Shown: piece by piece, positions 1 to 64,000 of the stretch
How the letters are laid out: the number at the start of each line of letters is the position of its first letter
How positions within the stretch are numbered: the first letter of the stretch is position 1
From: Balanoglossus misakiensis
Taxonomy: Eukaryota; Animalia; Hemichordata
Length of the DNA stretch: 64,000 nucleotides
Direction: 5' to 3'
Assembly (NCBI GenBank): GCA_040954595.2
Contig: CM082587.2
Span: forward strand, 11,897,262 to 11,961,261
The notes under the pieces: model-generated
What the model saw: only the letters and a program-made list of their open reading frames with translations
Told to the model about the DNA's origin: nothing
Databases searched by the model: none
Program-made: the position numbers and the translations under genes

Positions 1-3000
1 TGAAATGAACTCATCTGCTGTGGGCCAGTTTATTGGTGGCAGTTGAGCTGAGGAGAGCACCTTCCTTCCCGGCACGCCACCAAGTAAAGTTCCACGCCGC
101 CCACCACAGATGCCAGCATTCATTCATGCGAGTGAGTGTAATTGCAAATTTGCCTATTCTAGATCTGTAATGGAAATGGAGAAAGTACCTTATATTTTCT
201 GTAAAATAGACATTTAATTGGCAAGCCGTCCTGCATCAATTATGAATTGTGTACATGCACTAAAGCGCCCTCACTGCTGGGTGTGTTGTATGGTCTTTAA
301 CCCTGTTTCAAATTAGAGTACTTTCTGCAATTTCAAGACAGATCTTACGTGCCATTGGAGAGCTCCATTGACTGGTCATTCATACTGTTTTCATTCATTC
401 ATTTCGGCATCAATATATTTTATCTATTCTAGCCAAAGAGCTTGGCACCTGTTGAAATGAACTCATCTGCTGTGGGCCAGTTTATTGGTGGCAGTTGAGC
501 TGAGAAGAGCACCTTCCTTCCCGGCACGCCACCAAGTAAAGTTCCACGCCGCCCACCACAGATGCCAGCATTCATTCATGCGAGTGAGTGTAATTGCAAA
601 TTTGCCTATTCTAGAATCTTACGTGCCATTGGAGAGCTCCATTGACTGGTCATTCATACTGTTTTCATTCATTCATTGCGGCATCAATATATTTTATCTA
701 TTCTAGCCAAAGAGCTTGGCACCTGTTGAAATGAACTCATCTGCTGTGGGCCAGTTTATTGGTGGCAGTTGAGCTGAGGAGAGCACCTTCCTTCCCGGGA
801 CGCCACCAAGTAAAGTTCCACGCCGCCCACCACAGATGCCAGCATTCATTCATGCGAGTGAGTGTAATTGCAAATTTGCCTATTCTAGATTCTTACGTGC
901 CATTGGAGAGCTCCATTGACTGGTCATTCATACTGTTTTCATTCATTCATTGCGGCATCAATATATTTTATCTATTCTAGCCAAAGAGCTTGGCACCTGT
1001 TGAAATGAACTCATCTGCTGTGGGCCAGTTTATTGGTGGCAGTTGAGCTGAGGAGAGCACCTTCCTTCCCGGCACGCCACCAAGTAAAGTTCCACGCCGC
1101 CCACCACAGATGCCAGCATTCATTCATGCGAGTGAGTGTAATTGCAAATTTGCCTATTCTAGATCTGTAATGGAAATGGAGAAAGTACCTTATATTTTCT
1201 GTAAAATAGACATTTAATTGGCAAGCCGTCCTGCATCAATTATTAATTGTGTACATGCACTAAAGCGCCCTCACTGCTGGGTGTGTTGTATGGTCTTTAA
1301 CCCTGTTTCAAATTAGAGTACTTTCTGCAATTTCAAGACAGATCTTACGTGCCATTGGAGAGCTCCATTGACTGGTCATTCATACTGTTTTCATTCATTC
1401 ATTGCGGCATCAATATATTTTATCTATTCTAGCCAAAGAGCTTGGCACCTGTTGAAATGAACTCATCTGCTGTGGGCCAGTTTATTGGTGGCAGTTGAGC
1501 TGAGGAGAGCACCTTCCTTCCCGGCACGCCACCAAGTAAAGTTCCACGCCGCCCACCACAGATGCCAGCATTCATTCATGCGAGTGAGTGTAATTGCAAA
1601 TTTGCCTATTCTAGAATTACGTGCCATTGGAGAGCTCCATTGACTGGTCATTCATACTGTTTTCATTCATTCATTGCGGCATCAATATATTTTATCTATT
1701 CTAGCCAAAGAGCTTGGCACCTGTTGAAATGAACTCATCTGCTGTGGGCCAGTTTATTGGTGGCAGTTGAGCTGAGGAGAGCACCTTCCTTCCCGGCACG
1801 CCACCAAGTAAAGTTCCACGCCGCCCACCACAGATGCCAGCATTCATTCATGCGAGTGAGTGTAATTGCAAATTTGCCTATTCTAGATCTGTAATGGAAA
1901 TGGAGAAAGTACCTTATATTTTCTGTAAAATAGACATTTAATTGGCAAGCCGTCCTGCATCAATTATGAATTGTGTACATGCACTAAAGCGCCCTCACTG
2001 CTGGGTGTGTTGTATGGTCTTTAACCCTGTTTCAAATTAGAGTACTTTCTGCAATTTCAAGACAGATCTTACGTGCCATTGGAGAGCTCCATTGACTGGT
2101 CATTCATACTGTTTTCATTCATTCATTGCGGCATCAATATATTTTATCTATTCTAGCCAAAGAGCTTGGCACCTGTTGAAATGAACTCATCTGCTGTGGG
2201 CCAGTTTATTGGTGGCAGTTGAGCTGAGGAGAGCACCTTCCTTCCCGGCACGCCACCAAGTAAAGTTCCACGCCGCCCACCACAGATGCCAGCATTCATT
2301 CATGCGAGTGAGTGTAATTGCAAATTTGCCTATTCTAGATCTGTAATGGAAATGGAGAAAGTACCTTATATTTTCTGTAAAATAGACATTTAATTGGCAA
2401 GCCGTCCTGCATCAATTATGAATTGTGTACATGCACTAAAGCGCCCTCACTGCTGGGTGTGTTGTATGGTCTTTAACCCTGTTTCAAATTAGAGTACTTT
2501 CTGCAATTTCAAGACAGATCTTACGTGCCATTGGAGAGCTCCATTGACTGGTCATTCATACTGTTTTCATTCATTCATTGCGGCATCAATATATTTTATC
2601 TATTCTAGCCAAAGAGCTTGGCACCTGTTGAAATGAACTCATCTGCTGTGGGCCAGTTTATTGGTGGCAGTTGAGCTGAGGAGAGCACCTTCCTTCCCGG
2701 CACGCCACCAAGTAAAGTTCCACGCCGCCCACCACAGATGCCAGCATTCATTCATGCGAGTGAGTGTAATTGCAAATTTGCCTATTCTAGATCTGTAATG
2801 GAAATGGAGAAAGTACCTTATATTTTCTGTAAAATAGACATTTAATTGGCAAGCCGTCCTGCATCAATTATGAATTGTGTACATGCACTAAAGCGCCCTC
2901 ACTGCTGGGTGTGTTGTATGGTCTTTAACCCTGTTTCAAATTAGAGTACTTTCTGCAATTTCAAGACAGATCTTACGTGCCATTGGAGAGCTCCATTGAC

Positions 3001-6000
3001 TGGTCATTCATACTGTTTTCATTCATTCATTGCGGCATCAATATATTTTATCTATTCTAGCCAAAGAGCTTGGCACCTGTTGAAATGAACTCATCTGCTG
3101 TGGGCCAGTTTATTGGTGGCAGTTGAGCTGAGAAGAGCACCTTCCTTCCCGGCACGCCACCAAGTAAAGTTCCACGCCGCCCACCACAGATGCCAGCATT
3201 CATTCATGCGAGTGAGTGTAATTGCAAATTTGCCTATTCTAGAATCTTACGTGCCATTGGAGAGCTCCATTGACTGGTCATTCATACTGTTTTCATTCAT
3301 TCATTGCGGCATCAATATATTTTATCTATTCTAGCCAAAGAGCTTGGCACCTGTTGAAATGAACTCATCTGCTGTGGGCCAGTTTATTGGTGGCAGTTGA
3401 GCTGAGGAGAGCACCTTCCTTCCCGGGACGCCACCAAGTAAAGTTCCACGCCGCCCACCACAGATGCCAGCATTCATTCATGCGAGTGAGTGTAATTGCA
3501 AATTTGCCTATTCTAGATTCTTACGTGCCATTGGAGAGCTCCATTGACTGGTCATTCATACTGTTTTCATTCATTCATTGCGGCATCAATATATTTTATC
3601 TATTCTAGCCAAAGAGCTTGGCACCTGTTGAAATGAACTCATCTGCTGTGGGCCAGTTTATTGGTGGCAGTTGAGCTGAGGAGAGCACCTTCCTTCCCGG
3701 CACGCCACCAAGTAAAGTTCCACGCCGCCCACCACAGATGCCAGCATTCATTCATGCGAGTGAGTGTAATTGCAAATTTGCCTATTCTAGATCTGTAATG
3801 GAAATGGAGAAAGTACCTTATATTTTCTGTAAAATAGACATTTAATTGGCAAGCCGTCCTGCATCAATTATGAATTGTGTACATGCACTAAAGCGCCCTC
3901 ACTGCTGGGTGTGTTGTATGGTCTTTAACCCTGTTTCAAATTAGAGTACTTTCTGCAATTTCAAGACAGATCTTACGTGCCATTGGAGAGCTCCATTGAC
4001 TGGTCATTCATACTGTTTTCATTCATTCATTGCGGCATCAATATATTTTATCTATTCTAGCCAAAGAGCTTGGCACCTGTTGAAATGAACTCATCTGCTG
4101 TGGGCCAGTTTATTGGTGGCAGTTGAGCTGAGGAGAGCACCTTCCTTCCCGGCACGCCACCAAGTAAAGTTCCACGCCGCCCACCACAGATGCCAGCATT
4201 CATTCATGCGAGTGAGTGTAATTGCAAATTTGCCTATTCTAGATCTGTAATGGAAATGGAGAAAGTACCTTATATTTTCTGTAAAATAGACATTTAATTG
4301 GCAAGCCGTCCTGCATCAATTATGAATTGTGTACATGCACTAAAGCGCCCTCACTGCTGGGTGTGTTGTATGGTCTTTAACCCTGTTTCAAATTAGAGTA
4401 CTTTCTGCAATTTCAAGACAGATCTTACGTGCCATTGGAGAGCTCCATTGACTGGTCATTCATACTGTTTTCATTCATTCATTGCGGCATCAATATATTT
4501 TATGTATTCTAGCCAAAGAGCTTGGCACCTGTTGAAATGAACTCATCTGCTGTGGGCCAGTTTATTGGTGGCAGTTGAGCTGAGGAGAGCACCTTCCTTC
4601 CCGGCACGCCACCAAGTAAAGTTCCACGCCGCCCACCACAGATGCCAGCATTCATTCATGCGAGTGAGTGTAATTGCAAATTTGCCTATTCTAGATCTGT
4701 AATGGAAATGGAGAAAGTACCTTATATTTTCTGTAAAATAGACATTTAATTGGCAAGCCGTCCTGCATCAATTATTAATTGTGTACATGCACTAAAGCGC
4801 CCTCACTGCTGGGTGTGTTGTATGGTCTTTAACCCTGTTTCAAATTAGAGTACTTTCTGCAATTTCAAGACAGATCTTACGTGCCATTGGAGAGCTCCAT
4901 TGACTGGTCATTCATACTGTTTTCATTCATTCATTGCGGCATCAATATATTTTATCTATTCTAGCCAAAGAGCTTGGCACCTGTTGAAATGAACTCATCT
5001 GCTGTGGGCCAGTTTATTGGTGGCAGTTGAGTTGAGGAGAGCACCTTCCTTCCCGGCACGCCACCAAGTAAAGTTCCACGCCGCCCACCACAGATGCCAG
5101 CATTCATTCATGCGAGTGAGTGTAATTGCAAATTTGCCTATTCTAGAATTCTTACGTGCCATTGGAGAGCTCCATTGACTGGTCATTCATACTGTTTTCA
5201 TTCATTCATTGCGGCATCAATATATTTTATGTATTCTAGCCAAAGAGCTTGGCACCTGTTGAAATGAACTCATCTGCTGTGGGCCAGTTTATTGGTGGCA
5301 GTTGAGCTGAGGAGAGCACCTTCCTTCCCGGCACGCCACCAAGTAAAGTTCCACGCCGCCCACCACAGATGCCAGCATTCATTCATGCGAGTGAGTGTAA
5401 TTGCAAATTTGCCTATTCTAGATCTGTAATGGAAATGGAGAAAGTACCTTATATTTTCTGTAAAATAGACATTTAATTGGCAAGCCGTCCTGCATCAATT
5501 ATGAATTGTGTACATGCACTAAAGCGCCCTCACTGCTGGGTGTGTTGTATGGTCTTTAACCCTGTTTCAAATTAGAGTACTTTCTGCAATTTCAAGACAG
5601 ATCTTACGTGCCATTGGAGAGCTCCATTGACTGGTCATTCATACTGTTTTCATTCATTCATTGTGGCATCAATATATTTTATCTATTCTAGCCAAAGAGC
5701 TTGGCACCTGTTGAAATGAACTCATCTGCTGTGGGCCAGTTTATTGGTGGCAGTTGAGCTGAGGAGAGCACCTTCCTTCCCGGCACGCCACCAAGTAAAG
5801 TTCCACGCCGCCCACCACAGATGCCAGCATTCATTCATGCGAGTGAGTGTAATTGCAAATTTGCCTATTCTAGATCTGTAATGGAAATGGAGAAAGTACC
5901 TTATATTTTCTGTAAAATAGACATTTAATTGGCAAGCCGTCCTGCATCAATTATTAATTGTGTACATGCACTAAAGCGCCCTCACTGCTGGGTGTGTTGT

Positions 6001-9000
6001 ATGGTCTTTAACCCTGTTTCAAATTAGAGTACTTTCTGCAATTTCAAGACAGATCTTACGTGCCATTGGAGAGCTCCATTGACTGGTCATTCATACTGTT
6101 TTCATTCATTCATTGCGGCATCAATATATTTTATCTATTCTAGCCAAAGAGCTTGGCACCTGTTGAAATGAACTCATCTGCTGTGGGCCAGTTTATTGGT
6201 GGCAGTTGAGCTGAGAAGAGCACCTTCCTTCCCGGCACGCCACCAAGTAAAGTTCCACGCCGCCCACCACAGATGCCAGCATTCATTCATGCGAGTGAGT
6301 GTAATTGCAAATTTGCCTATTCTAGATCTGTAATGGAAATGGAGAAAGTACCTTATATTTTCTGTAAAATAGACATTTAATTGGCAAGCCGTCCTGCATC
6401 AATTATGAATTGTGTACATGCACTAAAGCGCCCTCACTGCTGGGTGTGTTGTATGGTCTTTAACCCTGTTTCAAATTAGAGTACTTTCTGCAATTTCAAG
6501 ACAGATCTTACGTGCCATTGGAGAGCTCCATTGACTGGTCATTCATACTGTTTTCATTCATTCATTGCGGCATCAATATATTTTATCTATTCTAGCCAAA
6601 GAGCTTGGCACCTGTTGAAATGAACTCATCTGCTGTGGGCCAGTTTATTGGTGGCAGTTGAGCTGAGGAGAGCACCTTCCTTCCCGGCACGCCACCAAGT
6701 AAAGTTCCACGCCGCCCACCACAGATGCCAGCATTCATTCATGCGAGTGAGTGTAATTGCAAATTTGCCTATTCTAGATCTGTAATGGAAATGGAGAAAG
6801 TACCTTATATTTTCTGTAAAATAGACATTTAATTGGCAAGCCGTCCTGCATCAATTATGAATTGTGTACATGCACTAAAGCGCCCTCACTGCTGGGTGTG
6901 TTGTATGGTCTTTAACCCTGTTTCAAATTAGAGTACTTTCTGCAATTTCAAGACAGATCTTACGTGCCATTGGAGAGCTCCATTGACTGGTCATTCATAC
7001 TGTTTTCATTCATTCATTGCGGCATCAATATATTTTATCTATTCTAGCCAAAGAGCTTGGCACCTGTTGAAATGAACTCATCTGCTGTGGGCCAGTTTAT
7101 TGGTGGCAGTTGAGCTGAGGAGAGCACCTTCCTTCCCGGCACGCCACCAAGTAAAGTTCCACGCCGCCCACCACAGATGCCAGCATTCATTCATGCGAGT
7201 GAGTGTAATTGCAAATTTGCCTATTCTAGATCTGTAATGGAAATGGAGAAAGTACCTTATATTTTCTGTAAAATAGACATTTAATTGGCAAGCCGTCCTG
7301 CATCAATTATGAATTGTGTACATGCACTAAAGCGCCCTCACTGCTGGGTGTGTTGTATGGTCTTTAACCCTGTTTCAAATTAGAGTACTTTCTGCAATTT
7401 CAAGACAGATCTTACGTGCCATTGGAGAGCTCCATTGACTGGTCATTCATACTGTTTTCATTCATTCATTGCGGCATCAATATATTTTATGTATTCTAGC
7501 CAAAGAGCTTGGCACCTGTTGAAATGAACTCATCTGCTGTGGGCCAGTTTATTGGTGGCAGTTGAGCTGAGGAGAGCACCTTCCTTCCCGGCACGCCACC
7601 AAGTAAAGTTCCACGCCGCCCACCACAGATGCCAGCATTCATTCATGCGAGTGAGTGTAATTGCAAATTTGCCTATTCTAGATCTGTAATGGAAATGGAG
7701 AAAGTACCTTATATTTTCTGTAAAATAGACATTTAATTGGCAAGCCGTCCTGCATCAATTATTAATTGTGTACATGCACTAAAGCGCCCTCACTGCTGGG
7801 TGTGTTGTATGGTCTTTAACCCTGTTTCAAATTAGAGTACTTTCTGCAATTTCAAGACAGATCTTACGTGCCATTGGAGAGCTCCATTGACTGGTCATTC
7901 ATACTGTTTTCATTCATTCATTGCGGCATCAATATATTTTATCTATTCTAGCCAAAGAGCTTGGCACCTGTTGAAATGAACTCATCTGCTGTGGGCCAGT
8001 TTATTGGTGGCAGTTGAGCTGAGGAGAGCACCTTCCTTCCCGGCACGCCACCAAGTAAAGTTCCACGCCGCCCACCACAGATGCCAGCATTCATTCATGC
8101 GAGTGAGTGTAATTGCAAATTTGCCTATTCTAGAATTACGTGCCATTGGAGAGCTCCATTGACTGGTCATTCATACTGTTTTCATTCATTCATTGCGGCA
8201 TCAATATATTTTATCTATTCTAGCCAAAGAGCTTGGCACCTGTTGAAATGAACTCATCTGCTGTGGGCCAGTTTATTGGTGGCAGTTGAGCTGAGGAGAG
8301 CACCTTCCTTCCCGGCACGCCACCAAGTAAAGTTCCACGCCGCCCACCACAGATGCCAGCATTCATTCATGCGAGTGAGTGTAATTGCAAATTTGCCTAT
8401 TCTAGATCTGTAATGGAAATGGAGAAAGTACCTTATATTTTCTGTAAAATAGACATTTAATTGGCAAGCCGTCCTGCATCAATTATGAATTGTGTACATG
8501 CACTAAAGCGCCCTCACTGCTGGGTGTGTTGTATGGTCTTTAACCCTGTTTCAAATTAGAGTACTTTCTGCAATTTCAAGACAGATCTTACGTGCCATTG
8601 GAGAGCTCCATTGACTGGTCATTCATACTGTTTTCATTCATTCATTGCGGCATCAATATATTTTATCTATTCTAGCCAAAGAGCTTGGCACCTGTTGAAA
8701 TGAACTCATCTGCTGTGGGCCAGTTTATTGGTGGCAGTTGAGCTGAGGAGAGCACCTTCCTTCCCGGCACGCCACCAAGTAAAGTTCCACGCCGCCCACC
8801 ACAGATGCCAGCATTCATTCATGCGAGTGAGTGTAATTGCAAATTTGCCTATTCTAGAATCTTACGTGCCATTGGAGAGCTCCATTGACTGGTCATTCAT
8901 ACTGTTTTCATTCATTCATTGCGGCATCAATATATTTTATCTATTCTAGCCAAAGAGCTTGGCACCTGTTGAAATGAACTCATCTGCTGTGGGCCAGTTT

Positions 9001-12000
9001 ATTGGTGGCAGTTGAGCTGAGGAGAGCACCTTCCTTCCCGGCACGCCACCAAGTAAAGTTCCACGCCGCCCACCACAGATGCCAGCATTCATTCATGCGA
9101 GTGAGTGTAATTGCAAATTTGCCTATTCTAGATCTGTAATGGAAATGGAGAAAGTACCTTATATTTTCTGTAAAATAGACATTTAATTGGCAAGCCGTCC
9201 TGCATCAATTATTAATTGTGTACATGCACTAAAGCGCCCTCACTGCTGGGTGTGTTGTATGGTCTTTAACCCTGTTTCAAATTAGAGTACTTTCTGCAAT
9301 TTCAAGACAGATCTTACGTGCCATTGGAGAGCTCCATTGACTGGTCATTCATACTGTTTTCATTCATTCATTGCGGCATCAATATATTTTATCTATTCTA
9401 GCCAAAGAGCTTGGCACCTGTTGAAATGAACTCATCTGCTGTGGGCCAGTTTATTGGTGGCAGTTGAGCTGAGAAGAGCACCTTCCTTCCCGGCACGCCA
9501 CCAAGTAAAGTTCCACGCCGCCCACCACAGATGCCAGCATTCATTCATGCGAGTGAGTGTAATTGCAAATTTGCCTATTCTAGATCTGTAATGGAAATGG
9601 AGAAAGTACCTTATATTTTCTGTAAAATAGACATTTAATTGGCAAGCCGTCCTGCATCAATTATGAATTGTGTACATGCACTAAAGCGCCCTCACTGCTG
9701 GGTGTGTTGTATGGTCTTTAACCCTGTTTCAAATTAGAGTACTTTCTGCAATTTCAAGACAGATCTTACGTGCCATTGGAGAGCTCCATTGACTGGTCAT
9801 TCATACTGTTTTCATTCATTCATTGCGGCATCAATATATTTTATCTATTCTAGCCAAAGAGCTTGGCACCTGTTGAAATGAACTCATCTGCTGTGGGCCA
9901 GTTTATTGGTGGCAGTTGAGCTGAGGAGAGCACCTTCCTTCCCGGCACGCCACCAAGTAAAGTTCCACGCCGCCCACCACAGATGCCAGCATTCATTCAT
10001 GCGAGTGAGTGTAATTGCAAATTTGCCTATTCTAGATCTGTAATGGAAATGGAGAAAGTACCTTATATTTTCTGTAAAATAGACATTTAATTGGCAAGCC
10101 GTCCTGCATCAATTATGAATTGTGTACATGCACTAAAGCGCCCTCACTGCTGGGTGTGTTGTATGGTCTTTAACCCTGTTTCAAATTAGAGTACTTTCTG
10201 CAATTTCAAGACAGATCTTACGTGCCATTGGAGAGCTCCATTGACTGGTCATTCATACTGTTTTCATTCATTCATTGCGGCATCAATATATTTTATCTAT
10301 TCTAGCCAAAGAGCTTGGCACCTGTTGAAATGAACTCATCTGCTGTGGGCCAGTTTATTGGTGGCAGTTGAGCTGAGGAGAGCACCTTCCTTCCCGGCAC
10401 GCCACCAAGTAAAGTTCCACGCCGCCCACCACAGATGCCAGCATTCATTCATGCGAGTGAGTGTAATTGCAAATTTGCCTATTCTAGATCTGTAATGGAA
10501 ATGGAGAAAGTACCTTATATTTTCTGTAAAATAGACATTTAATTGGCAAGCCGTCCTGCATCAATTATGAATTGTGTACATGCACTAAAGCGCCCTCACT
10601 GCTGGGTGTGTTGTATGGTCTTTAACCCTGTTTCAAATTAGAGTACTTTCTGCAATTTCAAGACAGATCTTACGTGCCATTGGAGAGCTCCATTGACTGG
10701 TCATTCATACTGTTTTCATTCATTCATTGCGGCATCAATATATTTTATCTATTCTAGCCAAAGAGCTTGGCACCTGTTGAAATGAACTCATCTGCTGTGG
10801 GCCAGTTTATTGGTGGCAGTTGAGCTGAGAAGAGCACCTTCCTTCCCGGCACGCCACCAAGTAAAGTTCCACGCCGCCCACCACAGATGCCAGCATTCAT
10901 TCATGCGAGTGAGTGTAATTGCAAATTTGCCTATTCTAGAATCTTACGTGCCATTGGAGAGCTCCATTGACTGGTCATTCATACTGTTTTCATTCATTCA
11001 TTGCGGCATCAATATATTTTATCTATTCTAGCCAAAGAGCTTGGCACCTGTTGAAATGAACTCATCTGCTGTGGGCCAGTTTATTGGTGGCAGTTGAGCT
11101 GAGGAGAGCACCTTCCTTCCCGGGACGCCACCAAGTAAAGTTCCACGCCGCCCACCACAGATGCCAGCATTCATTCATGCGAGTGAGTGTAATTGCAAAT
11201 TTGCCTATTCTAGATTCTTACGTGCCATTGGAGAGCTCCATTGACTGGTCATTCATACTGTTTTCATTCATTCATTGCGGCATCAATATATTTTATCTAT
11301 TCTAGCCAAAGAGCTTGGCACCTGTTGAAATGAACTCATCTGCTGTGGGCCAGTTTATTGGTGGCAGTTGAGCTGAGGAGAGCACCTTCCTTCCCGGCAC
11401 GCCACCAAGTAAAGTTCCACGCCGCCCACCACAGATGCCAGCATTCATTCATGCGAGTGAGTGTAATTGCAAATTTGCCTATTCTAGATCTGTAATGGAA
11501 ATGGAGAAAGTACCTTATATTTTCTGTAAAATAGACATTTAATTGGCAAGCCGTCCTGCATCAATTATTAATTGTGTACATGCACTAAAGCGCCCTCACT
11601 GCTGGGTGTGTTGTATGGTCTTTAACCCTGTTTCAAATTAGAGTACTTTCTGCAATTTCAAGACAGATCTTACGTGCCATTGGAGAGCTCCATTGACTGG
11701 TCATTCATACTGTTTTCATTCATTCATTGCGGCATCAATATATTTTATCTATTCTAGCCAAAGAGCTTGGCACCTGTTGAAATGAACTCATCTGCTGTGG
11801 GCCAGTTTATTGGTGGCAGTTGAGCTGAGGAGAGCACCTTCCTTCCCGGCACGCCACCAAGTAAAGTTCCACGCCGCCCACCACAGATGCCAGCATTCAT
11901 TCATGCGAGTGAGTGTAATTGCAAATTTGCCTATTCTAGATCTGTAATGGAAATGGAGAAAGTACCTTATATTTTCTGTAAAATAGACATTTAATTGGCA

Positions 12001-13953
12001 AGCCGTCCTGCATCAATTATGAATTGTGTACATGCACTAAAGCGCCCTCACTGCTGGGTGTGTTGTATGGTCTTTAACCCTGTTTCAAATTAGAGTACTT
12101 TCTGCAATTTCAAGACAGATCTTACGTGCCATTGGAGAGCTCCATTGACTGGTCATTCATACTGTTTTCATTCATTCATTGCGGCATCAATATATTTTAT
12201 GTATTCTAGCCAAAGAGCTTGGCACCTGTTGAAATGAACTCATCTGCTGTGGGCCAGTTTATTGGTGGCAGTTGAGCTGAGGAGAGCACCTTCCTTCCCG
12301 GCACGCCACCAAGTAAAGTTCCACGCCGCCCACCACAGATGCCAGCATTCATTCATGCGAGTGAGTGTAATTGCAAATTTGCCTATTCTAGATCTGTAAT
12401 GGAAATGGAGAAAGTACCTTATATTTTCTGTAAAATAGACATTTAATTGGCAAGCCGTCCTGCATCAATTATTAATTGTGTACATGCACTAAAGCGCCCT
12501 CACTGCTGGGTGTGTTGTATGGTCTTTAACCCTGTTTCAAATTAGAGTACTTTCTGCAATTTCAAGACAGATCTTACGTGCCATTGGAGAGCTCCATTGA
12601 CTGGTCATTCATACTGTTTTCATTCATTCATTGCGGCATCAATATATTTTATCTATTCTAGCCAAAGAGCTTGGCACCTGTTGAAATGAACTCATCTGCT
12701 GTGGGCCAGTTTATTGGTGGCAGTTGAGCTGAGGAGAGCACCTTCCTTCCCGGCACGCCACCAAGTAAAGTTCCACGCCGCCCACCACAGATGCCAGCAT
12801 TCATTCATGCGAGTGAGTGTAATTGCAAATTTGCCTATTCTAGAATTACGTGCCATTGGAGAGCTCCATTGACTGGTCATTCATACTGTTTTCATTCATT
12901 CATTGCGGCATCAATATATTTTATCTATTCTAGCCAAAGAGCTTGGCACCTGTTGAAATGAACTCATCTGCTGTGGGCCAGTTTATTGGTGGCAGTTGAG
13001 CTGAGGAGAGCACCTTCCTTCCCGGCACGCCACCAAGTAAAGTTCCACGCCGCCCACCACAGATGCCAGCATTCATTCATGCGAGTGAGTGTAATTGCAA
13101 ATTTGCCTATTCTAGATCTGTAATGGAAATGGAGAAAGTACCTTATATTTTCTGTAAAATAGACATTTAATTGGCAAGCCGTCCTGCATCAATTATGAAT
13201 TGTGTACATGCACTAAAGCGCCCTCACTGCTGGGTGTGTTGTATGGTCTTTAACCCTGTTTCAAATTAGAGTACTTTCTGCAATTTCAAGACAGATCTTA
13301 CGTGCCATTGGAGAGCTCCATTGACTGGTCATTCATACTGTTTTCATTCATTCATTGCGGCATCAATATATTTTATCTATTCTAGCCAAAGAGCTTGGCA
13401 CCTGTTGAAATGAACTCATCTGCTGTGGGCCAGTTTATTGGTGGCAGTTGAGCTGAGGAGAGCACCTTCCTTCCCGGCACGCCACCAAGTAAAGTTCCAC
13501 GCCGCCCACCACAGATGCCAGCATTCATTCATGCGAGTGAGTGTAATTGCAAATTTGCCTATTCTAGATCTGTAATGGAAATGGAGAAAGTACCTTATAT
13601 TTTCTGTAAAATAGACATTTAATTGGCAAGCCGTCCTGCATCAATTATGAATTGTGTACATGCACTAAAGCGCCCTCACTGCTGGGTGTGTTGTATGGTC
13701 TTTAACCCTGTTTCAAATTAGAGTACTTTCTGCAATTTCAAGACAGATCTTACGTGCCATTGGAGAGCTCCATTGACTGGTCATTCATACTGTTTTCATT
13801 CATTCATTGCGGCATCAATATATTTTATCTATTCTAGCCAAAGAGCTTGGCACCTGTTGAAATGAACTCATCTGCTGTGGGCCAGTTTATTGGTGGCAGT
13901 TGAGCTGAGGAGAGCACCTTCCTTCCCGGCACGCCACCAAGTAAAGTTCCACG
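1..13953. repeat. Tandem satellite array, left arm; mix of 452-bp (MITE-filled) and 272/274/275-bp (empty) monomers
   Basis: TGAAATGAACTCATCTG recurs at 1, 453, 727, 1001, 1453, 1725... (periods 452, 274, 274, 452, 272). Monomers are near-identical and head-to-tail. The array breaks after ...GTAAAGTTCCACG at 13953. Confidence 0.98.
161..345. mobile_element. MITE-like non-autonomous element (representative copy; present in every 452-bp monomer)
   Basis: 161-188 AGATCTGTAATGGAAATGGAGAAAGTAC matches the reverse complement of 318-345 (AGATCTGTCTTGAAATTGCAGAAAGTAC) at 23/28. AGATCT is repeated 179 bp apart. The segment is absent from short monomers. TSD length is ambiguous (AT, GATC or AGATCT) because the site is palindromic. 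Confidence 0.85.
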
Positions 13954-15746
13954 TGCATTCCTGGCCCTGGTTTTATTTATGTTTACAGACAATATTGCAT
14001 TTTTGTACAAGTATTTTAATCAACTATAAATTTTGAATGTGTCATTTACCTGAACCGGTCATGTTGACCAGAATGATACATTTCTGCCTTCACTCACCCT
14101 ATAAATATGTGATTGAGACATAGGTCATTTGCATAAGCTAACATACCAGAAAGTAAGCATATCTGTTGTTTTCCCTGTGTCACTGCCATCAAAGTAAAAA
14201 TTAGACGTTGTGTAGAGCAAACTCCAATTTTTTGTTCTCAATAAACATGGATGAATTACATAGAATGTGTTTGTTGTTTACAGTCTTTAAATGACACATT
14301 AGATTATGCACTTTACAAAACGTTTCTGAGAAACAAGTGACTAACTAGTTTCTTTCCACTGTGGCCAACGTGGTTCACTGTTTGTGTCAGAATCTCTCTG
14401 TTTTGCAAGGATTTTGAAATCATAGTGGTGACATGCATAGTGAAAATCAGCTACTTTCAAATGTCCGTCATGTTCATGCTGTAATTGAATTTTCAAAGCT
14501 GGGCTGGCGTGTTTTTTCTTATTTACATAAGTATCACACTTTATACATGTATCTTCATGGGGTTTTTTGAGTCCCGTATTTAGGTCCTCTCTCACAATTT
14601 TACGAAATATCGTATAACTGACAGTTGTTCTTCCCAGAAGAGATTGGTTGGTTATGAACTCTCGGTGTAACTGCGATATACTGTGGTCCGGCGCCAGGTA
14701 CGGTTTAAATCGAGGATTCCTGCAGTAGTGAGATTCTACAATTCTGTGCCTGCGTACGTGTTCAGTGATATCAGTCAGCAAATTTGGATTGAGTTTCCGA
14801 CGATGCCCTTTGTGTCGGCCCCTTGCATCTGGCATCAGACCAGTAAAGTTCCATGTGCATTCCTGGCCCTGGTTTTATTTATGTTTACAGACAATATTGC
14901 ATTTTTGTACAAGTATTTTAATCAACTATAAATTTTGAATGTGTCATTTACCTGAACCGGTCATGTTGACCAGAATGATACATTTCTGCCTTCACTCACC
15001 CTATAAATATGTGATTGAGACATAGGTCATTTGCATAAGCTAACATACCAGAAAGTAAGCATATCTGTTGTTTTCCCTGTGTCACTGCCATCAAAGTAAA
15101 AATTAGACGTTGTGTAGAGCAAACTCCAATTTTTTGTTCTCAATAAACATGGATGAATTACATAGAATGTGTTTGTTGTTTACAGTCTTTAAATGACACA
15201 TTAGATTATGCACTTTACAAAACGTTTCTGAGAAACAAGTGACTAACTAGTTTCTTTCCACTGTGGCCAACGTGGTTCACTGTTTGTGTCAGAATCTCTC
15301 TGTTTTGCAAGGATTTTGAAATCATAGTGGTGACATGCATAGTGAAAATCAGCTACTTTCAAATGTCCGTCATGTTCATGCTGTAATTGAATTTTCAAAG
15401 CTGGGCTGGCGTGTTTTTTCTTATTTACATAAGTATCACACTTTATACATGTATCTTCATGGGGTTTTCTGAGTCCCGTATTTAGGTCCTCTCTCACAAT
15501 TTTACGAAATATCGTATAACTGACAGTTGTTCTTCCCAGAAGAGATTGGTTGGTTATGAACTCTCGGTGTAACTGCGATATACTGTGGTCCGGCGCCAGG
15601 TACGGTTTAAATCGAGGATTCCTGCAGTAGTGAGATTCTACAATTCTGTGCCTGCGTACGTGTTCAGTGATATCAGTCAGCAAATTTGGATTGAGTTTCC
15701 GACGATGCCCTTTGTGTCGGCCCCTTGCATCTGGCATCAGACCAGT
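13940..15746. repeat. 902-bp tandem duplication (two copies)
   Basis: GTAAAGTTCCA(C/T)GTGCATTCCTGG occurs at 13941 and 14843. Both copies end ...GGCATCAGACCAGT. Two substitutions noticed between copies. AGT microhomology at the junction. Confidence 0.95.
14341..14835 (-). pseudogene. 5'-truncated duplicate of the transposase N-half ORF (its last 164 codons)
   Basis: Identical to the C-terminal 164 aa of 15243-16205 except R->K (GLRKP/GLKKP). Created by the 902-bp duplication. Confidence 0.85.
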
Positions 15747-16199
15747 TGAACAGTGCATCATTTTGCTTAGAACGGTTCTAGTCCGCCTCTCACTAATGCC
15801 AAATAATTTCAGGAATGCATTTTTGCAGACAGTAACCGTTTCACCGCCTTCATTCACCAGGTGATAACGAACCGATTTCTTGTGTGACTTCATCTGTATA
15901 TCCATCAGTTTGTAGAGCATCAAGTTCTGTTCATTATACACGCGACCATCAAAATATTTTCTCGTGGTGCCTAAAACATGCGTACTCCCAAGCTTCCGCA
16001 GACAATTCCCTTGAACGCAGGCGCATTCCAAGGAAAGACTGTCAATATCTGGAAAAGGGCGATTTTTCCTTGGTTTTTGTCTCGGACACGTCTTTTTAGA
16101 ATTCCTACGTGGCTTGTTGGCTCGAGCTGACAGTTCGGTTCTGCGTTGCTGCCACACAGGAATGGGTTCCCACGCATAAGCAACTCCCCGGCAGGCCAT
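15243..16199 (-). CDS. Sola1-like transposase N-terminal half (Cys/His-rich, putative DNA-binding), 318 aa from first ATG
   Basis: Motif series CxC..C, VCKNAFLKLFGIS, DARGRH, ESHYCR..YL, YTIFRKI, KPHEDTCIKCD, H..H...A matches the region that normally precedes the catalytic core in Sola1-type transposases. The ORF is intact. Minus-strand AATAAA candidate near 14875. Confidence 0.75.
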   Translation of the reverse strand: MACRGVAYAWEPIPVWQQRRTELSARANKPRRNSKKTCPRQKPRKNRPFPDIDSLSLECACVQGNCLRKLGSTHVLGTTRKYFDGRVYNEQNLMLYKLMDIQMKSHKKSVRYHLVNEGGETVTVCKNAFLKLFGISERRTRTVLSKMMHCSTGLMPDARGRHKGHRRKLNPNLLTDITEHVRRHRIVESHYCRNPRFKPYLAPDHSISQLHREFITNQSLLGRTTVSYTIFRKIVREDLNTGLRKPHEDTCIKCDTYVNKKKHASPALKIQLQHEHDGHLKVADFHYACHHYDFKILAKQRDSDTNSEPRWPQWKETS

Positions 16200-16370
16200 G
16201 GTCACAGCTGAAGTATTTGTTCAAGTACTGACTGACTAAACGCGGCATGGAACAAACGAACGAACGAACGAACGACTTCACGTTCGGAAAAAAAATCGTT
16301 GCGAGCTGTTGGGTGCCTCTATAGTTGTCGGCAACCGTTCTTTTTTATTGCTAAACAATGCTGTCAGAGC
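16200..16370. promoter_or_regulatory. Putative bidirectional promoter between the two transposase halves
   Basis: 171 bp between divergent ATGs (16199 on -, 16371 on +). Contains ACTG x2-3, (GAAC)n at ~16258-16273 and TTCGGAA at 16283. Function is inferred from geometry only. Confidence 0.45.
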
Positions 16371-17384
16371 ATGGAAGGTGTGGTGGAAAACGAACAGAGG
16401 TTTTGTACGACCAACGATTGGATGGTGCTACATATGGACTTCCACAAGTCATTGCCGGTTCCTAAACTCAGCTCTGAAGACTTTTACTTTAAATCGAAAT
16501 TGCAAATGAAGCTCCTTGGAATTTACAACGGGACAACGGAAAAGATGCATTGTTATGTATGGACAGAGCTCGATAGCAGAAAGTCTCCCGATGAAGTTAT
16601 TACCTGTCTAAATCACTTTTTTTATAACTCGGGTGTGACCAGCAGACATGCAGTTATTTACAGCGACAACTGCCGTGCCGAATTCAAGTGTGGGAAGTTA
16701 ATGTTTTACTATGACTATCTGTTACGAAAGGGCGTGTTTCGACGAATTGACTATAAAACTCTTGTGGCTGGACACACGTACTCCACCTGTGACCGAGTTT
16801 TTGCGTCCATTGAAAGGCATGCAAGTCGTTTCCAGAGTATAGAGACACCTCACGATTGGACATCTGTGATTCGAGGATCTTCTCTGAATGGGAACATTGG
16901 AGTTACGGAGATGACTCACAGAGACTTTTTCAATTATTCTGATTTCCTGAAAAATGAGTACGTTGTGCGTTATGCAGATACAAACAATGTAACTTTTTAC
17001 TACCAAGCCATGCACTATTTTAATTTTGGAGAAGGAGAAAGGCTTGATACCGACGGCAACCTCAGAACATTTAGTCATGCAGATAAAGTTTGGGTGAGAA
17101 CATCTCTAGATCCAAGCGAGACCCCGATTGTAGTCGACTTTAGAAAGAAGAAGCAGAACCGGCGTTTACAAGATTGTACGCTGAACAAACTTTATCAGGA
17201 ACGTCGACCACTGGCGAGCAAAGTTTGGCGGGATCTTCAGAGTTTAGCCAAAAATTACCTGTCTCCGGAGGCAATAGAATTTTATAGGAATCTACCGCTT
17301 CAGGAGAGTAGTGGCACCTCTGCAGACCCGTACGCCTTTCATGATGATGACGACGACGATGATGATGATATGGGCGGTGGTTGA
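16371..17384 (+). CDS. Sola1-like transposase catalytic (DDD) half, 337 aa from first in-frame ATG, acidic tail
   Basis: MDFHKSLPVPKL...FYFKSKL...YVWTE...DEVITCL...IYSDNC...LVAGHTYSTCDRVFASIE: three Asp in the typical Sola-like context (D-F, SDNC, GHTxxxCD). Ends in a poly-Asp run. Confidence 0.82.
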   Translation: MEGVVENEQRFCTTNDWMVLHMDFHKSLPVPKLSSEDFYFKSKLQMKLLGIYNGTTEKMHCYVWTELDSRKSPDEVITCLNHFFYNSGVTSRHAVIYSDNCRAEFKCGKLMFYYDYLLRKGVFRRIDYKTLVAGHTYSTCDRVFASIERHASRFQSIETPHDWTSVIRGSSLNGNIGVTEMTHRDFFNYSDFLKNEYVVRYADTNNVTFYYQAMHYFNFGEGERLDTDGNLRTFSHADKVWVRTSLDPSETPIVVDFRKKKQNRRLQDCTLNKLYQERRPLASKVWRDLQSLAKNYLSPEAIEFYRNLPLQESSGTSADPYAFHDDDDDDDDDMGGG

Positions 17385-17484
17385 ACAAACTGTCCTTTTC
17401 ATGACGACAGTGATTTTGGATATTTGATGTGCGTGCACAGTTTATATGTAATATTTTCACACGAACGAGTTTTGACTGAATTTG

Positions 17485-17570
17485 ATTAAAGAATGTACTC
17501 GATAATTAACAAATGTGCTGAATCGTGGTTATTATGTTGTTAATTTTTGTTTGTTTGTTTGTTTGTTTGT
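17485..17570 (+). terminator. Candidate poly(A) signal with downstream GT-rich tract
   Basis: ATTAAA at 17485-17490, ~100 bp after the stop, followed by (TTTG)n at ~17546-17570. Confidence 0.4.
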
Positions 17571-17702
17571 AAACAATTTCCGTTCATTCAACTGGCTACA
17601 AAGTTGGATTTTTGTACTGGGAAGCGATAAACTCGCACATCAAAACCGGGGAGACTCGATCATTTTTCCCTGCAGGTAGCCTGAAAAGCACCCGGGCAGA
17701 GA

Positions 17703-17776
17703 TTACGTCATATATGGTCCACTTTAATACGAAATTATGCAAATGTGACATTTCACGGAAACGGCGTATATAAAAG
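17703..17776 (+). promoter_or_regulatory. Pol II promoter of the SET gene: CRE-like site, octamer and TATA box
   Basis: TTACGTCA 17703-17710, ATGCAAAT 17737-17744, TATAAAAG 17769-17776, ~90 bp upstream of ATG 17868. Confidence 0.6.
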
Positions 17777-17867
17777 CGACCCTGGGCTATTGTTCGGAAT
17801 GCGTCATCGACGAGAGAGTGACTGATAATTCTTCTACCTCGAGTCAACCATTCTGTATATACTGAAC

Positions 17868-19194
17868 ATGGCTAGCTGGCGCAGGAAGAGACAAGGCAAT
17901 GTGCGGTCTGTAATCAACGAACGGCACCGCTCAGTTCAGTGTCCCTTTCTTCAAAAGTGGATCGGTGAGCAATTGGTATTTTCAGGTCGTTCAGAGGATG
18001 AAGTCCAGTCCAGTACTGTATTTGAGAGCTACAAATGTTGGGTTGAAAACTATTCGTCGGCGGACAATCAAGTAATGATTATGGTTACTAAAGCTCGATT
18101 TTTCAAGGTGAGAATGATCGCATTTTTCTTCCCCCCCCCCCTCCCTCCCCCAAGGGACTCGTTTTCTGTCTCTTTTAAACCTGTAACTTAACGAAAAGGA
18201 AGTTTTTCACATATCTCTTTGTTGACACTATAGCAATTTGGAGCGCGGATGCTTCAAGAGAATAGCGTTACCAAATCAAAGTCGGCCGGGGTTAATATTT
18301 ATAGAGGTGTTCGTCTGAAAGCTGGTTCGCGAAGAATCTCAACGGGGAAACCTGAGCACAGTGTACTTCAGACCAGGGCAAGGGCATTTCTTGATGACGC
18401 CAGCGTGACCGTTCCGATCGAGGTAAGAATGGTGTTTTGTTTGGACTAGGACAATAGAACGTTGCAATGAGTGTGTCAATGGGTGTCCAAGTGCAAACGT
18501 GGTCGGCTTCTGTCCACAAATGCCATTAATTTTAGGCAGGATTTATAAAATTGTCAATGAAGAATACAAAAATGAAAAACAATAGTTAATAGCAAACGGG
18601 TAGGATTGCAAGGGCTTGTAAAACGGTACACACTGTACCAGGAAGTTTGCAACACTAATGAAGAATGTATATGATATATTTAGGTGAGAACTGTTCGCGA
18701 TCGCCGGGACGCAGGACGGTGCGCGTTTTCGACGAGGGATCTTCAAGCCTGGAACGTCGTCTGCGAATACCGGGGCACGGTTATTAGCGTTGAAGAAGCT
18801 AGTCGGCGTGATGAACTTTACAGGGCAGAGGGGAAACGACCACGCATGTTTCATCTCTACATTGGAAAGAGACACGTTGTGTGAGTGTATCACTTAGTCG
18901 AATATATGGTCATATATTGCAAAGCATCTGTCGAAATAGAAAACGTAATATTGTCTATATTTTCCTCATTAACGCAGCATTGACGGATACGATGTCCCAG
19001 CCGGTGAAGAAAATTTAGCGGGCCTAATAAATCACAGTCAGCAGAACGCCAACTTGGTACCGGTTCGGATCGGAGAGCGCCTGGTTTTCTTTGCAACCAG
19101 GAATCTTTGTCAGGGAGTAGAGCTTTTGTATGATTACGGTGACGGGGGTGAAGAGGATTTCTTCAGTGGTTCTCAAACTTTTCCTGAAAATTAA
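17868..19194 (+). CDS. Winged-helix-like + SET-domain lysine methyltransferase (SETD8/PR-Set7-like), 4 exons, 280 aa
   Basis: Exons 17868-18107, 18234-18422, 18684-18880, 18978-19194 with GT-AG introns (GTGAGA, GTAAGA, GTGAGT donors) join in frame (843 nt). SET motifs: GRCAFSTRD, VCEYRG, IDG, AGLINHS, FFATRNL..GVELLYDYGD. The N-terminus (VFESYKCW...FFKQF...IYRGVRLK) resembles an RFX/D5-type winged helix. Confidence 0.85.
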
Positions 19195-20101
19195 GGCATT
19201 AACACATCAACGCTTCGGGATGTCGTAACGGCGGCAAGGCGGGGGGGGGGGGGGGGGGGCGTGAAAATGTTTGTATCAGGAACAAAATTCCCGTGCAAAT
19301 CACCTTGATCCGGGTGGGTGGACTATTCGCGACAAATGTTGAAATCATACAAAGCATTTTACTTAATTAACCCATTTTTTTCATTTATTTGTTTACAGTT
19401 TACAACGTCATAGAGAAGTTGAACTAGAGACTGGATCAGCGTGGGTGACACCATAGTACACCAATGTTTTCTTCAGTTTGATTCAATTGTAATTTAAAAC
19501 TGAGATTGCCTAACGCTTTCCCAGATTTTTTTAACCACTGAGAAACTGTGGGTTTTTTTCTGGGTTTTGGTGCGAGGTGATCTCAGTCAGTGGTGTTAAT
19601 TTAATTAATCATTTTCTTTTCCTATTTACGTCGACTGAAATGTATTTTGATAGGTGATAGTCATACCATAAAAAAATCTTACGGCGCGACTGCCAAAATG
19701 TACATTTATTTGTCCGTTCCAAGTTATTTTGTGTATGTGTGATGGGTGCCGGTGACTGTGCAGGGTTGATTTCCCTAGAGCGACTGTTATATTCGTTTTC
19801 CAACGATGATGAATTTACATGTTATTTGCTTGGCATTTTGACGCAGAGACACTTCTGAAAACACAAACCTATTAATTATGCCACGGGTGTAAATTGATCA
19901 CATTAAAAGAGGCTTTAGACGTTTGCCGCGAGCTCCTGGTGGGCAGAATCTTGTCAGCCCAAATTTGACTATAAGTACATAGCCAATGATGTGACGCTCT
20001 CCCACATCCTTCGCCGCGCCTTTTCGCTGATTTACAGCATCTTGCGTAAACACTGTCATTTGATCTTGCTTGGCAGAAGTCAACTTGCTCTATACTACAT
20101 T

Positions 20102-20467
20102 ATGGCGGCCAAGCTCAACTGCATATCAGATAATGCCAAGGAGCGTTTGAGAGGCATCCTCGCCAGAAGGAGTCGCGTTTCCGGTGACTGTGTGCTCTGG
20201 ACGGGTGCAGCTTGTCGAAACGGCTATGGCTCTATTACGTTCAGAGATGAGAACACTCTAACCGCCTATGTCCATCACATTGCACTCCTAATTAACGGAG
20301 TGCAATTGGTGGGCAGGCGGTTAGAGTGTTCTCATCTTTGCAACGAAAAGCTATGCATCCGCCCAGAGCACATTGTCCAGGAAACGCGACTCCTAAACAT
20401 TTCACGAAAGACGTGCTTTAAATCCCCAAAAGGGGAGTGTCACCACGATCCCAGGTGCCTAAGGTGA
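20102..20467 (+). CDS. His-Cys box (His-Me finger) homing-endonuclease-like protein, 121 aa from ATG
   Basis: CVLWTG...GYG...VHH...SHLCNEKLCIRPEHIVQE...NISRKTC...CHHDPRC matches the zinc-binding loop pattern of I-PpoI-type His-Cys box nucleases. Confidence 0.85.
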   Translation: MAAKLNCISDNAKERLRGILARRSRVSGDCVLWTGAACRNGYGSITFRDENTLTAYVHHIALLINGVQLVGRRLECSHLCNEKLCIRPEHIVQETRLLNISRKTCFKSPKGECHHDPRCLR

Positions 20468-20758
20468 GTAATCCTCTTCTCATTTGATATGTATTGTGTG
20501 ACCCTGCAGTTGAAACGCTTTCATCAATAATTTGCGGCGCGTGGGTAATCTCGGTGTTATTGACAATGCAGCCGGCCCAAACATTTTTAAATTAACACTG
20601 TTTCTGACTGTATTAACGAAATGTCCAATTTGCAAGTAGCCTATAGACAACCCTTTTGAATGAGTTTTGTCTCGTTGAGATTTTATACATAAGGAACAAT
20701 CTAGATTTATTTTAGAAGACACTGTTCTTTTAAAACAGCTAGCATAATACAGCTAAAT

Positions 20759-21126
20759 TTCGGAATTTCCGGACAATTTTCGGAATTCCTTTTAAATTTG
20801 AGAAATTTTTCATCAGATATAAGTGTTACTATTTATTGGACATGTTTTTATCATTGTTTACTTTTTAAGGTCATTCTCATCCCCCCCCCCCCCCCCCAAA
20901 AAAAAGCCGCTTTAGGCTTCATGTTCAGTAAAAAATCTGGAAAGTTCAGCTGAATTTTACACTGATCACACATTTTTGGGAAGGTCTGGCGCAAAATAAA
21001 GGATGACAAATGTAAATCTAATGTCACATTTGTAAACCTCTAAGTATTGTACACTCATTCTATTAAGTATATGCAAATAGTACGGATAATTTTTTCGGAA
21101 TGTGGAATTCCGAAATTAGTTCGGAA
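20759..21126. repeat. Inverted repeat pair and TTCGGAA motif cluster
   Basis: 20767-20789 TTCCGGACAATTTTCGGAATTCC matches the reverse complement of 21104-21126 (TTCCGAACTAATTTCGGAATTCC) at 20/23. TTCGGAA or its complement at 20759, 20779, 21094, 21108, 21120. Confidence 0.6.
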
Positions 21127-21450
21127 CGTGTTAGCAGTGAAGAGATCACCACTGAGGGTTGGAAGGCCTTGCCAGAAATTAACGCGTAAAGTACGCCCTC
21201 ACAGGCCATGTAAACAAGGTCAAATAAGGCCGTCTGGCAAACGAATGATTAATTCAACGCGCCATTTGAGCCGAGCTGAGTTGGTCTGAGTTGCGTATCA
21301 CACAGACTTAGGCTGAATGTCAGTGGAGTAACCAGTCCGTTTTAGATTTACCAATGATGTGAATTTAATTTCTTCACCCAGAAAAACAGAACACAACTTG
21401 TCTGCAACATGATGCTGGAGGTGACACATGACAGAGAAGTGGATCCGCGT

Positions 21451-21787
21451 TGTCAACACAGATGCCAGCATTCAAAAGGGGAGTGCCACCTGCTAAAATC
21501 AACTCATCTGCTGTTGGCCCATTTTACCTGTGGCAACTGTTCAGAGGAGACAACGTTTATTCCGTGCAAGCCAACACGCAATGTTGGGGTCTACCTGTCA
21601 ACACAGATGCAAGCATTCATGTGAGTGAGTATCAGGACTGACCTTGTTTTGCTGAATAATTCATAATGCCTATTTTAGAATTCTTAGAGGCATTTGGAGT
21701 TCATTGCCTGGTCAACCAAACTACACCCCTTAACAGCTGAAACAAAATGCGTATTGTGTTCATTCATTCATTGCTTCAATATATATA
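21451..21787 (+). repeat. Diverged copy of the satellite monomer inside the island
   Basis: Colinear matches: CACCTG..AAAT.AACTCATCTGCTGT.GGCC, GAGGAGA, CACAGATGC.AGCATTCAT, GAGTGAGT, TGCCTATT.TAGAATTCTTA, CATTG.CTGGTCA, TTCATTCATTCATTGC..TCAATATAT. Includes a 24-bp direct repeat at 21451 and 21596. Confidence 0.88.
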
Positions 21788-22253
21788 GGCAACATGAGTA
21801 TCAAGTAGCACTATTTGTTTACGATTGTATTCATGAAAACTTCCCACTAACAATTCCACAGTTAATATTGAACACATTTATCCAACAAGGTCAAAAGAAA
21901 AAGGGAATCTTCTGGTTCCAAAATACGCCACAAATGTGGGTCAACATACAGTGAAATATTATGGTGCTCAAATATGCAACATATCAAATCTGTCTCATCA
22001 AAGTCATGCTTTAAAAAAGAATTGAAAAGGTATTATTTATCCATTTGACTGCTGTATTTTCAGAAGGAAAACAAACTGAATTTGGTTTTTCATGTACAAA
22101 TATTTTCTGTAAAATAGACATTTAATTGGCAAGCCGTCCTGCATCAATTATTAATTGTGTACATGCACTAAAGCGCCCTCACTGCTGGGTGTGTTGTATG
22201 GTCTTTAACCCTGTTTCAAATTAGAGTACTTTCTGCAATTTCAAGACAGATCT

Positions 22254-25200
22254 TACGTGCCATTGGAGAGCTCCATTGACTGGTCATTCATACTGTTTTC
22301 ATTCATTCATTGCGGCATCAATATATTTTATGTATTCTAGCCAAAGAGCTTGGCACCTGTTGAAATGAACTCATCTGCTGTGGGCCAGTTTATTGGTGGC
22401 AGTTGAGCTGAGGAGAGCACCTTCCTTCCCGGCACGCCACCAAGTAAAGTTCCACGCCGCCCACCACAGATGCCAGCATTCATTCATGCGAGTGAGTGTA
22501 ATTGCAAATTTGCCTATTCTAGATCTGTAATGGAAATGGAGAAAGTACCTTATATTTTCTGTAAAATAGACATTTAATTGGCAAGCCGTCCTGCATCAAT
22601 TATGAATTGTGTACATGCACTAAAGCGCCCTCACTGCTGGGTGTGTTGTATGGTCTTTAACCCTGTTTCAAATTAGAGTACTTTCTGCAATTTCAAGACA
22701 GATCTTACGTGCCATTGGAGAGCTCCATTGACTGGTCATTCATACTGTTTTCATTCATTCATTGCGGCATCAATATATTTTATCTATTCTAGCCAAAGAG
22801 CTTGGCACCTGTTGAAATGAACTCATCTGCTGTGGGCCAGTTTATTGGTGGCAGTTGAGCTGAGGAGAGCACCTTCCTTCCCGGCACGCCACCAAGTAAA
22901 GTTCCACGCCGCCCACCACAGATGCCAGCATTCATTCATGCGAGTGAGTGTAATTGCAAATTTGCCTATTCTAGAATTACGTGCCATTGGAGAGCTCCAT
23001 TGACTGGTCATTCATACTGTTTTCATTCATTCATTGCGGCATCAATATATTTTATCTATTCTAGCCAAAGAGCTTGGCACCTGTTGAAATGAACTCATCT
23101 GCTGTGGGCCAGTTTATTGGTGGCAGTTGAGCTGAGGAGAGCACCTTCCTTCCCGGCACGCCACCAAGTAAAGTTCCACGCCGCCCACCACAGATGCCAG
23201 CATTCATTCATGCGAGTGAGTGTAATTGCAAATTTGCCTATTCTAGATCTGTAATGGAAATGGAGAAAGTACCTTATATTTTCTGTAAAATAGACATTTA
23301 ATTGGCAAGCCGTCCTGCATCAATTATGAATTGTGTACATGCACTAAAGCGCCCTCACTGCTGGGTGTGTTGTATGGTCTTTAACCCTGTTTCAAATTAG
23401 AGTACTTTCTGCAATTTCAAGACAGATCTTACGTGCCATTGGAGAGCTCCATTGACTGGTCATTCATACTGTTTTCATTCATTCATTGCGGCATCAATAT
23501 ATTTTATCTATTCTAGCCAAAGAGCTTGGCACCTGTTGAAATGAACTCATCTGCTGTGGGCCAGTTTATTGGTGGCAGTTGAGCTGAGGAGAGCACCTTC
23601 CTTCCCGGCACGCCACCAAGTAAAGTTCCACGCCGCCCACCACAGATGCCAGCATTCATTCATGCGAGTGAGTGTAATTGCAAATTTGCCTATTCTAGAA
23701 TCTTACGTGCCATTGGAGAGCTCCATTGACTGGTCATTCATACTGTTTTCATTCATTCATTGCGGCATCAATATATTTTATCTATTCTAGCCAAAGAGCT
23801 TGGCACCTGTTGAAATGAACTCATCTGCTGTGGGCCAGTTTATTGGTGGCAGTTGAGCTGAGGAGAGCACCTTCCTTCCCGGCACGCCACCAAGTAAAGT
23901 TCCACGCCGCCCACCACAGATGCCAGCATTCATTCATGCGAGTGAGTGTAATTGCAAATTTGCCTATTCTAGATCTGTAATGGAAATGGAGAAAGTACCT
24001 TATATTTTCTGTAAAATAGACATTTAATTGGCAAGCCGTCCTGCATCAATTATTAATTGTGTACATGCACTAAAGCGCCCTCACTGCTGGGTGTGTTGTA
24101 TGGTCTTTAACCCTGTTTCAAATTAGAGTACTTTCTGCAATTTCAAGACAGATCTTACGTGCCATTGGAGAGCTCCATTGACTGGTCATTCATACTGTTT
24201 TCATTCATTCATTGCGGCATCAATATATTTTATCTATTCTAGCCAAAGAGCTTGGCACCTGTTGAAATGAACTCATCTGCTGTGGGCCAGTTTATTGGTG
24301 GCAGTTGAGCTGAGAAGAGCACCTTCCTTCCCGGCACGCCACCAAGTAAAGTTCCACGCCGCCCACCACAGATGCCAGCATTCATTCATGCGAGTGAGTG
24401 TAATTGCAAATTTGCCTATTCTAGATCTGTAATGGAAATGGAGAAAGTACCTTATATTTTCTGTAAAATAGACATTTAATTGGCAAGCCGTCCTGCATCA
24501 ATTATGAATTGTGTACATGCACTAAAGCGCCCTCACTGCTGGGTGTGTTGTATGGTCTTTAACCCTGTTTCAAATTAGAGTACTTTCTGCAATTTCAAGA
24601 CAGATCTTACGTGCCATTGGAGAGCTCCATTGACTGGTCATTCATACTGTTTTCATTCATTCATTGCGGCATCAATATATTTTATCTATTCTAGCCAAAG
24701 AGCTTGGCACCTGTTGAAATGAACTCATCTGCTGTGGGCCAGTTTATTGGTGGCAGTTGAGCTGAGGAGAGCACCTTCCTTCCCGGCACGCCACCAAGTA
24801 AAGTTCCACGCCGCCCACCACAGATGCCAGCATTCATTCATGCGAGTGAGTGTAATTGCAAATTTGCCTATTCTAGATCTGTAATGGAAATGGAGAAAGT
24901 ACCTTATATTTTCTGTAAAATAGACATTTAATTGGCAAGCCGTCCTGCATCAATTATGAATTGTGTACATGCACTAAAGCGCCCTCACTGCTGGGTGTGT
25001 TGTATGGTCTTTAACCCTGTTTCAAATTAGAGTACTTTCTGCAATTTCAAGACAGATCTTACGTGCCATTGGAGAGCTCCATTGACTGGTCATTCATACT
25101 GTTTTCATTCATTCATTGCGGCATCAATATATTTTATCTATTCTAGCCAAAGAGCTTGGCACCTGTTGAAATGAACTCATCTGCTGTGGGCCAGTTTATT

Positions 25201-28200
25201 GGTGGCAGTTGAGCTGAGGAGAGCACCTTCCTTCCCGGCACGCCACCAAGTAAAGTTCCACGCCGCCCACCACAGATGCCAGCATTCATTCATGCGAGTG
25301 AGTGTAATTGCAAATTTGCCTATTCTAGATCTGTAATGGAAATGGAGAAAGTACCTTATATTTTCTGTAAAATAGACATTTAATTGGCAAGCCGTCCTGC
25401 ATCAATTATGAATTGTGTACATGCACTAAAGCGCCCTCACTGCTGGGTGTGTTGTATGGTCTTTAACCCTGTTTCAAATTAGAGTACTTTCTGCAATTTC
25501 AAGACAGATCTTACGTGCCATTGGAGAGCTCCATTGACTGGTCATTCATACTGTTTTCATTCATTCATTGCGGCATCAATATATTTTATCTATTCTAGCC
25601 AAAGAGCTTGGCACCTGTTGAAATGAACTCATCTGCTCTGGGCCAGTTTATTGGTGGCAGTTGAGCTGAGGAGAGCACCTTCCTTCCCGGCACGCCACCA
25701 AGTAAAGTTCCACGCCGCCCACCACAGATGCCAGCATTCATTCATGCGAGTGAGTGTAATTGCAAATTTGCCTATTCTAGATCTGTAATGGAAATGGAGA
25801 AAGTACCTTATATTTTCTGTAAAATAGACATTTAATTGGCAAGCCGTCCTGCATCAATTATGAATTGTGTACATGCACTAAAGCGCCCTCACTGCTGGGT
25901 GTGTTGTATGGTCTTTAACCCTGTTTCAAATTAGAGTACTTTCTGCAATTTCAAGACAGATCTTACGTGCCATTGGAGAGCTCCATTGACTGGTCATTCA
26001 TACTGTTTTCATTCATTCATTGCGGCATCAATATATTTTATCTATTCTAGCCAAAGAGCTTGGCACCTGTTGAAATGAACTCATCTGCTGTGGGCCAGTT
26101 TATTGGTGGCAGTTGAGCTGAGAAGAGCACCTTCCTTCCCGGCACGCCACCAAGTAAAGTTCCACGCCGCCCACCACAGATGCCAGCATTCATTCATGCG
26201 AGTGAGTGTAATTGCAAATTTGCCTATTCTAGAATCTTACGTGCCATTGGAGAGCTCCATTGACTGGTCATTCATACTGTTTTCATTCATTCATTGCGGC
26301 ATCAATATATTTTATCTATTCTAGCCAAAGAGCTTGGCACCTGTTGAAATGAACTCATCTGCTGTGGGCCAGTTTATTGGTGGCAGTTGAGCTGAGGAGA
26401 GCACCTTCCTTCCCGGGACGCCACCAAGTAAAGTTCCACGCCGCCCACCACAGATGCCAGCATTCATTCATGCGAGTGAGTGTAATTGCAAATTTGCCTA
26501 TTCTAGATTCTTACGTGCCATTGGAGAGCTCCATTGACTGGTCATTCATACTGTTTTCATTCATTCATTGCGGCATCAATATATTTTATCTATTCTAGCC
26601 AAAGAGCTTGGCACCTGTTGAAATGAACTCATCTGCTGTGGGCCAGTTTATTGGTGGCAGTTGAGCTGAGGAGAGCACCTTCCTTCCCGGCACGCCACCA
26701 AGTAAAGTTCCACGCCGCCCACCACAGATGCCAGCATTCATTCATGCGAGTGAGTGTAATTGCAAATTTGCCTATTCTAGATCTGTAATGGAAATGGAGA
26801 AAGTACCTTATATTTTCTGTAAAATAGACATTTAATTGGCAAGCCGTCCTGCATCAATTATTAATTGTGTACATGCACTAAAGCGCCCTCACTGCTGGGT
26901 GTGTTGTATGGTCTTTAACCCTGTTTCAAATTAGAGTACTTTCTGCAATTTCAAGACAGATCTTACGTGCCATTGGAGAGCTCCATTGACTGGTCATTCA
27001 TACTGTTTTCATTCATTCATTGCGGCATCAATATATTTTATCTATTCTAGCCAAAGAGCTTGGCACCTGTTGAAATGAACTCATCTGCTGTGGGCCAGTT
27101 TATTGGTGGCAGTTGAGCTGAGGAGAGCACCTTCCTTCCCGGCACGCCACCAAGTAAAGTTCCACGCCGCCCACCACAGATGCCAGCATTCATTCATGCG
27201 AGTGAGTGTAATTGCAAATTTGCCTATTCTAGAATTACGTGCCATTGGAGAGCTCCATTGACTGGTCATTCATACTGTTTTCATTCATTCATTGCGGCAT
27301 CAATATATTTTATCTATTCTAGCCAAAGAGCTTGGCACCTGTTGAAATGAACTCATCTGCTGTGGGCCAGTTTATTGGTGGCAGTTGAGCTGAGGAGAGC
27401 ACCTTCCTTCCCGGCACGCCACCAAGTAAAGTTCCACGCCGCCCACCACAGATGCCAGCATTCATTCATGCGAGTGAGTGTAATTGCAAATTTGCCTATT
27501 CTAGATCTGTAATGGAAATGGAGAAAGTACCTTATATTTTCTGTAAAATAGACATTTAATTGGCAAGCCGTCCTGCATCAATTATGAATTGTGTACATGC
27601 ACTAAAGCGCCCTCACTGCTGGGTGTGTTGTATGGTCTTTAACCCTGTTTCAAATTAGAGTACTTTCTGCAATTTCAAGACAGATCTTACGTGCCATTGG
27701 AGAGCTCCATTGACTGGTCATTCATACTGTTTTCATTCATTCATTGCGGCATCAATATATTTTATCTATTCTAGCCAAAGAGCTTGGCACCTGTTGAAAT
27801 GAACTCATCTGCTGTGGGCCAGTTTATTGGTGGCAGTTGAGCTGAGGAGAGCACCTTCCTTCCCGGCACGCCACCAAGTAAAGTTCCACGCCGCCCACCA
27901 CAGATGCCAGCATTCATTCATGCGAGTGAGTGTAATTGCAAATTTGCCTATTCTAGATCTGTAATGGAAATGGAGAAAGTACCTTATATTTTCTGTAAAA
28001 TAGACATTTAATTGGCAAGCCGTCCTGCATCAATTATGAATTGTGTACATGCACTAAAGCGCCCTCACTGCTGGGTGTGTTGTATGGTCTTTAACCCTGT
28101 TTCAAATTAGAGTACTTTCTGCAATTTCAAGACAGATCTTACGTGCCATTGGAGAGCTCCATTGACTGGTCATTCATACTGTTTTCATTCATTCATTGCG

Positions 28201-31200
28201 GCATCAATATATTTTATCTATTCTAGCCAAAGAGCTTGGCACCTGTTGAAATGAACTCATCTGCTGTGGGCCAGTTTATTGGTGGCAGTTGAGCTGAGGA
28301 GAGCACCTTCCTTCCCGGCACGCCACCAAGTAAAGTTCCACGCCGCCCACCACAGATGCCAGCATTCATTCATGCGAGTGAGTGTAATTGCAAATTTGCC
28401 TATTCTAGATCTGTAATGGAAATGGAGAAAGTACCTTATATTTTCTGTAAAATAGACATTTAATTGGCAAGCCGTCCTGCATCAATTATGAATTGTGTAC
28501 ATGCACTAAAGCGCCCTCACTGCTGGGTGTGTTGTATGGTCTTTAACCCTGTTTCAAATTAGAGTACTTTCTGCAATTTCAAGACAGATCTTACGTGCCA
28601 TTGGAGAGCTCCATTGACTGGTCATTCATACTGTTTTCATTCATTCATTGCGGCATCAATATATTTTATCTATTCTAGCCAAAGAGCTTGGCACCTGTTG
28701 AAATGAACTCATCTGCTGTGGGCCAGTTTATTGGTGGCAGTTGAGCTGAGGAGAGCACCTTCCTTCCCGGCACGCCACCAAGTAAAGTTCCACGCCGCCC
28801 ACCACAGATGCCAGCATTCATTCATGCGAGTGAGTGTAATTGCAAATTTGCCTATTCTAGATCTGTAATGGAAATGGAGAAAGTACCTTATATTTTCTGT
28901 AAAATAGACATTTAATTGGCAAGCCGTCCTGCATCAATTATTAATTGTGTACATGCACTAAAGCGCCCTCACTGCTGGGTGTGTTGTATGGTCTTTAACC
29001 CTGTTTCAAATTAGAGTACTTTCTGCAATTTCAAGACAGATCTTACGTGCCATTGGAGAGCTCCATTGACTGGTCATTCATACTGTTTTCATTCATTCAT
29101 TGCGGCATCAATATATTTTATCTATTCTAGCCAAAGAGCTTGGCACCTGTTGAAATGAACTCATCTGCTGTGGGCCAGTTTATTGGTGGCAGTTGAGCTG
29201 AGAAGAGCACCTTCCTTCCCGGCACGCCACCAAGTAAAGTTCCACGCCGCCCACCACAGATGCCAGCATTCATTCATGCGAGTGAGTGTAATTGCAAATT
29301 TGCCTATTCTAGAATCTTACGTGCCATTGGAGAGCTCCATTGACTGGTCATTCATACTGTTTTCATTCATTCATTGCGGCATCAATATATTTTATCTATT
29401 CTAGCCAAAGAGCTTGGCACCTGTTGAAATGAACTCATCTGCTGTGGGCCAGTTTATTGGTGGCAGTTGAGCTGAGGAGAGCACCTTCCTTCCCGGGACG
29501 CCACCAAGTAAAGTTCCACGCCGCCCACCACAGATGCCAGCATTCATTCATGCGAGTGAGTGTAATTGCAAATTTGCCTATTCTAGATTCTTACGTGCCA
29601 TTGGAGAGCTCCATTGACTGGTCATTCATACTGTTTTCATTCATTCATTGCGGCATCAATATATTTTATCTATTCTAGCCAAAGAGCTTGGCACCTGTTG
29701 AAATGAACTCATCTGCTGTGGGCCAGTTTATTGGTGGCAGTTGAGCTGAGGAGAGCACCTTCCTTCCCGGCACGCCACCAAGTAAAGTTCCACGCCGCCC
29801 ACCACAGATGCCAGCATTCATTCATGCGAGTGAGTGTAATTGCAAATTTGCCTATTCTAGATCTGTAATGGAAATGGAGAAAGTACCTTATATTTTCTGT
29901 AAAATAGACATTTAATTGGCAAGCCGTCCTGCATCAATTATTAATTGTGTACATGCACTAAAGCGCCCTCACTGCTGGGTGTGTTGTATGGTCTTTAACC
30001 CTGTTTCAAATTAGAGTACTTTCTGCAATTTCAAGACAGATCTTACGTGCCATTGGAGAGCTCCATTGACTGGTCATTCATACTGTTTTCATTCATTCAT
30101 TGCGGCATCAATATATTTTATCTATTCTAGCCAAAGAGCTTGGCACCTGTTGAAATGAACTCATCTGCTGTGGGCCAGTTTATTGGTGGCAGTTGAGCTG
30201 AGGAGAGCACCTTCCTTCCCGGCACGCCACCAAGTAAAGTTCCACGCCGCCCACCACAGATGCCAGCATTCATTCATGCGAGTGAGTGTAATTGCAAATT
30301 TGCCTATTCTAGAATTACGTGCCATTGGAGAGCTCCATTGACTGGTCATTCATACTGTTTTCATTCATTCATTGCGGCATCAATATATTTTATCTATTCT
30401 AGCCAAAGAGCTTGGCACCTGTTGAAATGAACTCATCTGCTGTGGGCCAGTTTATTGGTGGCAGTTGAGCTGAGGAGAGCACCTTCCTTCCCGGCACGCC
30501 ACCAAGTAAAGTTCCACGCCGCCCACCACAGATGCCAGCATTCATTCATGCGAGTGAGTGTAATTGCAAATTTGCCTATTCTAGATCTGTAATGGAAATG
30601 GAGAAAGTACCTTATATTTTCTGTAAAATAGACATTTAATTGGCAAGCCGTCCTGCATCAATTATGAATTGTGTACATGCACTAAAGCGCCCTCACTGCT
30701 GGGTGTGTTGTATGGTCTTTAACCCTGTTTCAAATTAGAGTACTTTCTGCAATTTCAAGACAGATCTTACGTGCCATTGGAGAGCTCCATTGACTGGTCA
30801 TTCATACTGTTTTCATTCATTCATTGCGGCATCAATATATTTTATCTATTCTAGCCAAAGAGCTTGGCACCTGTTGAAATGAACTCATCTGCTGTGGGCC
30901 AGTTTATTGGTGGCAGTTGAGCTGAGGAGAGCACCTTCCTTCCCGGCACGCCACCAAGTAAAGTTCCACGCCGCCCACCACAGATGCCAGCATTCATTCA
31001 TGCGAGTGAGTGTAATTGCAAATTTGCCTATTCTAGATCTGTAATGGAAATGGAGAAAGTACCTTATATTTTCTGTAAAATAGACATTTAATTGGCAAGC
31101 CGTCCTGCATCAATTATGAATTGTGTACATGCACTAAAGCGCCCTCACTGCTGGGTGTGTTGTATGGTCTTTAACCCTGTTTCAAATTAGAGTACTTTCT

Positions 31201-34200
31201 GCAATTTCAAGACAGATCTTACGTGCCATTGGAGAGCTCCATTGACTGGTCATTCATACTGTTTTCATTCATTCATTTCGGCATCAATATATTTTATCTA
31301 TTCTAGCCAAAGAGCTTGGCACCTGTTGAAATGAACTCATCTGCTGTGGGCCAGTTTATTGGTGGCAGTTGAGCTGAGAAGAGCACCTTCCTTCCCGGCA
31401 CGCCACCAAGTAAAGTTCCACGCCGCCCACCACAGATGCCAGCATTCATTCATGCGAGTGAGTGTAATTGCAAATTTGCCTATTCTAGAATCTTACGTGC
31501 CATTGGAGAGCTCCATTGACTGGTCATTCATACTGTTTTCATTCATTCATTGCGGCATCAATATATTTTATCTATTCTAGCCAAAGAGCTTGGCACCTGT
31601 TGAAATGAACTCATCTGCTGTGGGCCAGTTTATTGGTGGCAGTTGAGCTGAGGAGAGCACCTTCCTTCCCGGGACGCCACCAAGTAAAGTTCCACGCCGC
31701 CCACCACAGATGCCAGCATTCATTCATGCGAGTGAGTGTAATTGCAAATTTGCCTATTCTAGATTCTTACGTGCCATTGGAGAGCTCCATTGACTGGTCA
31801 TTCATACTGTTTTCATTCATTCATTGCGGCATCAATATATTTTATCTATTCTAGCCAAAGAGCTTGGCACCTGTTGAAATGAACTCATCTGCTGTGGGCC
31901 AGTTTATTGGTGGCAGTTGAGCTGAGGAGAGCACCTTCCTTCCCGGCACGCCACCAAGTAAAGTTCCACGCCGCCCACCACAGATGCCAGCATTCATTCA
32001 TGCGAGTGAGTGTAATTGCAAATTTGCCTATTCTAGATCTGTAATGGAAATGGAGAAAGTACCTTATATTTTCTGTAAAATAGACATTTAATTGGCAAGC
32101 CGTCCTGCATCAATTATTAATTGTGTACATGCACTAAAGCGCCCTCACTGCTGGGTGTGTTGTATGGTCTTTAACCCTGTTTCAAATTAGAGTACTTTCT
32201 GCAATTTCAAGACAGATCTTACGTGCCATTGGAGAGCTCCATTGACTGGTCATTCATACTGTTTTCATTCATTCATTGCGGCATCAATATATTTTATCTA
32301 TTCTAGCCAAAGAGCTTGGCACCTGTTGAAATGAACTCATCTGCTGTGGGCCAGTTTATTGGTGGCAGTTGAGCTGAGGAGAGCACCTTCCTTCCCGGCA
32401 CGCCACCAAGTAAAGTTCCACGCCGCCCACCACAGATGCCAGCATTCATTCATGCGAGTGAGTGTAATTGCAAATTTGCCTATTCTAGAATTACGTGCCA
32501 TTGGAGAGCTCCATTGACTGGTCATTCATACTGTTTTCATTCATTCATTGCGGCATCAATATATTTTATCTATTCTAGCCAAAGAGCTTGGCACCTGTTG
32601 AAATGAACTCATCTGCTGTGGGCCAGTTTATTGGTGGCAGTTGAGCTGAGGAGAGCACCTTCCTTCCCGGCACGCCACCAAGTAAAGTTCCACGCCGCCC
32701 ACCACAGATGCCAGCATTCATTCATGCGAGTGAGTGTAATTGCAAATTTGCCTATTCTAGATCTGTAATGGAAATGGAGAAAGTACCTTATATTTTCTGT
32801 AAAATAGACATTTAATTGGCAAGCCGTCCTGCATCAATTATGAATTGTGTACATGCACTAAAGCGCCCTCACTGCTGGGTGTGTTGTATGGTCTTTAACC
32901 CTGTTTCAAATTAGAGTACTTTCTGCAATTTCAAGACAGATCTTACGTGCCATTGGAGAGCTCCATTGACTGGTCATTCATACTGTTTTCATTCATTCAT
33001 TGCGGCATCAATATATTTTATCTATTCTAGCCAAAGAGCTTGGCACCTGTTGAAATGAACTCATCTGCTGTGGGCCAGTTTATTGGTGGCAGTTGAGCTG
33101 AGGAGAGCACCTTCCTTCCCGGCACGCCACCAAGTAAAGTTCCACGCCGCCCACCACAGATGCCAGCATTCATTCATGCGAGTGAGTGTAATTGCAAATT
33201 TGCCTATTCTAGATCTGTAATGGAAATGGAGAAAGTACCTTATATTTTCTGTAAAATAGACATTTAATTGGCAAGCCGTCCTGCATCAATTATTAATTGT
33301 GTACATGCACTAAAGCGCCCTCACTGCTGGGTGTGTTGTATGGTCTTTAACCCTGTTTCAAATTAGAGTACTTTCTGCAATTTCAAGACAGATCTTACGT
33401 GCCATTGGAGAGCTCCATTGACTGGTCATTCATACTGTTTTCATTCATTCATTGCGGCATCAATATATTTTATCTATTCTAGCCAAAGAGCTTGGCACCT
33501 GTTGAAATGAACTCATCTGCTGTGGGCCAGTTTATTGGTGGCAGTTGAGCTGAGAAGAGCACCTTCCTTCCCGGCACGCCACCAAGTAAAGTTCCACGCC
33601 GCCCACCACAGATGCCAGCATTCATTCATGCGAGTGAGTGTAATTGCAAATTTGCCTATTCTAGATCTGTAATGGAAATGGAGAAAGTACCTTATATTTT
33701 CTGTAAAATAGACATTTAATTGGCAAGCCGTCCTGCATCAATTATGAATTGTGTACATGCACTAAAGCGCCCTCACTGCTGGGTGTGTTGTATGGTCTTT
33801 AACCCTGTTTCAAATTAGAGTACTTTCTGCAATTTCAAGACAGATCTTACGTGCCATTGGAGAGCTCCATTGACTGGTCATTCATACTGTTTTCATTCAT
33901 TCATTGCGGCATCAATATATTTTATCTATTCTAGCCAAAGAGCTTGGCACCTGTTGAAATGAACTCATCTGCTGTGGGCCAGTTTATTGGTGGCAGTTGA
34001 GCTGAGGAGAGCACCTTCCTTCCCGGCACGCCACCAAGTAAAGTTCCACGCCGCCCACCACAGATGCCAGCATTCATTCATGCGAGTGAGTGTAATTGCA
34101 AATTTGCCTATTCTAGATCTGTAATGGAAATGGAGAAAGTACCTTATATTTTCTGTAAAATAGACATTTAATTGGCAAGCCGTCCTGCATCAATTATGAA

Positions 34201-37200
34201 TTGTGTACATGCACTAAAGCGCCCTCACTGCTGGGTGTGTTGTATGGTCTTTAACCCTGTTTCAAATTAGAGTACTTTCTGCAATTTCAAGACAGATCTT
34301 ACGTGCCATTGGAGAGCTCCATTGACTGGTCATTCATACTGTTTTCATTCATTCATTGCGGCATCAATATATTTTATCTATTCTAGCCAAAGAGCTTGGC
34401 ACCTGTTGAAATGAACTCATCTGCTGTGGGCCAGTTTATTGGTGGCAGTTGAGCTGAGGAGAGCACCTTCCTTCCCGGCACGCCACCAAGTAAAGTTCCA
34501 CGCCGCCCACCACAGATGCCAGCATTCATTCATGCGAGTGAGTGTAATTGCAAATTTGCCTATTCTAGATCTGTAATGGAAATGGAGAAAGTACCTTATA
34601 TTTTCTGTAAAATAGACATTTAATTGGCAAGCCGTCCTGCATCAATTATGAATTGTGTACATGCACTAAAGCGCCCTCACTGCTGGGTGTGTTGTATGGT
34701 CTTTAACCCTGTTTCAAATTAGAGTACTTTCTGCAATTTCAAGACAGATCTTACGTGCCATTGGAGAGCTCCATTGACTGGTCATTCATACTGTTTTCAT
34801 TCATTCATTGCGGCATCAATATATTTTATCTATTCTAGCCAAAGAGCTTGGCACCTGTTGAAATGAACTCATCTGCTGTGGGCCAGTTTATTGGTGGCAG
34901 TTGAGCTGAGGAGAGCACCTTCCTTCCCGGCACGCCACCAAGTAAAGTTCCACGCCGCCCACCACAGATGCCAGCATTCATTCATGCGAGTGAGTGTAAT
35001 TGCAAATTTGCCTATTCTAGATCTGTAATGGAAATGGAGAAAGTACCTTATATTTTCTGTAAAATAGACATTTAATTGGCAAGCCGTCCTGCATCAATTA
35101 TGAATTGTGTACATGCACTAAAGCGCCCTCACTGCTGGGTGTGTTGTATGGTCTTTAACCCTGTTTCAAATTAGAGTACTTTCTGCAATTTCAAGACAGA
35201 TCTTACGTGCCATTGGAGAGCTCCATTGACTGGTCATTCATACTGTTTTCATTCATTCATTGCGGCATCAATATATTTTATCTATTCTAGCCAAAGAGCT
35301 TGGCACCTGTTGAAATGAACTCATCTGCTGTGGGCCAGTTTATTGGTGGCAGTTGAGCTGAGAAGAGCACCTTCCTTCCCGGCACGCCACCAAGTAAAGT
35401 TCCACGCCGCCCACCACAGATGCCAGCATTCATTCATGCGAGTGAGTGTAATTGCAAATTTGCCTATTCTAGAATCTTACGTGCCATTGGAGAGCTCCAT
35501 TGACTGGTCATTCATACTGTTTTCATTCATTCATTGCGGCATCAATATATTTTATCTATTCTAGCCAAAGAGCTTGGCACCTGTTGAAATGAACTCATCT
35601 GCTGTGGGCCAGTTTATTGGTGGCAGTTGAGCTGAGGAGAGCACCTTCCTTCCCGGGACGCCACCAAGTAAAGTTCCACGCCGCCCACCACAGATGCCAG
35701 CATTCATTCATGCGAGTGAGTGTAATTGCAAATTTGCCTATTCTAGATTCTTACGTGCCATTGGAGAGCTCCATTGACTGGTCATTCATACTGTTTTCAT
35801 TCATTCATTGCGGCATCAATATATTTTATCTATTCTAGCCAAAGAGCTTGGCACCTGTTGAAATGAACTCATCTGCTGTGGGCCAGTTTATTGGTGGCAG
35901 TTGAGCTGAGGAGAGCACCTTCCTTCCCGGCACGCCACCAAGTAAAGTTCCACGCCGCCCACCACAGATGCCAGCATTCATTCATGCGAGTGAGTGTAAT
36001 TGCAAATTTGCCTATTCTAGATCTGTAATGGAAATGGAGAAAGTACCTTATATTTTCTGTAAAATAGACATTTAATTGGCAAGCCGTCCTGCATCAATTA
36101 TGAATTGTGTACATGCACTAAAGCGCCCTCACTGCTGGGTGTGTTGTATGGTCTTTAACCCTGTTTCAAATTAGAGTACTTTCTGCAATTTCAAGACAGA
36201 TCTTACGTGCCATTGGAGAGCTCCATTGACTGGTCATTCATACTGTTTTCATTCATTCATTGCGGCATCAATATATTTTATCTATTCTAGCCAAAGAGCT
36301 TGGCACCTGTTGAAATGAACTCATCTGCTGTGGGCCAGTTTATTGGTGGCAGTTGAGCTGAGGAGAGCACCTTCCTTCCCGGCACGCCACCAAGTAAAGT
36401 TCCACGCCGCCCACCACAGATGCCAGCATTCATTCATGCGAGTGAGTGTAATTGCAAATTTGCCTATTCTAGATCTGTAATGGAAATGGAGAAAGTACCT
36501 TATATTTTCTGTAAAATAGACATTTAATTGGCAAGCCGTCCTGCATCAATTATGAATTGTGTACATGCACTAAAGCGCCCTCACTGCTGGGTGTGTTGTA
36601 TGGTCTTTAACCCTGTTTCAAATTAGAGTACTTTCTGCAATTTCAAGACAGATCTTACGTGCCATTGGAGAGCTCCATTGACTGGTCATTCATACTGTTT
36701 TCATTCATTCATTGCGGCATCAATATATTTTATGTATTCTAGCCAAAGAGCTTGGCACCTGTTGAAATGAACTCATCTGCTGTGGGCCAGTTTATTGGTG
36801 GCAGTTGAGCTGAGGAGAGCACCTTCCTTCCCGGCACGCCACCAAGTAAAGTTCCACGCCGCCCACCACAGATGCCAGCATTCATTCATGCGAGTGAGTG
36901 TAATTGCAAATTTGCCTATTCTAGATCTGTAATGGAAATGGAGAAAGTACCTTATATTTTCTGTAAAATAGACATTTAATTGGCAAGCCGTCCTGCATCA
37001 ATTATTAATTGTGTACATGCACTAAAGCGCCCTCACTGCTGGGTGTGTTGTATGGTCTTTAACCCTGTTTCAAATTAGAGTACTTTCTGCAATTTCAAGA
37101 CAGATCTTACGTGCCATTGGAGAGCTCCATTGACTGGTCATTCATACTGTTTTCATTCATTCATTGCGGCATCAATATATTTTATCTATTCTAGCCAAAG

Positions 37201-40200
37201 AGCTTGGCACCTGTTGAAATGAACTCATCTGCTGTGGGCCAGTTTATTGGTGGCAGTTGAGTTGAGGAGAGCACCTTCCTTCCCGGCACGCCACCAAGTA
37301 AAGTTCCACGCCGCCCACCACAGATGCCAGCATTCATTCATGCGAGTGAGTGTAATTGCAAATTTGCCTATTCTAGAATTCTTACGTGCCATTGGAGAGC
37401 TCCATTGACTGGTCATTCATACTGTTTTCATTCATTCATTGCGGCATCAATATATTTTATGTATTCTAGCCAAAGAGCTTGGCACCTGTTGAAATGAACT
37501 CATCTGCTGTGGGCCAGTTTATTGGTGGCAGTTGAGCTGAGGAGAGCACCTTCCTTCCCGGCACGCCACCAAGTAAAGTTCCACGCCGCCCACCACAGAT
37601 GCCAGCATTCATTCATGCGAGTGAGTGTAATTGCAAATTTGCCTATTCTAGATCTGTAATGGAAATGGAGAAAGTACCTTATATTTTCTGTAAAATAGAC
37701 ATTTAATTGGCAAGCCGTCCTGCATCAATTATGAATTGTGTACATGCACTAAAGCGCCCTCACTGCTGGGTGTGTTGTATGGTCTTTAACCCTGTTTCAA
37801 ATTAGAGTACTTTCTGCAATTTCAAGACAGATCTTACGTGCCATTGGAGAGCTCCATTGACTGGTCATTCATACTGTTTTCATTCATTCATTGTGGCATC
37901 AATATATTTTATCTATTCTAGCCAAAGAGCTTGGCACCTGTTGAAATGAACTCATCTGCTGTGGGCCAGTTTATTGGTGGCAGTTGAGCTGAGGAGAGCA
38001 CCTTCCTTCCCGGCACGCCACCAAGTAAAGTTCCACGCCGCCCACCACAGATGCCAGCATTCATTCATGCGAGTGAGTGTAATTGCAAATTTGCCTATTC
38101 TAGAATTACGTGCCATTGGAGAGCTCCATTGACTGGTCATTCATACTGTTTTCATTCATTCATTGCGGCATCAATATATTTTATCTATTCTAGCCAAAGA
38201 GCTTGGCACCTGTTGAAATGAACTCATCTGCTGTGGGCCAGTTTATTGGTGGCAGTTGAGCTGAGGAGAGCACCTTCCTTCCCGGCACGCCACCAAGTAA
38301 AGTTCCACGCCGCCCACCACAGATGCCAGCATTCATTCATGCGAGTGAGTGTAATTGCAAATTTGCCTATTCTAGATCTGTAATGGAAATGGAGAAAGTA
38401 CCTTATATTTTCTGTAAAATAGACATTTAATTGGCAAGCCGTCCTGCATCAATTATTAATTGTGTACATGCACTAAAGCGCCCTCACTGCTGGGTGTGTT
38501 GTATGGTCTTTAACCCTGTTTCAAATTAGAGTACTTTCTGCAATTTCAAGACAGATCTTACGTGCCATTGGAGAGCTCCATTGACTGGTCATTCATACTG
38601 TTTTCATTCATTCATTGCGGCATCAATATATTTTATCTATTCTAGCCAAAGAGCTTGGCACCTGTTGAAATGAACTCATCTGCTGTGGGCCAGTTTATTG
38701 GTGGCAGTTGAGCTGAGAAGAGCACCTTCCTTCCCGGCACGCCACCAAGTAAAGTTCCACGCCGCCCACCACAGATGCCAGCATTCATTCATGCGAGTGA
38801 GTGTAATTGCAAATTTGCCTATTCTAGATCTGTAATGGAAATGGAGAAAGTACCTTATATTTTCTGTAAAATAGACATTTAATTGGCAAGCCGTCCTGCA
38901 TCAATTATGAATTGTGTACATGCACTAAAGCGCCCTCACTGCTGGGTGTGTTGTATGGTCTTTAACCCTGTTTCAAATTAGAGTACTTTCTGCAATTTCA
39001 AGACAGATCTTACGTGCCATTGGAGAGCTCCATTGACTGGTCATTCATACTGTTTTCATTCATTCATTGCGGCATCAATATATTTTATCTATTCTAGCCA
39101 AAGAGCTTGGCACCTGTTGAAATGAACTCATCTGCTGTGGGCCAGTTTATTGGTGGCAGTTGAGCTGAGGAGAGCACCTTCCTTCCCGGCACGCCACCAA
39201 GTAAAGTTCCACGCCGCCCACCACAGATGCCAGCATTCATTCATGCGAGTGAGTGTAATTGCAAATTTGCCTATTCTAGATCTGTAATGGAAATGGAGAA
39301 AGTACCTTATATTTTCTGTAAAATAGACATTTAATTGGCAAGCCGTCCTGCATCAATTATGAATTGTGTACATGCACTAAAGCGCCCTCACTGCTGGGTG
39401 TGTTGTATGGTCTTTAACCCTGTTTCAAATTAGAGTACTTTCTGCAATTTCAAGACAGATCTTACGTGCCATTGGAGAGCTCCATTGACTGGTCATTCAT
39501 ACTGTTTTCATTCATTCATTGCGGCATCAATATATTTTATCTATTCTAGCCAAAGAGCTTGGCACCTGTTGAAATGAACTCATCTGCTGTGGGCCAGTTT
39601 ATTGGTGGCAGTTGAGCTGAGGAGAGCACCTTCCTTCCCGGCACGCCACCAAGTAAAGTTCCACGCCGCCCACCACAGATGCCAGCATTCATTCATGCGA
39701 GTGAGTGTAATTGCAAATTTGCCTATTCTAGATCTGTAATGGAAATGGAGAAAGTACCTTATATTTTCTGTAAAATAGACATTTAATTGGCAAGCCGTCC
39801 TGCATCAATTATGAATTGTGTACATGCACTAAAGCGCCCTCACTGCTGGGTGTGTTGTATGGTCTTTAACCCTGTTTCAAATTAGAGTACTTTCTGCAAT
39901 TTCAAGACAGATCTTACGTGCCATTGGAGAGCTCCATTGACTGGTCATTCATACTGTTTTCATTCATTCATTGCGGCATCAATATATTTTATGTATTCTA
40001 GCCAAAGAGCTTGGCACCTGTTGAAATGAACTCATCTGCTGTGGGCCAGTTTATTGGTGGCAGTTGAGCTGAGGAGAGCACCTTCCTTCCCGGCACGCCA
40101 CCAAGTAAAGTTCCACGCCGCCCACCACAGATGCCAGCATTCATTCATGCGAGTGAGTGTAATTGCAAATTTGCCTATTCTAGATCTGTAATGGAAATGG

Positions 40201-43200
40201 AGAAAGTACCTTATATTTTCTGTAAAATAGACATTTAATTGGCAAGCCGTCCTGCATCAATTATTAATTGTGTACATGCACTAAAGCGCCCTCACTGCTG
40301 GGTGTGTTGTATGGTCTTTAACCCTGTTTCAAATTAGAGTACTTTCTGCAATTTCAAGACAGATCTTACGTGCCATTGGAGAGCTCCATTGACTGGTCAT
40401 TCATACTGTTTTCATTCATTCATTGCGGCATCAATATATTTTATCTATTCTAGCCAAAGAGCTTGGCACCTGTTGAAATGAACTCATCTGCTGTGGGCCA
40501 GTTTATTGGTGGCAGTTGAGCTGAGGAGAGCACCTTCCTTCCCGGCACGCCACCAAGTAAAGTTCCACGCCGCCCACCACAGATGCCAGCATTCATTCAT
40601 GCGAGTGAGTGTAATTGCAAATTTGCCTATTCTAGAATTACGTGCCATTGGAGAGCTCCATTGACTGGTCATTCATACTGTTTTCATTCATTCATTGCGG
40701 CATCAATATATTTTATCTATTCTAGCCAAAGAGCTTGGCACCTGTTGAAATGAACTCATCTGCTGTGGGCCAGTTTATTGGTGGCAGTTGAGCTGAGGAG
40801 AGCACCTTCCTTCCCGGCACGCCACCAAGTAAAGTTCCACGCCGCCCACCACAGATGCCAGCATTCATTCATGCGAGTGAGTGTAATTGCAAATTTGCCT
40901 ATTCTAGATCTGTAATGGAAATGGAGAAAGTACCTTATATTTTCTGTAAAATAGACATTTAATTGGCAAGCCGTCCTGCATCAATTATGAATTGTGTACA
41001 TGCACTAAAGCGCCCTCACTGCTGGGTGTGTTGTATGGTCTTTAACCCTGTTTCAAATTAGAGTACTTTCTGCAATTTCAAGACAGATCTTACGTGCCAT
41101 TGGAGAGCTCCATTGACTGGTCATTCATACTGTTTTCATTCATTCATTGCGGCATCAATATATTTTATCTATTCTAGCCAAAGAGCTTGGCACCTGTTGA
41201 AATGAACTCATCTGCTGTGGGCCAGTTTATTGGTGGCAGTTGAGCTGAGGAGAGCACCTTCCTTCCCGGCACGCCACCAAGTAAAGTTCCACGCCGCCCA
41301 CCACAGATGCCAGCATTCATTCATGCGAGTGAGTGTAATTGCAAATTTGCCTATTCTAGAATCTTACGTGCCATTGGAGAGCTCCATTGACTGGTCATTC
41401 ATACTGTTTTCATTCATTCATTGCGGCATCAATATATTTTATCTATTCTAGCCAAAGAGCTTGGCACCTGTTGAAATGAACTCATCTGCTGTGGGCCAGT
41501 TTATTGGTGGCAGTTGAGCTGAGGAGAGCACCTTCCTTCCCGGCACGCCACCAAGTAAAGTTCCACGCCGCCCACCACAGATGCCAGCATTCATTCATGC
41601 GAGTGAGTGTAATTGCAAATTTGCCTATTCTAGATCTGTAATGGAAATGGAGAAAGTACCTTATATTTTCTGTAAAATAGACATTTAATTGGCAAGCCGT
41701 CCTGCATCAATTATTAATTGTGTACATGCACTAAAGCGCCCTCACTGCTGGGTGTGTTGTATGGTCTTTAACCCTGTTTCAAATTAGAGTACTTTCTGCA
41801 ATTTCAAGACAGATCTTACGTGCCATTGGAGAGCTCCATTGACTGGTCATTCATACTGTTTTCATTCATTCATTGCGGCATCAATATATTTTATCTATTC
41901 TAGCCAAAGAGCTTGGCACCTGTTGAAATGAACTCATCTGCTGTGGGCCAGTTTATTGGTGGCAGTTGAGCTGAGAAGAGCACCTTCCTTCCCGGCACGC
42001 CACCAAGTAAAGTTCCACGCCGCCCACCACAGATGCCAGCATTCATTCATGCGAGTGAGTGTAATTGCAAATTTGCCTATTCTAGATCTGTAATGGAAAT
42101 GGAGAAAGTACCTTATATTTTCTGTAAAATAGACATTTAATTGGCAAGCCGTCCTGCATCAATTATGAATTGTGTACATGCACTAAAGCGCCCTCACTGC
42201 TGGGTGTGTTGTATGGTCTTTAACCCTGTTTCAAATTAGAGTACTTTCTGCAATTTCAAGACAGATCTTACGTGCCATTGGAGAGCTCCATTGACTGGTC
42301 ATTCATACTGTTTTCATTCATTCATTGCGGCATCAATATATTTTATCTATTCTAGCCAAAGAGCTTGGCACCTGTTGAAATGAACTCATCTGCTGTGGGC
42401 CAGTTTATTGGTGGCAGTTGAGCTGAGGAGAGCACCTTCCTTCCCGGCACGCCACCAAGTAAAGTTCCACGCCGCCCACCACAGATGCCAGCATTCATTC
42501 ATGCGAGTGAGTGTAATTGCAAATTTGCCTATTCTAGATCTGTAATGGAAATGGAGAAAGTACCTTATATTTTCTGTAAAATAGACATTTAATTGGCAAG
42601 CCGTCCTGCATCAATTATGAATTGTGTACATGCACTAAAGCGCCCTCACTGCTGGGTGTGTTGTATGGTCTTTAACCCTGTTTCAAATTAGAGTACTTTC
42701 TGCAATTTCAAGACAGATCTTACGTGCCATTGGAGAGCTCCATTGACTGGTCATTCATACTGTTTTCATTCATTCATTGCGGCATCAATATATTTTATCT
42801 ATTCTAGCCAAAGAGCTTGGCACCTGTTGAAATGAACTCATCTGCTGTGGGCCAGTTTATTGGTGGCAGTTGAGCTGAGGAGAGCACCTTCCTTCCCGGC
42901 ACGCCACCAAGTAAAGTTCCACGCCGCCCACCACAGATGCCAGCATTCATTCATGCGAGTGAGTGTAATTGCAAATTTGCCTATTCTAGATCTGTAATGG
43001 AAATGGAGAAAGTACCTTATATTTTCTGTAAAATAGACATTTAATTGGCAAGCCGTCCTGCATCAATTATGAATTGTGTACATGCACTAAAGCGCCCTCA
43101 CTGCTGGGTGTGTTGTATGGTCTTTAACCCTGTTTCAAATTAGAGTACTTTCTGCAATTTCAAGACAGATCTTACGTGCCATTGGAGAGCTCCATTGACT

Positions 43201-46200
43201 GGTCATTCATACTGTTTTCATTCATTCATTGCGGCATCAATATATTTTATCTATTCTAGCCAAAGAGCTTGGCACCTGTTGAAATGAACTCATCTGCTGT
43301 GGGCCAGTTTATTGGTGGCAGTTGAGCTGAGAAGAGCACCTTCCTTCCCGGCACGCCACCAAGTAAAGTTCCACGCCGCCCACCACAGATGCCAGCATTC
43401 ATTCATGCGAGTGAGTGTAATTGCAAATTTGCCTATTCTAGAATCTTACGTGCCATTGGAGAGCTCCATTGACTGGTCATTCATACTGTTTTCATTCATT
43501 CATTGCGGCATCAATATATTTTATCTATTCTAGCCAAAGAGCTTGGCACCTGTTGAAATGAACTCATCTGCTGTGGGCCAGTTTATTGGTGGCAGTTGAG
43601 CTGAGGAGAGCACCTTCCTTCCCGGGACGCCACCAAGTAAAGTTCCACGCCGCCCACCACAGATGCCAGCATTCATTCATGCGAGTGAGTGTAATTGCAA
43701 ATTTGCCTATTCTAGATTCTTACGTGCCATTGGAGAGCTCCATTGACTGGTCATTCATACTGTTTTCATTCATTCATTGCGGCATCAATATATTTTATCT
43801 ATTCTAGCCAAAGAGCTTGGCACCTGTTGAAATGAACTCATCTGCTGTGGGCCAGTTTATTGGTGGCAGTTGAGCTGAGGAGAGCACCTTCCTTCCCGGC
43901 ACGCCACCAAGTAAAGTTCCACGCCGCCCACCACAGATGCCAGCATTCATTCATGCGAGTGAGTGTAATTGCAAATTTGCCTATTCTAGATCTGTAATGG
44001 AAATGGAGAAAGTACCTTATATTTTCTGTAAAATAGACATTTAATTGGCAAGCCGTCCTGCATCAATTATTAATTGTGTACATGCACTAAAGCGCCCTCA
44101 CTGCTGGGTGTGTTGTATGGTCTTTAACCCTGTTTCAAATTAGAGTACTTTCTGCAATTTCAAGACAGATCTTACGTGCCATTGGAGAGCTCCATTGACT
44201 GGTCATTCATACTGTTTTCATTCATTCATTGCGGCATCAATATATTTTATCTATTCTAGCCAAAGAGCTTGGCACCTGTTGAAATGAACTCATCTGCTGT
44301 GGGCCAGTTTATTGGTGGCAGTTGAGCTGAGGAGAGCACCTTCCTTCCCGGCACGCCACCAAGTAAAGTTCCACGCCGCCCACCACAGATGCCAGCATTC
44401 ATTCATGCGAGTGAGTGTAATTGCAAATTTGCCTATTCTAGAATTACGTGCCATTGGAGAGCTCCATTGACTGGTCATTCATACTGTTTTCATTCATTCA
44501 TTGCGGCATCAATATATTTTATCTATTCTAGCCAAAGAGCTTGGCACCTGTTGAAATGAACTCATCTGCTGTGGGCCAGTTTATTGGTGGCAGTTGAGCT
44601 GAGGAGAGCACCTTCCTTCCCGGCACGCCACCAAGTAAAGTTCCACGCCGCCCACCACAGATGCCAGCATTCATTCATGCGAGTGAGTGTAATTGCAAAT
44701 TTGCCTATTCTAGATCTGTAATGGAAATGGAGAAAGTACCTTATATTTTCTGTAAAATAGACATTTAATTGGCAAGCCGTCCTGCATCAATTATGAATTG
44801 TGTACATGCACTAAAGCGCCCTCACTGCTGGGTGTGTTGTATGGTCTTTAACCCTGTTTCAAATTAGAGTACTTTCTGCAATTTCAAGACAGATCTTACG
44901 TGCCATTGGAGAGCTCCATTGACTGGTCATTCATACTGTTTTCATTCATTCATTGCGGCATCAATATATTTTATCTATTCTAGCCAAAGAGCTTGGCACC
45001 TGTTGAAATGAACTCATCTGCTGTGGGCCAGTTTATTGGTGGCAGTTGAGCTGAGGAGAGCACCTTCCTTCCCGGCACGCCACCAAGTAAAGTTCCACGC
45101 CGCCCACCACAGATGCCAGCATTCATTCATGCGAGTGAGTGTAATTGCAAATTTGCCTATTCTAGATCTGTAATGGAAATGGAGAAAGTACCTTATATTT
45201 TCTGTAAAATAGACATTTAATTGGCAAGCCGTCCTGCATCAATTATGAATTGTGTACATGCACTAAAGCGCCCTCACTGCTGGGTGTGTTGTATGGTCTT
45301 TAACCCTGTTTCAAATTAGAGTACTTTCTGCAATTTCAAGACAGATCTTACGTGCCATTGGAGAGCTCCATTGACTGGTCATTCATACTGTTTTCATTCA
45401 TTCATTTCGGCATCAATATATTTTATCTATTCTAGCCAAAGAGCTTGGCACCTGTTGAAATGAACTCATCTGCTGTGGGCCAGTTTATTGGTGGCAGTTG
45501 AGCTGAGGAGAGCACCTTCCTTCCCGGCACGCCACCAAGTAAAGTTCCACGCCGCCCACCACAGATGCCAGCATTCATTCATGCGAGTGAGTGTAATTGC
45601 AAATTTGCCTATTCTAGATCTGTAATGGAAATGGAGAAAGTACCTTATATTTTCTGTAAAATAGACATTTAATTGGCAAGCCGTCCTGCATCAATTATGA
45701 ATTGTGTACATGCACTAAAGCGCCCTCACTGCTGGGTGTGTTGTATGGTCTTTAACCCTGTTTCAAATTAGAGTACTTTCTGCAATTTCAAGACAGATCT
45801 TACGTGCCATTGGAGAGCTCCATTGACTGGTCATTCATACTGTTTTCATTCATTCATTGCGGCATCAATATATTTTATCTATTCTAGCCAAAGAGCTTGG
45901 CACCTGTTGAAATGAACTCATCTGCTGTGGGCCAGTTTATTGGTGGCAGTTGAGCTGAGGAGAGCACCTTCCTTCCCGGCACGCCACCAAGTAAAGTTCC
46001 ACGCCGCCCACCACAGATGCCAGCATTCATTCATGCGAGTGAGTGTAATTGCAAATTTGCCTATTCTAGATTCTTACGTGCCATTGGAGAGCTCCATTGA
46101 CTGGTCATTCATACTGTTTTCATTCATTCATTGCGGCATCAATATATTTTATCTATTCTAGCCAAAGAGCTTGGCACCTGTTGAAATGAACTCATCTGCT

Positions 46201-49200
46201 GTGGGCCAGTTTATTGGTGGCAGTTGAGCTGAGGAGAGCACCTTCCTTCCCGGCACGCCACCAAGTAAAGTTCCACGCCGCCCACCACAGATGCCAGCAT
46301 TCATTCATGCGAGTGAGTGTAATTGCAAATTTGCCTATTCTAGATCTGTAATGGAAATGGAGAAAGTACCTTATATTTTCTGTAAAATAGACATTTAATT
46401 GGCAAGCCGTCCTGCATCAATTATTAATTGTGTACATGCACTAAAGCGCCCTCACTGCTGGGTGTGTTGTATGGTCTTTAACCCTGTTTCAAATTAGAGT
46501 ACTTTCTGCAATTTCAAGACAGATCTTACGTGCCATTGGAGAGCTCCATTGACTGGTCATTCATACTGTTTTCATTCATTCATTGCGGCATCAATATATT
46601 TTATCTATTCTAGCCAAAGAGCTTGGCACCTGTTGAAATGAACTCATCTGCTGTGGGCCAGTTTATTGGTGGCAGTTGAGCTGAGAAGAGCACCTTCCTT
46701 CCCGGCACGCCACCAAGTAAAGTTCCACGCCGCCCACCACAGATGCCAGCATTCATTCATGCGAGTGAGTGTAATTGCAAATTTGCCTATTCTAGATCTG
46801 TAATGGAAATGGAGAAAGTACCTTATATTTTCTGTAAAATAGACATTTAATTGGCAAGCCGTCCTGCATCAATTATGAATTGTGTACATGCACTAAAGCG
46901 CCCTCACTGCTGGGTGTGTTGTATGGTCTTTAACCCTGTTTCAAATTAGAGTACTTTCTGCAATTTCAAGACAGATCTTACGTGCCATTGGAGAGCTCCA
47001 TTGACTGGTCATTCATACTGTTTTCATTCATTCATTGCGGCATCAATATATTTTATCTATTCTAGCCAAAGAGCTTGGCACCTGTTGAAATGAACTCATC
47101 TGCTGTGGGCCAGTTTATTGGTGGCAGTTGAGCTGAGGAGAGCACCTTCCTTCCCGGCACGCCACCAAGTAAAGTTCCACGCCGCCCACCACAGATGCCA
47201 GCATTCATTCATGCGAGTGAGTGTAATTGCAAATTTGCCTATTCTAGATCTGTAATGGAAATGGAGAAAGTACCTTATATTTTCTGTAAAATAGACATTT
47301 AATTGGCAAGCCGTCCTGCATCAATTATGAATTGTGTACATGCACTAAAGCGCCCTCACTGCTGGGTGTGTTGTATGGTCTTTAACCCTGTTTCAAATTA
47401 GAGTACTTTCTGCAATTTCAAGACAGATCTTACGTGCCATTGGAGAGCTCCATTGACTGGTCATTCATACTGTTTTCATTCATTCATTGCGGCATCAATA
47501 TATTTTATCTATTCTAGCCAAAGAGCTTGGCACCTGTTGAAATGAACTCATCTGCTGTGGGCCAGTTTATTGGTGGCAGTTGAGCTGAGGAGAGCACCTT
47601 CCTTCCCGGCACGCCACCAAGTAAAGTTCCACGCCGCCCACCACAGATGCCAGCATTCATTCATGCGAGTGAGTGTAATTGCAAATTTGCCTATTCTAGA
47701 TCTGTAATGGAAATGGAGAAAGTACCTTATATTTTCTGTAAAATAGACATTTAATTGGCAAGCCGTCCTGCATCAATTATGAATTGTGTACATGCACTAA
47801 AGCGCCCTCACTGCTGGGTGTGTTGTATGGTCTTTAACCCTGTTTCAAATTAGAGTACTTTCTGCAATTTCAAGACAGATCTTACGTGCCATTGGAGAGC
47901 TCCATTGACTGGTCATTCATACTGTTTTCATTCATTCATTGCGGCATCAATATATTTTATCTATTCTAGCCAAAGAGCTTGGCACCTGTTGAAATGAACT
48001 CATCTGCTGTGGGCCAGTTTATTGGTGGCAGTTGAGCTGAGGAGAGCACCTTCCTTCCCGGCACGCCACCAAGTAAAGTTCCACGCCGCCCACCACAGAT
48101 GCCAGCATTCATTCATGCGAGTGAGTGTAATTGCAAATTTGCCTATTCTAGATCTGTAATGGAAATGGAGAAAGTACCTTATATTTTCTGTAAAATAGAC
48201 ATTTAATTGGCAAGCCGTCCTGCATCAATTATGAATTGTGTACATGCACTAAAGCGCCCTCACTGCTGGGTGTGTTGTATGGTCTTTAACCCTGTTTCAA
48301 ATTAGAGTACTTTCTGCAATTTCAAGACAGATCTTACGTGCCATTGGAGAGCTCCATTGACTGGTCATTCATACTGTTTTCATTCATTCATTTCGGCATC
48401 AATATATTTTATCTATTCTAGCCAAAGAGCTTGGCACCTGTTGAAATGAACTCATCTGCTGTGGGCCAGTTTATTGGTGGCAGTTGAGCTGAGAAGAGCA
48501 CCTTCCTTCCCGGCACGCCACCAAGTAAAGTTCCACGCCGCCCACCACAGATGCCAGCATTCATTCATGCGAGTGAGTGTAATTGCAAATTTGCCTATTC
48601 TAGAATCTTACGTGCCATTGGAGAGCTCCATTGACTGGTCATTCATACTGTTTTCATTCATTCATTGCGGCATCAATATATTTTATCTATTCTAGCCAAA
48701 GAGCTTGGCACCTGTTGAAATGAACTCATCTGCTGTGGGCCAGTTTATTGGTGGCAGTTGAGCTGAGGAGAGCACCTTCCTTCCCGGGACGCCACCAAGT
48801 AAAGTTCCACGCCGCCCACCACAGATGCCAGCATTCATTCATGCGAGTGAGTGTAATTGCAAATTTGCCTATTCTAGATTCTTACGTGCCATTGGAGAGC
48901 TCCATTGACTGGTCATTCATACTGTTTTCATTCATTCATTGCGGCATCAATATATTTTATCTATTCTAGCCAAAGAGCTTGGCACCTGTTGAAATGAACT
49001 CATCTGCTGTGGGCCAGTTTATTGGTGGCAGTTGAGCTGAGGAGAGCACCTTCCTTCCCGGCACGCCACCAAGTAAAGTTCCACGCCGCCCACCACAGAT
49101 GCCAGCATTCATTCATGCGAGTGAGTGTAATTGCAAATTTGCCTATTCTAGATCTGTAATGGAAATGGAGAAAGTACCTTATATTTTCTGTAAAATAGAC

Positions 49201-52200
49201 ATTTAATTGGCAAGCCGTCCTGCATCAATTATTAATTGTGTACATGCACTAAAGCGCCCTCACTGCTGGGTGTGTTGTATGGTCTTTAACCCTGTTTCAA
49301 ATTAGAGTACTTTCTGCAATTTCAAGACAGATCTTACGTGCCATTGGAGAGCTCCATTGACTGGTCATTCATACTGTTTTCATTCATTCATTGCGGCATC
49401 AATATATTTTATCTATTCTAGCCAAAGAGCTTGGCACCTGTTGAAATGAACTCATCTGCTGTGGGCCAGTTTATTGGTGGCAGTTGAGCTGAGGAGAGCA
49501 CCTTCCTTCCCGGCACGCCACCAAGTAAAGTTCCACGCCGCCCACCACAGATGCCAGCATTCATTCATGCGAGTGAGTGTAATTGCAAATTTGCCTATTC
49601 TAGAATTACGTGCCATTGGAGAGCTCCATTGACTGGTCATTCATACTGTTTTCATTCATTCATTGCGGCATCAATATATTTTATCTATTCTAGCCAAAGA
49701 GCTTGGCACCTGTTGAAATGAACTCATCTGCTGTGGGCCAGTTTATTGGTGGCAGTTGAGCTGAGGAGAGCACCTTCCTTCCCGGCACGCCACCAAGTAA
49801 AGTTCCACGCCGCCCACCACAGATGCCAGCATTCATTCATGCGAGTGAGTGTAATTGCAAATTTGCCTATTCTAGATCTGTAATGGAAATGGAGAAAGTA
49901 CCTTATATTTTCTGTAAAATAGACATTTAATTGGCAAGCCGTCCTGCATCAATTATGAATTGTGTACATGCACTAAAGCGCCCTCACTGCTGGGTGTGTT
50001 GTATGGTCTTTAACCCTGTTTCAAATTAGAGTACTTTCTGCAATTTCAAGACAGATCTTACGTGCCATTGGAGAGCTCCATTGACTGGTCATTCATACTG
50101 TTTTCATTCATTCATTGCGGCATCAATATATTTTATGTATTCTAGCCAAAGAGCTTGGCACCTGTTGAAATGAACTCATCTGCTGTGGGCCAGTTTATTG
50201 GTGGCAGTTGAGCTGAGGAGAGCACCTTCCTTCCCGGCACGCCACCAAGTAAAGTTCCACGCCGCCCACCACAGATGCCAGCATTCATTCATGCGAGTGA
50301 GTGTAATTGCAAATTTGCCTATTCTAGATCTGTAATGGAAATGGAGAAAGTACCTTATATTTTCTGTAAAATAGACATTTAATTGGCAAGCCGTCCTGCA
50401 TCAATTATTAATTGTGTACATGCACTAAAGCGCCCTCACTGCTGGGTGTGTTGTATGGTCTTTAACCCTGTTTCAAATTAGAGTACTTTCTGCAATTTCA
50501 AGACAGATCTTACGTGCCATTGGAGAGCTCCATTGACTGGTCATTCATACTGTTTTCATTCATTCATTGCGGCATCAATATATTTTATCTATTCTAGCCA
50601 AAGAGCTTGGCACCTGTTGAAATGAACTCATCTGCTGTGGGCCAGTTTATTGGTGGCAGTTGAGTTGAGGAGAGCACCTTCCTTCCCGGCACGCCACCAA
50701 GTAAAGTTCCACGCCGCCCACCACAGATGCCAGCATTCATTCATGCGAGTGAGTGTAATTGCAAATTTGCCTATTCTAGAATTCTTACGTGCCATTGGAG
50801 AGCTCCATTGACTGGTCATTCATACTGTTTTCATTCATTCATTGCGGCATCAATATATTTTATGTATTCTAGCCAAAGAGCTTGGCACCTGTTGAAATGA
50901 ACTCATCTGCTGTGGGCCAGTTTATTGGTGGCAGTTGAGCTGAGGAGAGCACCTTCCTTCCCGGCACGCCACCAAGTAAAGTTCCACGCCGCCCACCACA
51001 GATGCCAGCATTCATTCATGCGAGTGAGTGTAATTGCAAATTTGCCTATTCTAGATCTGTAATGGAAATGGAGAAAGTACCTTATATTTTCTGTAAAATA
51101 GACATTTAATTGGCAAGCCGTCCTGCATCAATTATGAATTGTGTACATGCACTAAAGCGCCCTCACTGCTGGGTGTGTTGTATGGTCTTTAACCCTGTTT
51201 CAAATTAGAGTACTTTCTGCAATTTCAAGACAGATCTTACGTGCCATTGGAGAGCTCCATTGACTGGTCATTCATACTGTTTTCATTCATTCATTGTGGC
51301 ATCAATATATTTTATCTATTCTAGCCAAAGAGCTTGGCACCTGTTGAAATGAACTCATCTGCTGTGGGCCAGTTTATTGGTGGCAGTTGAGCTGAGGAGA
51401 GCACCTTCCTTCCCGGCACGCCACCAAGTAAAGTTCCACGCCGCCCACCACAGATGCCAGCATTCATTCATGCGAGTGAGTGTAATTGCAAATTTGCCTA
51501 TTCTAGAATTACGTGCCATTGGAGAGCTCCATTGACTGGTCATTCATACTGTTTTCATTCATTCATTGCGGCATCAATATATTTTATCTATTCTAGCCAA
51601 AGAGCTTGGCACCTGTTGAAATGAACTCATCTGCTGTGGGCCAGTTTATTGGTGGCAGTTGAGCTGAGGAGAGCACCTTCCTTCCCGGCACGCCACCAAG
51701 TAAAGTTCCACGCCGCCCACCACAGATGCCAGCATTCATTCATGCGAGTGAGTGTAATTGCAAATTTGCCTATTCTAGATCTGTAATGGAAATGGAGAAA
51801 GTACCTTATATTTTCTGTAAAATAGACATTTAATTGGCAAGCCGTCCTGCATCAATTATTAATTGTGTACATGCACTAAAGCGCCCTCACTGCTGGGTGT
51901 GTTGTATGGTCTTTAACCCTGTTTCAAATTAGAGTACTTTCTGCAATTTCAAGACAGATCTTACGTGCCATTGGAGAGCTCCATTGACTGGTCATTCATA
52001 CTGTTTTCATTCATTCATTGCGGCATCAATATATTTTATCTATTCTAGCCAAAGAGCTTGGCACCTGTTGAAATGAACTCATCTGCTGTGGGCCAGTTTA
52101 TTGGTGGCAGTTGAGCTGAGAAGAGCACCTTCCTTCCCGGCACGCCACCAAGTAAAGTTCCACGCCGCCCACCACAGATGCCAGCATTCATTCATGCGAG

Positions 52201-55200
52201 TGAGTGTAATTGCAAATTTGCCTATTCTAGATCTGTAATGGAAATGGAGAAAGTACCTTATATTTTCTGTAAAATAGACATTTAATTGGCAAGCCGTCCT
52301 GCATCAATTATGAATTGTGTACATGCACTAAAGCGCCCTCACTGCTGGGTGTGTTGTATGGTCTTTAACCCTGTTTCAAATTAGAGTACTTTCTGCAATT
52401 TCAAGACAGATCTTACGTGCCATTGGAGAGCTCCATTGACTGGTCATTCATACTGTTTTCATTCATTCATTGCGGCATCAATATATTTTATCTATTCTAG
52501 CCAAAGAGCTTGGCACCTGTTGAAATGAACTCATCTGCTGTGGGCCAGTTTATTGGTGGCAGTTGAGCTGAGGAGAGCACCTTCCTTCCCGGCACGCCAC
52601 CAAGTAAAGTTCCACGCCGCCCACCACAGATGCCAGCATTCATTCATGCGAGTGAGTGTAATTGCAAATTTGCCTATTCTAGATCTGTAATGGAAATGGA
52701 GAAAGTACCTTATATTTTCTGTAAAATAGACATTTAATTGGCAAGCCGTCCTGCATCAATTATGAATTGTGTACATGCACTAAAGCGCCCTCACTGCTGG
52801 GTGTGTTGTATGGTCTTTAACCCTGTTTCAAATTAGAGTACTTTCTGCAATTTCAAGACAGATCTTACGTGCCATTGGAGAGCTCCATTGACTGGTCATT
52901 CATACTGTTTTCATTCATTCATTGCGGCATCAATATATTTTATCTATTCTAGCCAAAGAGCTTGGCACCTGTTGAAATGAACTCATCTGCTGTGGGCCAG
53001 TTTATTGGTGGCAGTTGAGCTGAGGAGAGCACCTTCCTTCCCGGCACGCCACCAAGTAAAGTTCCACGCCGCCCACCACAGATGCCAGCATTCATTCATG
53101 CGAGTGAGTGTAATTGCAAATTTGCCTATTCTAGATCTGTAATGGAAATGGAGAAAGTACCTTATATTTTCTGTAAAATAGACATTTAATTGGCAAGCCG
53201 TCCTGCATCAATTATGAATTGTGTACATGCACTAAAGCGCCCTCACTGCTGGGTGTGTTGTATGGTCTTTAACCCTGTTTCAAATTAGAGTACTTTCTGC
53301 AATTTCAAGACAGATCTTACGTGCCATTGGAGAGCTCCATTGACTGGTCATTCATACTGTTTTCATTCATTCATTGCGGCATCAATATATTTTATCTATT
53401 CTAGCCAAAGAGCTTGGCACCTGTTGAAATGAACTCATCTGCTGTGGGCCAGTTTATTGGTGGCAGTTGAGCTGAGGAGAGCACCTTCCTTCCCGGCACG
53501 CCACCAAGTAAAGTTCCACGCCGCCCACCACAGATGCCAGCATTCATTCATGCGAGTGAGTGTAATTGCAAATTTGCCTATTCTAGATCTGTAATGGAAA
53601 TGGAGAAAGTACCTTATATTTTCTGTAAAATAGACATTTAATTGGCAAGCCGTCCTGCATCAATTATGAATTGTGTACATGCACTAAAGCGCCCTCACTG
53701 CTGGGTGTGTTGTATGGTCTTTAACCCTGTTTCAAATTAGAGTACTTTCTGCAATTTCAAGACAGATCTTACGTGCCATTGGAGAGCTCCATTGACTGGT
53801 CATTCATACTGTTTTCATTCATTCATTGTGGCATCAATATATTTTATCTATTCTAGCCAAAGAGCTTGGCACCTGTTGAAATGAACTCATCTGCTGTGGG
53901 CCAGTTTATTGGTGGCAGTTGAGCTGAGGAGAGCACCTTCCTTCCCGGCACGCCACCAAGTAAAGTTCCACGCCGCCCACCACAGATGCCAGCATTCATT
54001 CATGCGAGTGAGTGTAATTGCAAATTTGCCTATTCTAGAATTACGTGCCATTGGAGAGCTCCATTGACTGGTCATTCATACTGTTTTCATTCATTCATTG
54101 CGGCATCAATATATTTTATCTATTCTAGCCAAAGAGCTTGGCACCTGTTGAAATGAACTCATCTGCTGTGGGCCAGTTTATTGGTGGCAGTTGAGCTGAG
54201 GAGAGCACCTTCCTTCCCGGCACGCCACCAAGTAAAGTTCCACGCCGCCCACCACAGATGCCAGCATTCATTCATGCGAGTGAGTGTAATTGCAAATTTG
54301 CCTATTCTAGATCTGTAATGGAAATGGAGAAAGTACCTTATATTTTCTGTAAAATAGACATTTAATTGGCAAGCCGTCCTGCATCAATTATTAATTGTGT
54401 ACATGCACTAAAGCGCCCTCACTGCTGGGTGTGTTGTATGGTCTTTAACCCTGTTTCAAATTAGAGTACTTTCTGCAATTTCAAGACAGATCTTACGTGC
54501 CATTGGAGAGCTCCATTGACTGGTCATTCATACTGTTTTCATTCATTCATTGCGGCATCAATATATTTTATCTATTCTAGCCAAAGAGCTTGGCACCTGT
54601 TGAAATGAACTCATCTGCTGTGGGCCAGTTTATTGGTGGCAGTTGAGCTGAGAAGAGCACCTTCCTTCCCGGCACGCCACCAAGTAAAGTTCCACGCCGC
54701 CCACCACAGATGCCAGCATTCATTCATGCGAGTGAGTGTAATTGCAAATTTGCCTATTCTAGATCTGTAATGGAAATGGAGAAAGTACCTTATATTTTCT
54801 GTAAAATAGACATTTAATTGGCAAGCCGTCCTGCATCAATTATGAATTGTGTACATGCACTAAAGCGCCCTCACTGCTGGGTGTGTTGTATGGTCTTTAA
54901 CCCTGTTTCAAATTAGAGTACTTTCTGCAATTTCAAGACAGATCTTACGTGCCATTGGAGAGCTCCATTGACTGGTCATTCATACTGTTTTCATTCATTC
55001 ATTGCGGCATCAATATATTTTATCTATTCTAGCCAAAGAGCTTGGCACCTGTTGAAATGAACTCATCTGCTGTGGGCCAGTTTATTGGTGGCAGTTGAGC
55101 TGAGGAGAGCACCTTCCTTCCCGGCACGCCACCAAGTAAAGTTCCACGCCGCCCACCACAGATGCCAGCATTCATTCATGCGAGTGAGTGTAATTGCAAA

Positions 55201-58200
55201 TTTGCCTATTCTAGATCTGTAATGGAAATGGAGAAAGTACCTTATATTTTCTGTAAAATAGACATTTAATTGGCAAGCCGTCCTGCATCAATTATGAATT
55301 GTGTACATGCACTAAAGCGCCCTCACTGCTGGGTGTGTTGTATGGTCTTTAACCCTGTTTCAAATTAGAGTACTTTCTGCAATTTCAAGACAGATCTTAC
55401 GTGCCATTGGAGAGCTCCATTGACTGGTCATTCATACTGTTTTCATTCATTCATTGCGGCATCAATATATTTTATCTATTCTAGCCAAAGAGCTTGGCAC
55501 CTGTTGAAATGAACTCATCTGCTGTGGGCCAGTTTATTGGTGGCAGTTGAGCTGAGGAGAGCACCTTCCTTCCCGGCACGCCACCAAGTAAAGTTCCACG
55601 CCGCCCACCACAGATGCCAGCATTCATTCATGCGAGTGAGTGTAATTGCAAATTTGCCTATTCTAGATCTGTAATGGAAATGGAGAAAGTACCTTATATT
55701 TTCTGTAAAATAGACATTTAATTGGCAAGCCGTCCTGCATCAATTATGAATTGTGTACATGCACTAAAGCGCCCTCACTGCTGGGTGTGTTGTATGGTCT
55801 TTAACCCTGTTTCAAATTAGAGTACTTTCTGCAATTTCAAGACAGATCTTACGTGCCATTGGAGAGCTCCATTGACTGGTCATTCATACTGTTTTCATTC
55901 ATTCATTGCGGCATCAATATATTTTATGTATTCTAGCCAAAGAGCTTGGCACCTGTTGAAATGAACTCATCTGCTGTGGGCCAGTTTATTGGTGGCAGTT
56001 GAGCTGAGGAGAGCACCTTCCTTCCCGGCACGCCACCAAGTAAAGTTCCACGCCGCCCACCACAGATGCCAGCATTCATTCATGCGAGTGAGTGTAATTG
56101 CAAATTTGCCTATTCTAGATCTGTAATGGAAATGGAGAAAGTACCTTATATTTTCTGTAAAATAGACATTTAATTGGCAAGCCGTCCTGCATCAATTATT
56201 AATTGTGTACATGCACTAAAGCGCCCTCACTGCTGGGTGTGTTGTATGGTCTTTAACCCTGTTTCAAATTAGAGTACTTTCTGCAATTTCAAGACAGATC
56301 TTACGTGCCATTGGAGAGCTCCATTGACTGGTCATTCATACTGTTTTCATTCATTCATTGCGGCATCAATATATTTTATCTATTCTAGCCAAAGAGCTTG
56401 GCACCTGTTGAAATGAACTCATCTGCTGTGGGCCAGTTTATTGGTGGCAGTTGAGCTGAGGAGAGCACCTTCCTTCCCGGCACGCCACCAAGTAAAGTTC
56501 CACGCCGCCCACCACAGATGCCAGCATTCATTCATGCGAGTGAGTGTAATTGCAAATTTGCCTATTCTAGAATTACGTGCCATTGGAGAGCTCCATTGAC
56601 TGGTCATTCATACTGTTTTCATTCATTCATTGCGGCATCAATATATTTTATCTATTCTAGCCAAAGAGCTTGGCACCTGTTGAAATGAACTCATCTGCTG
56701 TGGGCCAGTTTATTGGTGGCAGTTGAGCTGAGGAGAGCACCTTCCTTCCCGGCACGCCACCAAGTAAAGTTCCACGCCGCCCACCACAGATGCCAGCATT
56801 CATTCATGCGAGTGAGTGTAATTGCAAATTTGCCTATTCTAGATCTGTAATGGAAATGGAGAAAGTACCTTATATTTTCTGTAAAATAGACATTTAATTG
56901 GCAAGCCGTCCTGCATCAATTATGAATTGTGTACATGCACTAAAGCGCCCTCACTGCTGGGTGTGTTGTATGGTCTTTAACCCTGTTTCAAATTAGAGTA
57001 CTTTCTGCAATTTCAAGACAGATCTTACGTGCCATTGGAGAGCTCCATTGACTGGTCATTCATACTGTTTTCATTCATTCATTGCGGCATCAATATATTT
57101 TATCTATTCTAGCCAAAGAGCTTGGCACCTGTTGAAATGAACTCATCTGCTGTGGGCCAGTTTATTGGTGGCAGTTGAGCTGAGGAGAGCACCTTCCTTC
57201 CCGGCACGCCACCAAGTAAAGTTCCACGCCGCCCACCACAGATGCCAGCATTCATTCATGCGAGTGAGTGTAATTGCAAATTTGCCTATTCTAGATTCTT
57301 ACGTGCCATTGGAGAGCTCCATTGACTGGTCATTCATACTGTTTTCATTCATTCATTGCGGCATCAATATATTTTATCTATTCTAGCCAAAGAGCTTGGC
57401 ACCTGTTGAAATGAACTCATCTGCTGTGGGCCAGTTTATTGGTGGCAGTTGAGCTGAGGAGAGCACCTTCCTTCCCGGCACGCCACCAAGTAAAGTTCCA
57501 CGCCGCCCACCACAGATGCCAGCATTCATTCATGCGAGTGAGTGTAATTGCAAATTTGCCTATTCTAGATCTGTAATGGAAATGGAGAAAGTACCTTATA
57601 TTTTCTGTAAAATAGACATTTAATTGGCAAGCCGTCCTGCATCAATTATGAATTGTGTACATGCACTAAAGCGCCCTCACTGCTGGGTGTGTTGTATGGT
57701 CTTTAACCCTGTTTCAAATTAGAGTACTTTCTGCAATTTCAAGACAGATCTTACGTGCCATTGGAGAGCTCCATTGACTGGTCATTCATACTGTTTTCAT
57801 TCATTCATTGCGGCATCAATATATTTTATCTATTCTAGCCAAAGAGCTTGGCACCTGTTGAAATGAACTCATCTGCTGTGGGCCAGTTTATTGGTGGCAG
57901 TTGAGCTGAGAAGAGCACCTTCCTTCCCGGCACGCCACCAAGTAAAGTTCCACGCCGCCCACCACAGATGCCAGCATTCATTCATGCGAGTGAGTGTAAT
58001 TGCAAATTTGCCTATTCTAGATCTGTAATGGAAATGGAGAAAGTACCTTATATTTTCTGTAAAATAGACATTTAATTGGCAAGCCGTCCTGCATCAATTA
58101 TGAATTGTGTACATGCACTAAAGCGCCCTCACTGCTGGGTGTGTTGTATGGTCTTTAACCCTGTTTCAAATTAGAGTACTTTCTGCAATTTCAAGACAGA

Positions 58201-61200
58201 TCTTACGTGCCATTGGAGAGCTCCATTGACTGGTCATTCATACTGTTTTCATTCATTCATTGCGGCATCAATATATTTTATCTATTCTAGCCAAAGAGCT
58301 TGGCACCTGTTGAAATGAACTCATCTGCTGTGGGCCAGTTTATTGGTGGCAGTTGAGCTGAGGAGAGCACCTTCCTTCCCGGCACGCCACCAAGTAAAGT
58401 TCCACGCCGCCCACCACAGATGCCAGCATTCATTCATGCGAGTGAGTGTAATTGCAAATTTGCCTATTCTAGATCTGTAATGGAAATGGAGAAAGTACCT
58501 TATATTTTCTGTAAAATAGACATTTAATTGGCAAGCCGTCCTGCATCAATTATGAATTGTGTACATGCACTAAAGCGCCCTCACTGCTGGGTGTGTTGTA
58601 TGGTCTTTAACCCTGTTTCAAATTAGAGTACTTTCTGCAATTTCAAGACAGATCTTACGTGCCATTGGAGAGCTCCATTGACTGGTCATTCATACTGTTT
58701 TCATTCATTCATTGCGGCATCAATATATTTTATCTATTCTAGCCAAAGAGCTTGGCACCTGTTGAAATGAACTCATCTGCTGTGGGCCAGTTTATTGGTG
58801 GCAGTTGAGCTGAGGAGAGCACCTTCCTTCCCGGCACGCCACCAAGTAAAGTTCCACGCCGCCCACCACAGATGCCAGCATTCATTCATGCGAGTGAGTG
58901 TAATTGCAAATTTGCCTATTCTAGATCTGTAATGGAAATGGAGAAAGTACCTTATATTTTCTGTAAAATAGACATTTAATTGGCAAGCCGTCCTGCATCA
59001 ATTATGAATTGTGTACATGCACTAAAGCGCCCTCACTGCTGGGTGTGTTGTATGGTCTTTAACCCTGTTTCAAATTAGAGTACTTTCTGCAATTTCAAGA
59101 CAGATCTTACGTGCCATTGGAGAGCTCCATTGACTGGTCATTCATACTGTTTTCATTCATTCATTGCGGCATCAATATATTTTATCTATTCTAGCCAAAG
59201 AGCTTGGCACCTGTTGAAATGAACTCATCTGCTCTGGGCCAGTTTATTGGTGGCAGTTGAGCTGAGGAGAGCACCTTCCTTCCCGGCACGCCACCAAGTA
59301 AAGTTCCACGCCGCCCACCACAGATGCCAGCATTCATTCATGCGAGTGAGTGTAATTGCAAATTTGCCTATTCTAGATCTGTAATGGAAATGGAGAAAGT
59401 ACCTTATATTTTCTGTAAAATAGACATTTAATTGGCAAGCCGTCCTGCATCAATTATGAATTGTGTACATGCACTAAAGCGCCCTCACTGCTGGGTGTGT
59501 TGTATGGTCTTTAACCCTGTTTCAAATTAGAGTACTTTCTGCAATTTCAAGACAGATCTTACGTGCCATTGGAGAGCTCCATTGACTGGTCATTCATACT
59601 GTTTTCATTCATTCATTGCGGCATCAATATATTTTATCTATTCTAGCCAAAGAGCTTGGCACCTGTTGAAATGAACTCATCTGCTGTGGGCCAGTTTATT
59701 GGTGGCAGTTGAGCTGAGAAGAGCACCTTCCTTCCCGGCACGCCACCAAGTAAAGTTCCACGCCGCCCACCACAGATGCCAGCATTCATTCATGCGAGTG
59801 AGTGTAATTGCAAATTTGCCTATTCTAGAATCTTACGTGCCATTGGAGAGCTCCATTGACTGGTCATTCATACTGTTTTCATTCATTCATTGCGGCATCA
59901 ATATATTTTATCTATTCTAGCCAAAGAGCTTGGCACCTGTTGAAATGAACTCATCTGCTGTGGGCCAGTTTATTGGTGGCAGTTGAGCTGAGGAGAGCAC
60001 CTTCCTTCCCGGGACGCCACCAAGTAAAGTTCCACGCCGCCCACCACAGATGCCAGCATTCATTCATGCGAGTGAGTGTAATTGCAAATTTGCCTATTCT
60101 AGATTCTTACGTGCCATTGGAGAGCTCCATTGACTGGTCATTCATACTGTTTTCATTCATTCATTGCGGCATCAATATATTTTATCTATTCTAGCCAAAG
60201 AGCTTGGCACCTGTTGAAATGAACTCATCTGCTGTGGGCCAGTTTATTGGTGGCAGTTGAGCTGAGGAGAGCACCTTCCTTCCCGGCACGCCACCAAGTA
60301 AAGTTCCACGCCGCCCACCACAGATGCCAGCATTCATTCATGCGAGTGAGTGTAATTGCAAATTTGCCTATTCTAGATCTGTAATGGAAATGGAGAAAGT
60401 ACCTTATATTTTCTGTAAAATAGACATTTAATTGGCAAGCCGTCCTGCATCAATTATTAATTGTGTACATGCACTAAAGCGCCCTCACTGCTGGGTGTGT
60501 TGTATGGTCTTTAACCCTGTTTCAAATTAGAGTACTTTCTGCAATTTCAAGACAGATCTTACGTGCCATTGGAGAGCTCCATTGACTGGTCATTCATACT
60601 GTTTTCATTCATTCATTGCGGCATCAATATATTTTATCTATTCTAGCCAAAGAGCTTGGCACCTGTTGAAATGAACTCATCTGCTGTGGGCCAGTTTATT
60701 GGTGGCAGTTGAGCTGAGGAGAGCACCTTCCTTCCCGGCACGCCACCAAGTAAAGTTCCACGCCGCCCACCACAGATGCCAGCATTCATTCATGCGAGTG
60801 AGTGTAATTGCAAATTTGCCTATTCTAGAATTACGTGCCATTGGAGAGCTCCATTGACTGGTCATTCATACTGTTTTCATTCATTCATTGCGGCATCAAT
60901 ATATTTTATCTATTCTAGCCAAAGAGCTTGGCACCTGTTGAAATGAACTCATCTGCTGTGGGCCAGTTTATTGGTGGCAGTTGAGCTGAGGAGAGCACCT
61001 TCCTTCCCGGCACGCCACCAAGTAAAGTTCCACGCCGCCCACCACAGATGCCAGCATTCATTCATGCGAGTGAGTGTAATTGCAAATTTGCCTATTCTAG
61101 ATCTGTAATGGAAATGGAGAAAGTACCTTATATTTTCTGTAAAATAGACATTTAATTGGCAAGCCGTCCTGCATCAATTATGAATTGTGTACATGCACTA

Positions 61201-64000
61201 AAGCGCCCTCACTGCTGGGTGTGTTGTATGGTCTTTAACCCTGTTTCAAATTAGAGTACTTTCTGCAATTTCAAGACAGATCTTACGTGCCATTGGAGAG
61301 CTCCATTGACTGGTCATTCATACTGTTTTCATTCATTCATTGCGGCATCAATATATTTTATCTATTCTAGCCAAAGAGCTTGGCACCTGTTGAAATGAAC
61401 TCATCTGCTGTGGGCCAGTTTATTGGTGGCAGTTGAGCTGAGGAGAGCACCTTCCTTCCCGGCACGCCACCAAGTAAAGTTCCACGCCGCCCACCACAGA
61501 TGCCAGCATTCATTCATGCGAGTGAGTGTAATTGCAAATTTGCCTATTCTAGATCTGTAATGGAAATGGAGAAAGTACCTTATATTTTCTGTAAAATAGA
61601 CATTTAATTGGCAAGCCGTCCTGCATCAATTATGAATTGTGTACATGCACTAAAGCGCCCTCACTGCTGGGTGTGTTGTATGGTCTTTAACCCTGTTTCA
61701 AATTAGAGTACTTTCTGCAATTTCAAGACAGATCTTACGTGCCATTGGAGAGCTCCATTGACTGGTCATTCATACTGTTTTCATTCATTCATTTCGGCAT
61801 CAATATATTTTATCTATTCTAGCCAAAGAGCTTGGCACCTGTTGAAATGAACTCATCTGCTGTGGGCCAGTTTATTGGTGGCAGTTGAGCTGAGAAGAGC
61901 ACCTTCCTTCCCGGCACGCCACCAAGTAAAGTTCCACGCCGCCCACCACAGATGCCAGCATTCATTCATGCGAGTGAGTGTAATTGCAAATTTGCCTATT
62001 CTAGAATCTTACGTGCCATTGGAGAGCTCCATTGACTGGTCATTCATACTGTTTTCATTCATTCATTGCGGCATCAATATATTTTATCTATTCTAGCCAA
62101 AGAGCTTGGCACCTGTTGAAATGAACTCATCTGCTGTGGGCCAGTTTATTGGTGGCAGTTGAGCTGAGGAGAGCACCTTCCTTCCCGGGACGCCACCAAG
62201 TAAAGTTCCACGCCGCCCACCACAGATGCCAGCATTCATTCATGCGAGTGAGTGTAATTGCAAATTTGCCTATTCTAGATTCTTACGTGCCATTGGAGAG
62301 CTCCATTGACTGGTCATTCATACTGTTTTCATTCATTCATTGCGGCATCAATATATTTTATCTATTCTAGCCAAAGAGCTTGGCACCTGTTGAAATGAAC
62401 TCATCTGCTGTGGGCCAGTTTATTGGTGGCAGTTGAGCTGAGGAGAGCACCTTCCTTCCCGGCACGCCACCAAGTAAAGTTCCACGCCGCCCACCACAGA
62501 TGCCAGCATTCATTCATGCGAGTGAGTGTAATTGCAAATTTGCCTATTCTAGATCTGTAATGGAAATGGAGAAAGTACCTTATATTTTCTGTAAAATAGA
62601 CATTTAATTGGCAAGCCGTCCTGCATCAATTATTAATTGTGTACATGCACTAAAGCGCCCTCACTGCTGGGTGTGTTGTATGGTCTTTAACCCTGTTTCA
62701 AATTAGAGTACTTTCTGCAATTTCAAGACAGATCTTACGTGCCATTGGAGAGCTCCATTGACTGGTCATTCATACTGTTTTCATTCATTCATTGCGGCAT
62801 CAATATATTTTATCTATTCTAGCCAAAGAGCTTGGCACCTGTTGAAATGAACTCATCTGCTGTGGGCCAGTTTATTGGTGGCAGTTGAGCTGAGGAGAGC
62901 ACCTTCCTTCCCGGCACGCCACCAAGTAAAGTTCCACGCCGCCCACCACAGATGCCAGCATTCATTCATGCGAGTGAGTGTAATTGCAAATTTGCCTATT
63001 CTAGAATTACGTGCCATTGGAGAGCTCCATTGACTGGTCATTCATACTGTTTTCATTCATTCATTGCGGCATCAATATATTTTATCTATTCTAGCCAAAG
63101 AGCTTGGCACCTGTTGAAATGAACTCATCTGCTGTGGGCCAGTTTATTGGTGGCAGTTGAGCTGAGGAGAGCACCTTCCTTCCCGGCACGCCACCAAGTA
63201 AAGTTCCACGCCGCCCACCACAGATGCCAGCATTCATTCATGCGAGTGAGTGTAATTGCAAATTTGCCTATTCTAGATCTGTAATGGAAATGGAGAAAGT
63301 ACCTTATATTTTCTGTAAAATAGACATTTAATTGGCAAGCCGTCCTGCATCAATTATGAATTGTGTACATGCACTAAAGCGCCCTCACTGCTGGGTGTGT
63401 TGTATGGTCTTTAACCCTGTTTCAAATTAGAGTACTTTCTGCAATTTCAAGACAGATCTTACGTGCCATTGGAGAGCTCCATTGACTGGTCATTCATACT
63501 GTTTTCATTCATTCATTGCGGCATCAATATATTTTATCTATTCTAGCCAAAGAGCTTGGCACCTGTTGAAATGAACTCATCTGCTGTGGGCCAGTTTATT
63601 GGTGGCAGTTGAGCTGAGGAGAGCACCTTCCTTCCCGGCACGCCACCAAGTAAAGTTCCACGCCGCCCACCACAGATGCCAGCATTCATTCATGCGAGTG
63701 AGTGTAATTGCAAATTTGCCTATTCTAGATCTGTAATGGAAATGGAGAAAGTACCTTATATTTTCTGTAAAATAGACATTTAATTGGCAAGCCGTCCTGC
63801 ATCAATTATGAATTGTGTACATGCACTAAAGCGCCCTCACTGCTGGGTGTGTTGTATGGTCTTTAACCCTGTTTCAAATTAGAGTACTTTCTGCAATTTC
63901 AAGACAGATCTTACGTGCCATTGGAGAGCTCCATTGACTGGTCATTCATACTGTTTTCATTCATTCATTGCGGCATCAATATATTTTATCTATTCTAGCC
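22254..64000. repeat. Tandem satellite array, right arm; same monomers and orientation, runs off the window
   Basis: Same 452/274/272/275-bp monomers with the same recurring SNP variants as the left arm. Confidence 0.98.

Follow-up and report, generated by a model that had tools for sequence, protein, structure and literature searches.

A MITE amplified within a satellite array of Balanoglossus misakiensis and four classes of empty site that may record its excision

The satellite array and its MITE

The window analysed here, a stretch of 64,000 nucleotides, is a satellite array with one interruption, an island of 8.1 kb. The left block of the array (positions 1-13953, forward strand) ends within a monomer, and the right block (22100-64000, forward strand) starts within a MITE. 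The monomer core (as at 345-615, forward strand) is 271 bp long in all 139 complete units, so that variation in monomer length is confined to the MITE site; on average, a monomer is 0.4 bases away from the commonest haplotype. When the array was split at a fixed anchor, an insert with inverted ends was found at 95 of 141 monomer sites, at a single site and in one orientation throughout, as the initial annotation had stated. Two-thirds of the satellite units are filled in this way and the other 46 of the 141 sites are empty. The window was also compared with contigs from three sequencing runs, X1 and X2 among them; all three were made from a single sample, which may be the one that was assembled. 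Joints in X2 that end in GATC were excluded as products of proximity ligation, a reading suggested by GATCGATC joins.

The insert is a MITE: it is short, non-coding and equipped with terminal inverted repeats (TIRs); the array holds no open reading frame of 100 amino acids. The first of 95 complete copies in the window occupies 165-341 (177 bp, forward strand) and its termini read CTGT...ACAG. The left TIR (165-188, 24 bp, forward strand) and the right TIR (318-341, 24 bp, reverse strand) match at 19 of 24 positions, compared with a mean of 6.35 and a maximum of 14 in 10,000 shuffles, and these arms are paired in the DNA fold of the element (z -3.29). Two haplotypes one base apart account for 69 and 26 copies. 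The window holds 95 left ends and 96 right ends, the surplus right end belonging to a fragment at 22100-22249. The high and homogeneous copy number is due to amplification with the array; the recurrence of higher-order blocks described below bears out the earlier suggestion that most copies arose in this manner.

An AT adjoins both ends of the element, at 163-164 and at 342-343 (forward strand), and we take these to be the left and right copies of a 2-bp target duplication. Copies of the family also lie at unrelated sites outside the satellite, where (AT)n stands in the same place: among the matches listed from 61 contigs, two carry the element with other left flanks and one with an (AT)n right flank, and a contig loose end reads ATATATATAT behind 343. 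The presence of AT on both sides in two sequence contexts suggests a 2-bp duplication, and a 179-bp element inserted with no duplication would read identically. The initial annotation had described a 179-bp element; the element itself is real, and the larger figure takes in one base of each AT. A clean pre-insertion site with a single AT was seen at none of the 46 empty sites. No parent element of the MITE was found.

The unit immediately to the right of the island (22100-22523) combines the minority MITE variant with a monomer carrying C80G, a pairing that occurs in none of the other 141 units. This unit is apparently a recombinant at the junction.

The island, its genes and its right junction

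The island (13954-22099) is a non-satellite insert with no matching ends. It is covered end to end by X1 contigs at a depth of about 690-810, compared with 23-55 for rare contigs, which suggests about 15 copies if a depth of about 45 is taken as single-copy, depth being no copy number in itself. A 902-bp tandem duplication, whose unit begins with about 12 bp of satellite, spans 13940-15746 (forward strand) and reaches an X1 depth of 1565 against about 770, so it is probably present in most copies of the island. In an X2 contig, a monomer of the diverged type described below is joined to the left end of the island at the same monomer position (14843 and 21573). The left junction of the island may be old or site-specific.

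Two intact open reading frames lie head-to-head at 15243-17384 and correspond to the two halves of a DUF7869-type transposase. The N-terminal half (15243-16199, reverse strand, 318 amino acids) stands alone, has no Pfam match and was recognized by homologue search; the catalytic half (16371-17384, forward strand) matches DUF7869 (E 1.4e-14) and keeps three conserved acidic positions, an intact candidate D-D-D set, in a predicted integrase-like fold. The model of the catalytic half (pLDDT 82.6) gave weak matches to integrase and IstA cores in Foldseek (TM-scores about 0.3), and the matches listed there included no Hermes, Transib or RAG1 chain. HMMER found 2,597 relatives of the N-terminal half at E 0.001. 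In the best 150 of these 2,597, 59 of the 65 matches of at least 500 amino acids also carry the catalytic half; the island genes match the two halves of DUF7869 proteins of 550-820 amino acids encoded by a single reading frame, with the three acidic residues conserved. The six best matches are nevertheless stand-alone proteins of 306-347 amino acids, and three stand-alone catalytic halves exist, one of them from Saccoglossus kowalevskii. Split relatives show 31-51% identity, and in one of them (L001:1-1608) the halves follow one another in tandem, separated by a stop. The split is therefore conserved and the orientation is not.

We consider the split pair a candidate two-gene variant of a Sola1-like lineage, Sola1 being a label that we presume for the DUF7869 transposase from likeness of motifs. 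A canonical Sola1 element was rejected for the island genes: the acidic triad is present, but the reading frames are two, on opposite strands, and no TIRs occur in the window. Unlike the Sola1 type as we understand that label, the island has split genes with SET and His-Me neighbours, no TIRs were seen, and an AWWT target does not suit the satellite site. A word-index search returned none of 276 candidates as relatives of the N-terminal half, where HMMER did find them, and none of 1,199 as longer relatives of the catalytic half. Loci related to the split transposase were likewise absent from 589 metagenomic stretches searched with a single protein and from 35 viral contigs, and an alignment query of metagenomes gave one in 246, a 2.1-kb contig lacking element ends. 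Our literature search found no paper on DUF7869.

Further along the island lies a SET-domain gene with predicted introns (17868-19194, forward strand; SET matches at 18684-18878, E 0.003, and 18979-19191, E 1.7e-7), of which several diverged paralogues appear at low depth in X1 contigs. It is followed by a zf-His_Me_endon reading frame (19919-20467, forward strand, E 6.7e-13) that contains an imperfect palindrome at 20168-20394 with 26-nt arms 96% complementary. SET genes in transposons are already known (PMC12730594), and the literature seen, the available part of that paper included, held no description of a set combining Sola-like, SET and His-Me genes. At 20756-21140 there is a dispersed repeat of about 380 bp with inverted arms (20767-20789 and 21104-21126), many loose ends and a terminal CAGTG, possibly a decayed CACTG-type element. 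Rfam gave no match at E 0.1 over 13000-23000. Close to the right end stands a diverged satellite monomer (21484-21784, forward strand), about 70% identical to those of the array; at this place (21450-21800) an older array edge may have given rise to the satellite or been captured by the island. Nothing ties the island genes to the MITE ends. An island enzyme was considered as the cutter of the MITE and set aside: the two share no ends, and its model matches compact cores of the integrase and IstA type, weakly, in Foldseek.

At its right junction the island meets a truncated MITE (22100-22249, forward strand; positions 28-177 of the element), which is identical to 26 of the 95 array MITEs and has one mismatch to the other 69. 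On this identity the initial annotation had built the proposal that the island is an element with TIRs and that the MITE is its internal-deletion derivative, about 30 bp of left end joined to about 150 bp of right end. The letters quoted for the junction (22091-22109) are correct and the 150-bp identity stands. However, neither the island as a TIR element nor the derivation gained support, and the make-up of the MITE from two joined parts was not confirmed. A scan of both strands of 13954-22099 that allowed as many as 7 mismatches in 24 found no left TIR, and the island starts in mid-monomer (13953/13954). A comparison of its ends gave a best 30-nt match of 18/30 over about 6,500 offsets, and sensitive local alignment recovered no other similarity between MITE and island (best score 13.5; shuffle means 14.3 and 14.2 for the two strands).

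Copies of the MITE family elsewhere read straight through the proposed join at 191/192. Among the matches listed in the 61 contigs, an X1 copy that is preceded by (AT)n can be aligned with 163-243 at about 88% identity (5 substitutions and 5 gaps) and continues into related sequence, and another X1 contig tracks the MITE to 208 before entering sequence absent from the window. One X2 contig leads from the left TIR across TATATTTTCT and on to sequence like the island from 21186 onward, at a loose end before 21186. Because these contigs read through the join, the letters just past it belong to the left end of the family, which continues to 205-208 before diverging. Three 15-mers from contig loose ends were also sought in the window; two are absent and one is the MITE itself at 3 mismatches.

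It had also been anticipated that other copies of the island might end differently, and on this the runs are divided. The main X1 island contig (depth 775) parts from the window at 22100, and the 24 letters that follow are not MITE. An X2 contig, in contrast, crosses from the island to the MITE and reaches 22120, with one inserted and three other letters; its length fits another join at GTAC. X1 and X2 disagree past 22100, and where contigs end next to a repeat of depth 25,000 they are not reliable. Most likely, we conclude, the MITE already existed and was broken at 22100. The island would then be a separate multi-copy segment that probably came into the array by rearrangement, with breaks at 13953 in a monomer and at 22100 in an existing MITE.

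That the MITE nevertheless arose by internal deletion of a longer element sharing the right end of the island, be it the whole island or its last kilobase (21186-22249), appears to us quite unlikely. It would account for the 150 bp of identity, for the patchy GTAC/ATATTTT similarity at the join and for the X2 contig that passes from island into MITE; moreover, in view of the X2 contig joining the left TIR to 21186-like sequence, there may be a longer relative, and a direct repeat could account for the 14 letters past the join. The fragment at the island end, however, is a young array haplotype (the minority one) beside an island monomer that has diverged by about 30%, and the island has neither a left TIR nor matching ends. 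The extension of family left ends to 205-208 and the departure of the main X1 contig at 22100 argue against it further, and similarity to the MITE within 21150-21300 is not significant (159 of 1,000 shuffles score as high). Separately, 21186-21260 has a 9-bp motif in common with the MITE interior, not above shuffles, at the place where the X2 contig joins a left end of the family. By itself the derivation claim is ordinary and probably wrong.

Four classes of empty monomer

The 46 empty monomers fall into four indel classes, which the initial annotation had overlooked and which all lie at the MITE site. Class A has one A between TAGA and TCTT (as at 612-621, forward strand; 14 of 46; also in X2 and X1 contigs), class T has one T in the same place (886-895, forward strand; 13 of 46; also in an X2 contig), class D is a 272-bp unit reading TAGA-A-TTACG (1612-1621, forward strand; 16 of 46; also in an X2 contig), and class W has AT between TAGA and TCTT (5144-5154, forward strand; 3 of 46; also in an X2 contig). 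Contigs of X2 contain each of the four joins, with depths of 25,010, 8,700, 6,286 and 4,673 among the rows listed; the joins are therefore not assembly errors.

Class A is followed by class T 11 times, compared with a mean of 1.3 and a maximum of 6 in 10,000 shuffles, and a higher-order block of the form A-T-filled-D recurs 8 times. Since the scars recur in blocks, the events were few, at least four, and were copied many times. The three class W units of the window are one repeated block and carry the minor variant C80G that is common to 7 filled units. This nesting leans towards a recent excision and could also have come about by conversion. Classes A, T and D are each one small deletion away from W.

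We think it fairly likely that a single old insertion of the MITE was amplified with the 271-bp core to its present 95 of 141 units and was excised at least four times by a hairpin-forming transposase, with the scars becoming the monomer variants, and that the island is separate and broke into the array. The element would have inserted into AGATCT, duplicating the 2 bp AT, and unequal exchange or conversion, rather than 95 insertions, would account for its spread. On excision, the first nick would fall one base into each flank, followed by hairpin closure and opening by the host. The hairpin step would exchange the flanking T and A for their complements, which gives class W, and the same product with 1-3 bases trimmed would give classes A, T and D; scarred units would then have been re-amplified into higher-order blocks. 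The cutting enzyme is likely encoded elsewhere in the genome. The four scar classes at the site also fit the earlier view of the array copies as transposase substrates, which they probably were.

Three models were compared with the observed classes. Plain deletion reaches two of the four (A and T) and a flush hairpin only the same two, while an Ac/Hermes-type hairpin reaches all four with trimming of 0 bases for W, 1 for A, 1 for T and 3 for D, although the hairpin model was given 3-4 bases of slack and only W and D discriminate, by 3 non-templated bases in all. In Hermes, the hairpin forms after a nick one base into the flank. The scars resemble those of Ac/Ds, a hAT element, whose footprints have at their centre the complement of the base that adjoins the element and show short trimming (PMC5873905, PMC5499845). 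All four classes are within reach of such hAT-type footprints and W is the product at zero trimming; the diverged monomer of the island is W-like as well. The small divergence among monomers, taken with the C80G that class W shares with filled units, would fit a recent loss from filled units.

The diverged island monomer counts against this excision reading. Its MITE site reads AGAATTCT, like that of class W, and of the 19 bases surrounding the site 18 agree with W, so that W may be the ancestor that was never filled. In that case, entry of the MITE into a AGAATTCT monomer would have replaced 2 bp net, and the classes A, T and D would be scars of excision or repair, or small deletions of W. 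We regard this as unlikely, though it draws further on the abundance of class W in X2 contigs (depth 8,700) and on the fit of AATT both to the AWWT preference of Sola1 (PMC3845634) and to the ISL2EU target A|AT|T (PMC4482050). Against it, duplication of AT or AATT within AGAATTCT fails to give the flanks AGAT...ATCT, and a loss of 2 bp of target has to be supposed; the three W copies of the window, moreover, are one repeated block within a minor haplotype common to filled units. We know of no eukaryotic DDE family with a 2-bp target loss. If the excision reading is right, the diverged island monomer must carry an old scar, and the MITE must have been at this site for long. One X1 joint (depth 46) connects a diverged-type monomer at 21616 to the MITE at 22103, which hints that diverged monomers also carried the element. 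Old residence at the site fits this joint, the imperfect arms of the MITE and its diverged family copy.

A homing-like process, in which a nuclease cut empty monomers to leave the scars and filled units spread by conversion, for example through the His-Me endonuclease of the island, would explain why two-thirds of the units are filled, why indels cluster at one palindromic site and why a zf-His_Me_endon reading frame lies within the array. We hold it to be very improbable: nothing points to cutting by the His-Me domain at the MITE site, copies of the MITE bearing TIRs and AT flanks are dispersed as those of an ordinary transposon would be, and the letters of the scars match flank-hairpin products. 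Enzyme-free deletion of the stem-loop by replication slippage, suggested by the stem fold (z -3.29) and by the fact that plain deletion can give classes A and T, is hardly credible, as the clean product expected from slippage between the two AGATCT end hexamers, a 6-bp direct repeat, was seen at none of the 46 sites and W and D contain bases unavailable to plain deletion.

Family affinity and significance

With classification rules taken from PMC4455052, the MITE is best left unclassified: judged by its scars it would behave like Ac/Ds at excision, and it appears to be a member of none of the families tested. Membership in hAT was rejected, as target duplications of 5-8 bp (PMC4482050) contrast with the 2 bp of this MITE, whose flanks AGAT and ATCT share only AT. 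The AT duplication is like that of ISL2EU, in the PHIS superfamily, and would fit, with the reservation that a 179-bp element with no duplication reads the same; but the ISL2EU target is A|AT|T and its ends are usually GG (PMC4482050), whereas this MITE has G|AT|C or T|AT|A and CT ends, and ISL2EU was rejected too. A 4-bp AWWT duplication is described for Sola1 (PMC3845634); the (AT)n copies, with ATAT to their left and right, would suit it, but AGAT and ATCT in the satellite do not, and Sola1 was likewise rejected for the MITE. CMC/EnSpm duplications measure 2-4 bp (PMC4482050). For this MITE, the 2-bp length fits CMC/EnSpm but its CTGT ends do not, and that family was also rejected. The ends of CMC/EnSpm elements begin with CAC. 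Hairpins on the flanks have been described for hAT, Transib, RAG and Mutator (PMC5499845). A hairpin-forming family with a 2-bp AT duplication and CTGT ends was not found among the known families checked.

MITEs in satellites or at one site of a tandem array have been reported previously (PMC2581405, PMC3849761, PMC9659126). The array is like the satellite DNA of Messor ants, where many short IRE-130 MITEs share an insertion site and a transposase-bearing element, the Mboumar mariner, is nested within the array (PMC2581405). There, however, the mariner is intact, flanked by TA and inside the MITE, whereas here the island lacks matching ends and truncates a MITE; the available part of that paper mentions no monomer classes that are excision scars. 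The Daphnia elements Pokey and mPok, in rDNA, are similar in that a MITE occupies one site of a tandem array and has copies elsewhere in the genome, but mPok are described as deletion derivatives of an identified parent with a site preference (PMC3849761), while here no parent was found and the outside copies lie in (AT)n. No case of excision scars forming satellite or higher-order variants turned up among the papers listed in the literature searched, which lacks most subscription journals and Repbase Reports.

If the scars are indeed excision footprints, the array would preserve a dated history of transposase action on a satellite, in which hundreds of identical substrates were on offer and several independent cuts took place, each then copied into higher-order blocks. 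If class W is ancestral instead, the insertion chemistry, with its 2-bp loss of target, becomes the odd part. A broader proposal, which we put forward only tentatively and hold to be rather doubtful, is that the higher-order structure of the satellite was written by the transposon, such that a still-cuttable MITE underwent repeated hairpin-type excisions, these produced the length variants, and the breaks helped the turnover of the array; the cutter would then belong to an undescribed lineage joining a 2-bp AT duplication, CTGT ends and flank-hairpin chemistry. Should the excision reading be true, double-strand breaks and monomer variants in satellite evolution would have a source that can be tested, and the chemistry by which a transposon family cuts would have come to light ahead of its enzyme.

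Follow-up and report, generated by a model that had tools for sequence, protein, structure and literature searches.

Short junction alleles in a Balanoglossus misakiensis satellite array as possible footprints of flank-hairpin excision of a 177-bp element

At one and the same junction, the units of a Balanoglossus misakiensis satellite array carry either a 177-bp TIR element or one of four short alleles, here called a, b, c and d. The short alleles likely represent two to four old break events of one shape that were multiplied by unequal crossover. As the best explanation for these events, to which we give about an even chance, we propose that the 177-bp element was excised through flank hairpins, with or without later re-cutting of allele d.

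Junction alleles and the number of break events

The analyzed sequence, hereafter the window, is a 64,000-nt stretch (GCA_040954595.2 CM082587.2:11897262-11961261) that consists of a satellite array with a single interruption, an insert of 8.5 kb. Across the whole window, units measured 452 nt (94 units), 274 nt (27), 272 nt (16), 275 nt (3) and 8503 nt (one); none was 273 nt long. All 141 left anchors were tabulated, and the junctions next to them were filled in 95 cases or else read a (ctagaatcttac, 14 copies), b (ctagattcttac, 13), c (ctagaattac, 16) or d (ctagaattcttac, 3). The precise site, ctagatcttac, was found at none of the 141 junctions in the window. An earlier interpretation made from the DNA alone (the sequence-only reading) had reported these allele counts, the missing precise site and the missing 273-bp monomer, and the tabulation reproduced all three exactly. 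Relative to d, alleles a and b are each 1-nt deletions and c is a 3-nt deletion. Examples of the array features are as follows.

347..614, + strand: constant satellite backbone, 268 nt
611..622, + strand: short allele a, first example, in a 274-bp unit
885..896, + strand: short allele b, first example, in a 274-bp unit, with a core reverse-complementary to a
1165..1341, + strand: TIR element, MITE-like, 177 bp, one of 94 complete copies; AT flanks at 1163-1164 and 1342-1343
1611..1620, + strand: short allele c, first example, in a 272-bp unit
5143..5155, + strand: short allele d, in a 275-bp unit, with copies starting at 5143, 37373 and 50776; its core, AGAATTCT, is palindromic

Monomers were scored in 140 units, a set that excludes the 8503-nt unit, the first 346 nt and the last partial unit. 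The backbone was 268 nt long in 140/140 monomers and the insert block was 184 nt long in all 94 scored filled monomers, hence all indels are confined to the junction, as the sequence-only reading had noticed. Besides the junction, the 140 monomers varied by eight substitution types only. Tracts of this monomer that are prone to slippage, among them three CATT copies, had no indel, and three indels that arose independently would all fall within one given 10-nt stretch of the 452 nt with p ~1e-5. The backbone had no Rfam match up to an E value of 5, and we rejected the idea that it is a former coding sequence (third-position differences 19/48, p 0.22, no protein match). Motifs of the element and the backbone gave no match in prokaryote and viral collections; the junction pattern was seen at 23 loci in viral contigs, where similarity never extended beyond the motif itself.

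The element is non-coding, has a uniform length of 177 nt in 94/94 complete copies and ends in an imperfect TIR of ~24–28 nt, and in these features it conforms to a MITE. Both filled junctions read AGATCT, direct repeats there reach 6 nt at most, and there is only one insertion site. The boundary can therefore be drawn in four registers (no TSD, AT, GATC or AGATCT), all with an identical precise site. The AT-flanked boundary of the sequence-only reading is a valid register, in which the element ends in CT..AG, but it is only one of the four. Refilled scars were absent from the window for six junction patterns; a single amplified insertion would give the same absence as resistant alleles would.

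The short alleles have preferred neighbors. Allele a was followed by b in 11/14 cases, units with the SNP C78G were followed by c or d in 10/11 cases, and runs of a and b were followed by a unit with an insert SNP in 13/16 cases. Moreover, two SNPs are each confined to a single allele, C179G to b (11 of 13 copies) and C154T to d (all three). None of 5000 shuffles reached these neighbor values; since the copies are non-independent, this result reflects higher-order structure and is no measure of the significance of any mechanism. Two slots explain the pattern, one occupied by c or d and the other by lone a, lone b or a-b pairs. As two slots suffice, we count two to four break events that were amplified later, rather than 46 scars. 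With ~4 events and a per-event precise rate of 0.3–0.1, the probability of finding no precise allele is 0.24–0.66, so its absence, which the sequence-only reading had highlighted, is unremarkable.

The 8.5-kb insert and its genes

The insert and the features recognized in it are listed below.

13953..22249, no strand assigned: 8.5-kb insert in the array, lacking a left TIR; its right end (22100-22249) matches the 177-bp element over that element's last 150 nt
15243..16220, - strand: DUF7869 transposase, N-terminal half (best BLASTP E 2e-20 against 184 proteins, to the N-terminal halves of single-chain homologs)
16236..17384, + strand: DUF7869 DDD transposase, catalytic half, with D23, D99 and D141 counted from the ATG at 16371 (Pfam PF25273, E 1.4e-14)
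17829..19194, + strand: SET-domain gene, apparently of several exons (PF00856, E 1.6e-07 on the last piece; exons by eye)
20102..20467, + strand: intact His-Cys box (I-PpoI-like) nuclease ORF, 121 aa (PF05551, E 6.7e-13; best PDB match I-PpoI, E 0.002)
21484..21784, + strand: diverged copy of the satellite backbone across the junction, d-like there (21673-21687)

The insert starts within a backbone at 13953 and contains a 902-nt tandem duplication. At its right end it joins the 177-bp element at base 28, just beyond the left TIR, which suggests that the DUF7869 transposase is the parent of the element. The two halves of this transposase lie on opposite strands in the insert but are colinear on one strand in locus L001; the insert copy is therefore probably rearranged and may be dead. 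A conserved clade of split transposases was considered and rejected, given that the N and C parts share a strand in L001 and that homologs of ~310 aa may be single exons. Single-chain DUF7869 homologs are ~600–700 aa long, and the closest named relative of the catalytic half is a Saccoglossus protein (47%). Among candidate transposase loci elsewhere, none of 17 viral candidates was confirmed and 2/88 metagenome candidates were, both ~2 kb long and without ends.

D23, D99 and D141 are invariant, or nearly so, in 12 sequences, and D141 is probably catalytic, judging from its invariance. Going by its motifs, DUF7869 may be Sola1. D99 and D141 have 41 residues between them, with no long C/DxxH insertion domain. 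A model of the DUF7869 core (pLDDT 85) has an integrase/mariner-like fold, with which Foldseek was concordant; it matched foamy virus integrase best (Z 10.6), then Mos1 (9.3) and Hermes (7.5), the last only across a large gap (model residues 17-175 versus chain residues 174-603). By this spacing and this core, the resident transposase lacks the insertion domain of known flank-hairpin enzymes.

The nuclease ORF has equivalents of S97, H98, C100, C105, H110, E114, N119 and C125 (numbering as in the accessible text of PMC9587614), and by sequence all I-PpoI catalytic and zinc-binding residues are intact. In a search for nuclease homologs, none of four candidates passed.

Two blastn alignments link the diverged copy to the backbone, one of 151 nt at 71% (E 1e-14) and one of 59 nt at 76% (E 6e-07). 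It is ~70% identical overall and colinear across the junction, where it is identical to d at 19 of 20 positions. Apart from this copy, AGAATTCT occurred in the window only at the three d alleles, four occurrences in total.

Cut geometry and the origin of the short alleles

From the filled site, we enumerated 16 cut and boundary settings, 12 with flank hairpins and four without. Only one of the 16 reached all four alleles, namely an AT duplication with a flank hairpin and a nick 1 nt out. Under this setting, a, b and d arose without trimming and c lost two bases. Ranking the flank-hairpin joints by microhomology put d at the top, a, b and c level with each other below it, and the precise site at the bottom, as the sole product without microhomology among the five alleles; its absence is thus expected. 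By contrast, the non-hairpin models ranked the precise site first and could not reach c or d. Three models were rejected for yielding neither c nor d: element ends retained as in mariner, plain deletion, and a RAG-type zero offset. Cutting of the precise site was rejected as well, since precise religation then ranked first and c and d were missing. Two further candidates were rejected by eye: a Helitron head-to-tail junction (the spacer begins with A, and the diverged copy has no CTAG) and quasi-palindrome correction (the stem is too short and is missing from the diverged copy). The sequence-only reading had regarded the short alleles as excision or nuclease scars that were amplified later. 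That they are break-repair products of a single site, amplified later, is supported, but neither simple excision nor a cut at the precise site can make c or d; for these, either excision through flank hairpins or a cut in d is needed.

In the excision that we favor, the 177-bp element would have left the array two to four times through flank hairpins, by way of a nick one base outside the element. If both hairpins were opened two bases past the tip, the ends would anneal best to give d (2-nt microhomology) and next best to give a, b or c (1 nt), with no microhomology for the precise site. Alleles a and b, which are mirror images, could derive from one mismatched joint. Unequal crossover between units would then likely have made many copies of the end-joined products. 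The precise site would be the original target, the survival of which is not required, and the resident nuclease may at a later time have cut some of the d sites again.

This proposal is favored by a filled site that looks canonical and by a single known chemistry that alone fits among the settings. Several observations speak against it. The strongest point against simple excision is that the diverged internal copy already shows d, the state expected of a never-filled ancestor; excision survives only insofar as d is its top-ranked product as well, and the lineage of that copy must then once have been filled and have lost the element. The sequence-only reading had named a never-filled ancestor of all short forms as a refuting case. 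The diverged copy is in line with such an ancestor, but eight SNPs with evident crossovers cannot polarize the history, and no SNP is common to all short forms. Moreover, the sole transposase in the window lacks the insertion domain that is common to flank-hairpin enzymes in the accessible portions of PMC5499845 and PMC9587614, and the junction between insert and element suggests that this transposase, with its non-hairpin fold, is the parent. Flank-hairpin excision by a transposase without the insertion domain is an alternative. We found no confirmed hairpin-type family that matches a 2-bp duplication together with CTGT ends. Lastly, the slots are shared, one by c and d and the other by a or b alone and by a-b pairs, which would suit an in-place conversion of empty sites.

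A cut through d would leave ends that match those of the opened hairpins letter for letter. Since a, b and c are also deletions of d, the choice lies between d as an inverted footprint and d as the ancestor. In the second case, which we consider less probable, d would be ancestral and never have been filled, the His-Cys nuclease of the insert would target it, and a precise 273-bp unit would never have existed. A cut would leave a 4-nt 3' AATT overhang, and repair by microhomology would give a, b or c, for which 1, 1 and 2 nt are available, respectively, and none for the precise site. ATCTGT...ACAGAT ends joined to recessed ends would replace AATT and produce the exact filled junction, and the filled allele would then spread by gene conversion. 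This scheme accounts for the d-like diverged copy, for the restriction of AGAATTCT to that copy and the d alleles, for the shared slots and for d now being the rarest allele (3/141); it also has an intact candidate cutter, and it needs no hairpin excision, for which the resident transposase has the wrong fold. According to the accessible text of PMC9587614, I-PpoI itself cleaves a semi-palindrome with 4-nt 3' overhangs. However, recognition of d by this nuclease is purely hypothetical, and a d-like site lies in the neighborhood of the nuclease gene itself. The scheme further requires either that target bases were deleted upon insertion or that a precise intermediate existed and was then hit at the exact spot, as well as the coincidence of an element that begins with AT, and we found no precedent for an insertion that replaces an overhang. 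Overhang duplications, predicted as units of 276-279 bp, were seen at none of the 141 junctions, and KolobokP nucleases seem to have no role in setting the integration site, as far as the available text of PMC9587614 goes.

A more elaborate version, which we hold to be rather doubtful, is that the DUF7869 DDD transposase, the I-PpoI-like nuclease and the SET gene form an undescribed animal element. Its nuclease would cut the satellite at AGAATTCT, element ends would replace the AATT overhang without target duplication, and the filled allele would home to two thirds of the array, leaving a, b and c as natural cut-resistant scars and d at 3/141.

It is improbable that the array is instead a KolobokP-like composite, (repeat-internal)n, with the 177-bp unit as terminal repeat and the backbone as internal part. 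Loss of the repeat with one flanking base would give a or b, no empty target would be expected, and c and d would arise later by template switching or mutation. KolobokP multimers do lose terminal repeats together with 1–5 flanking bases one-sidedly and encode a His-Me nuclease (accessible text of PMC9587614), and a and b can be read as one-sided 1-nt losses from a doubly AT-flanked site. Nevertheless, c and d need extra events, the transposase is not of Kolobok type, the TIR-bounded unit is 177 nt rather than ~450 or 660 nt, and the insert has no left repeat. Finally, errors made in sequencing or assembly at the foot of the hairpin that the element forms are highly unlikely even though the element folds back on itself as DNA (z = -2.9), since there are only four discrete alleles, whose private SNPs 90–115 nt away and fixed neighbors exclude read error, and since indels occur nowhere else in 140 monomers.

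Related systems and implications

Excision of hAT elements such as Ac/Ds and Hermes proceeds through a flank hairpin with a one-base offset (PMC8151067, PMC5499845), and in Ds and hAT footprints the base beside the element is lost or complemented and the ends are joined by microhomology (PMC8151067, PMC5499845, PMC1978519), according to the accessible parts of these papers. The satellite alleles match footprints of this type, although a cut in d predicts the same ends. Unlike in hAT, where the target duplication is 8 bp, the fitting register here has at most 2 bp; there is no hAT transposase in the window, the resident transposase has no long C/DxxH insertion domain, and the footprints occur as fixed, amplified variants of a satellite. 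On the duplication length and the missing domain, the resident element falls outside the hAT superfamily; another enzyme, encoded elsewhere in the genome, may have acted instead.

KolobokP (Kojima and Bao 2022, PMC9587614, as far as its accessible text goes) is the nearest system in layout. It likewise combines a DDD/E transposase with an I-PpoI-like His-Me nuclease in an animal element that forms tandem multimers, in which the TIR-bounded unit is missing at some positions with small junction changes. The present element differs in its DUF7869 transposase without the C/DxxH insertion, its extra SET gene, its 177-nt unit and junction alleles that include gained or inverted bases. The TIR-bounded direct repeats of ~450 or ~660 nt at both ends of KolobokP, with RR..YY termini, are absent here. 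Hence transposase type and repeat structure place the element outside KolobokP.

Sola elements encode DDD transposases (accessible text of PMC10741241), and the DDD triad and the single-chain homologs of ~600–700 aa are in common with Sola1. However, the target duplication of Sola1 is AWWT (PMC3845634; see also PMC10741241 and PMC3627910, each as far as accessible), whereas the sole 4-bp register here is GATC, and on this point the element does not fit Sola1; allele d does have an AWWT core. Homing of the I-PpoI group I intron, with resistant alleles made by end joining, offers a further parallel: a His-Cys box nuclease, a multicopy tandem target, a semi-palindrome with a four-base A/T center and a filled allele in the majority. 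It differs in that the nuclease here is known from its gene alone, which is present once in the array, and in that a non-coding TIR unit makes up the filled allele.

Scars of this kind are known; what sets this case apart as new is the combination of genes and the allele series that has been preserved. No paper was found on the combination of a DUF7869 transposase, a nuclease and a SET gene or on satellite-MITE footprint arrays, in a search outside which most of the subscription literature and Repbase lay. Within one stretch of DNA, the array keeps a full allele series, made up of the filled allele, the likely parent and three scars, together with both candidate enzymes and an internal outgroup. 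Were an ordinary hAT-like enzyme from elsewhere responsible, the pattern would be tidy but known. If the nuclease reading were true, the array would hold the natural target and resistance alleles of a transposon-borne His-Cys nuclease in an animal; in the accessible text of PMC9587614, the targets of KolobokP nucleases are left open. If excision were true, the alleles would provide the first footprint-based reading of the excision chemistry of this element, possibly that of a DUF7869 enzyme.

Architecture of the satellite array and the internal copy

Filled units, which carry the 177-bp TIR element, and short units form an irregular higher-order repeat across the window (1-64000), marked by 8 SNPs, in which crossovers are visible, for example at F59* (5606) and F58 (45350). 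GTGAGT donor-like and pyrimidine-AG acceptor-like motifs are common to the satellite (5116-5146) and to the internal copy, the diverged satellite backbone inside the insert (21625-21678), with a donor-to-acceptor spacing of 31 nt and 54 nt, respectively. The scar site lies immediately after the AG of the acceptor-like motif. A codon-position test comparing the satellite backbone with the internal copy was negative (p 0.22).

21451-21474 and 21596-21619: 24-nt direct repeat (96%), just before and in the internal copy

This repeat contains CAGATG, the complement of which is also found in the other best-kept block.

Edges of the insert and the two transposase halves

13940-15743: tandem duplication (902 nt, 2 differences), left edge of the insert
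15243-16220 (-): transposase N half
16236-17384 (+): transposase catalytic half
17829-19194: SET-domain gene, apparently with several exons, located between the transposase and the nuclease
21864-22030: short open frame, just inside the right end of the insert

The first 12 nt of the duplication match the satellite backbone, either as true microhomology or because they belong to the duplicated unit. The short open frame had no Pfam match; it resembles the 3' terminus of a LINE of the CR1/L2 type. For the SET-domain gene, the last piece alone scored in Pfam.

The two transposase halves are divergently oriented, and an acceptor-like site lies upstream of each. Homologous sequences favour an internal inversion over a natural split: single-chain homologs are common, and the halves are colinear at the homologous locus L001. 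Within the N half, 16094-16111 matches allele d, the rarest short allele, at 16 of 18 positions, a level reached there by one of 278 backbone 18-mers and by none of 60 shuffles. This stretch includes bases from codons for the conserved R-N-S motif, so the match may be a coincidence.

The His-Cys box nuclease

20242-20267 and 20315-20340: arms of an inverted repeat (26 nt, 96%) within the nuclease ORF

The reading frame stays open across the inverted repeat, and a donor-like motif follows the stop codon. By the I-PpoI position, one arm sits at what would be the DNA-contacting strand; hence, the inverted repeat may have rewritten the specificity of the nuclease.

Follow-up and report, generated by a model that had tools for sequence, protein, structure and literature searches.

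KolobokP is among the described systems closest to the locus reported here: its account already includes multimers, excision of end units and an I-PpoI-like nuclease, and its main text uses neither the word 'hairpin' nor the word 'satellite' (PMC9587614). Tandem arrays can also arise from MITEs and other non-autonomous elements, as set out in the accessible part of a review (PMC9659126), and growth of multimers driven by transposon-borne protein-guided nucleases is a proposal that has been called unconfirmed (PMC13565253). HarbingerS, oomycete MuDR and red-algal Plavaka PAG2 elements share with the element described below a SET methyltransferase as conserved accessory cargo, whereas they belong to other transposase superfamilies and hosts, and the available portions of their descriptions do not mention composite ends or satellite multimers (PMC12730594, bioRxiv 10.1101/2025.02.11.637652).

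In a 64,000-nucleotide stretch of the Balanoglossus misakiensis genome, analysed as a whole and called the window hereafter, an island of four genes lies within a satellite array (Table 1). We consider it fairly probable that a Sola-like family of DNA transposons is represented in this island by its gene-bearing unit, and that the satellite around it is a multimer built of B, the short mobile end unit of the same element, and A, a spacer without genes; judged from sequence, we read the element as a variant of composite-like DNA transposon, with a plausible role in driving the array. Its likeness to KolobokP, as far as the accessible text of that description goes, lies in an end unit that is directly repeated and has inverted repeats of its own (B, and B' in a related family), in solo end units, (end-internal)n multimers and end-unit excision with altered junctions, and in an I-PpoI-like His-Me nuclease whose Cys/His pattern is shared, found here in the window and in none of 21 related loci, four full-length units included (PMC9587614). 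KolobokP differs in its transposase (Kolobok-type DDD/E with C/DxxH and a zinc finger between the second and third acidic residues, against a compact, split, DUF7869-type enzyme here), in its end unit (450/660 bp against 168-177 bp) and in its termini (RR...YY with a 3-5 bp duplication against C...G with AT duplicated), and the present element adds SET cargo and arrays of more than 140 units (PMC9587614). Set against the TE-derived satellites covered in the same part of the review (PMC9659126), the array here appears to retain a gene-bearing unit and several excision junctions.

Table 1. Features of the array and the four-gene island, in window coordinates
Feature	Position	Strand	Remarks
Array left arm	1..13953	+	units of spacer A (271 bp), B present or absent; at most 2 SNPs between units
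B, 177-bp unit	13570..13746	+	33-bp imperfect terminal inverted repeats; AT at both flanks; likely left boundary of gene-bearing unit
Spacer A, first ~205 bp	13749..13953	+	fused to cassette ~20 nt beyond AATAAA of the Tnp-N strand
Tandem duplication, 902-bp	13942..15747	.	copy 1 contains 5'-truncated Tnp-N (14835-14341)
Tnp-N, transposase N-terminal half, 318 aa	15243..16199	-	predicted DNA-binding; Cys/His motifs
Spacer between divergent halves, 171-bp	16200..16370	.	predicted bidirectional promoter
Tnp-C, catalytic half, 337 aa	16371..17384	+	Pfam DUF7869, 1e-14
SET gene, four exons, 280 aa	17868-18107, 18234-18422, 18684-18880, 18978-19194	+	SET matches in exons 3 and 4
I-PpoI-type His-Cys box (His-Me finger) nuclease, 121 aa	20102..20467	+	PF05551, 2e-13
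Near-perfect inverted repeat, 227-nt	20168..20394	+	covers conserved coding motifs of nuclease
Nested MITE, 396-bp	20739..21134	.	CTA...TAG ends, CAG duplicated; separate element
Diverged copy of spacer A 3' part	21470..21676	+	likely right end of gene-bearing unit
AGAATTCT	21677..21684	+	same junction as in three empty units of 275 bp; probable footprint of excised B
Broken LINE-like remnant	21780..22050	+	resembles 3' end
B positions 28-177	22100..22249	+	most of left inverted repeat absent; return to array
Array right arm	22250..64000	+	return to array units

The initial annotation, made from the letters of the window, had a MITE occupying most satellite monomers, and B is indeed present in 94 of the 140 ordinary array units and makes up ~30% of the array. 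Units are more than 99% identical, and blocks spanning as many as 14 of them are repeated; B occupancy therefore reflects amplification and not 94 insertions. The 41.7 kb of the right arm contain no second island, and low-depth runs X3 and X4 hint at a monomer-to-island ratio of ~100:1, contig depths being capped and uneven. The two copies of the 902-bp duplication differ at 1 of 891 bases compared, and its contig depth in run X1 is ~2x that of the remainder. This duplication, the hairpin in the nuclease gene and the nested 396-bp MITE were absent from the initial annotation. Run X2 also has joints that link island positions 16879, 17235, 18702 and 19071 to 22249. We do not accept these as DNA rearrangements, since each lies at GATC and looks like a proximity-ligation product.

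B has termini of the form CTGT...ACAG, with AT on both sides. B ends also adjoin (AT)n in contigs (the left end in five, the right end in one), so that B is not confined to the satellite AGATCT site. We dismissed a duplication of GATC with ends of the form TGT...ACA, since the (AT)n flanks and the junctions do not fit it; blunt insertion at A|T, formally equivalent to duplication of AT, is a possible alternative. The empty B site is a 6-bp palindrome only. The plain AGATCT site occurs in 0 of 46 empty units: every one has an imprecise junction, of four types that may represent just four events, and the empty monomers have the look of B-containing units after excision, not of targets that were never touched. 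The satellite, which the initial annotation took to be the target of the element, is better read as the element's own multimer. A reading that retains targeting, in which a simple TIR element, with B its deletion derivative, targets AGATCT of a pre-existing satellite and the internal monomer is captured target, appears quite improbable to us. It would suit an island whose end, B 28-177, lies at the usual site, the form of B itself (a short left end plus a long right end), and one contig in which a B-type left repeat is joined to island position 21186; the want of precise empty sites, the amplification evident in the array, the occurrence of B within (AT)n and the LINE-like DNA preceding the right junction all argue the other way. 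Hairpin-on-flank excision chemistry would be compatible with the junctions but was set aside: the model of Tnp-C is without an insertion domain, and snap-back repair fits too. No complete copy flanked by target duplications was seen; B would presumably be moved by this transposase.

The left end of the island lies ~205 bp into a monomer, away from the B site; ~95 bp of array are absent between the two island junctions, neither of which falls at a B boundary. The claim that the island ends in the MITE terminus stands insofar as B 28-177 is found on the right, and is weakened by a junction that varies. Three forms of it occur (that of the window and two others in contigs) and a LINE-like remnant precedes it, which makes the right terminus unsafe; with B at ~30% of the array, a chance junction would often end in B. 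The right part of the island is a mosaic of nested insertions, with loose ends of the nested MITE at 20756 in 4 contigs and at 21133 in 7. The LINE-like remnant, for which there was no Pfam match, we take to resemble the 3' end of a CR1/L2-type LINE. The homolog of the monomer reported inside the island is borne out (117 identities in 155 aligned positions, only ~75%; score 123, the best of 300 shuffles reaching 36). Rather than a copy of the target, it is likely to be one end of the cassette itself, from which B has been excised.

These boundaries might also have come from a truncated split-transposase/SET transposon that entered the satellite of an unrelated MITE, by landing or by recombination, and was copied along with it, the nuclease being a separate capture. 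We think this unlikely. The position of both junctions off the B boundary, the missing ~95 bp and the large share of B in the array are in its favour, together with the nested MITE and LINE-like remnant, which indicate an island that collects insertions, one contig in which the letters at 22100 continue as non-B, and a B without sequence likeness to the end unit of a relative. It accounts poorly for the diverged A inside the island, with its junction the same as that of 275-bp empty units, for another contig in which diverged A-like sequence is joined to the same cassette start (joint 21573 to 14846), for the B-type left repeat at 21186, and for a relative whose ends bear the same kind of AT-flanked short TIR unit.

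All four genes initially described as intact were confirmed as open frames, the SET gene being spliced, and a check of the proteins against profiles returned DUF7869, SET and PF05551 (Table 1). The split of the transposase is likewise upheld, with halves on opposite strands and a C-terminal break point of Tnp-N common to 4 related loci. Fused DUF7869 relatives of 500-800 aa contain both halves, and Tnp-N aligned with their N halves (E to 7e-24); in word-based protein searches, neither Tnp-N nor the nuclease had a relative. In a 36-row hand-picked tree, 14 split proteins share one side of a branch (support 100/99), and a 116-row quick tree has an 11-row split clade (support 99) with 20 more short proteins spread among the fused ones; these are probably partial frames, and short length by itself is therefore no proof of a split. 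Structure prediction gives Tnp-C a compact RNase H fold with D23/D99/D141, in which only 41 residues lie between D99 and D141. By motif likeness, the family would presumably belong to the Sola superfamily, most likely to Sola1. According to the accessible descriptions of Sola, the DDD triad, inverted repeats of ~30 bp and fused relatives with both halves are shared, whereas the 4-bp target duplications reported for Sola1 (AWWT) and Sola2 are not fitted by AT, the duplication here if B is the element's end (PMC3845634, PMC3627910). As described there, the Sola1 transposase is a single frame of ~630 aa, against 318 + 337 aa on opposite strands here, and in the published alignment of Sola2, compared by eye, the motifs around all three acidic residues differ from those of the window.

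The SET protein has a conserved N-terminal domain followed by a SETD8-like SET domain, SETD8 being among the top matches for exon 4 and for a contiguous frame of a relative, and KMT2C/D coming first for exon 3. The Arg preceding NHS is replaced in the SET domain of the window and of relatives. The initial annotation had called the protein winged-helix-SET, of which the SET part stands and the winged helix was confirmed by no tool: exons searched separately gave no profile match to one, and a single-sequence model of exon 1 had a pLDDT of 52. The N-terminal domain is conserved in relatives, and its sequence pattern may resemble that of a winged helix (D5/RFX-like). One contig with a diverged SET exon 4, joined to DNA upstream of the nuclease gene, shows mostly synonymous changes.

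Tnp-N stands beside Tnp-C in 9 of the 21 related loci, SET in 9 and both in 5, and a reversed-query control gave 0 matches. Loci with all three genes are L004 and L006-L009; the latter are near-identical, so that the five amount to two independent families. Distant relatives, at ~35% transposase identity, contain the module of both transposase halves and the four-exon SET gene, its break point and introns conserved (all three introns at identical positions in L004 and L008), but the order of the genes differs. Nested insertion of unrelated elements as the source of the genes fails for three of the four, which recur together. In L006-L009, units with a period of ~13.65 kb end in a 168-bp AT-flanked TIR unit (B', C...G ends) and a 301-bp repeat, and shuffles contained 0 such units (n=5). 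This end-unit architecture was found in only one related family, and neither B and B' nor A and the 301-bp repeat show sequence likeness (p 0.13-0.99). A 180-bp AT-flanked unit in L001, which sits within a longer palindrome, was not counted as an analog of B. Scans of viral contigs and a first metagenome scan confirmed nothing, leaving a viral origin without support.

Four frames that stay open within a very homogeneous array, in an island that appears to be multi-copy (at 12 sites of the SET region, variants in contigs depart from the window form, which is the minority), would also be expected of a host-domesticated module, in which a functional (e.g. centromeric) satellite retains intact genes to serve the array. 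This we regard as very improbable: among the relatives, genes are reshuffled and copies broken, as is typical of mobile elements, and a diverged SET copy contains a stop.

The nuclease aligns with I-PpoI (PDB 1a73 and related; E 0.002) such that the active-site SHLC, Glu, Asn and zinc ligands match up, and the catalytic His and Asn and the zinc-binding Cys/His residues of His-Cys box homing endonucleases are present. It differs from I-PpoI in being a free-standing gene, in its shorter C-terminus and in its self-complementary coding sequence, and we infer that it is a later, lineage-specific passenger of the element. The 227-nt inverted repeat is predicted to form a hairpin of 93 pairs with a longest perfect stem of 23 bp (z about -13 to -15). 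A search of Rfam gave 0 matches. We discarded the idea of an antisense protein encoded by the hairpin, as the reverse frames contain stops. Neither such a hairpin nor the transposon family is described in the literature searched, which lay outside Repbase Reports and subscription journals.

In the working that we propose, Tnp-N would bind the inverted repeats of B and Tnp-C would cut, so that either B by itself or B-cassette-B as a whole would move into AT sites. Where B is excised within the array, imprecise junctions would remain, and such excision, combined with unequal repair between neighbours, would lengthen and homogenise the array. Chromatin of the element would be marked by the SET protein. 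Cuts made by the nuclease within the repeat unit or close to it would favour repair-driven copying of the kind proposed for KolobokP, and the hairpin in the nuclease mRNA would hold output of the enzyme low. A possible, if doubtful, extension has the transposon make and maintain its own satellite: the split transposase would excise end units, the His-Me nuclease would recut precisely emptied sites, repair from neighbours would restore these, and only mutated junctions would survive, like homing resistance alleles, while SET would set the array chromatin and the nuclease would limit itself through a Dicer- or Drosha-type hairpin into which its own coding sequence would have evolved.

If true, the proposed reading would represent a second, independent origin of the KolobokP-like composite, multimer-forming design, in another transposase lineage, with the satellite array, the excision scars and the candidate enzymes behind those scars all within one 64-kb stretch. 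Conserved nuclease motifs encoded by mutually complementary DNA meet the demands of dual coding in an unusual way, and may serve as a safety catch within the gene itself. The locus would also make it testable whether nucleases drive the growth of multimers, and whether elements actively build the satellites derived from them.

The window is a single tandem array with one interruption, an 8.1 kb gene-bearing island; cut at a fixed anchor it yields 141 intervals: 94 of 452 bp, 16 of 272 bp, 27 of 274 bp, 3 of 275 bp, and the island. Each 452-bp unit comprises a 271-bp spacer (A) and a 177-bp unit (B) that ends in imperfect 33 bp inverted repeats and is flanked by AT on either side. Units are alike to within 2 SNPs, and there are repeated blocks as long as 14 units, indicating recent array amplification. 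Precise loss of B would leave 273 bp with AGATCT, a product seen in 0 of the 46 empty units, which carry four other junctions (16, 14, 13 and 3 copies); on the simplest reading, the amplified unit originally held B, which has since been lost in four or more excisions, each repaired imprecisely. The missing precise empty sites fit homing, but the junction types are few (four) and imprecise repair is ordinary. B-containing and empty units have SNPs in common: variants characteristic of empty units turn up in two single-copy full units, a hint of crossover or of B being restored. Two runs of one sample, possibly the source of the window itself and not independent of it, yielded contigs in which (AT)n precedes the left end of B (5 contigs) or follows its right end (1 contig); B is therefore mobile and dispersed, with AT as its target, and is not satellite-confined. 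The satellite is better read as the element's own multimer than, as in the initial annotation, as its target; a simple element targeting a site is a very unlikely account of the window.

The shared right terminus, cited earlier as the island ending like the array's MITE (B), is weak evidence, since 30% of the array consists of B and three forms of the right junction are seen when the window is set beside two contigs. Under a plan like that of the composite-like KolobokP transposons, the gene-bearing unit would begin after a B copy, its first 205 bp being A, and would end at a diverged A copy and a AGAATTCT junction, the site of B loss. These boundaries are supported by one contig joining the left start of the cassette to diverged A-like sequence, and by the position of the left junction ~20 nt beyond an AATAAA on the strand of Tnp-N (the N-terminal transposase half), a coincidence spotted after the fact. 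The proposed internal target copy does exist as this diverged A, although it is better read as the unit's own end, stripped of B. Beyond the junction a further A-like unit begins, followed by a LINE-like remnant and B 28-177. The 902-bp duplication within the island starts at a short microhomology, ~13 bp into the satellite; its depth, twice that of the rest in sequencing run X1, together with the window's SET variant being a minority form among contigs, suggests multiple island copies, most of which appear to share the duplication. That the genes are a passenger in an unrelated array is rather unlikely.

Coordinates of features in the window and in related loci (L-numbers)
Feature	Coordinates	Remarks
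B before gene-bearing unit	13570-13746	putative left limit
Tandem duplication	13942-15747	902 bp; truncated second Tnp-N
Upstream of nuclease gene	19826-20074	contig depth ~3x island, so common to another repeat
Nuclease inverted repeat	20168-20394	within coding sequence
Candidate 46-nt intron	20464-20509	from last nuclease codon; protein hardly altered
Separate dispersed MITE	20739-21134	ends CTA...TAG; CAG duplication
Joint to B-type left inverted repeat	21186	one contig, adjoining the AAAGTAC core of the repeat; may represent another, longer member of the B family
Diverged A in contigs	21355-21790	tandem units (joints 21784 to 21487 and 21473); form without 395 bp (21354 to 21750); as sister repeats, indicate related arrays in the genome
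Diverged A/AGAATTCT junction	21677-21684	putative right limit
Perfect palindrome, short	L008:15-48	upstream of terminal repeat
SET gene without introns 2 and 3	L010:1402-2217	one continuous frame

The split transposase described initially is borne out by two opposite-strand frames. The catalytic half, Tnp-C (337 aa), matches DUF7869 in Pfam and is confidently modelled (pLDDT 87) as a compact RNase H fold; its nearest structures are integrases and Mos1 (best Z 9.3, rmsd 2.9, 129 residues), and D23, D99 and D141 are conserved. Tnp-N (318 aa) has no match in a Pfam search and resembles the N halves of fused relatives (E to 7e-24). Tnp-C has 3054 matches in total; among the 150 listed, the best 11 of the 3054 are 190-376 aa long and have no N half. 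A quick tree of 116 rows places the window inside an 11-row clade of short proteins (support 99), with 20 other short rows, probably partial frames, dispersed among fused proteins; a careful tree of 36 rows, chosen by hand to exclude those dispersed rows, sets 14 split rows on one side of a branch (100/99). In the sister-clade protein P0008, the catalytic domain is preceded not by an N half but, judged by eye, by a PHD-like Cys/His lead. By its motifs the transposase is probably Sola1-like; the published Sola2 alignment, compared by eye, is unlike it. The element departs from Sola1 in two features, the 4-bp AWWT duplication (if B is its end) and the single-frame transposase.

The spliced SET gene model encodes 280 aa, with KMT2C/D for exon 3 and SETD8 for exon 4 among the top solved matches; SETD8 is also among those of a relative's contiguous SET frame (1.6e-8). 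The domain has the NHS and C-terminal Tyr motifs, without the Arg ahead of NHS. Its N-terminal domain is conserved in relatives; none of the profile or fold searches confirmed a winged helix there. Spliceosomal introns and a hemichordate as nearest named relative point to an animal host. SET cargo is described in HarbingerS, MuDR and Plavaka elements (PMC12730594; bioRxiv 10.1101/2025.02.11.637652).

A metagenome scan with a sub-clade alignment gave 21 loci, in which Tnp-C is adjoined by Tnp-N in 9, by the SET gene in 9 and by both in 5 (reversed queries: 0 matches). Because four of them (L006-L009, 97.7-99.7% identical) count as one, all three genes occur jointly in two independent families; the majority of the remaining contigs do not reach 5.3 kb, too short to judge the full set. 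N halves end at a common break point and three SET intron positions are unchanged, whereas gene order is not kept, the halves being convergent in related loci and divergent in the window. In the L010 family, Tnp-C is followed by either SET or Tnp-N. None of the 21 loci gave a nuclease match, whether in tblastn, in a motif scan, in Pfam searches of 89 frames (L008, L004 and L010) or in a local sensitive search; the claim of one four-gene element holds for three. A diverged host contig, its SET exon 4 changes mostly synonymous with one stop, runs into DNA 466 bp upstream of the nuclease, a modest sign that SET gene and nuclease are linked in this lineage. A domesticated module is the most improbable of the readings weighed.

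The 121-aa nuclease aligns to I-PpoI with catalytic and zinc residues present, upholding its His-Cys box assignment, and its residue pattern is similar to that of KolobokP nucleases (PMC9587614). Its coding sequence is a near-perfect inverted repeat that pairs conserved motifs with each other, CxxW with PxH codons and the strand preceding the active site with SHLC codons (90 Watson-Crick pairs, 5 G-U, 1 A-C, 3 other positions, and bulges). The predicted fold has an energy of -196.7 kcal/mol (z -15.5; none of 100 shuffles as good). Relative to 200 synonymous recodings z is -12.7 (best recoding -120.6 vs -191.6), same-size windows of the other three genes give -74 to -110, and the antisense strand folds at -178.6 (sense -191.6), so the repeat may act as RNA or as DNA. 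Since the protein alone leaves this pairing unexplained, accounting for it takes either selection or repeated template switching.

The end-unit architecture recurs in a relative. L006-L009 are one 13.65-kb unit read from different start points: the ends of L007 overlap by 28 bp, and L008 carries at both ends a 97% identical direct repeat with different upstream DNA. The repeat comprises a 301-bp stretch and then a 168-bp unit that is flanked by AT on either side and has inverted repeats of 31 bp (comparable units in five shuffles: 0), and has no sequence in common with A or B. It agrees with the KolobokP plan, which combines an internal region with an end unit bearing inverted repeats of its own and includes solo end units and multimers (PMC9587614). 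KolobokP identity was itself considered for the window element and rejected. The literature searched holds no precedent for the gene combination or the self-complementary nuclease gene; every other ingredient has one. Set beside KolobokP, the element may work like it though it is no KolobokP itself: we consider it probable that this is a composite-like transposon, that amplification of its end unit and mini-spacer produced the satellite, and that B is still being excised or was until recently; its nuclease would further copying through repair and may be damped by its own hairpin.

Follow-up and report, generated by a model that had tools for sequence, protein, structure and literature searches.

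Two divergent genes for the halves of a predicted Sola1-type transposase in Balanoglossus misakiensis

Can a DDD transposase be maintained as two proteins encoded on opposite strands? The question is raised by a locus of the hemichordate Balanoglossus misakiensis, in a window of 64,000 nucleotides (the whole stretch of DNA that was analysed; assembly GCA_040954595.2, contig CM082587.2, positions 11,897,262 to 11,961,261). A sequence-only reading of the window had proposed that two head-to-head genes encode a Sola1-type transposase cut in its linker, maintained as two subunits and expressed from a bidirectional promoter rather than left by a random inversion. The transposase of Sola1_MR is described as one open reading frame (ORF) of 630 aa (PMC3845634); that of the window lies in two opposite-strand genes instead of one reading frame. 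Our best explanation, to which we assign a probability of roughly 60%, is that a Sola1-type DDD transposase is encoded by the two divergent genes as an N-terminal and a catalytic half, which likely act as two proteins that rebuild the enzyme and are likely transcribed from a common 171-bp spacer.

The two genes and the boundary between them

Both ORFs were found as first described, each running from its own ATG to its stop without a frameshift: the N-half gene on the minus strand (15243..16199, start 16199, end 15243; 318 aa) and the C-half gene on the plus strand (16371..17384; 337 aa), head-to-head with 171 bp between their start codons. Shuffling this 2.1-kb segment 2,000 times never gave a stop-free frame of 318 codons; the maximum was 241. 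The minus ORF carries the expected N-terminal motifs, SHYCR and DTCIKCD, and the plus ORF does begin just ahead of the first catalytic Asp, its residue 23, with 22 residues preceding it.

Alignment to single-chain relatives, a check suggested along with the first reading, placed the halves end to end. On a 614-aa relative, the minus-family profile covers residues about 66-306 (probability 100, E 2.8e-44) and the plus-family profile residues 313-596 (probability 100, E 2e-43), a collinear tiling without overlap. In the model of this relative, the gap between them takes in the last part of helix 277-310 and the turn leading into strand 314-321, which holds D320. Within a set of 153 proteins, 56 minus-ORF matches are at least 550 aa long, and 50 of these are matched by the plus ORF as well (E < 1e-3), with the plus-ORF region lying downstream of the minus-ORF region. 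By these sequence comparisons, the two ORFs are the N- and C-halves of one Sola1-type (DUF7869) DDD transposase and not members of unrelated families. The cut point is a domain boundary, the helix-to-strand turn before the first catalytic strand and D23, as had been proposed for the break.

The C-half matches Pfam PF25273 (DUF7869; E 1.1e-14) and has the triad D23, D99 and D141, at positions that are 95-97% conserved in 39 single-chain relatives. Its predicted model (pLDDT 87.6) finds its best fold match in PFV integrase (Z 10.6, rmsd 3.0, 133 aligned) and also matches mariner cores. A Foldseek search with the whole single-chain model returned integrase-core matches only, and PDB searches with the family gave only distant integrase-fold matches. 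We therefore predict, from sequence and model, that the C-half is an RNase H-fold catalytic subunit. In the window copy two sites are changed, G to S72 and N to C107; single-chain relatives conserve both to at least 92%, and the closest split relatives retain them.

As in Sola1, the predicted enzyme is a DDD transposase with an RNase H fold, and its halves together tile DUF7869 proteins of 550-900 aa. The C-half aligns in register with a published Sola1 RNase H profile (PMC5751038) over its first 30 and its last 17 positions; this comparison was made by eye and unscored over 47 of the 124 Sola1 profile positions, with 6 positions compared for Sola2 and none for Sola3. The pair differs from Sola1 in that the N-half has a new tail and the C-half a new start, and in that Glu replaces the Gln of the GQN motif in all three split C-halves.

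The N-half has no Pfam family, and profile comparison identifies it as a homologue of the N-terminal region of DUF7869 proteins. It is basic (net +30), shares its Cys/His motifs with single-chain relatives (C61, C66, C125, DxRG 157-160, SHY 189-191, DTCxxC 249-254 and H279) and ends in a lineage-specific tail after a long helix. It is presumably a DNA-binding and Zn-binding subunit.

The spacer between the start codons (16200..16370, 171 bp) is a candidate bidirectional promoter, from which both halves are likely transcribed. Its CpG observed/expected ratio is 1.51, against 0.45 in the satellite, and it contains a GAAC microsatellite that varies between copies, as well as out-of-frame upstream ATGs for the plus gene (16247, 16358) and the minus gene (16248). 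Candidate poly(A) signals exist for both genes, with ATTAAA at 17485 for the plus gene and ATTAAA at 14922 and AATAAA at 14879 for the minus gene, but because the DNA is AT-rich such hexamers are weak evidence.

Relatives of the halves and age of the fission

The six best matches of the minus ORF, found by a full HMMER search over all representatives after a word-index search gave no relative, are stand-alone proteins of 306-347 aa that align over nearly their whole length. Nine stand-alone N-halves end 47-66 residues after the CxxC motif in a common tail; other short matches end at scattered places. Split N-halves, the window included, are 22-48% identical to each other. A pattern made from the tail matches 10 of 157 proteins, all 10 of them split-type. 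In a midpoint-rooted tree, the window N-half and nine split N-halves, chosen by eye from the tail before tree-building, stand on a long branch on one side of a split from 42 single-chain proteins (support 100/99). Within this group, a sub-branch of three (P0014, P0050 and P0073) lacks the Trp/Pro tail.

For the plus ORF, only two near-length matches were found, both stand-alone C-halves, 47-52% identical, one of them from Saccoglossus kowalevskii. Both start at the same place as the window C-half and keep all three Asp. Longer relatives escaped the word-index search and were found by the full HMMER search. In a quick-method C-half tree, from which P0059 was omitted for having no aligned residues, the three split rows group with SH-aLRT 100, subject to a long-branch warning. 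Split-type relatives include Saccoglossus LOC100368598 and Oculina LOC144640782. The best matches of the two halves (P0001 and P0004) each come from a Logan contig 2,400 nt long, and are probably neighbours on a single contig, because their ORFs would fill 1,881 of 2,400 nt. Among majority copies, same-sample contigs have neither a joint nor a frameshift in either ORF. Since the relatives are for the most part unnamed gene calls from eukaryotic contigs, what looks like a stand-alone protein may be a single exon of a spliced gene. Altogether, to judge from these sequences, the split is old and belongs to a deep animal lineage, and is not an accident of this copy; the proposal of a maintained split is borne out, the closest relatives being themselves split rather than continuous.

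We also searched for the DNA of relatives. Viral contigs, JGI metagenome contigs and, by C-half alignment, GTDB contigs gave nothing, and the one locus recovered (L001) carries the N-half P0050 from the more distant sister sub-branch of split forms. No catalytic half occurs on either strand in its 3,916 bp upstream, and the contig ends inside the N-half, which removes the downstream side. The genome behind it gave no C-half match, but this is uninformative, as that genome is a bacterial bin into which a eukaryote-like contig has strayed. Because the L001 N-half has no upstream C-half, not all split forms have the head-to-head layout. Of the two-subunit proposal, the part that holds is that the halves belong to one enzyme and that their split is maintained in a deep lineage; the divergent order is seen in this genome only and is not general.

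The surrounding island and its candidate cargo

The pair lies in a non-satellite island of 8.1 kb (13954..22099), flanked by satellite on the left (1..13953, with 452-bp and 272-275-bp monomers) and on the right (22100..64000), and itself containing diverged satellite at about 21450-21790. The 452-bp monomer has an internal insert of 175 bp bounded by inverted repeats, with GATC on both sides, and the island interrupts satellite monomers at positions 204 and 300. Sola1 elements are described as having terminal inverted repeats of 11-1124 bp and a 4-bp target duplication with AWWT preference (PMC10741241, PMC3845634). Terminal inverted repeats were not found in the window copy: the best inverted match between 13901-14350 and 19201-22150 was 25, with shuffles reaching 31, and the two island ends are not connected by any of the 25 longest inverted pairs in 13800-22300. 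No target duplication was found, and this copy may have lost its element ends.

A tandem duplication with a 902-bp period (13936..15746; 13936-14844 equals 14839-15746 with 2 substitutions) begins in satellite sequence and copies the N-half gene's 3' half together with its 3' flank, leaving a truncated 164-aa N-half copy at 14835-14341. Contig depth in run X1, which is not a copy number, is 1564.5 on the duplication and about 760 on the ORFs, versus 32-69 on diverged fragments, and suggests many near-identical copies of the island. Decayed C-half relatives occur elsewhere in the same sample. As the duplication and the satellite junction are shared, passive amplification is indicated; this copy was probably immobilised and multiplied passively with the satellite.

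Two further genes lie on the C-half strand. The first (17868..19194, plus) is an intact SET-domain gene of 279 aa whose spliced frame is open across four exons (17868-18107, 18234-18422, 18684-18880 and 18978-19194) joined by GT-AG introns. Pfam SET falls on exons 3 and 4 (E 0.003 and 1.6e-7); the N part of the protein has no Pfam match and presumably resembles a winged helix. The second (20102..20467, plus) is a 121-aa ORF for a His-Me finger nuclease of the His-Cys box type (PF05551, E 2e-13), whose RNA is predicted to form a single long hairpin spanning about 20168-20394 (z -14.7, with 0 of 100 shuffles as stable). No Rfam family was found in 13000-23500. Both are probably carried as cargo by the element to which the transposase pair belongs, and such cargo is described from transposons (PMC12730594, PMC9587614).

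KolobokP elements likewise carry a His-Me finger nuclease downstream of the transposase, as described in PMC9587614. The window differs from that description in its split, DUF7869/Sola1-type transposase, in a satellite monomer whose inverted repeats are internal and not terminal, and in an island that ends at two differing monomer positions; membership was rejected on these grounds. Sola1-1_Ec32 of Ectocarpus is also a large Sola1 element with an accessory chromatin-related gene, which unlike the window N-half is unrelated to the transposase, being a ParB-methyltransferase, and its description in PMC12477816, as far as covered here, mentions no split transposase.

A two-protein model and its alternatives

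Harbinger transposition needs two proteins, a Myb-like protein that binds the element ends and the transposase that it brings in. PIF/Harbinger and Nuwa elements are described as encoding a transposase and a Myb/SANT DNA-binding protein (PMC12730594, PMC12477816), and thus resemble the window pair in having DNA binding and catalysis on separate genes of one element. By analogy, the PIF/Harbinger arrangement is the best working model: the basic, Cys/His-rich N protein would bind the element ends and recruit the RNase H-fold C protein. The transposase family is another one, and the partner is the transposase's own N-terminal half rather than a Myb/SANT protein. Ectocarpus Harbingers are described as tail-to-tail (PMC12477816), whereas the window pair is head-to-head. 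Membership of Harbinger itself was rejected, as the plus ORF is DUF7869 and the minus ORF, a homologue of the N-terminal region of DUF7869 proteins, has no Pfam family.

An inversion carrying the ancestral promoter and the N part, at fission or later, could have set up the back-to-back order and so supplied both halves from one promoter. With a known single-chain enzyme as ancestor and an exact cut point, the locus would document a fission route to a two-component transposase. A natural split point in this family makes domain function directly testable, and might be of use for a two-component, switchable gene-transfer tool. More tentatively, and at somewhat less than even odds, we propose a Sola1-type lineage of marine invertebrates that has long run on a heteromeric transposase born of gene fission, with DNA-binding and DDD subunits under one short promoter, accompanied by a SET methyltransferase and a hairpin-locked homing-type nuclease. 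The literature searched, which did not extend to Repbase, Bao et al. 2009 or Yuan and Wessler 2011, describes no split Sola transposase; on sequence grounds the two-gene form appears to be new, with a prior description in those three sources possible.

An alternative, which we consider unlikely, is a domesticated or otherwise immobile descendant that retains both proteins for a function in the host or in chromatin rather than for transposition. The island ends without terminal inverted repeats, the annotation of Oculina N-half relatives as ordinary genes, the L001 N-half apart from a C-half and the two changed positions of the window C-half are all consistent with it. Nevertheless, all three catalytic Asp are kept in each of the three C-halves, the island is apparently multi-copy and near-identical with decayed C-half relatives elsewhere in the sample, SET and His-Me cargo is known from transposons (PMC12730594, PMC9587614), and the P0050 cluster has truncated members, two with an equal longest contig, as in a mobile family.

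Slightly less likely still, the fission could be old but the halves not obligate partners, the N-half serving by itself as a regulator or repressor that binds DNA, with the divergent order confined to the window's own sub-branch. L001 and the sub-branch without the Trp/Pro tail fit this, as would the nine split N-halves found against two split C-halves, but these counts are not comparable because the N-half search read all representatives and the C-half search used a word index. Moreover, L001 could still have a C-half downstream, and a catalytic half with an intact triad would need a DNA-binding partner.

Trans-splicing, known between opposite-strand exons from Drosophila mod(mdg4), could restore a single chain by joining the two transcripts into one mRNA. 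An in-frame AG with a moderate pyrimidine tract does lie 3 nt before the plus ATG, so that an exon would start at 16368. We find this improbable, because the sole in-frame GT after minus codon 270, at codon 282, agrees with the consensus at 3 of 6 positions and would cost half of the conserved helix, split N-halves conserve the residues beyond it as far as the stop, and Saccoglossus P0003 retains an internal Met at the same start position. Finally, a recent inversion of an ordinary single-ORF Sola1 copy, with frames open only through youth, is very improbable and largely refuted: the 902-bp duplication and the satellite junctions do point to recent rearrangement of the island, but no un-inverted joint is listed in the same-sample contigs, and for both halves the nearest relatives, at 22-52% identity, share the split point, with single-chain relatives more distant.

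A transposase encoded by two divergent genes

Two open reading frames (ORFs) lie head to head in the window, on the minus (16199-15243, 318 aa) and plus strand (16371-17384, 337 aa), with 171 bp between their start codons, just as the sequence-only reading had described them. The longest random frame spanned 241 codons, and none of 2,000 shuffles reached 318. The plus ORF matched Pfam DUF7869 (E 1.1e-14), while a Pfam search assigned no family to the minus ORF. A full HMMER search with the latter returned 2,597 proteins at E <= 0.001, 150 of which were listed. Among the matches listed, 50 of the 56 proteins of at least 550 aa were also matched by the plus ORF, C-terminal to the minus-ORF match. 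On P0033, a single-chain relative of 614 aa, profile comparison aligned the N-half family with residues ~66-306 and the C-half family with 313-596; both profiles thus tile one protein in order, which upholds the proposal that the ORFs are halves of one transposase. The AlphaFold model of P0033 (pLDDT 88.8) shows a long helix (277-310) followed by the first catalytic strand (314-321), placing the break, as modelled, at the turn between them, within the linker where it had been predicted.

Modelled alone (pLDDT 87.6, pTM 0.85), the C-half resembles integrase, mariner and IstA cores (best Z 10.6, rmsd 3.0, 133 residues). Its D23, D99 and D141 align to positions with 95-97% conservation among 39 single-chain relatives, and 3/3 split C-halves retain them. 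The start of the Sola1 RNase H profile (PMC5751038 supplement) aligned by eye without gaps to the C-half around D23, an invariant Pro and the following aromatic pair, and its end corresponded to the Gly-His motif preceding D141. With this unscored comparison over 47 of 124 profile positions, a Sola1-type transposase is well supported, the choice of Sola1 over Sola2 or Sola3 being tentative. As outlined in PMC10741241 and PMC3845634, the Sola superfamily combines a DDD transposase with a 4-bp duplication (AWWT for Sola1) and inverted repeats of 11-1124 bp, and Sola1_MR has a single ORF of 630 aa. An intact Sola1 element was considered and rejected here: we set the pair apart because no terminal inverted repeat was found at the ends of the surrounding 8.1-kb island and the single ORF is replaced by two. 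The literature searches, beyond whose reach lay the founding Sola paper and Repbase, turned up no account of a split Sola transposase.

Age of the split and its possible function

Each of the six best matches to the minus ORF is a stand-alone protein (306-347 aa) aligned almost end to end. These and three further relatives (P0014, P0050 and P0073) stop 47-66 residues past the CxxC and have a common tail; other short matches end at scattered points, where their sequence is often scrambled. A search of 157 proteins with a tail pattern picked out 10, each of them split-type, but failed to detect two split-type proteins, P0007 and P0050. In a midpoint-rooted tree of the N region, with other fragments left out and the split group picked by eye beforehand, the ten split rows (the window's N-half and nine relatives) lay on one side of a branch (100/99) from 42 single-chain proteins. 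Split N-halves share 22-48% pairwise identity (median 31%) and retain the Cys/His, DxRG and SHY motifs. Two relatives come near the plus ORF in length, P0001 (51% identical) and P0002 (47%; Saccoglossus kowalevskii LOC100368598), both starting, as it does, just ahead of the first catalytic strand. Named relatives come from one hemichordate and from cnidarians; taken with the GT-AG introns of the island, they suggest that the DNA is of animal, probably marine-invertebrate, origin. In Oculina patagonica an N-half relative is annotated as a 359-aa protein. To judge from these sequences, the split is old and not peculiar to the window copy.

We consider it probable (about 0.6) that the two products form one two-protein transposase. 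The CpG-rich spacer (16200-16370) would fire two divergent mRNAs; the basic N protein (computed net charge +30) would attach to the element ends, the acidic C protein (-7) would contribute the DDD site, and the two would meet through the long helix ahead of the break. Homology, split position and the DDD triad are established; transcription, binding and activity are what we infer. Such a pair would work similarly to the Harbinger system, whose transposition needs both proteins, but with a Sola1-type enzyme as its source. That the genes are a domesticated descendant seems unlikely, as does independent action of the halves. Joining of both transcripts by trans-splicing, as in mod(mdg4), is highly improbable because the N-half has no good in-frame donor and its tail is conserved. 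A recent inversion in the window copy is excluded in practice by stand-alone relatives of both halves, cut alike at low identity; with the nearest relatives themselves split, the earlier view that this was no random inversion held.

Gene order in relatives

The C-half's best relative, P0001, and the N-half's, P0004, each lie on one 2,400-nt Logan contig, of which their ORFs together would fill 1,881 nt. As the only size tie among 16 Logan contigs compared, this suggests that they are adjacent and says nothing on orientation; a head-to-head order conserved among relatives is thus only indirectly supported. Against its generality, the one relative's DNA that we examined has P0050 at the end of a 4,965-bp contig (L001), and a profile search of the 3,916 bp upstream gave no C-half signal; the single-chain profile detected the N-half of L001 and, in the window, both halves. 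P0050 belongs to a sub-branch without the Trp/Pro tail, and fission may be older than inversion, or this sub-branch may be arranged or used differently. L001 (1-4965) looks eukaryotic, with one long ORF, AT-rich non-coding DNA and three short repeats ~180 bp apart. It belongs to a bacterial genome bin, its N-half gene being recorded as a bacterial protein, and is probably host contamination.

The island and its satellite setting

The window is nearly all one satellite (1-13953 and 22100-64000), of 452-bp monomers mixed with 272-275-bp monomers, broken by the 8.1-kb island (13954-22099). A tandem duplication (13936-15746, 902-bp period) starts in satellite with partial similarity to the gene at the breakpoint, repeats the 3' half of the N-half gene and leaves a truncated 164-aa copy of its C-terminal part. 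In contigs from two DNA runs of one sample, possibly the window's source, long near-identical pieces span both ORFs; the majority copies differ from the window at one coding site (N-half Ile101 to Met) and in the spacer. Contig depth in one run (X1) was ~760 on both ORFs, 32-69 on diverged fragments and 1,564 on the duplication, twice that of the island, so most copies probably carry the duplication. This suggests very roughly 10-25 near-identical island copies, depth not being copy number. Since they share the duplication and satellite junction, passive amplification with the array fits the depth pattern better than transposition. In addition, the window C-half is altered at two conserved positions, both unchanged in its split relatives. 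The lineage thus looks maintained, while the window copy may be immobile.

The island also holds an intact SET-domain gene (17868-19194; four exons, three introns, 279 aa), a candidate chromatin-modifying cargo whose product presumably begins with a winged-helix-like region, and a His-Me nuclease ORF (20102-20467). Island introns are GT-AG. Both genes show contig depth similar to the rest of the island, and their position suggests that they are part of one element with the split transposase. SET genes are described for HarbingerS and MuDR families (in PMC12730594), His-Me nucleases for KolobokP (in PMC9587614) and an accessory gene for one Ectocarpus Sola1 element (in PMC12477816). The His-Me coding sequence is a long imperfect palindrome, each arm of which contains conserved nuclease motifs. 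Its RNA is predicted to fold into one ~230-nt hairpin (~20168-20394; z -14.7, 0/100 shuffles; plus strand -154.5 vs minus -140.6 kcal/mol), which could silence or gate this DNA-cutting gene.

A short repeat at ~20756-21135, with 23-bp inverted arms (20767-20789 / 21104-21126) and raised contig depth, is probably a nested MITE-like element. At 21450-21790 lies diverged satellite (~70% identity over 151 bp); further members of this older variant occur in contigs, where one of them abuts a diverged copy of the island's left end. At 95 of 141 satellite sites, the 452-bp monomer contains a 175-bp insert flanked on either side by GATC; it has TG...CA ends and imperfect inverted arms of 28 bp (for example 24423-24450 and 24580-24607). 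None of the 46 sites lacking the insert has a precise junction; four different imprecise junctions (16, 14, 13 and 3 sites) look like excision footprints, amplified afterwards. The island's right junction (22100) falls just within such an insert.

Follow-up and report, generated by a model that had tools for sequence, protein, structure and literature searches.

The window, a 64,000-nucleotide stretch of the hemichordate Balanoglossus misakiensis, is a nearly uniform satellite array broken by an 8.1-kb insert, and the question it raises is what a gene coding for a winged helix fused to a SET domain is doing there: whether it belongs to a mobile element, to the host or to something virus-like, and what its product would mark. 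The genes and other features of the insert are as follows, in window coordinates.

13940..15743, no strand: tandem duplication of 902 bp with 2 mismatches, beginning with satellite bases
13954..22099, no strand: non-satellite insert, 8.1 kb, within the satellite array
15243..16199, minus strand: Cys/His-rich ORF of 318 aa without a Pfam match
16371..17384, plus strand: ORF of 337 aa, catalytic half, DUF7869 transposase-like (Pfam PF25273, E 1.4e-14; no other Pfam family)
17767..17775, plus strand: TATA-like box, a putative promoter from sequence only, ~95 nt 5' of the ATG
17868..18107, plus strand: exon 1 (aa 1-80), with a basic N-terminal tail and, from the winged helix, helices 1-2 and the beginning of helix 3
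17949..18323, plus strand: RFX/D5-type winged helix (aa ~28-110), split by intron 1, as placed from a model of the orthologue
18234..18422, plus strand: exon 2 (aa 81-143), with the rest of the recognition helix, the wing hairpin, an Arg-containing linker and the pre-SET helix
18684..18880, plus strand: exon 3 (aa 144-209), N-SET and i-SET, with Y172 (SETD8 Y245 position)
18714..19137, plus strand: SET core (aa ~154-262), split by intron 3
18978..19194, plus strand: exon 4 (aa 209-280 and stop), C-SET, with N227-H228, Y260 and Y262
20102..20467, plus strand: His-Me finger (His-Cys box) nuclease, I-PpoI-like, 121 aa (Pfam PF05551, E 2e-13)
20168..20394, plus strand: 227-nt hairpin in the nuclease coding sequence (-154.5 kcal/mol, z -18.2)

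The array is highly regular. An anchor motif recurs at 141 intervals, 94 of which are 452 bp, 27 are 274 bp, 16 are 272 bp and three are 275 bp, with a single interval of 8503 bp at the site of the insert; the satellite is also homogeneous, with a mean of 0.54 mismatches per 452-bp unit. The 452-bp unit is the 272/274/275-bp unit with ~180 bp added, a piece bounded by inverted ends of 28 nt (82%), and the short units have four junction sequences (16, 14, 13 and 3 copies) with two-sided palindromic footprints that, from their sequence, look like MITE excision. The satellite was also considered as a multimer of the KolobokP LTDR, a candidate that we rejected: the period fits, but the junctions and the transposase do not.

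The insert joins the satellite unit at position 204 on the left and at ~300 on the right, with ~95 bp of the unit absent at the junction. Neither a TIR nor a TSD was found at these junctions, and no second copy of the gene block is present within the 64-kb window; the native ends of the element may have been lost, and its left end is missing. The 902-bp duplication is younger than the insertion, because its start consists of satellite bases. Within the insert, the four-gene core has CpG observed/expected ratios of 0.84-1.51; the corresponding values are 0.44 for the satellite and 0.61 for the right flank. Four open ORFs or genes, three of them of mobile-element types, lie within 5.2 kb of this island, and all four share the A-3/G+4 start context, which 12 of the insert's 276 ATGs have. 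The rightmost 1.6 kb is non-coding and contains a stretch with 71% similarity to the satellite. In all, this copy has the look of a young remnant that was cut and rearranged inside the array; the array seems to have truncated and rearranged the insert rather than to have been its target.

Several smaller features of the insert can be recorded alongside these. The satellite-like stretch lies at 21455-21790 (71% over 151 nt, plus shorter matches) and its sequence suggests an older satellite monomer adjoining the element. The native left end of the insert falls at 14856-14880, ~20 nt beyond a minus-strand AATAAA 3' of the 318-aa ORF, at the distance where a poly(A) site is expected. A pair of 23-nt inverted repeats 314 nt apart (20767-21126) is possibly a small MITE, and a short peptide without a Pfam match (21837-22045) is reminiscent of the 3' end of ORF2 in CR1/L2 LINEs. 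An Rfam search of 13500-22600 gave no match.

The original prediction was of a gene with four exons that splice in frame to 280 aa, and this has held. The ATG at 17868 has the A-3/G+4 context, a TAA stop ends exon 4, and the spliced product includes the INHS and ELLYDYGD motifs. The three introns (126, 261 and 97 nt; phases 0, 0 and 2) are all GT-AG, with donors GTGAGA, GTAAGA and GTGAGT. A RefSeq protein of Ptychodera flava (XP_070545977.1, 278 aa) is colinear with the product and aligns with it end to end, with 176 of 280 residues identical (63%), two gaps and E 6e-136; exon 4 as the sole query matched this protein and none of the other 92 candidates. The orthologue's own cluster has one member, and a word-based search with it retrieved only itself. 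The Pfam SET profile finds exon 4 (E 1.6e-7, above the cut-off) and, below the cut-off, exon 3 (E 0.003).

To examine the junctions, each intron in turn was moved to all GT/AG pairs lying within 80 nt, the other two being kept as they were, and each product was scored globally against the orthologue. For introns 1-3 there were 91, 170 and 107 such pairs, of which 24, 10 and 14 give an open frame, and the proposed junction scores best in all three. A comparison based on the protein sequences of other relatives suggests that the intron positions are common to other spliced members of the family: four of six short gene-caller fragments end at the position of the exon-3 end, five of the six have unrelated sequence ending in Lys/Gln immediately before the exon-3 start, and the relative P0112 ends just past the exon-1 boundary. 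We conclude from the sequence that the gene is real and intact with four exons, the junctions being placed by protein-level evidence.

The N-terminal domain was predicted to be a winged helix, and structure comparison bears this out; the fold evidence comes from a model of the P. flava orthologue (mean pLDDT 86.6 with a 25-row alignment; 90.2 for the N-terminal domain alone). Compared with 48,161 chains, the modelled domain has the three-helix and wing fold of RFX1 (1dp7; Z 9.0, rmsd 2.3 A over 72 of 76 residues), followed by RFX5 (Z 8.9), the P4 origin-binding domain (7.6) and ASFV PrimPol (7.5), while unrelated winged helices score 6.3 or less. In a library of viral structures the top matches are viral primases and D5 helicases, and the ESM features of exon 1 from the window score 0.94-0.97 to clusters in which 25-71% of members carry Pox_D5. 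The window protein itself is recognized by an N-terminal HMM built without the orthologue (E 3.9e-15). The Pfam families RFX_DNA_binding and Pox_D5 match none of 16 family members, nor exon 1 of the window gene. As modelled, the N-terminus is a winged helix of the RFX/D5 class, and it is predicted to bind DNA.

The resemblance of the remainder to SETD8, also part of the original prediction, is well founded: SETD8 is the best solved match both by sequence (phmmer E 9e-10; family profile 3e-25) and by Foldseek, and the orthologue model matches hSET8 with a VIA Z of 16.8, with PDB 7d20 among the structure matches. Using human SETD8 numbering and residue roles that we take as given, the SAM-binding and catalytic positions Y245, N298, H299, Y334, Y336 and D338 are kept as Y172, N227, H228, Y260, Y262 and D264. 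The Y334 position is Trp in 18 of 27 family rows and Tyr in the window protein and its orthologue. The window protein has Asp at the position of E259 and Cys at that of G229; Cys is also found there in four of 66 canonical rows. The substrate side differs: the H4-binding strand of SETD8, C270-Y271-M-Y273-Y274-F275, is replaced by R-M-F-H-L after a one-residue gap, R295 is replaced by Gly, and the C-terminal H347-P-W349 cap is not kept, an acidic tail ending in Phe-Phe at the end of exon 4 taking the place of the HPW motif. Three canonical rows have anchor arginines 57 and 53 residues before Y245; the window protein has arginines at 59 and 58, near the R188 position only, and these are a plausible equivalent for one of the two. 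Human SET8 requires R188 and R192 to dock on the acidic patch of H3 and CENP-A nucleosomes, according to the available text of PMC7893823.

From its residues the window protein is likely to be an active lysine monomethyltransferase, with a monomethyl product expected because both switch tyrosines are kept. Specificity for H4K20, part of the original prediction through its likening to SETD8, is weakened: the strand that binds the substrate in SETD8 has been replaced, as have R295 and the H347/W349 cap. H4K20 would be the leading, unproven candidate target.

The fusion is not peculiar to these two hemichordates. A phmmer search of 1.84 billion representatives gave 341 matches at E 0.001, of which the best 150 were examined. 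The N-terminal HMM matches at least 27 proteins (27 of 156 examined), all with E of 6e-9 or less: 16 members of its training set, three cluster mates of one of them and eight new ones. Twenty-six of the 27 also carry a SET domain; they form at least 23 clusters at 50% identity, are 220-373 aa long and are 20-28% identical to the orthologue. On metagenomic contigs many relatives consist of one full-length ORF, and all nine full-length relatives that were looked up come from Logan, ENA or JGI contigs of 1-18 kb. As predicted, SETD8 itself lacks the winged helix, the HMM matching none of the 66 canonical SETD8-like rows.

A comparison of the SET domain with host SETD8 had also been proposed, and the trees, unrooted and based on ~150 columns with the canonical class defined by SET motifs, place the fusion family apart from canonical SETD8. 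Among 147 domains (10 of 157 rows were dropped for an incomplete SET), the 27 winged-helix rows and three N-terminally short rows separate from the other 117 with a local support of 84, and with 93 towards the canonical set; in a maximum-likelihood tree of 48 rows, 24 of the 66 canonical ones among them, the split has a support of 98. Recent capture of host SETD8 was considered and rejected on the basis of these trees. The fusion is, on this sequence evidence, an old family occurring in many unrelated records and not a one-off capture, since it is common to at least 23 clusters, whose SET domains form a group separate from canonical SETD8.

Searches for the family in a recognizable genomic setting gave little. 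Viral, metagenome and prokaryote contigs scanned with the transposase, family and nuclease queries yielded no contig with a family member; they gave two loci with a SET domain, and the winged helix is absent from both. No PHROG family matches more than two of 25 winged-helix-SET members, and in the ESM Atlas family member P0010 had scores of 0.76 and no matching cluster. We note separately a protein of 1132 aa, P0090, with an N-terminal SETD8-like SET domain and a superfamily-3 helicase (PPV_E1_C, DUF5906), which is another SET fusion with a mobile-element flavor.

The neighbors of the gene are of mobile-element types. DUF7869 we take to be a transposase, and the 318-aa ORF presumably corresponds to the N-terminal Cys/His-rich half of transposases of this type. 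The two ORFs are intact and head-to-head with 171 nt between them, both starting in a strong context, and the DUF7869 ORF ends 483 nt 5' of the ATG of the SET gene. The catalytic half has two matches (311 and 306 aa, 47-51% identity), of which the named one is from Saccoglossus kowalevskii (LOC100368598); both start with Met at the same column, and a later S. kowalevskii model has 38 additional, unrelated residues. For this half and for the SET gene alike, the closest named protein relative comes from a hemichordate. To judge from these sequences, the arrangement would fit either a natural two-gene split of the transposase or an inversion inside an ancestral intron. A PDB sequence search with the catalytic half gave no match, a literature search found no paper naming DUF7869, and the available text of bioRxiv 10.1101/2021.09.26.461848 was of no help in classing the transposase. 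On a putative assignment of the catalytic triad, the 41 residues that separate the SDNC aspartate from that of TCD lack the feature of CMC (CACTA/Mirage/Chapaev) enzymes. One candidate identity would be a Sola-like DDD enzyme.

On the other side of the SET gene, the nuclease has its motif intact (S-H-L-C, H, E and N are all present), and its best PDB match is I-PpoI (E 0.002). The hairpin within its coding sequence is far more stable than the other 240-nt tiles of the insert, with none of 200 shuffles as good, and it is weaker on the reverse strand (-140.6). It is possibly a source of siRNA or a translational brake on a toxic nuclease.

The position of the gene between a transposase and a homing-type nuclease makes it likely to be a mobile element's own enzyme. 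We consider it somewhat probable that the protein is a DNA-tethered monomethyltransferase that marks its element's own chromatin, and that its gene is an accessory gene of a DUF7869-transposase element also encoding a His-Me nuclease. The winged helix would read a sequence in the element's own DNA and would tether the SET domain there, instead of or beside the arginine anchor of SETD8; the SET domain would put one methyl group on a nucleosomal lysine close by, and the monomethyl mark would keep the promoters or ends of the element accessible. The present copy would not have been aimed at the satellite: it would be what remains of an element, truncated and rearranged, with the satellite expanding around it. 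The cargo status that had been predicted is likely, from adjacency: mobile-element genes do adjoin, but TIR, TSD, a second copy in the window and co-occurrence across genomes were not found, the SET orthologue coming from P. flava, which is absent from the two transposase matches (named: S. kowalevskii). A more ambitious version, to which we give only tentative credence, is a transposon lineage with naturally head-to-head transposase genes, a hairpin-restrained nuclease and a self-marking winged-helix-SET enzyme, combining VANDAL-like anti-silencing with a PRDM9-like writer.

Other readings can be set against this evidence. The gene could be a single-copy host or domesticated gene, coding for a PRDM9-like sequence-guided methyltransferase and adjoining unrelated mobile debris engulfed by the satellite. 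The one-member cluster in P. flava at 63% identity, the three introns at apparently common positions, the lack of TIR and TSD, and a right 1.6 kb that with its diverged satellite-like stretch looks like old host DNA would all agree with this; we nonetheless think it rather improbable given four intact ORFs in 5.2 kb, three of mobile-element types, with a uniform start context and a core without CpG depletion, and a family that is very divergent (20-28%) and mostly from short contigs, unlike a conserved host gene. The insert might instead be a piece of a larger element of virus-like or composite nature, the SET protein marking that element and not a cut-and-paste transposon. Winged helices of the D5/RFX type are typical of the primase-helicases of such elements, and the one here matches the C-terminal domains of viral primases and D5 proteins; many relatives are single full-length ORFs on metagenomic contigs, and the left end of the element is missing. 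The insert has no polymerase, capsid or packaging gene, however, RFX1 and RFX5 score at least as well as the viral domains, scans of viral contigs with the family queries gave no member, and PHROG families match at most two of 25, so that we regard a virus-like origin as distinctly unlikely.

Least probable of all, and in our view very improbable, is that H4K20me1 is written on satellite or CENP-A chromatin, linking the element to centromere function. In its favor, the satellite around the copy is highly homogeneous, the closest structure is that of SETD8, and CENP-A nucleosomes are bound by human SET8 (PMC7893823; PDB 7d20). In the available text of that paper, SET8 docks on H3 nucleosomes in the same way as on those with CENP-A. 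Likeness to SET8 therefore gives no centromere specificity. There is no sign that the satellite is centromeric, the substrate-binding residues differ from those of SETD8, and the family's age and spread go far beyond those of this array. The predicted role at the satellite or at CENP-A is accordingly unsupported here, the fusion family being old and widespread and the insert looking truncated and rearranged by the array.

The preferred reading, a tethered enzyme marking its own element, is of interest beyond this locus. In the literature searched, Repbase Reports, subscription papers and supplements lying outside its scope, neither this fusion nor this set of genes is described, and we found no explanation there of how SET-carrying transposons aim their SET enzymes. 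A protein of 280 aa with a DNA-reading domain and a SETD8-like domain makes such targeting directly testable, and the family that it defines numbers at least 23 divergent clusters, with an N-terminal domain that escapes Pfam. The family may also be relevant to the KMT5A-like expansions, themselves unexplained, of Hydractinia and sea urchin (PMC10368294); in the available text of that paper most of these carry the SET domain at the N-terminus, and they are therefore of a different architecture.

Among known systems the window protein is closest to SETD8/PR-Set7/KMT5A, its best match in sequence and fold, sharing the catalytic positions and the pre-SET helix; it differs in having an N-terminal winged helix, which none of the 66 canonical rows has, in its replaced H4-binding strand, R295 and HPW cap, and in belonging to a family whose SET domains lie on their own side of the unrooted tree. 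By tree placement it would not be a SETD8 orthologue, yet it probably works most like SETD8. SET genes are known in HarbingerS and oomycete MuDR transposons (Kojima and Jurka 2014, as cited in the available text of PMC12730594), and these too have a SET methyltransferase gene beside a DDE/D transposase; in the window the transposase is DUF7869, neither Harbinger nor MuDR, and a His-Me nuclease is added. A His-Me nuclease is known in KolobokP, but there the transposase is of another family, the nuclease is complementary to the catalytic ORF where that of the window is on the same strand, and the window junctions at 204/300 give no LTDR-INT-LTDR; the available text of PMC9587614 lists neither a SET gene nor a hemichordate host. 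The winged helix shares its fold with the domains of RFX, the P4 origin-binding protein and D5 over 72 of 76 residues of the orthologue model, at 17% identity, and is fused to a SET domain rather than to a transcription factor or helicase. Histone methyltransferases guided by DNA sequence are rare; the classic one, PRDM9, uses zinc fingers and a PR domain, and SETMAR is a host fusion to a mariner transposase. The VANC protein of plant VANDAL elements is element-encoded and sequence-specific, and is without a SET domain (available text of PMC12730594). What the window protein is predicted to share with PRDM9, SETMAR and VANC is the modification of chromatin under the guidance of DNA sequence.

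Follow-up and report, generated by a model that had tools for sequence, protein, structure and literature searches.

Why does an element that lies within a satellite array carry a diverged copy of the very satellite that surrounds it? The question is raised by a stretch of 64,000 nucleotides of the genome of Balanoglossus misakiensis, referred to here as the window, which is an array of one satellite (satellite A) with a single interruption, an insert at positions 13954–22099. A census covered 140 complete monomers (141 intervals, one with the insert). Monomers of 452 bp, consisting of the core plus a 177-bp MITE, make up 94 of the 140; the MITE, exemplified by positions 22525–22701, has CTG..CAG ends, TIRs matching at 19 of 24 nt, and an AT duplication. 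The other monomers are 274 bp (27 copies, of two kinds with 14 and 13 members), 272 bp (16 copies) or 275 bp (three copies) in length, and none measures 273 bp. All variation in monomer length is confined to this single MITE site, and the cores are nearly identical, as had been noted earlier, being ~0.3% apart (π 0.0028, i.e., 0.28%, across the 140 monomers). The monomer contains two similar sub-blocks, each composed of a CATT repeat followed by CTATTCTAG, and alleles and SNPs form a higher-order pattern along the whole array.

Evidence from beyond the window was drawn from assembled contigs of three coded runs, X1, X2 and X3, of which X1 and X2 represent one sample, possibly the source of the window; contig depth served as a rough guide, not as copy number. 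In X2, the 275-type joint (depth 8700) is not rare in comparison with the 272-type joint (4673), although these contig-mean depths are unreliable; hence, the 275-bp allele was rightly called rare for the window (3/140), but not for this run. All three 275-bp monomers, e.g., the one at 4878–5152 on the forward strand, carry the private, derived variant 155T; they occur at monomer indices 12, 73 and 107, each with the same flanking SNPs. Run X2 also contains extra GATC at restriction-like sites, suggesting a proximity-ligation library, and one such junction joins position 17235 to the satellite.

The copy inside the insert was delimited by local alignment of positions 21351–21900 with a natural 275-bp monomer and the next core. 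Positions 21470–21784 of the forward strand (315 bases) pair with monomer positions 81 to 275 and then 1 to 73, so that nearly one monomer, 268 of its 275 positions, is covered. Identity is 79% (200 of 253 columns), corresponding to a JC distance of 0.25, and there are 13 indels, including extras of 33 nt and ~18 nt on the side of the internal copy. The alignment score of 165 far exceeds those of 100 dinucleotide shuffles of the whole insert (mean 35, SD 3.6, maximum 45), which bears out the original prediction that the element carries a diverged homolog of its own satellite. As the segment is also reproduced in contigs of two runs, chance similarity or an assembly artefact can be dismissed with near certainty. 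This colinear homology does not extend to membership in the current, homogenised subfamily: a JC distance of 0.25 against a π of 0.0028 makes the internal copy ~80-fold more diverged than the array. Divergence is even along the homolog, with a longest exact run of 16 against 18.6 under the null (p 0.73) and a bin chi-square p of 0.46. At 21521–2, the internal copy contains a private insertion of 1 nt that is absent from satellite A, and it lacks a linker that is present in satellite A and in three other variants of the repeat discussed below.

The linkers of every repeat variant have a pyrimidine run with AG at the end, resembling a splice acceptor. A coding origin, hinted at by these ends, was rejected: stops occur in each of the three forward frames of this satellite “exon”, and the synonymous excess is non-significant across six frames. 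In the homolog itself, no coding signal was detected, the best of six frames having 11 of 31 changed codons synonymous and containing stops, and an Rfam scan of positions 13000–24000 at E≤1 gave no matches. Since divergence is uniform, coding signal and Rfam matches are absent, and the insert junctions lie elsewhere, the homolog has the profile of an inert remnant.

The segment may once have had company. A 24-nt motif of the monomer is present twice: the extra copy, at 21451–21474 on the forward strand, lies 145 bp upstream of its twin at 21596–21619 and matches it at 23 of 24 nt; it is closer to this twin than to satellite A. As read from the sequence, this duplicate suggests the trace of a preceding, deleted monomer and thus a tandem state at the time of capture. 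Further upstream, positions 21186–21354 are possibly a remnant of an older monomer, given a weak alignment (p 0.03). The tandem content of the insert thus amounts to one near-complete monomer and the 24-nt duplicate, besides this weakly matching remnant, and a search of the insert with a two-sequence profile found no further satellite copies. A homolog-like stretch at 14158–14331 was discarded as a weak match (z 4.5, the best of 36 tests) that nhmmer did not recover.

The homolog lies among debris. To its left is a nested, non-autonomous, MITE-type element with CACTG..CAGTG ends at 20720–21139, which is flanked by an AAGA duplication and dispersed elsewhere, with loose ends at 20756 and 21133. 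The adjacent stretch at 21186–21354 (forward strand) also occurs outside the element, at a depth of 1100–2700 versus ~715, and contigs in both runs show a variant MITE left end joined to 21186 across a 5-nt microhomology, possibly representing a deletion derivative with the MITE end as its left end. On the right, the homolog is cut off by a fragment of another repeat at 21779–22099 (forward strand); a 1153-nt contig matches 21779–21925 and diverges before 21779. Naming this fragment failed in Pfam and in a word search, and the Atlas returned unnamed clusters at 0.93 with low recognition; judged by a motif, it is presumably LINE-like, from the C-terminus of a LINE ORF2. The homolog is thus wedged between the nested element and this presumed LINE-like fragment, which begins at ~21779.

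The insert as a whole interrupts the array after core position 203 on the left and at MITE position 28 on the right. These junctions are 7.5 kb and 315 bp away from the homolog and in a non-homologous register, and no TIR or TSD is seen at them; the ends of this copy may be truncated. At the right side, the main X1 contig departs from the window at 22100, and the main X2 contig runs on into MITE-like sequence with three substitutions and one insertion. At the left side, a 902-bp tandem duplication (13940–15743, forward strand) with two differences includes 14 bp of flanking satellite and must therefore be younger than the junction. It also includes the 3′ part of the gene for the N-terminal half of the transposase described next.

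The gene content makes the carrier more unusual than the homolog it carries. A DUF7869-family transposase is split over two intact ORFs, head to head (15243–17384): the N-terminal half at 15243–16220 on the reverse strand and the C-terminal, catalytic half, DUF7869, with an integrase-like RNase H fold, at 16371–17384 on the forward strand. The N-terminal half matches 73 of 152 relatives of the C-terminal half, and in the best 25 of the relatives matched, the N-half match precedes the C-half match. The closest relatives of the C-terminal half, one of them from Saccoglossus, are mostly proteins of ~310 amino acids, beginning a short distance ahead of the first catalytic aspartate; ~ten close relatives comprise the catalytic half only, and the split may therefore be a trait of the clade. 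In the transposase, Pfam recognised only DUF7869, a sequence search of the PDB with the transposase profile gave no matches, and a separate search with the N-terminal half found none; a structure model (pLDDT 91) has integrases and IstA as best fold matches. The second gene, at 17868–19194 on the forward strand, has predicted introns and a SET domain; 14 of the 15 PDB matches of its last exon are to SETD8/KMT5A, and it is nearest to SETD8 (H4K20). In run X3, a contig of a diverged relative connects position 18733 to position 19064 across 213 intervening letters. The third gene, at 20102–20467 on the forward strand, encodes a His-Me finger (His-Cys box) endonuclease in which the catalytic and zinc residues of I-PpoI are aligned. 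Two nested inverted repeats within its coding sequence, at 20186–20377 (26 nt, 96%, and 24 nt, 83%), would fold the mRNA into a long hairpin. A Pfam scan of 11 ORFs recovered no RNA-guided nuclease. The titles and abstracts listed by literature searches mention no element with a split DUF7869 transposase, a SET gene and a His-Me nuclease; subscription papers, Repbase Reports or supplements may describe one.

How widely the homolog is shared among copies of the insert could be gauged from X1, where its depth (665–715) is the same as that of the rest of the 8.1-kb insert (693–831). Hence, it belongs to most insert copies, and is not, as the original prediction had considered, absent from the other copies of the element. 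Contigs spanning the homolog have 0–1 substitutions relative to the window, and the eight longest X1 contigs among those listed have 14 substitutions in ~4.7 kb, near the array π of 0.3%. The insert would be present in ~16 copies, as estimated from several unrelated contigs at depth 41–46, and the summed depth of satellite A is 60,000–160,000. The segment is not a common dispersed repeat either, as had been contemplated, although it does belong to a small family with diverged variants. Head-to-tail joints were found from 21784 to 21487 (depth 278 in X1 and 953 in X2) and from 21784 to 21473 (40 and 532), a third and different linker type precedes 21484, and a further joint connects 21354 to 21750 (344 and 1206). 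Together, these joints and linkers reveal three or more further variants that are closer to the internal copy, of which no fewer than two are arranged head to tail. Both tandem variants are, like satellite A, without the 1-nt insertion of the internal copy. Diverged SET and nuclease contigs have depths (140–290) similar to those of the variants, which could thus be located within related elements, a point in favour of a repeat carried by the element; these contigs hint at older subfamilies of the element, perhaps accompanying older variants of the repeat. Searches for related loci gave none in metagenome contigs, by DNA pattern or protein, and none in viral contigs.

A further question is what the state of the MITE site in the internal copy tells about the array. 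The site, at 21676–21686 on the forward strand, is empty and reads TAGAATTCTTA, with the palindromic core AGAATTCT at 21677–21684. It is, as was pointed out before, identical to the junction of the 275-bp allele over 11 nt. As the probability of an 11-nt exact run at 79% identity is 0.075, information comes from the length state of the site alone and not from the identity of its flanks. All contigs over the region of the empty site (21662–21708) are at element depth. In the footprints of Ac/Ds elements, the centre is the complement of the base adjoining the element (PMC5873905), and a hairpin excision mechanism underlies them (PMC5499845). When the rule from the former source was applied to a parse of the MITE with CTG..CAG ends and an AT duplication, all four empty alleles were strict flank-hairpin products, versus none of the four under each of four other parses; only 2/76, 2/304 and 3/304 of enumerated alleles satisfy the rule. 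The alleles therefore qualify as flank-hairpin footprints, which is not exclusive of deletion from the 275-bp allele. By inspection, the 272-bp allele and both 274-bp alleles are each one single deletion away from the latter, and a break at the 275 site explains them equally well. The proposal that the 275-bp allele may be ancestral rather than a footprint is thus one of two viable readings: deletion from it fits all three other alleles, but hairpin footprints fit all four. Hairpin-forming transposases carry a large insertion domain. The modelled transposase of the insert is compact, without such a domain, and is probably not the maker of these footprints; another transposase must then move the MITE.

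Several observations bear on the pre-insertion state. A loose end in X1 contains copies of the MITE, then AT and then non-satellite sequence, consistent with AT as the target. Under the CTG..CAG/AT parse, 273 rather than 275 would be the allele that preceded insertion. At position 155, the internal copy has the consensus base rather than the T of the 275-bp monomers, and at 4/4 testable SNPs, the consensus corresponds to the outgroup state, as given by the internal copy. Counting against footprints, it would be improbable (~1% by rough estimate) for the internal copy to match one by chance. No MITE homology above that of shuffles was found inside the insert. One X1 contig at depth 46 contains a ~80% MITE copy downstream of a motif of the internal type, which indicates a long association of MITE and repeat; the MITE may then predate the split of the family, in which case the internal state would be an old footprint. 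On balance, the 275-bp monomers of the array are probably footprints, and the internal AGAATTCT would then represent the state before the MITE arrived or, alternatively, an old footprint left by that MITE family; the data fit both.

The explanation that we favour, and consider reasonably probable, is that the internal copy is an inert piece of an older satellite subfamily that was captured by the element and passively co-amplified with it thereafter. The gene block would have sat in an older array, where it picked up a piece of the then-current repeat; the piece would since have been copied passively with the whole insert, and the ~16 insert copies would have been co-amplified over the same span of time as the array seen today. 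Meanwhile, excision of the 177-bp MITE through flank hairpins would have left the empty alleles of the array, probably including the 275-bp monomers. The direction of capture, the lack of function and the co-amplification are what we infer; the occurrence of the homolog at element depth, its ~80-fold excess divergence and the existence of other diverged tandem variants agree with two suggestions of the original prediction, i.e., that the element captured an older target and that element and satellite have long been associated.

The reverse direction was also proposed: the satellite family would have originated in a repeat inside the element clade, and expansion of internal monomers would have produced both satellite A and the low-copy variants. 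It would follow a known route (PMC9659126), the homolog does span 268/275 monomer positions, and tandem forms of the variants occur at depths similar to those of the diverged SET and nuclease contigs. Yet the internal copy looks derived, with its private 1-nt insertion and without the linker of satellite A and three variants, and it lies amid nested junk, 21% diverged from satellite A. The missing linker is not decisive, because the fragment at 21779 could have removed it, but birth from the element, though possible, is rather unlikely. Still harder to sustain is a function of the segment in directing the element to the array, be it as a homology or RNA guide or as a protein-binding decoy, which we deem very improbable. 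Its maintenance at full depth and the location of the element in the array, to which the ligation-type junction in X2 links position 17235, could be cited in its favour. However, the nested junk is kept equally well, both junctions with the array are distant from the segment (315 bp on the right, 7.5 kb on the left) and in non-homologous register, identity is 79% with 13 indels, no conserved block beyond chance was seen, there was no Rfam match in 13000–24000, and the Pfam scan of 11 ORFs recovered no RNA-guided nuclease.

A different role would fall to the site itself if AGAATTCT were ancestral and the target of the I-PpoI-like nuclease, whose activity would drive both array turnover and spread of the element. 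Cuts would then be mended by end-joining, yielding the two 274-bp alleles and the 272-bp allele, or by copying of MITE-plugged monomers, which would purge the 275-bp allele, and the internal copy would be an old or immune target. The candidate enzyme aligns to I-PpoI including the catalytic and zinc residues, the site is palindromic, all length variation of the 140 monomers is at one site, 275 is the rarest allele present in the window, and KolobokP was proposed to use such a nuclease for unequal crossover (PMC9587614). Against this, the element holds the site intact (21677–21684) instead of interrupting it, the filled allele needs a 273-bp precursor, of which the 140 monomers include none, the hairpin model needs no nuclease to fit, and in X2 the 275 joint cannot be called rare; we therefore regard this role as improbable. 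A broader scenario, which is likewise doubtful, combines these elements: the split-transposase clade would inhabit successive generations of a single satellite family, its nuclease would cut the palindromic empty site, its SETD8-like enzyme would mark the local chromatin, and the internal copy would be a fossil of the array targeted previously. Cutting would favour MITE-plugged and indel-bearing monomers and provoke unequal crossover, by which the array and the element would be amplified.

Sharing of sequences between elements and satellites is well known (PMC9659126; PMC3845634), whilst the available text of bioRxiv 2021.09.26.461848 is uninformative in this respect. Transposon-satellite hybrids include Ogre/PisTR-A, the CACTA element Jozin with CficCl-61-40, the miDNA4 MITE and Helentron arrays (PMC9659126), and the present insert shares with these cases a stretch homologous to a satellite that occurs in the host genome. 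In contrast to them, it contains one decayed monomer and traces of another, and no internal array in expansion; the direction appears to be that of capture, and the carrier lies inside a young array. KolobokP resembles the present system in combining a DDE transposase with an I-PpoI-like His-Me nuclease, in having excisable non-autonomous units that leave footprints, and in forming tandem multimers, for which induced unequal crossover was proposed (PMC9587614). However, the transposase here is DUF7869 and split head to head, a SET gene is added, and the footprints fit hairpins and not only one-sided deletions. The 450/660-bp terminal direct repeats and short TIRs of KolobokP (PMC9587614) are absent here, where only a one-sided, coding-containing duplication of 902 bp is found, and the element is not assigned to KolobokP. 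Compared with Ac/Ds, a hAT system, the footprints are likewise centred on the complement of the base adjoining the element (PMC5873905; PMC5499845), but the MITE has a 2-bp AT duplication and CTG..CAG ends.

With Sola1, the element shares, according to the structure model (pLDDT 91), an RNase H-fold DDE transposase. The compact DDE fold and the motif spacing also seem to resemble those of Sola1; unlike the single ORF of Sola1, the transposase here is made up of two divergent ORFs, and the element carries extra genes. Sola1 has TIRs and a 4-bp AWWT duplication (PMC3845634), whereas none are present at the junctions of this copy, with its possibly truncated ends. Unlike in I-PpoI homing systems, the candidate target of the nuclease is uninterrupted, the junctions being at core position 203 and MITE position 28, whereas the site itself lies undamaged within the insert.

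Taken as a fossil, the segment provides an outgroup by which the turnover of the satellite can be dated and polarised, and it shows an element that persisted through the replacement of one subfamily by another. The single hot site, MITE-filled or present as four empty alleles, offers a compact natural record of breaks within a satellite. The sharing of sequences between elements and satellites was already known; what is new is that the carrier, the hot site and the fossil outgroup occur together. If the nuclease does cut the site, the long-hypothesised evolution of satellites driven by a selfish nuclease could be put to the test using a single protein and five short substrates.
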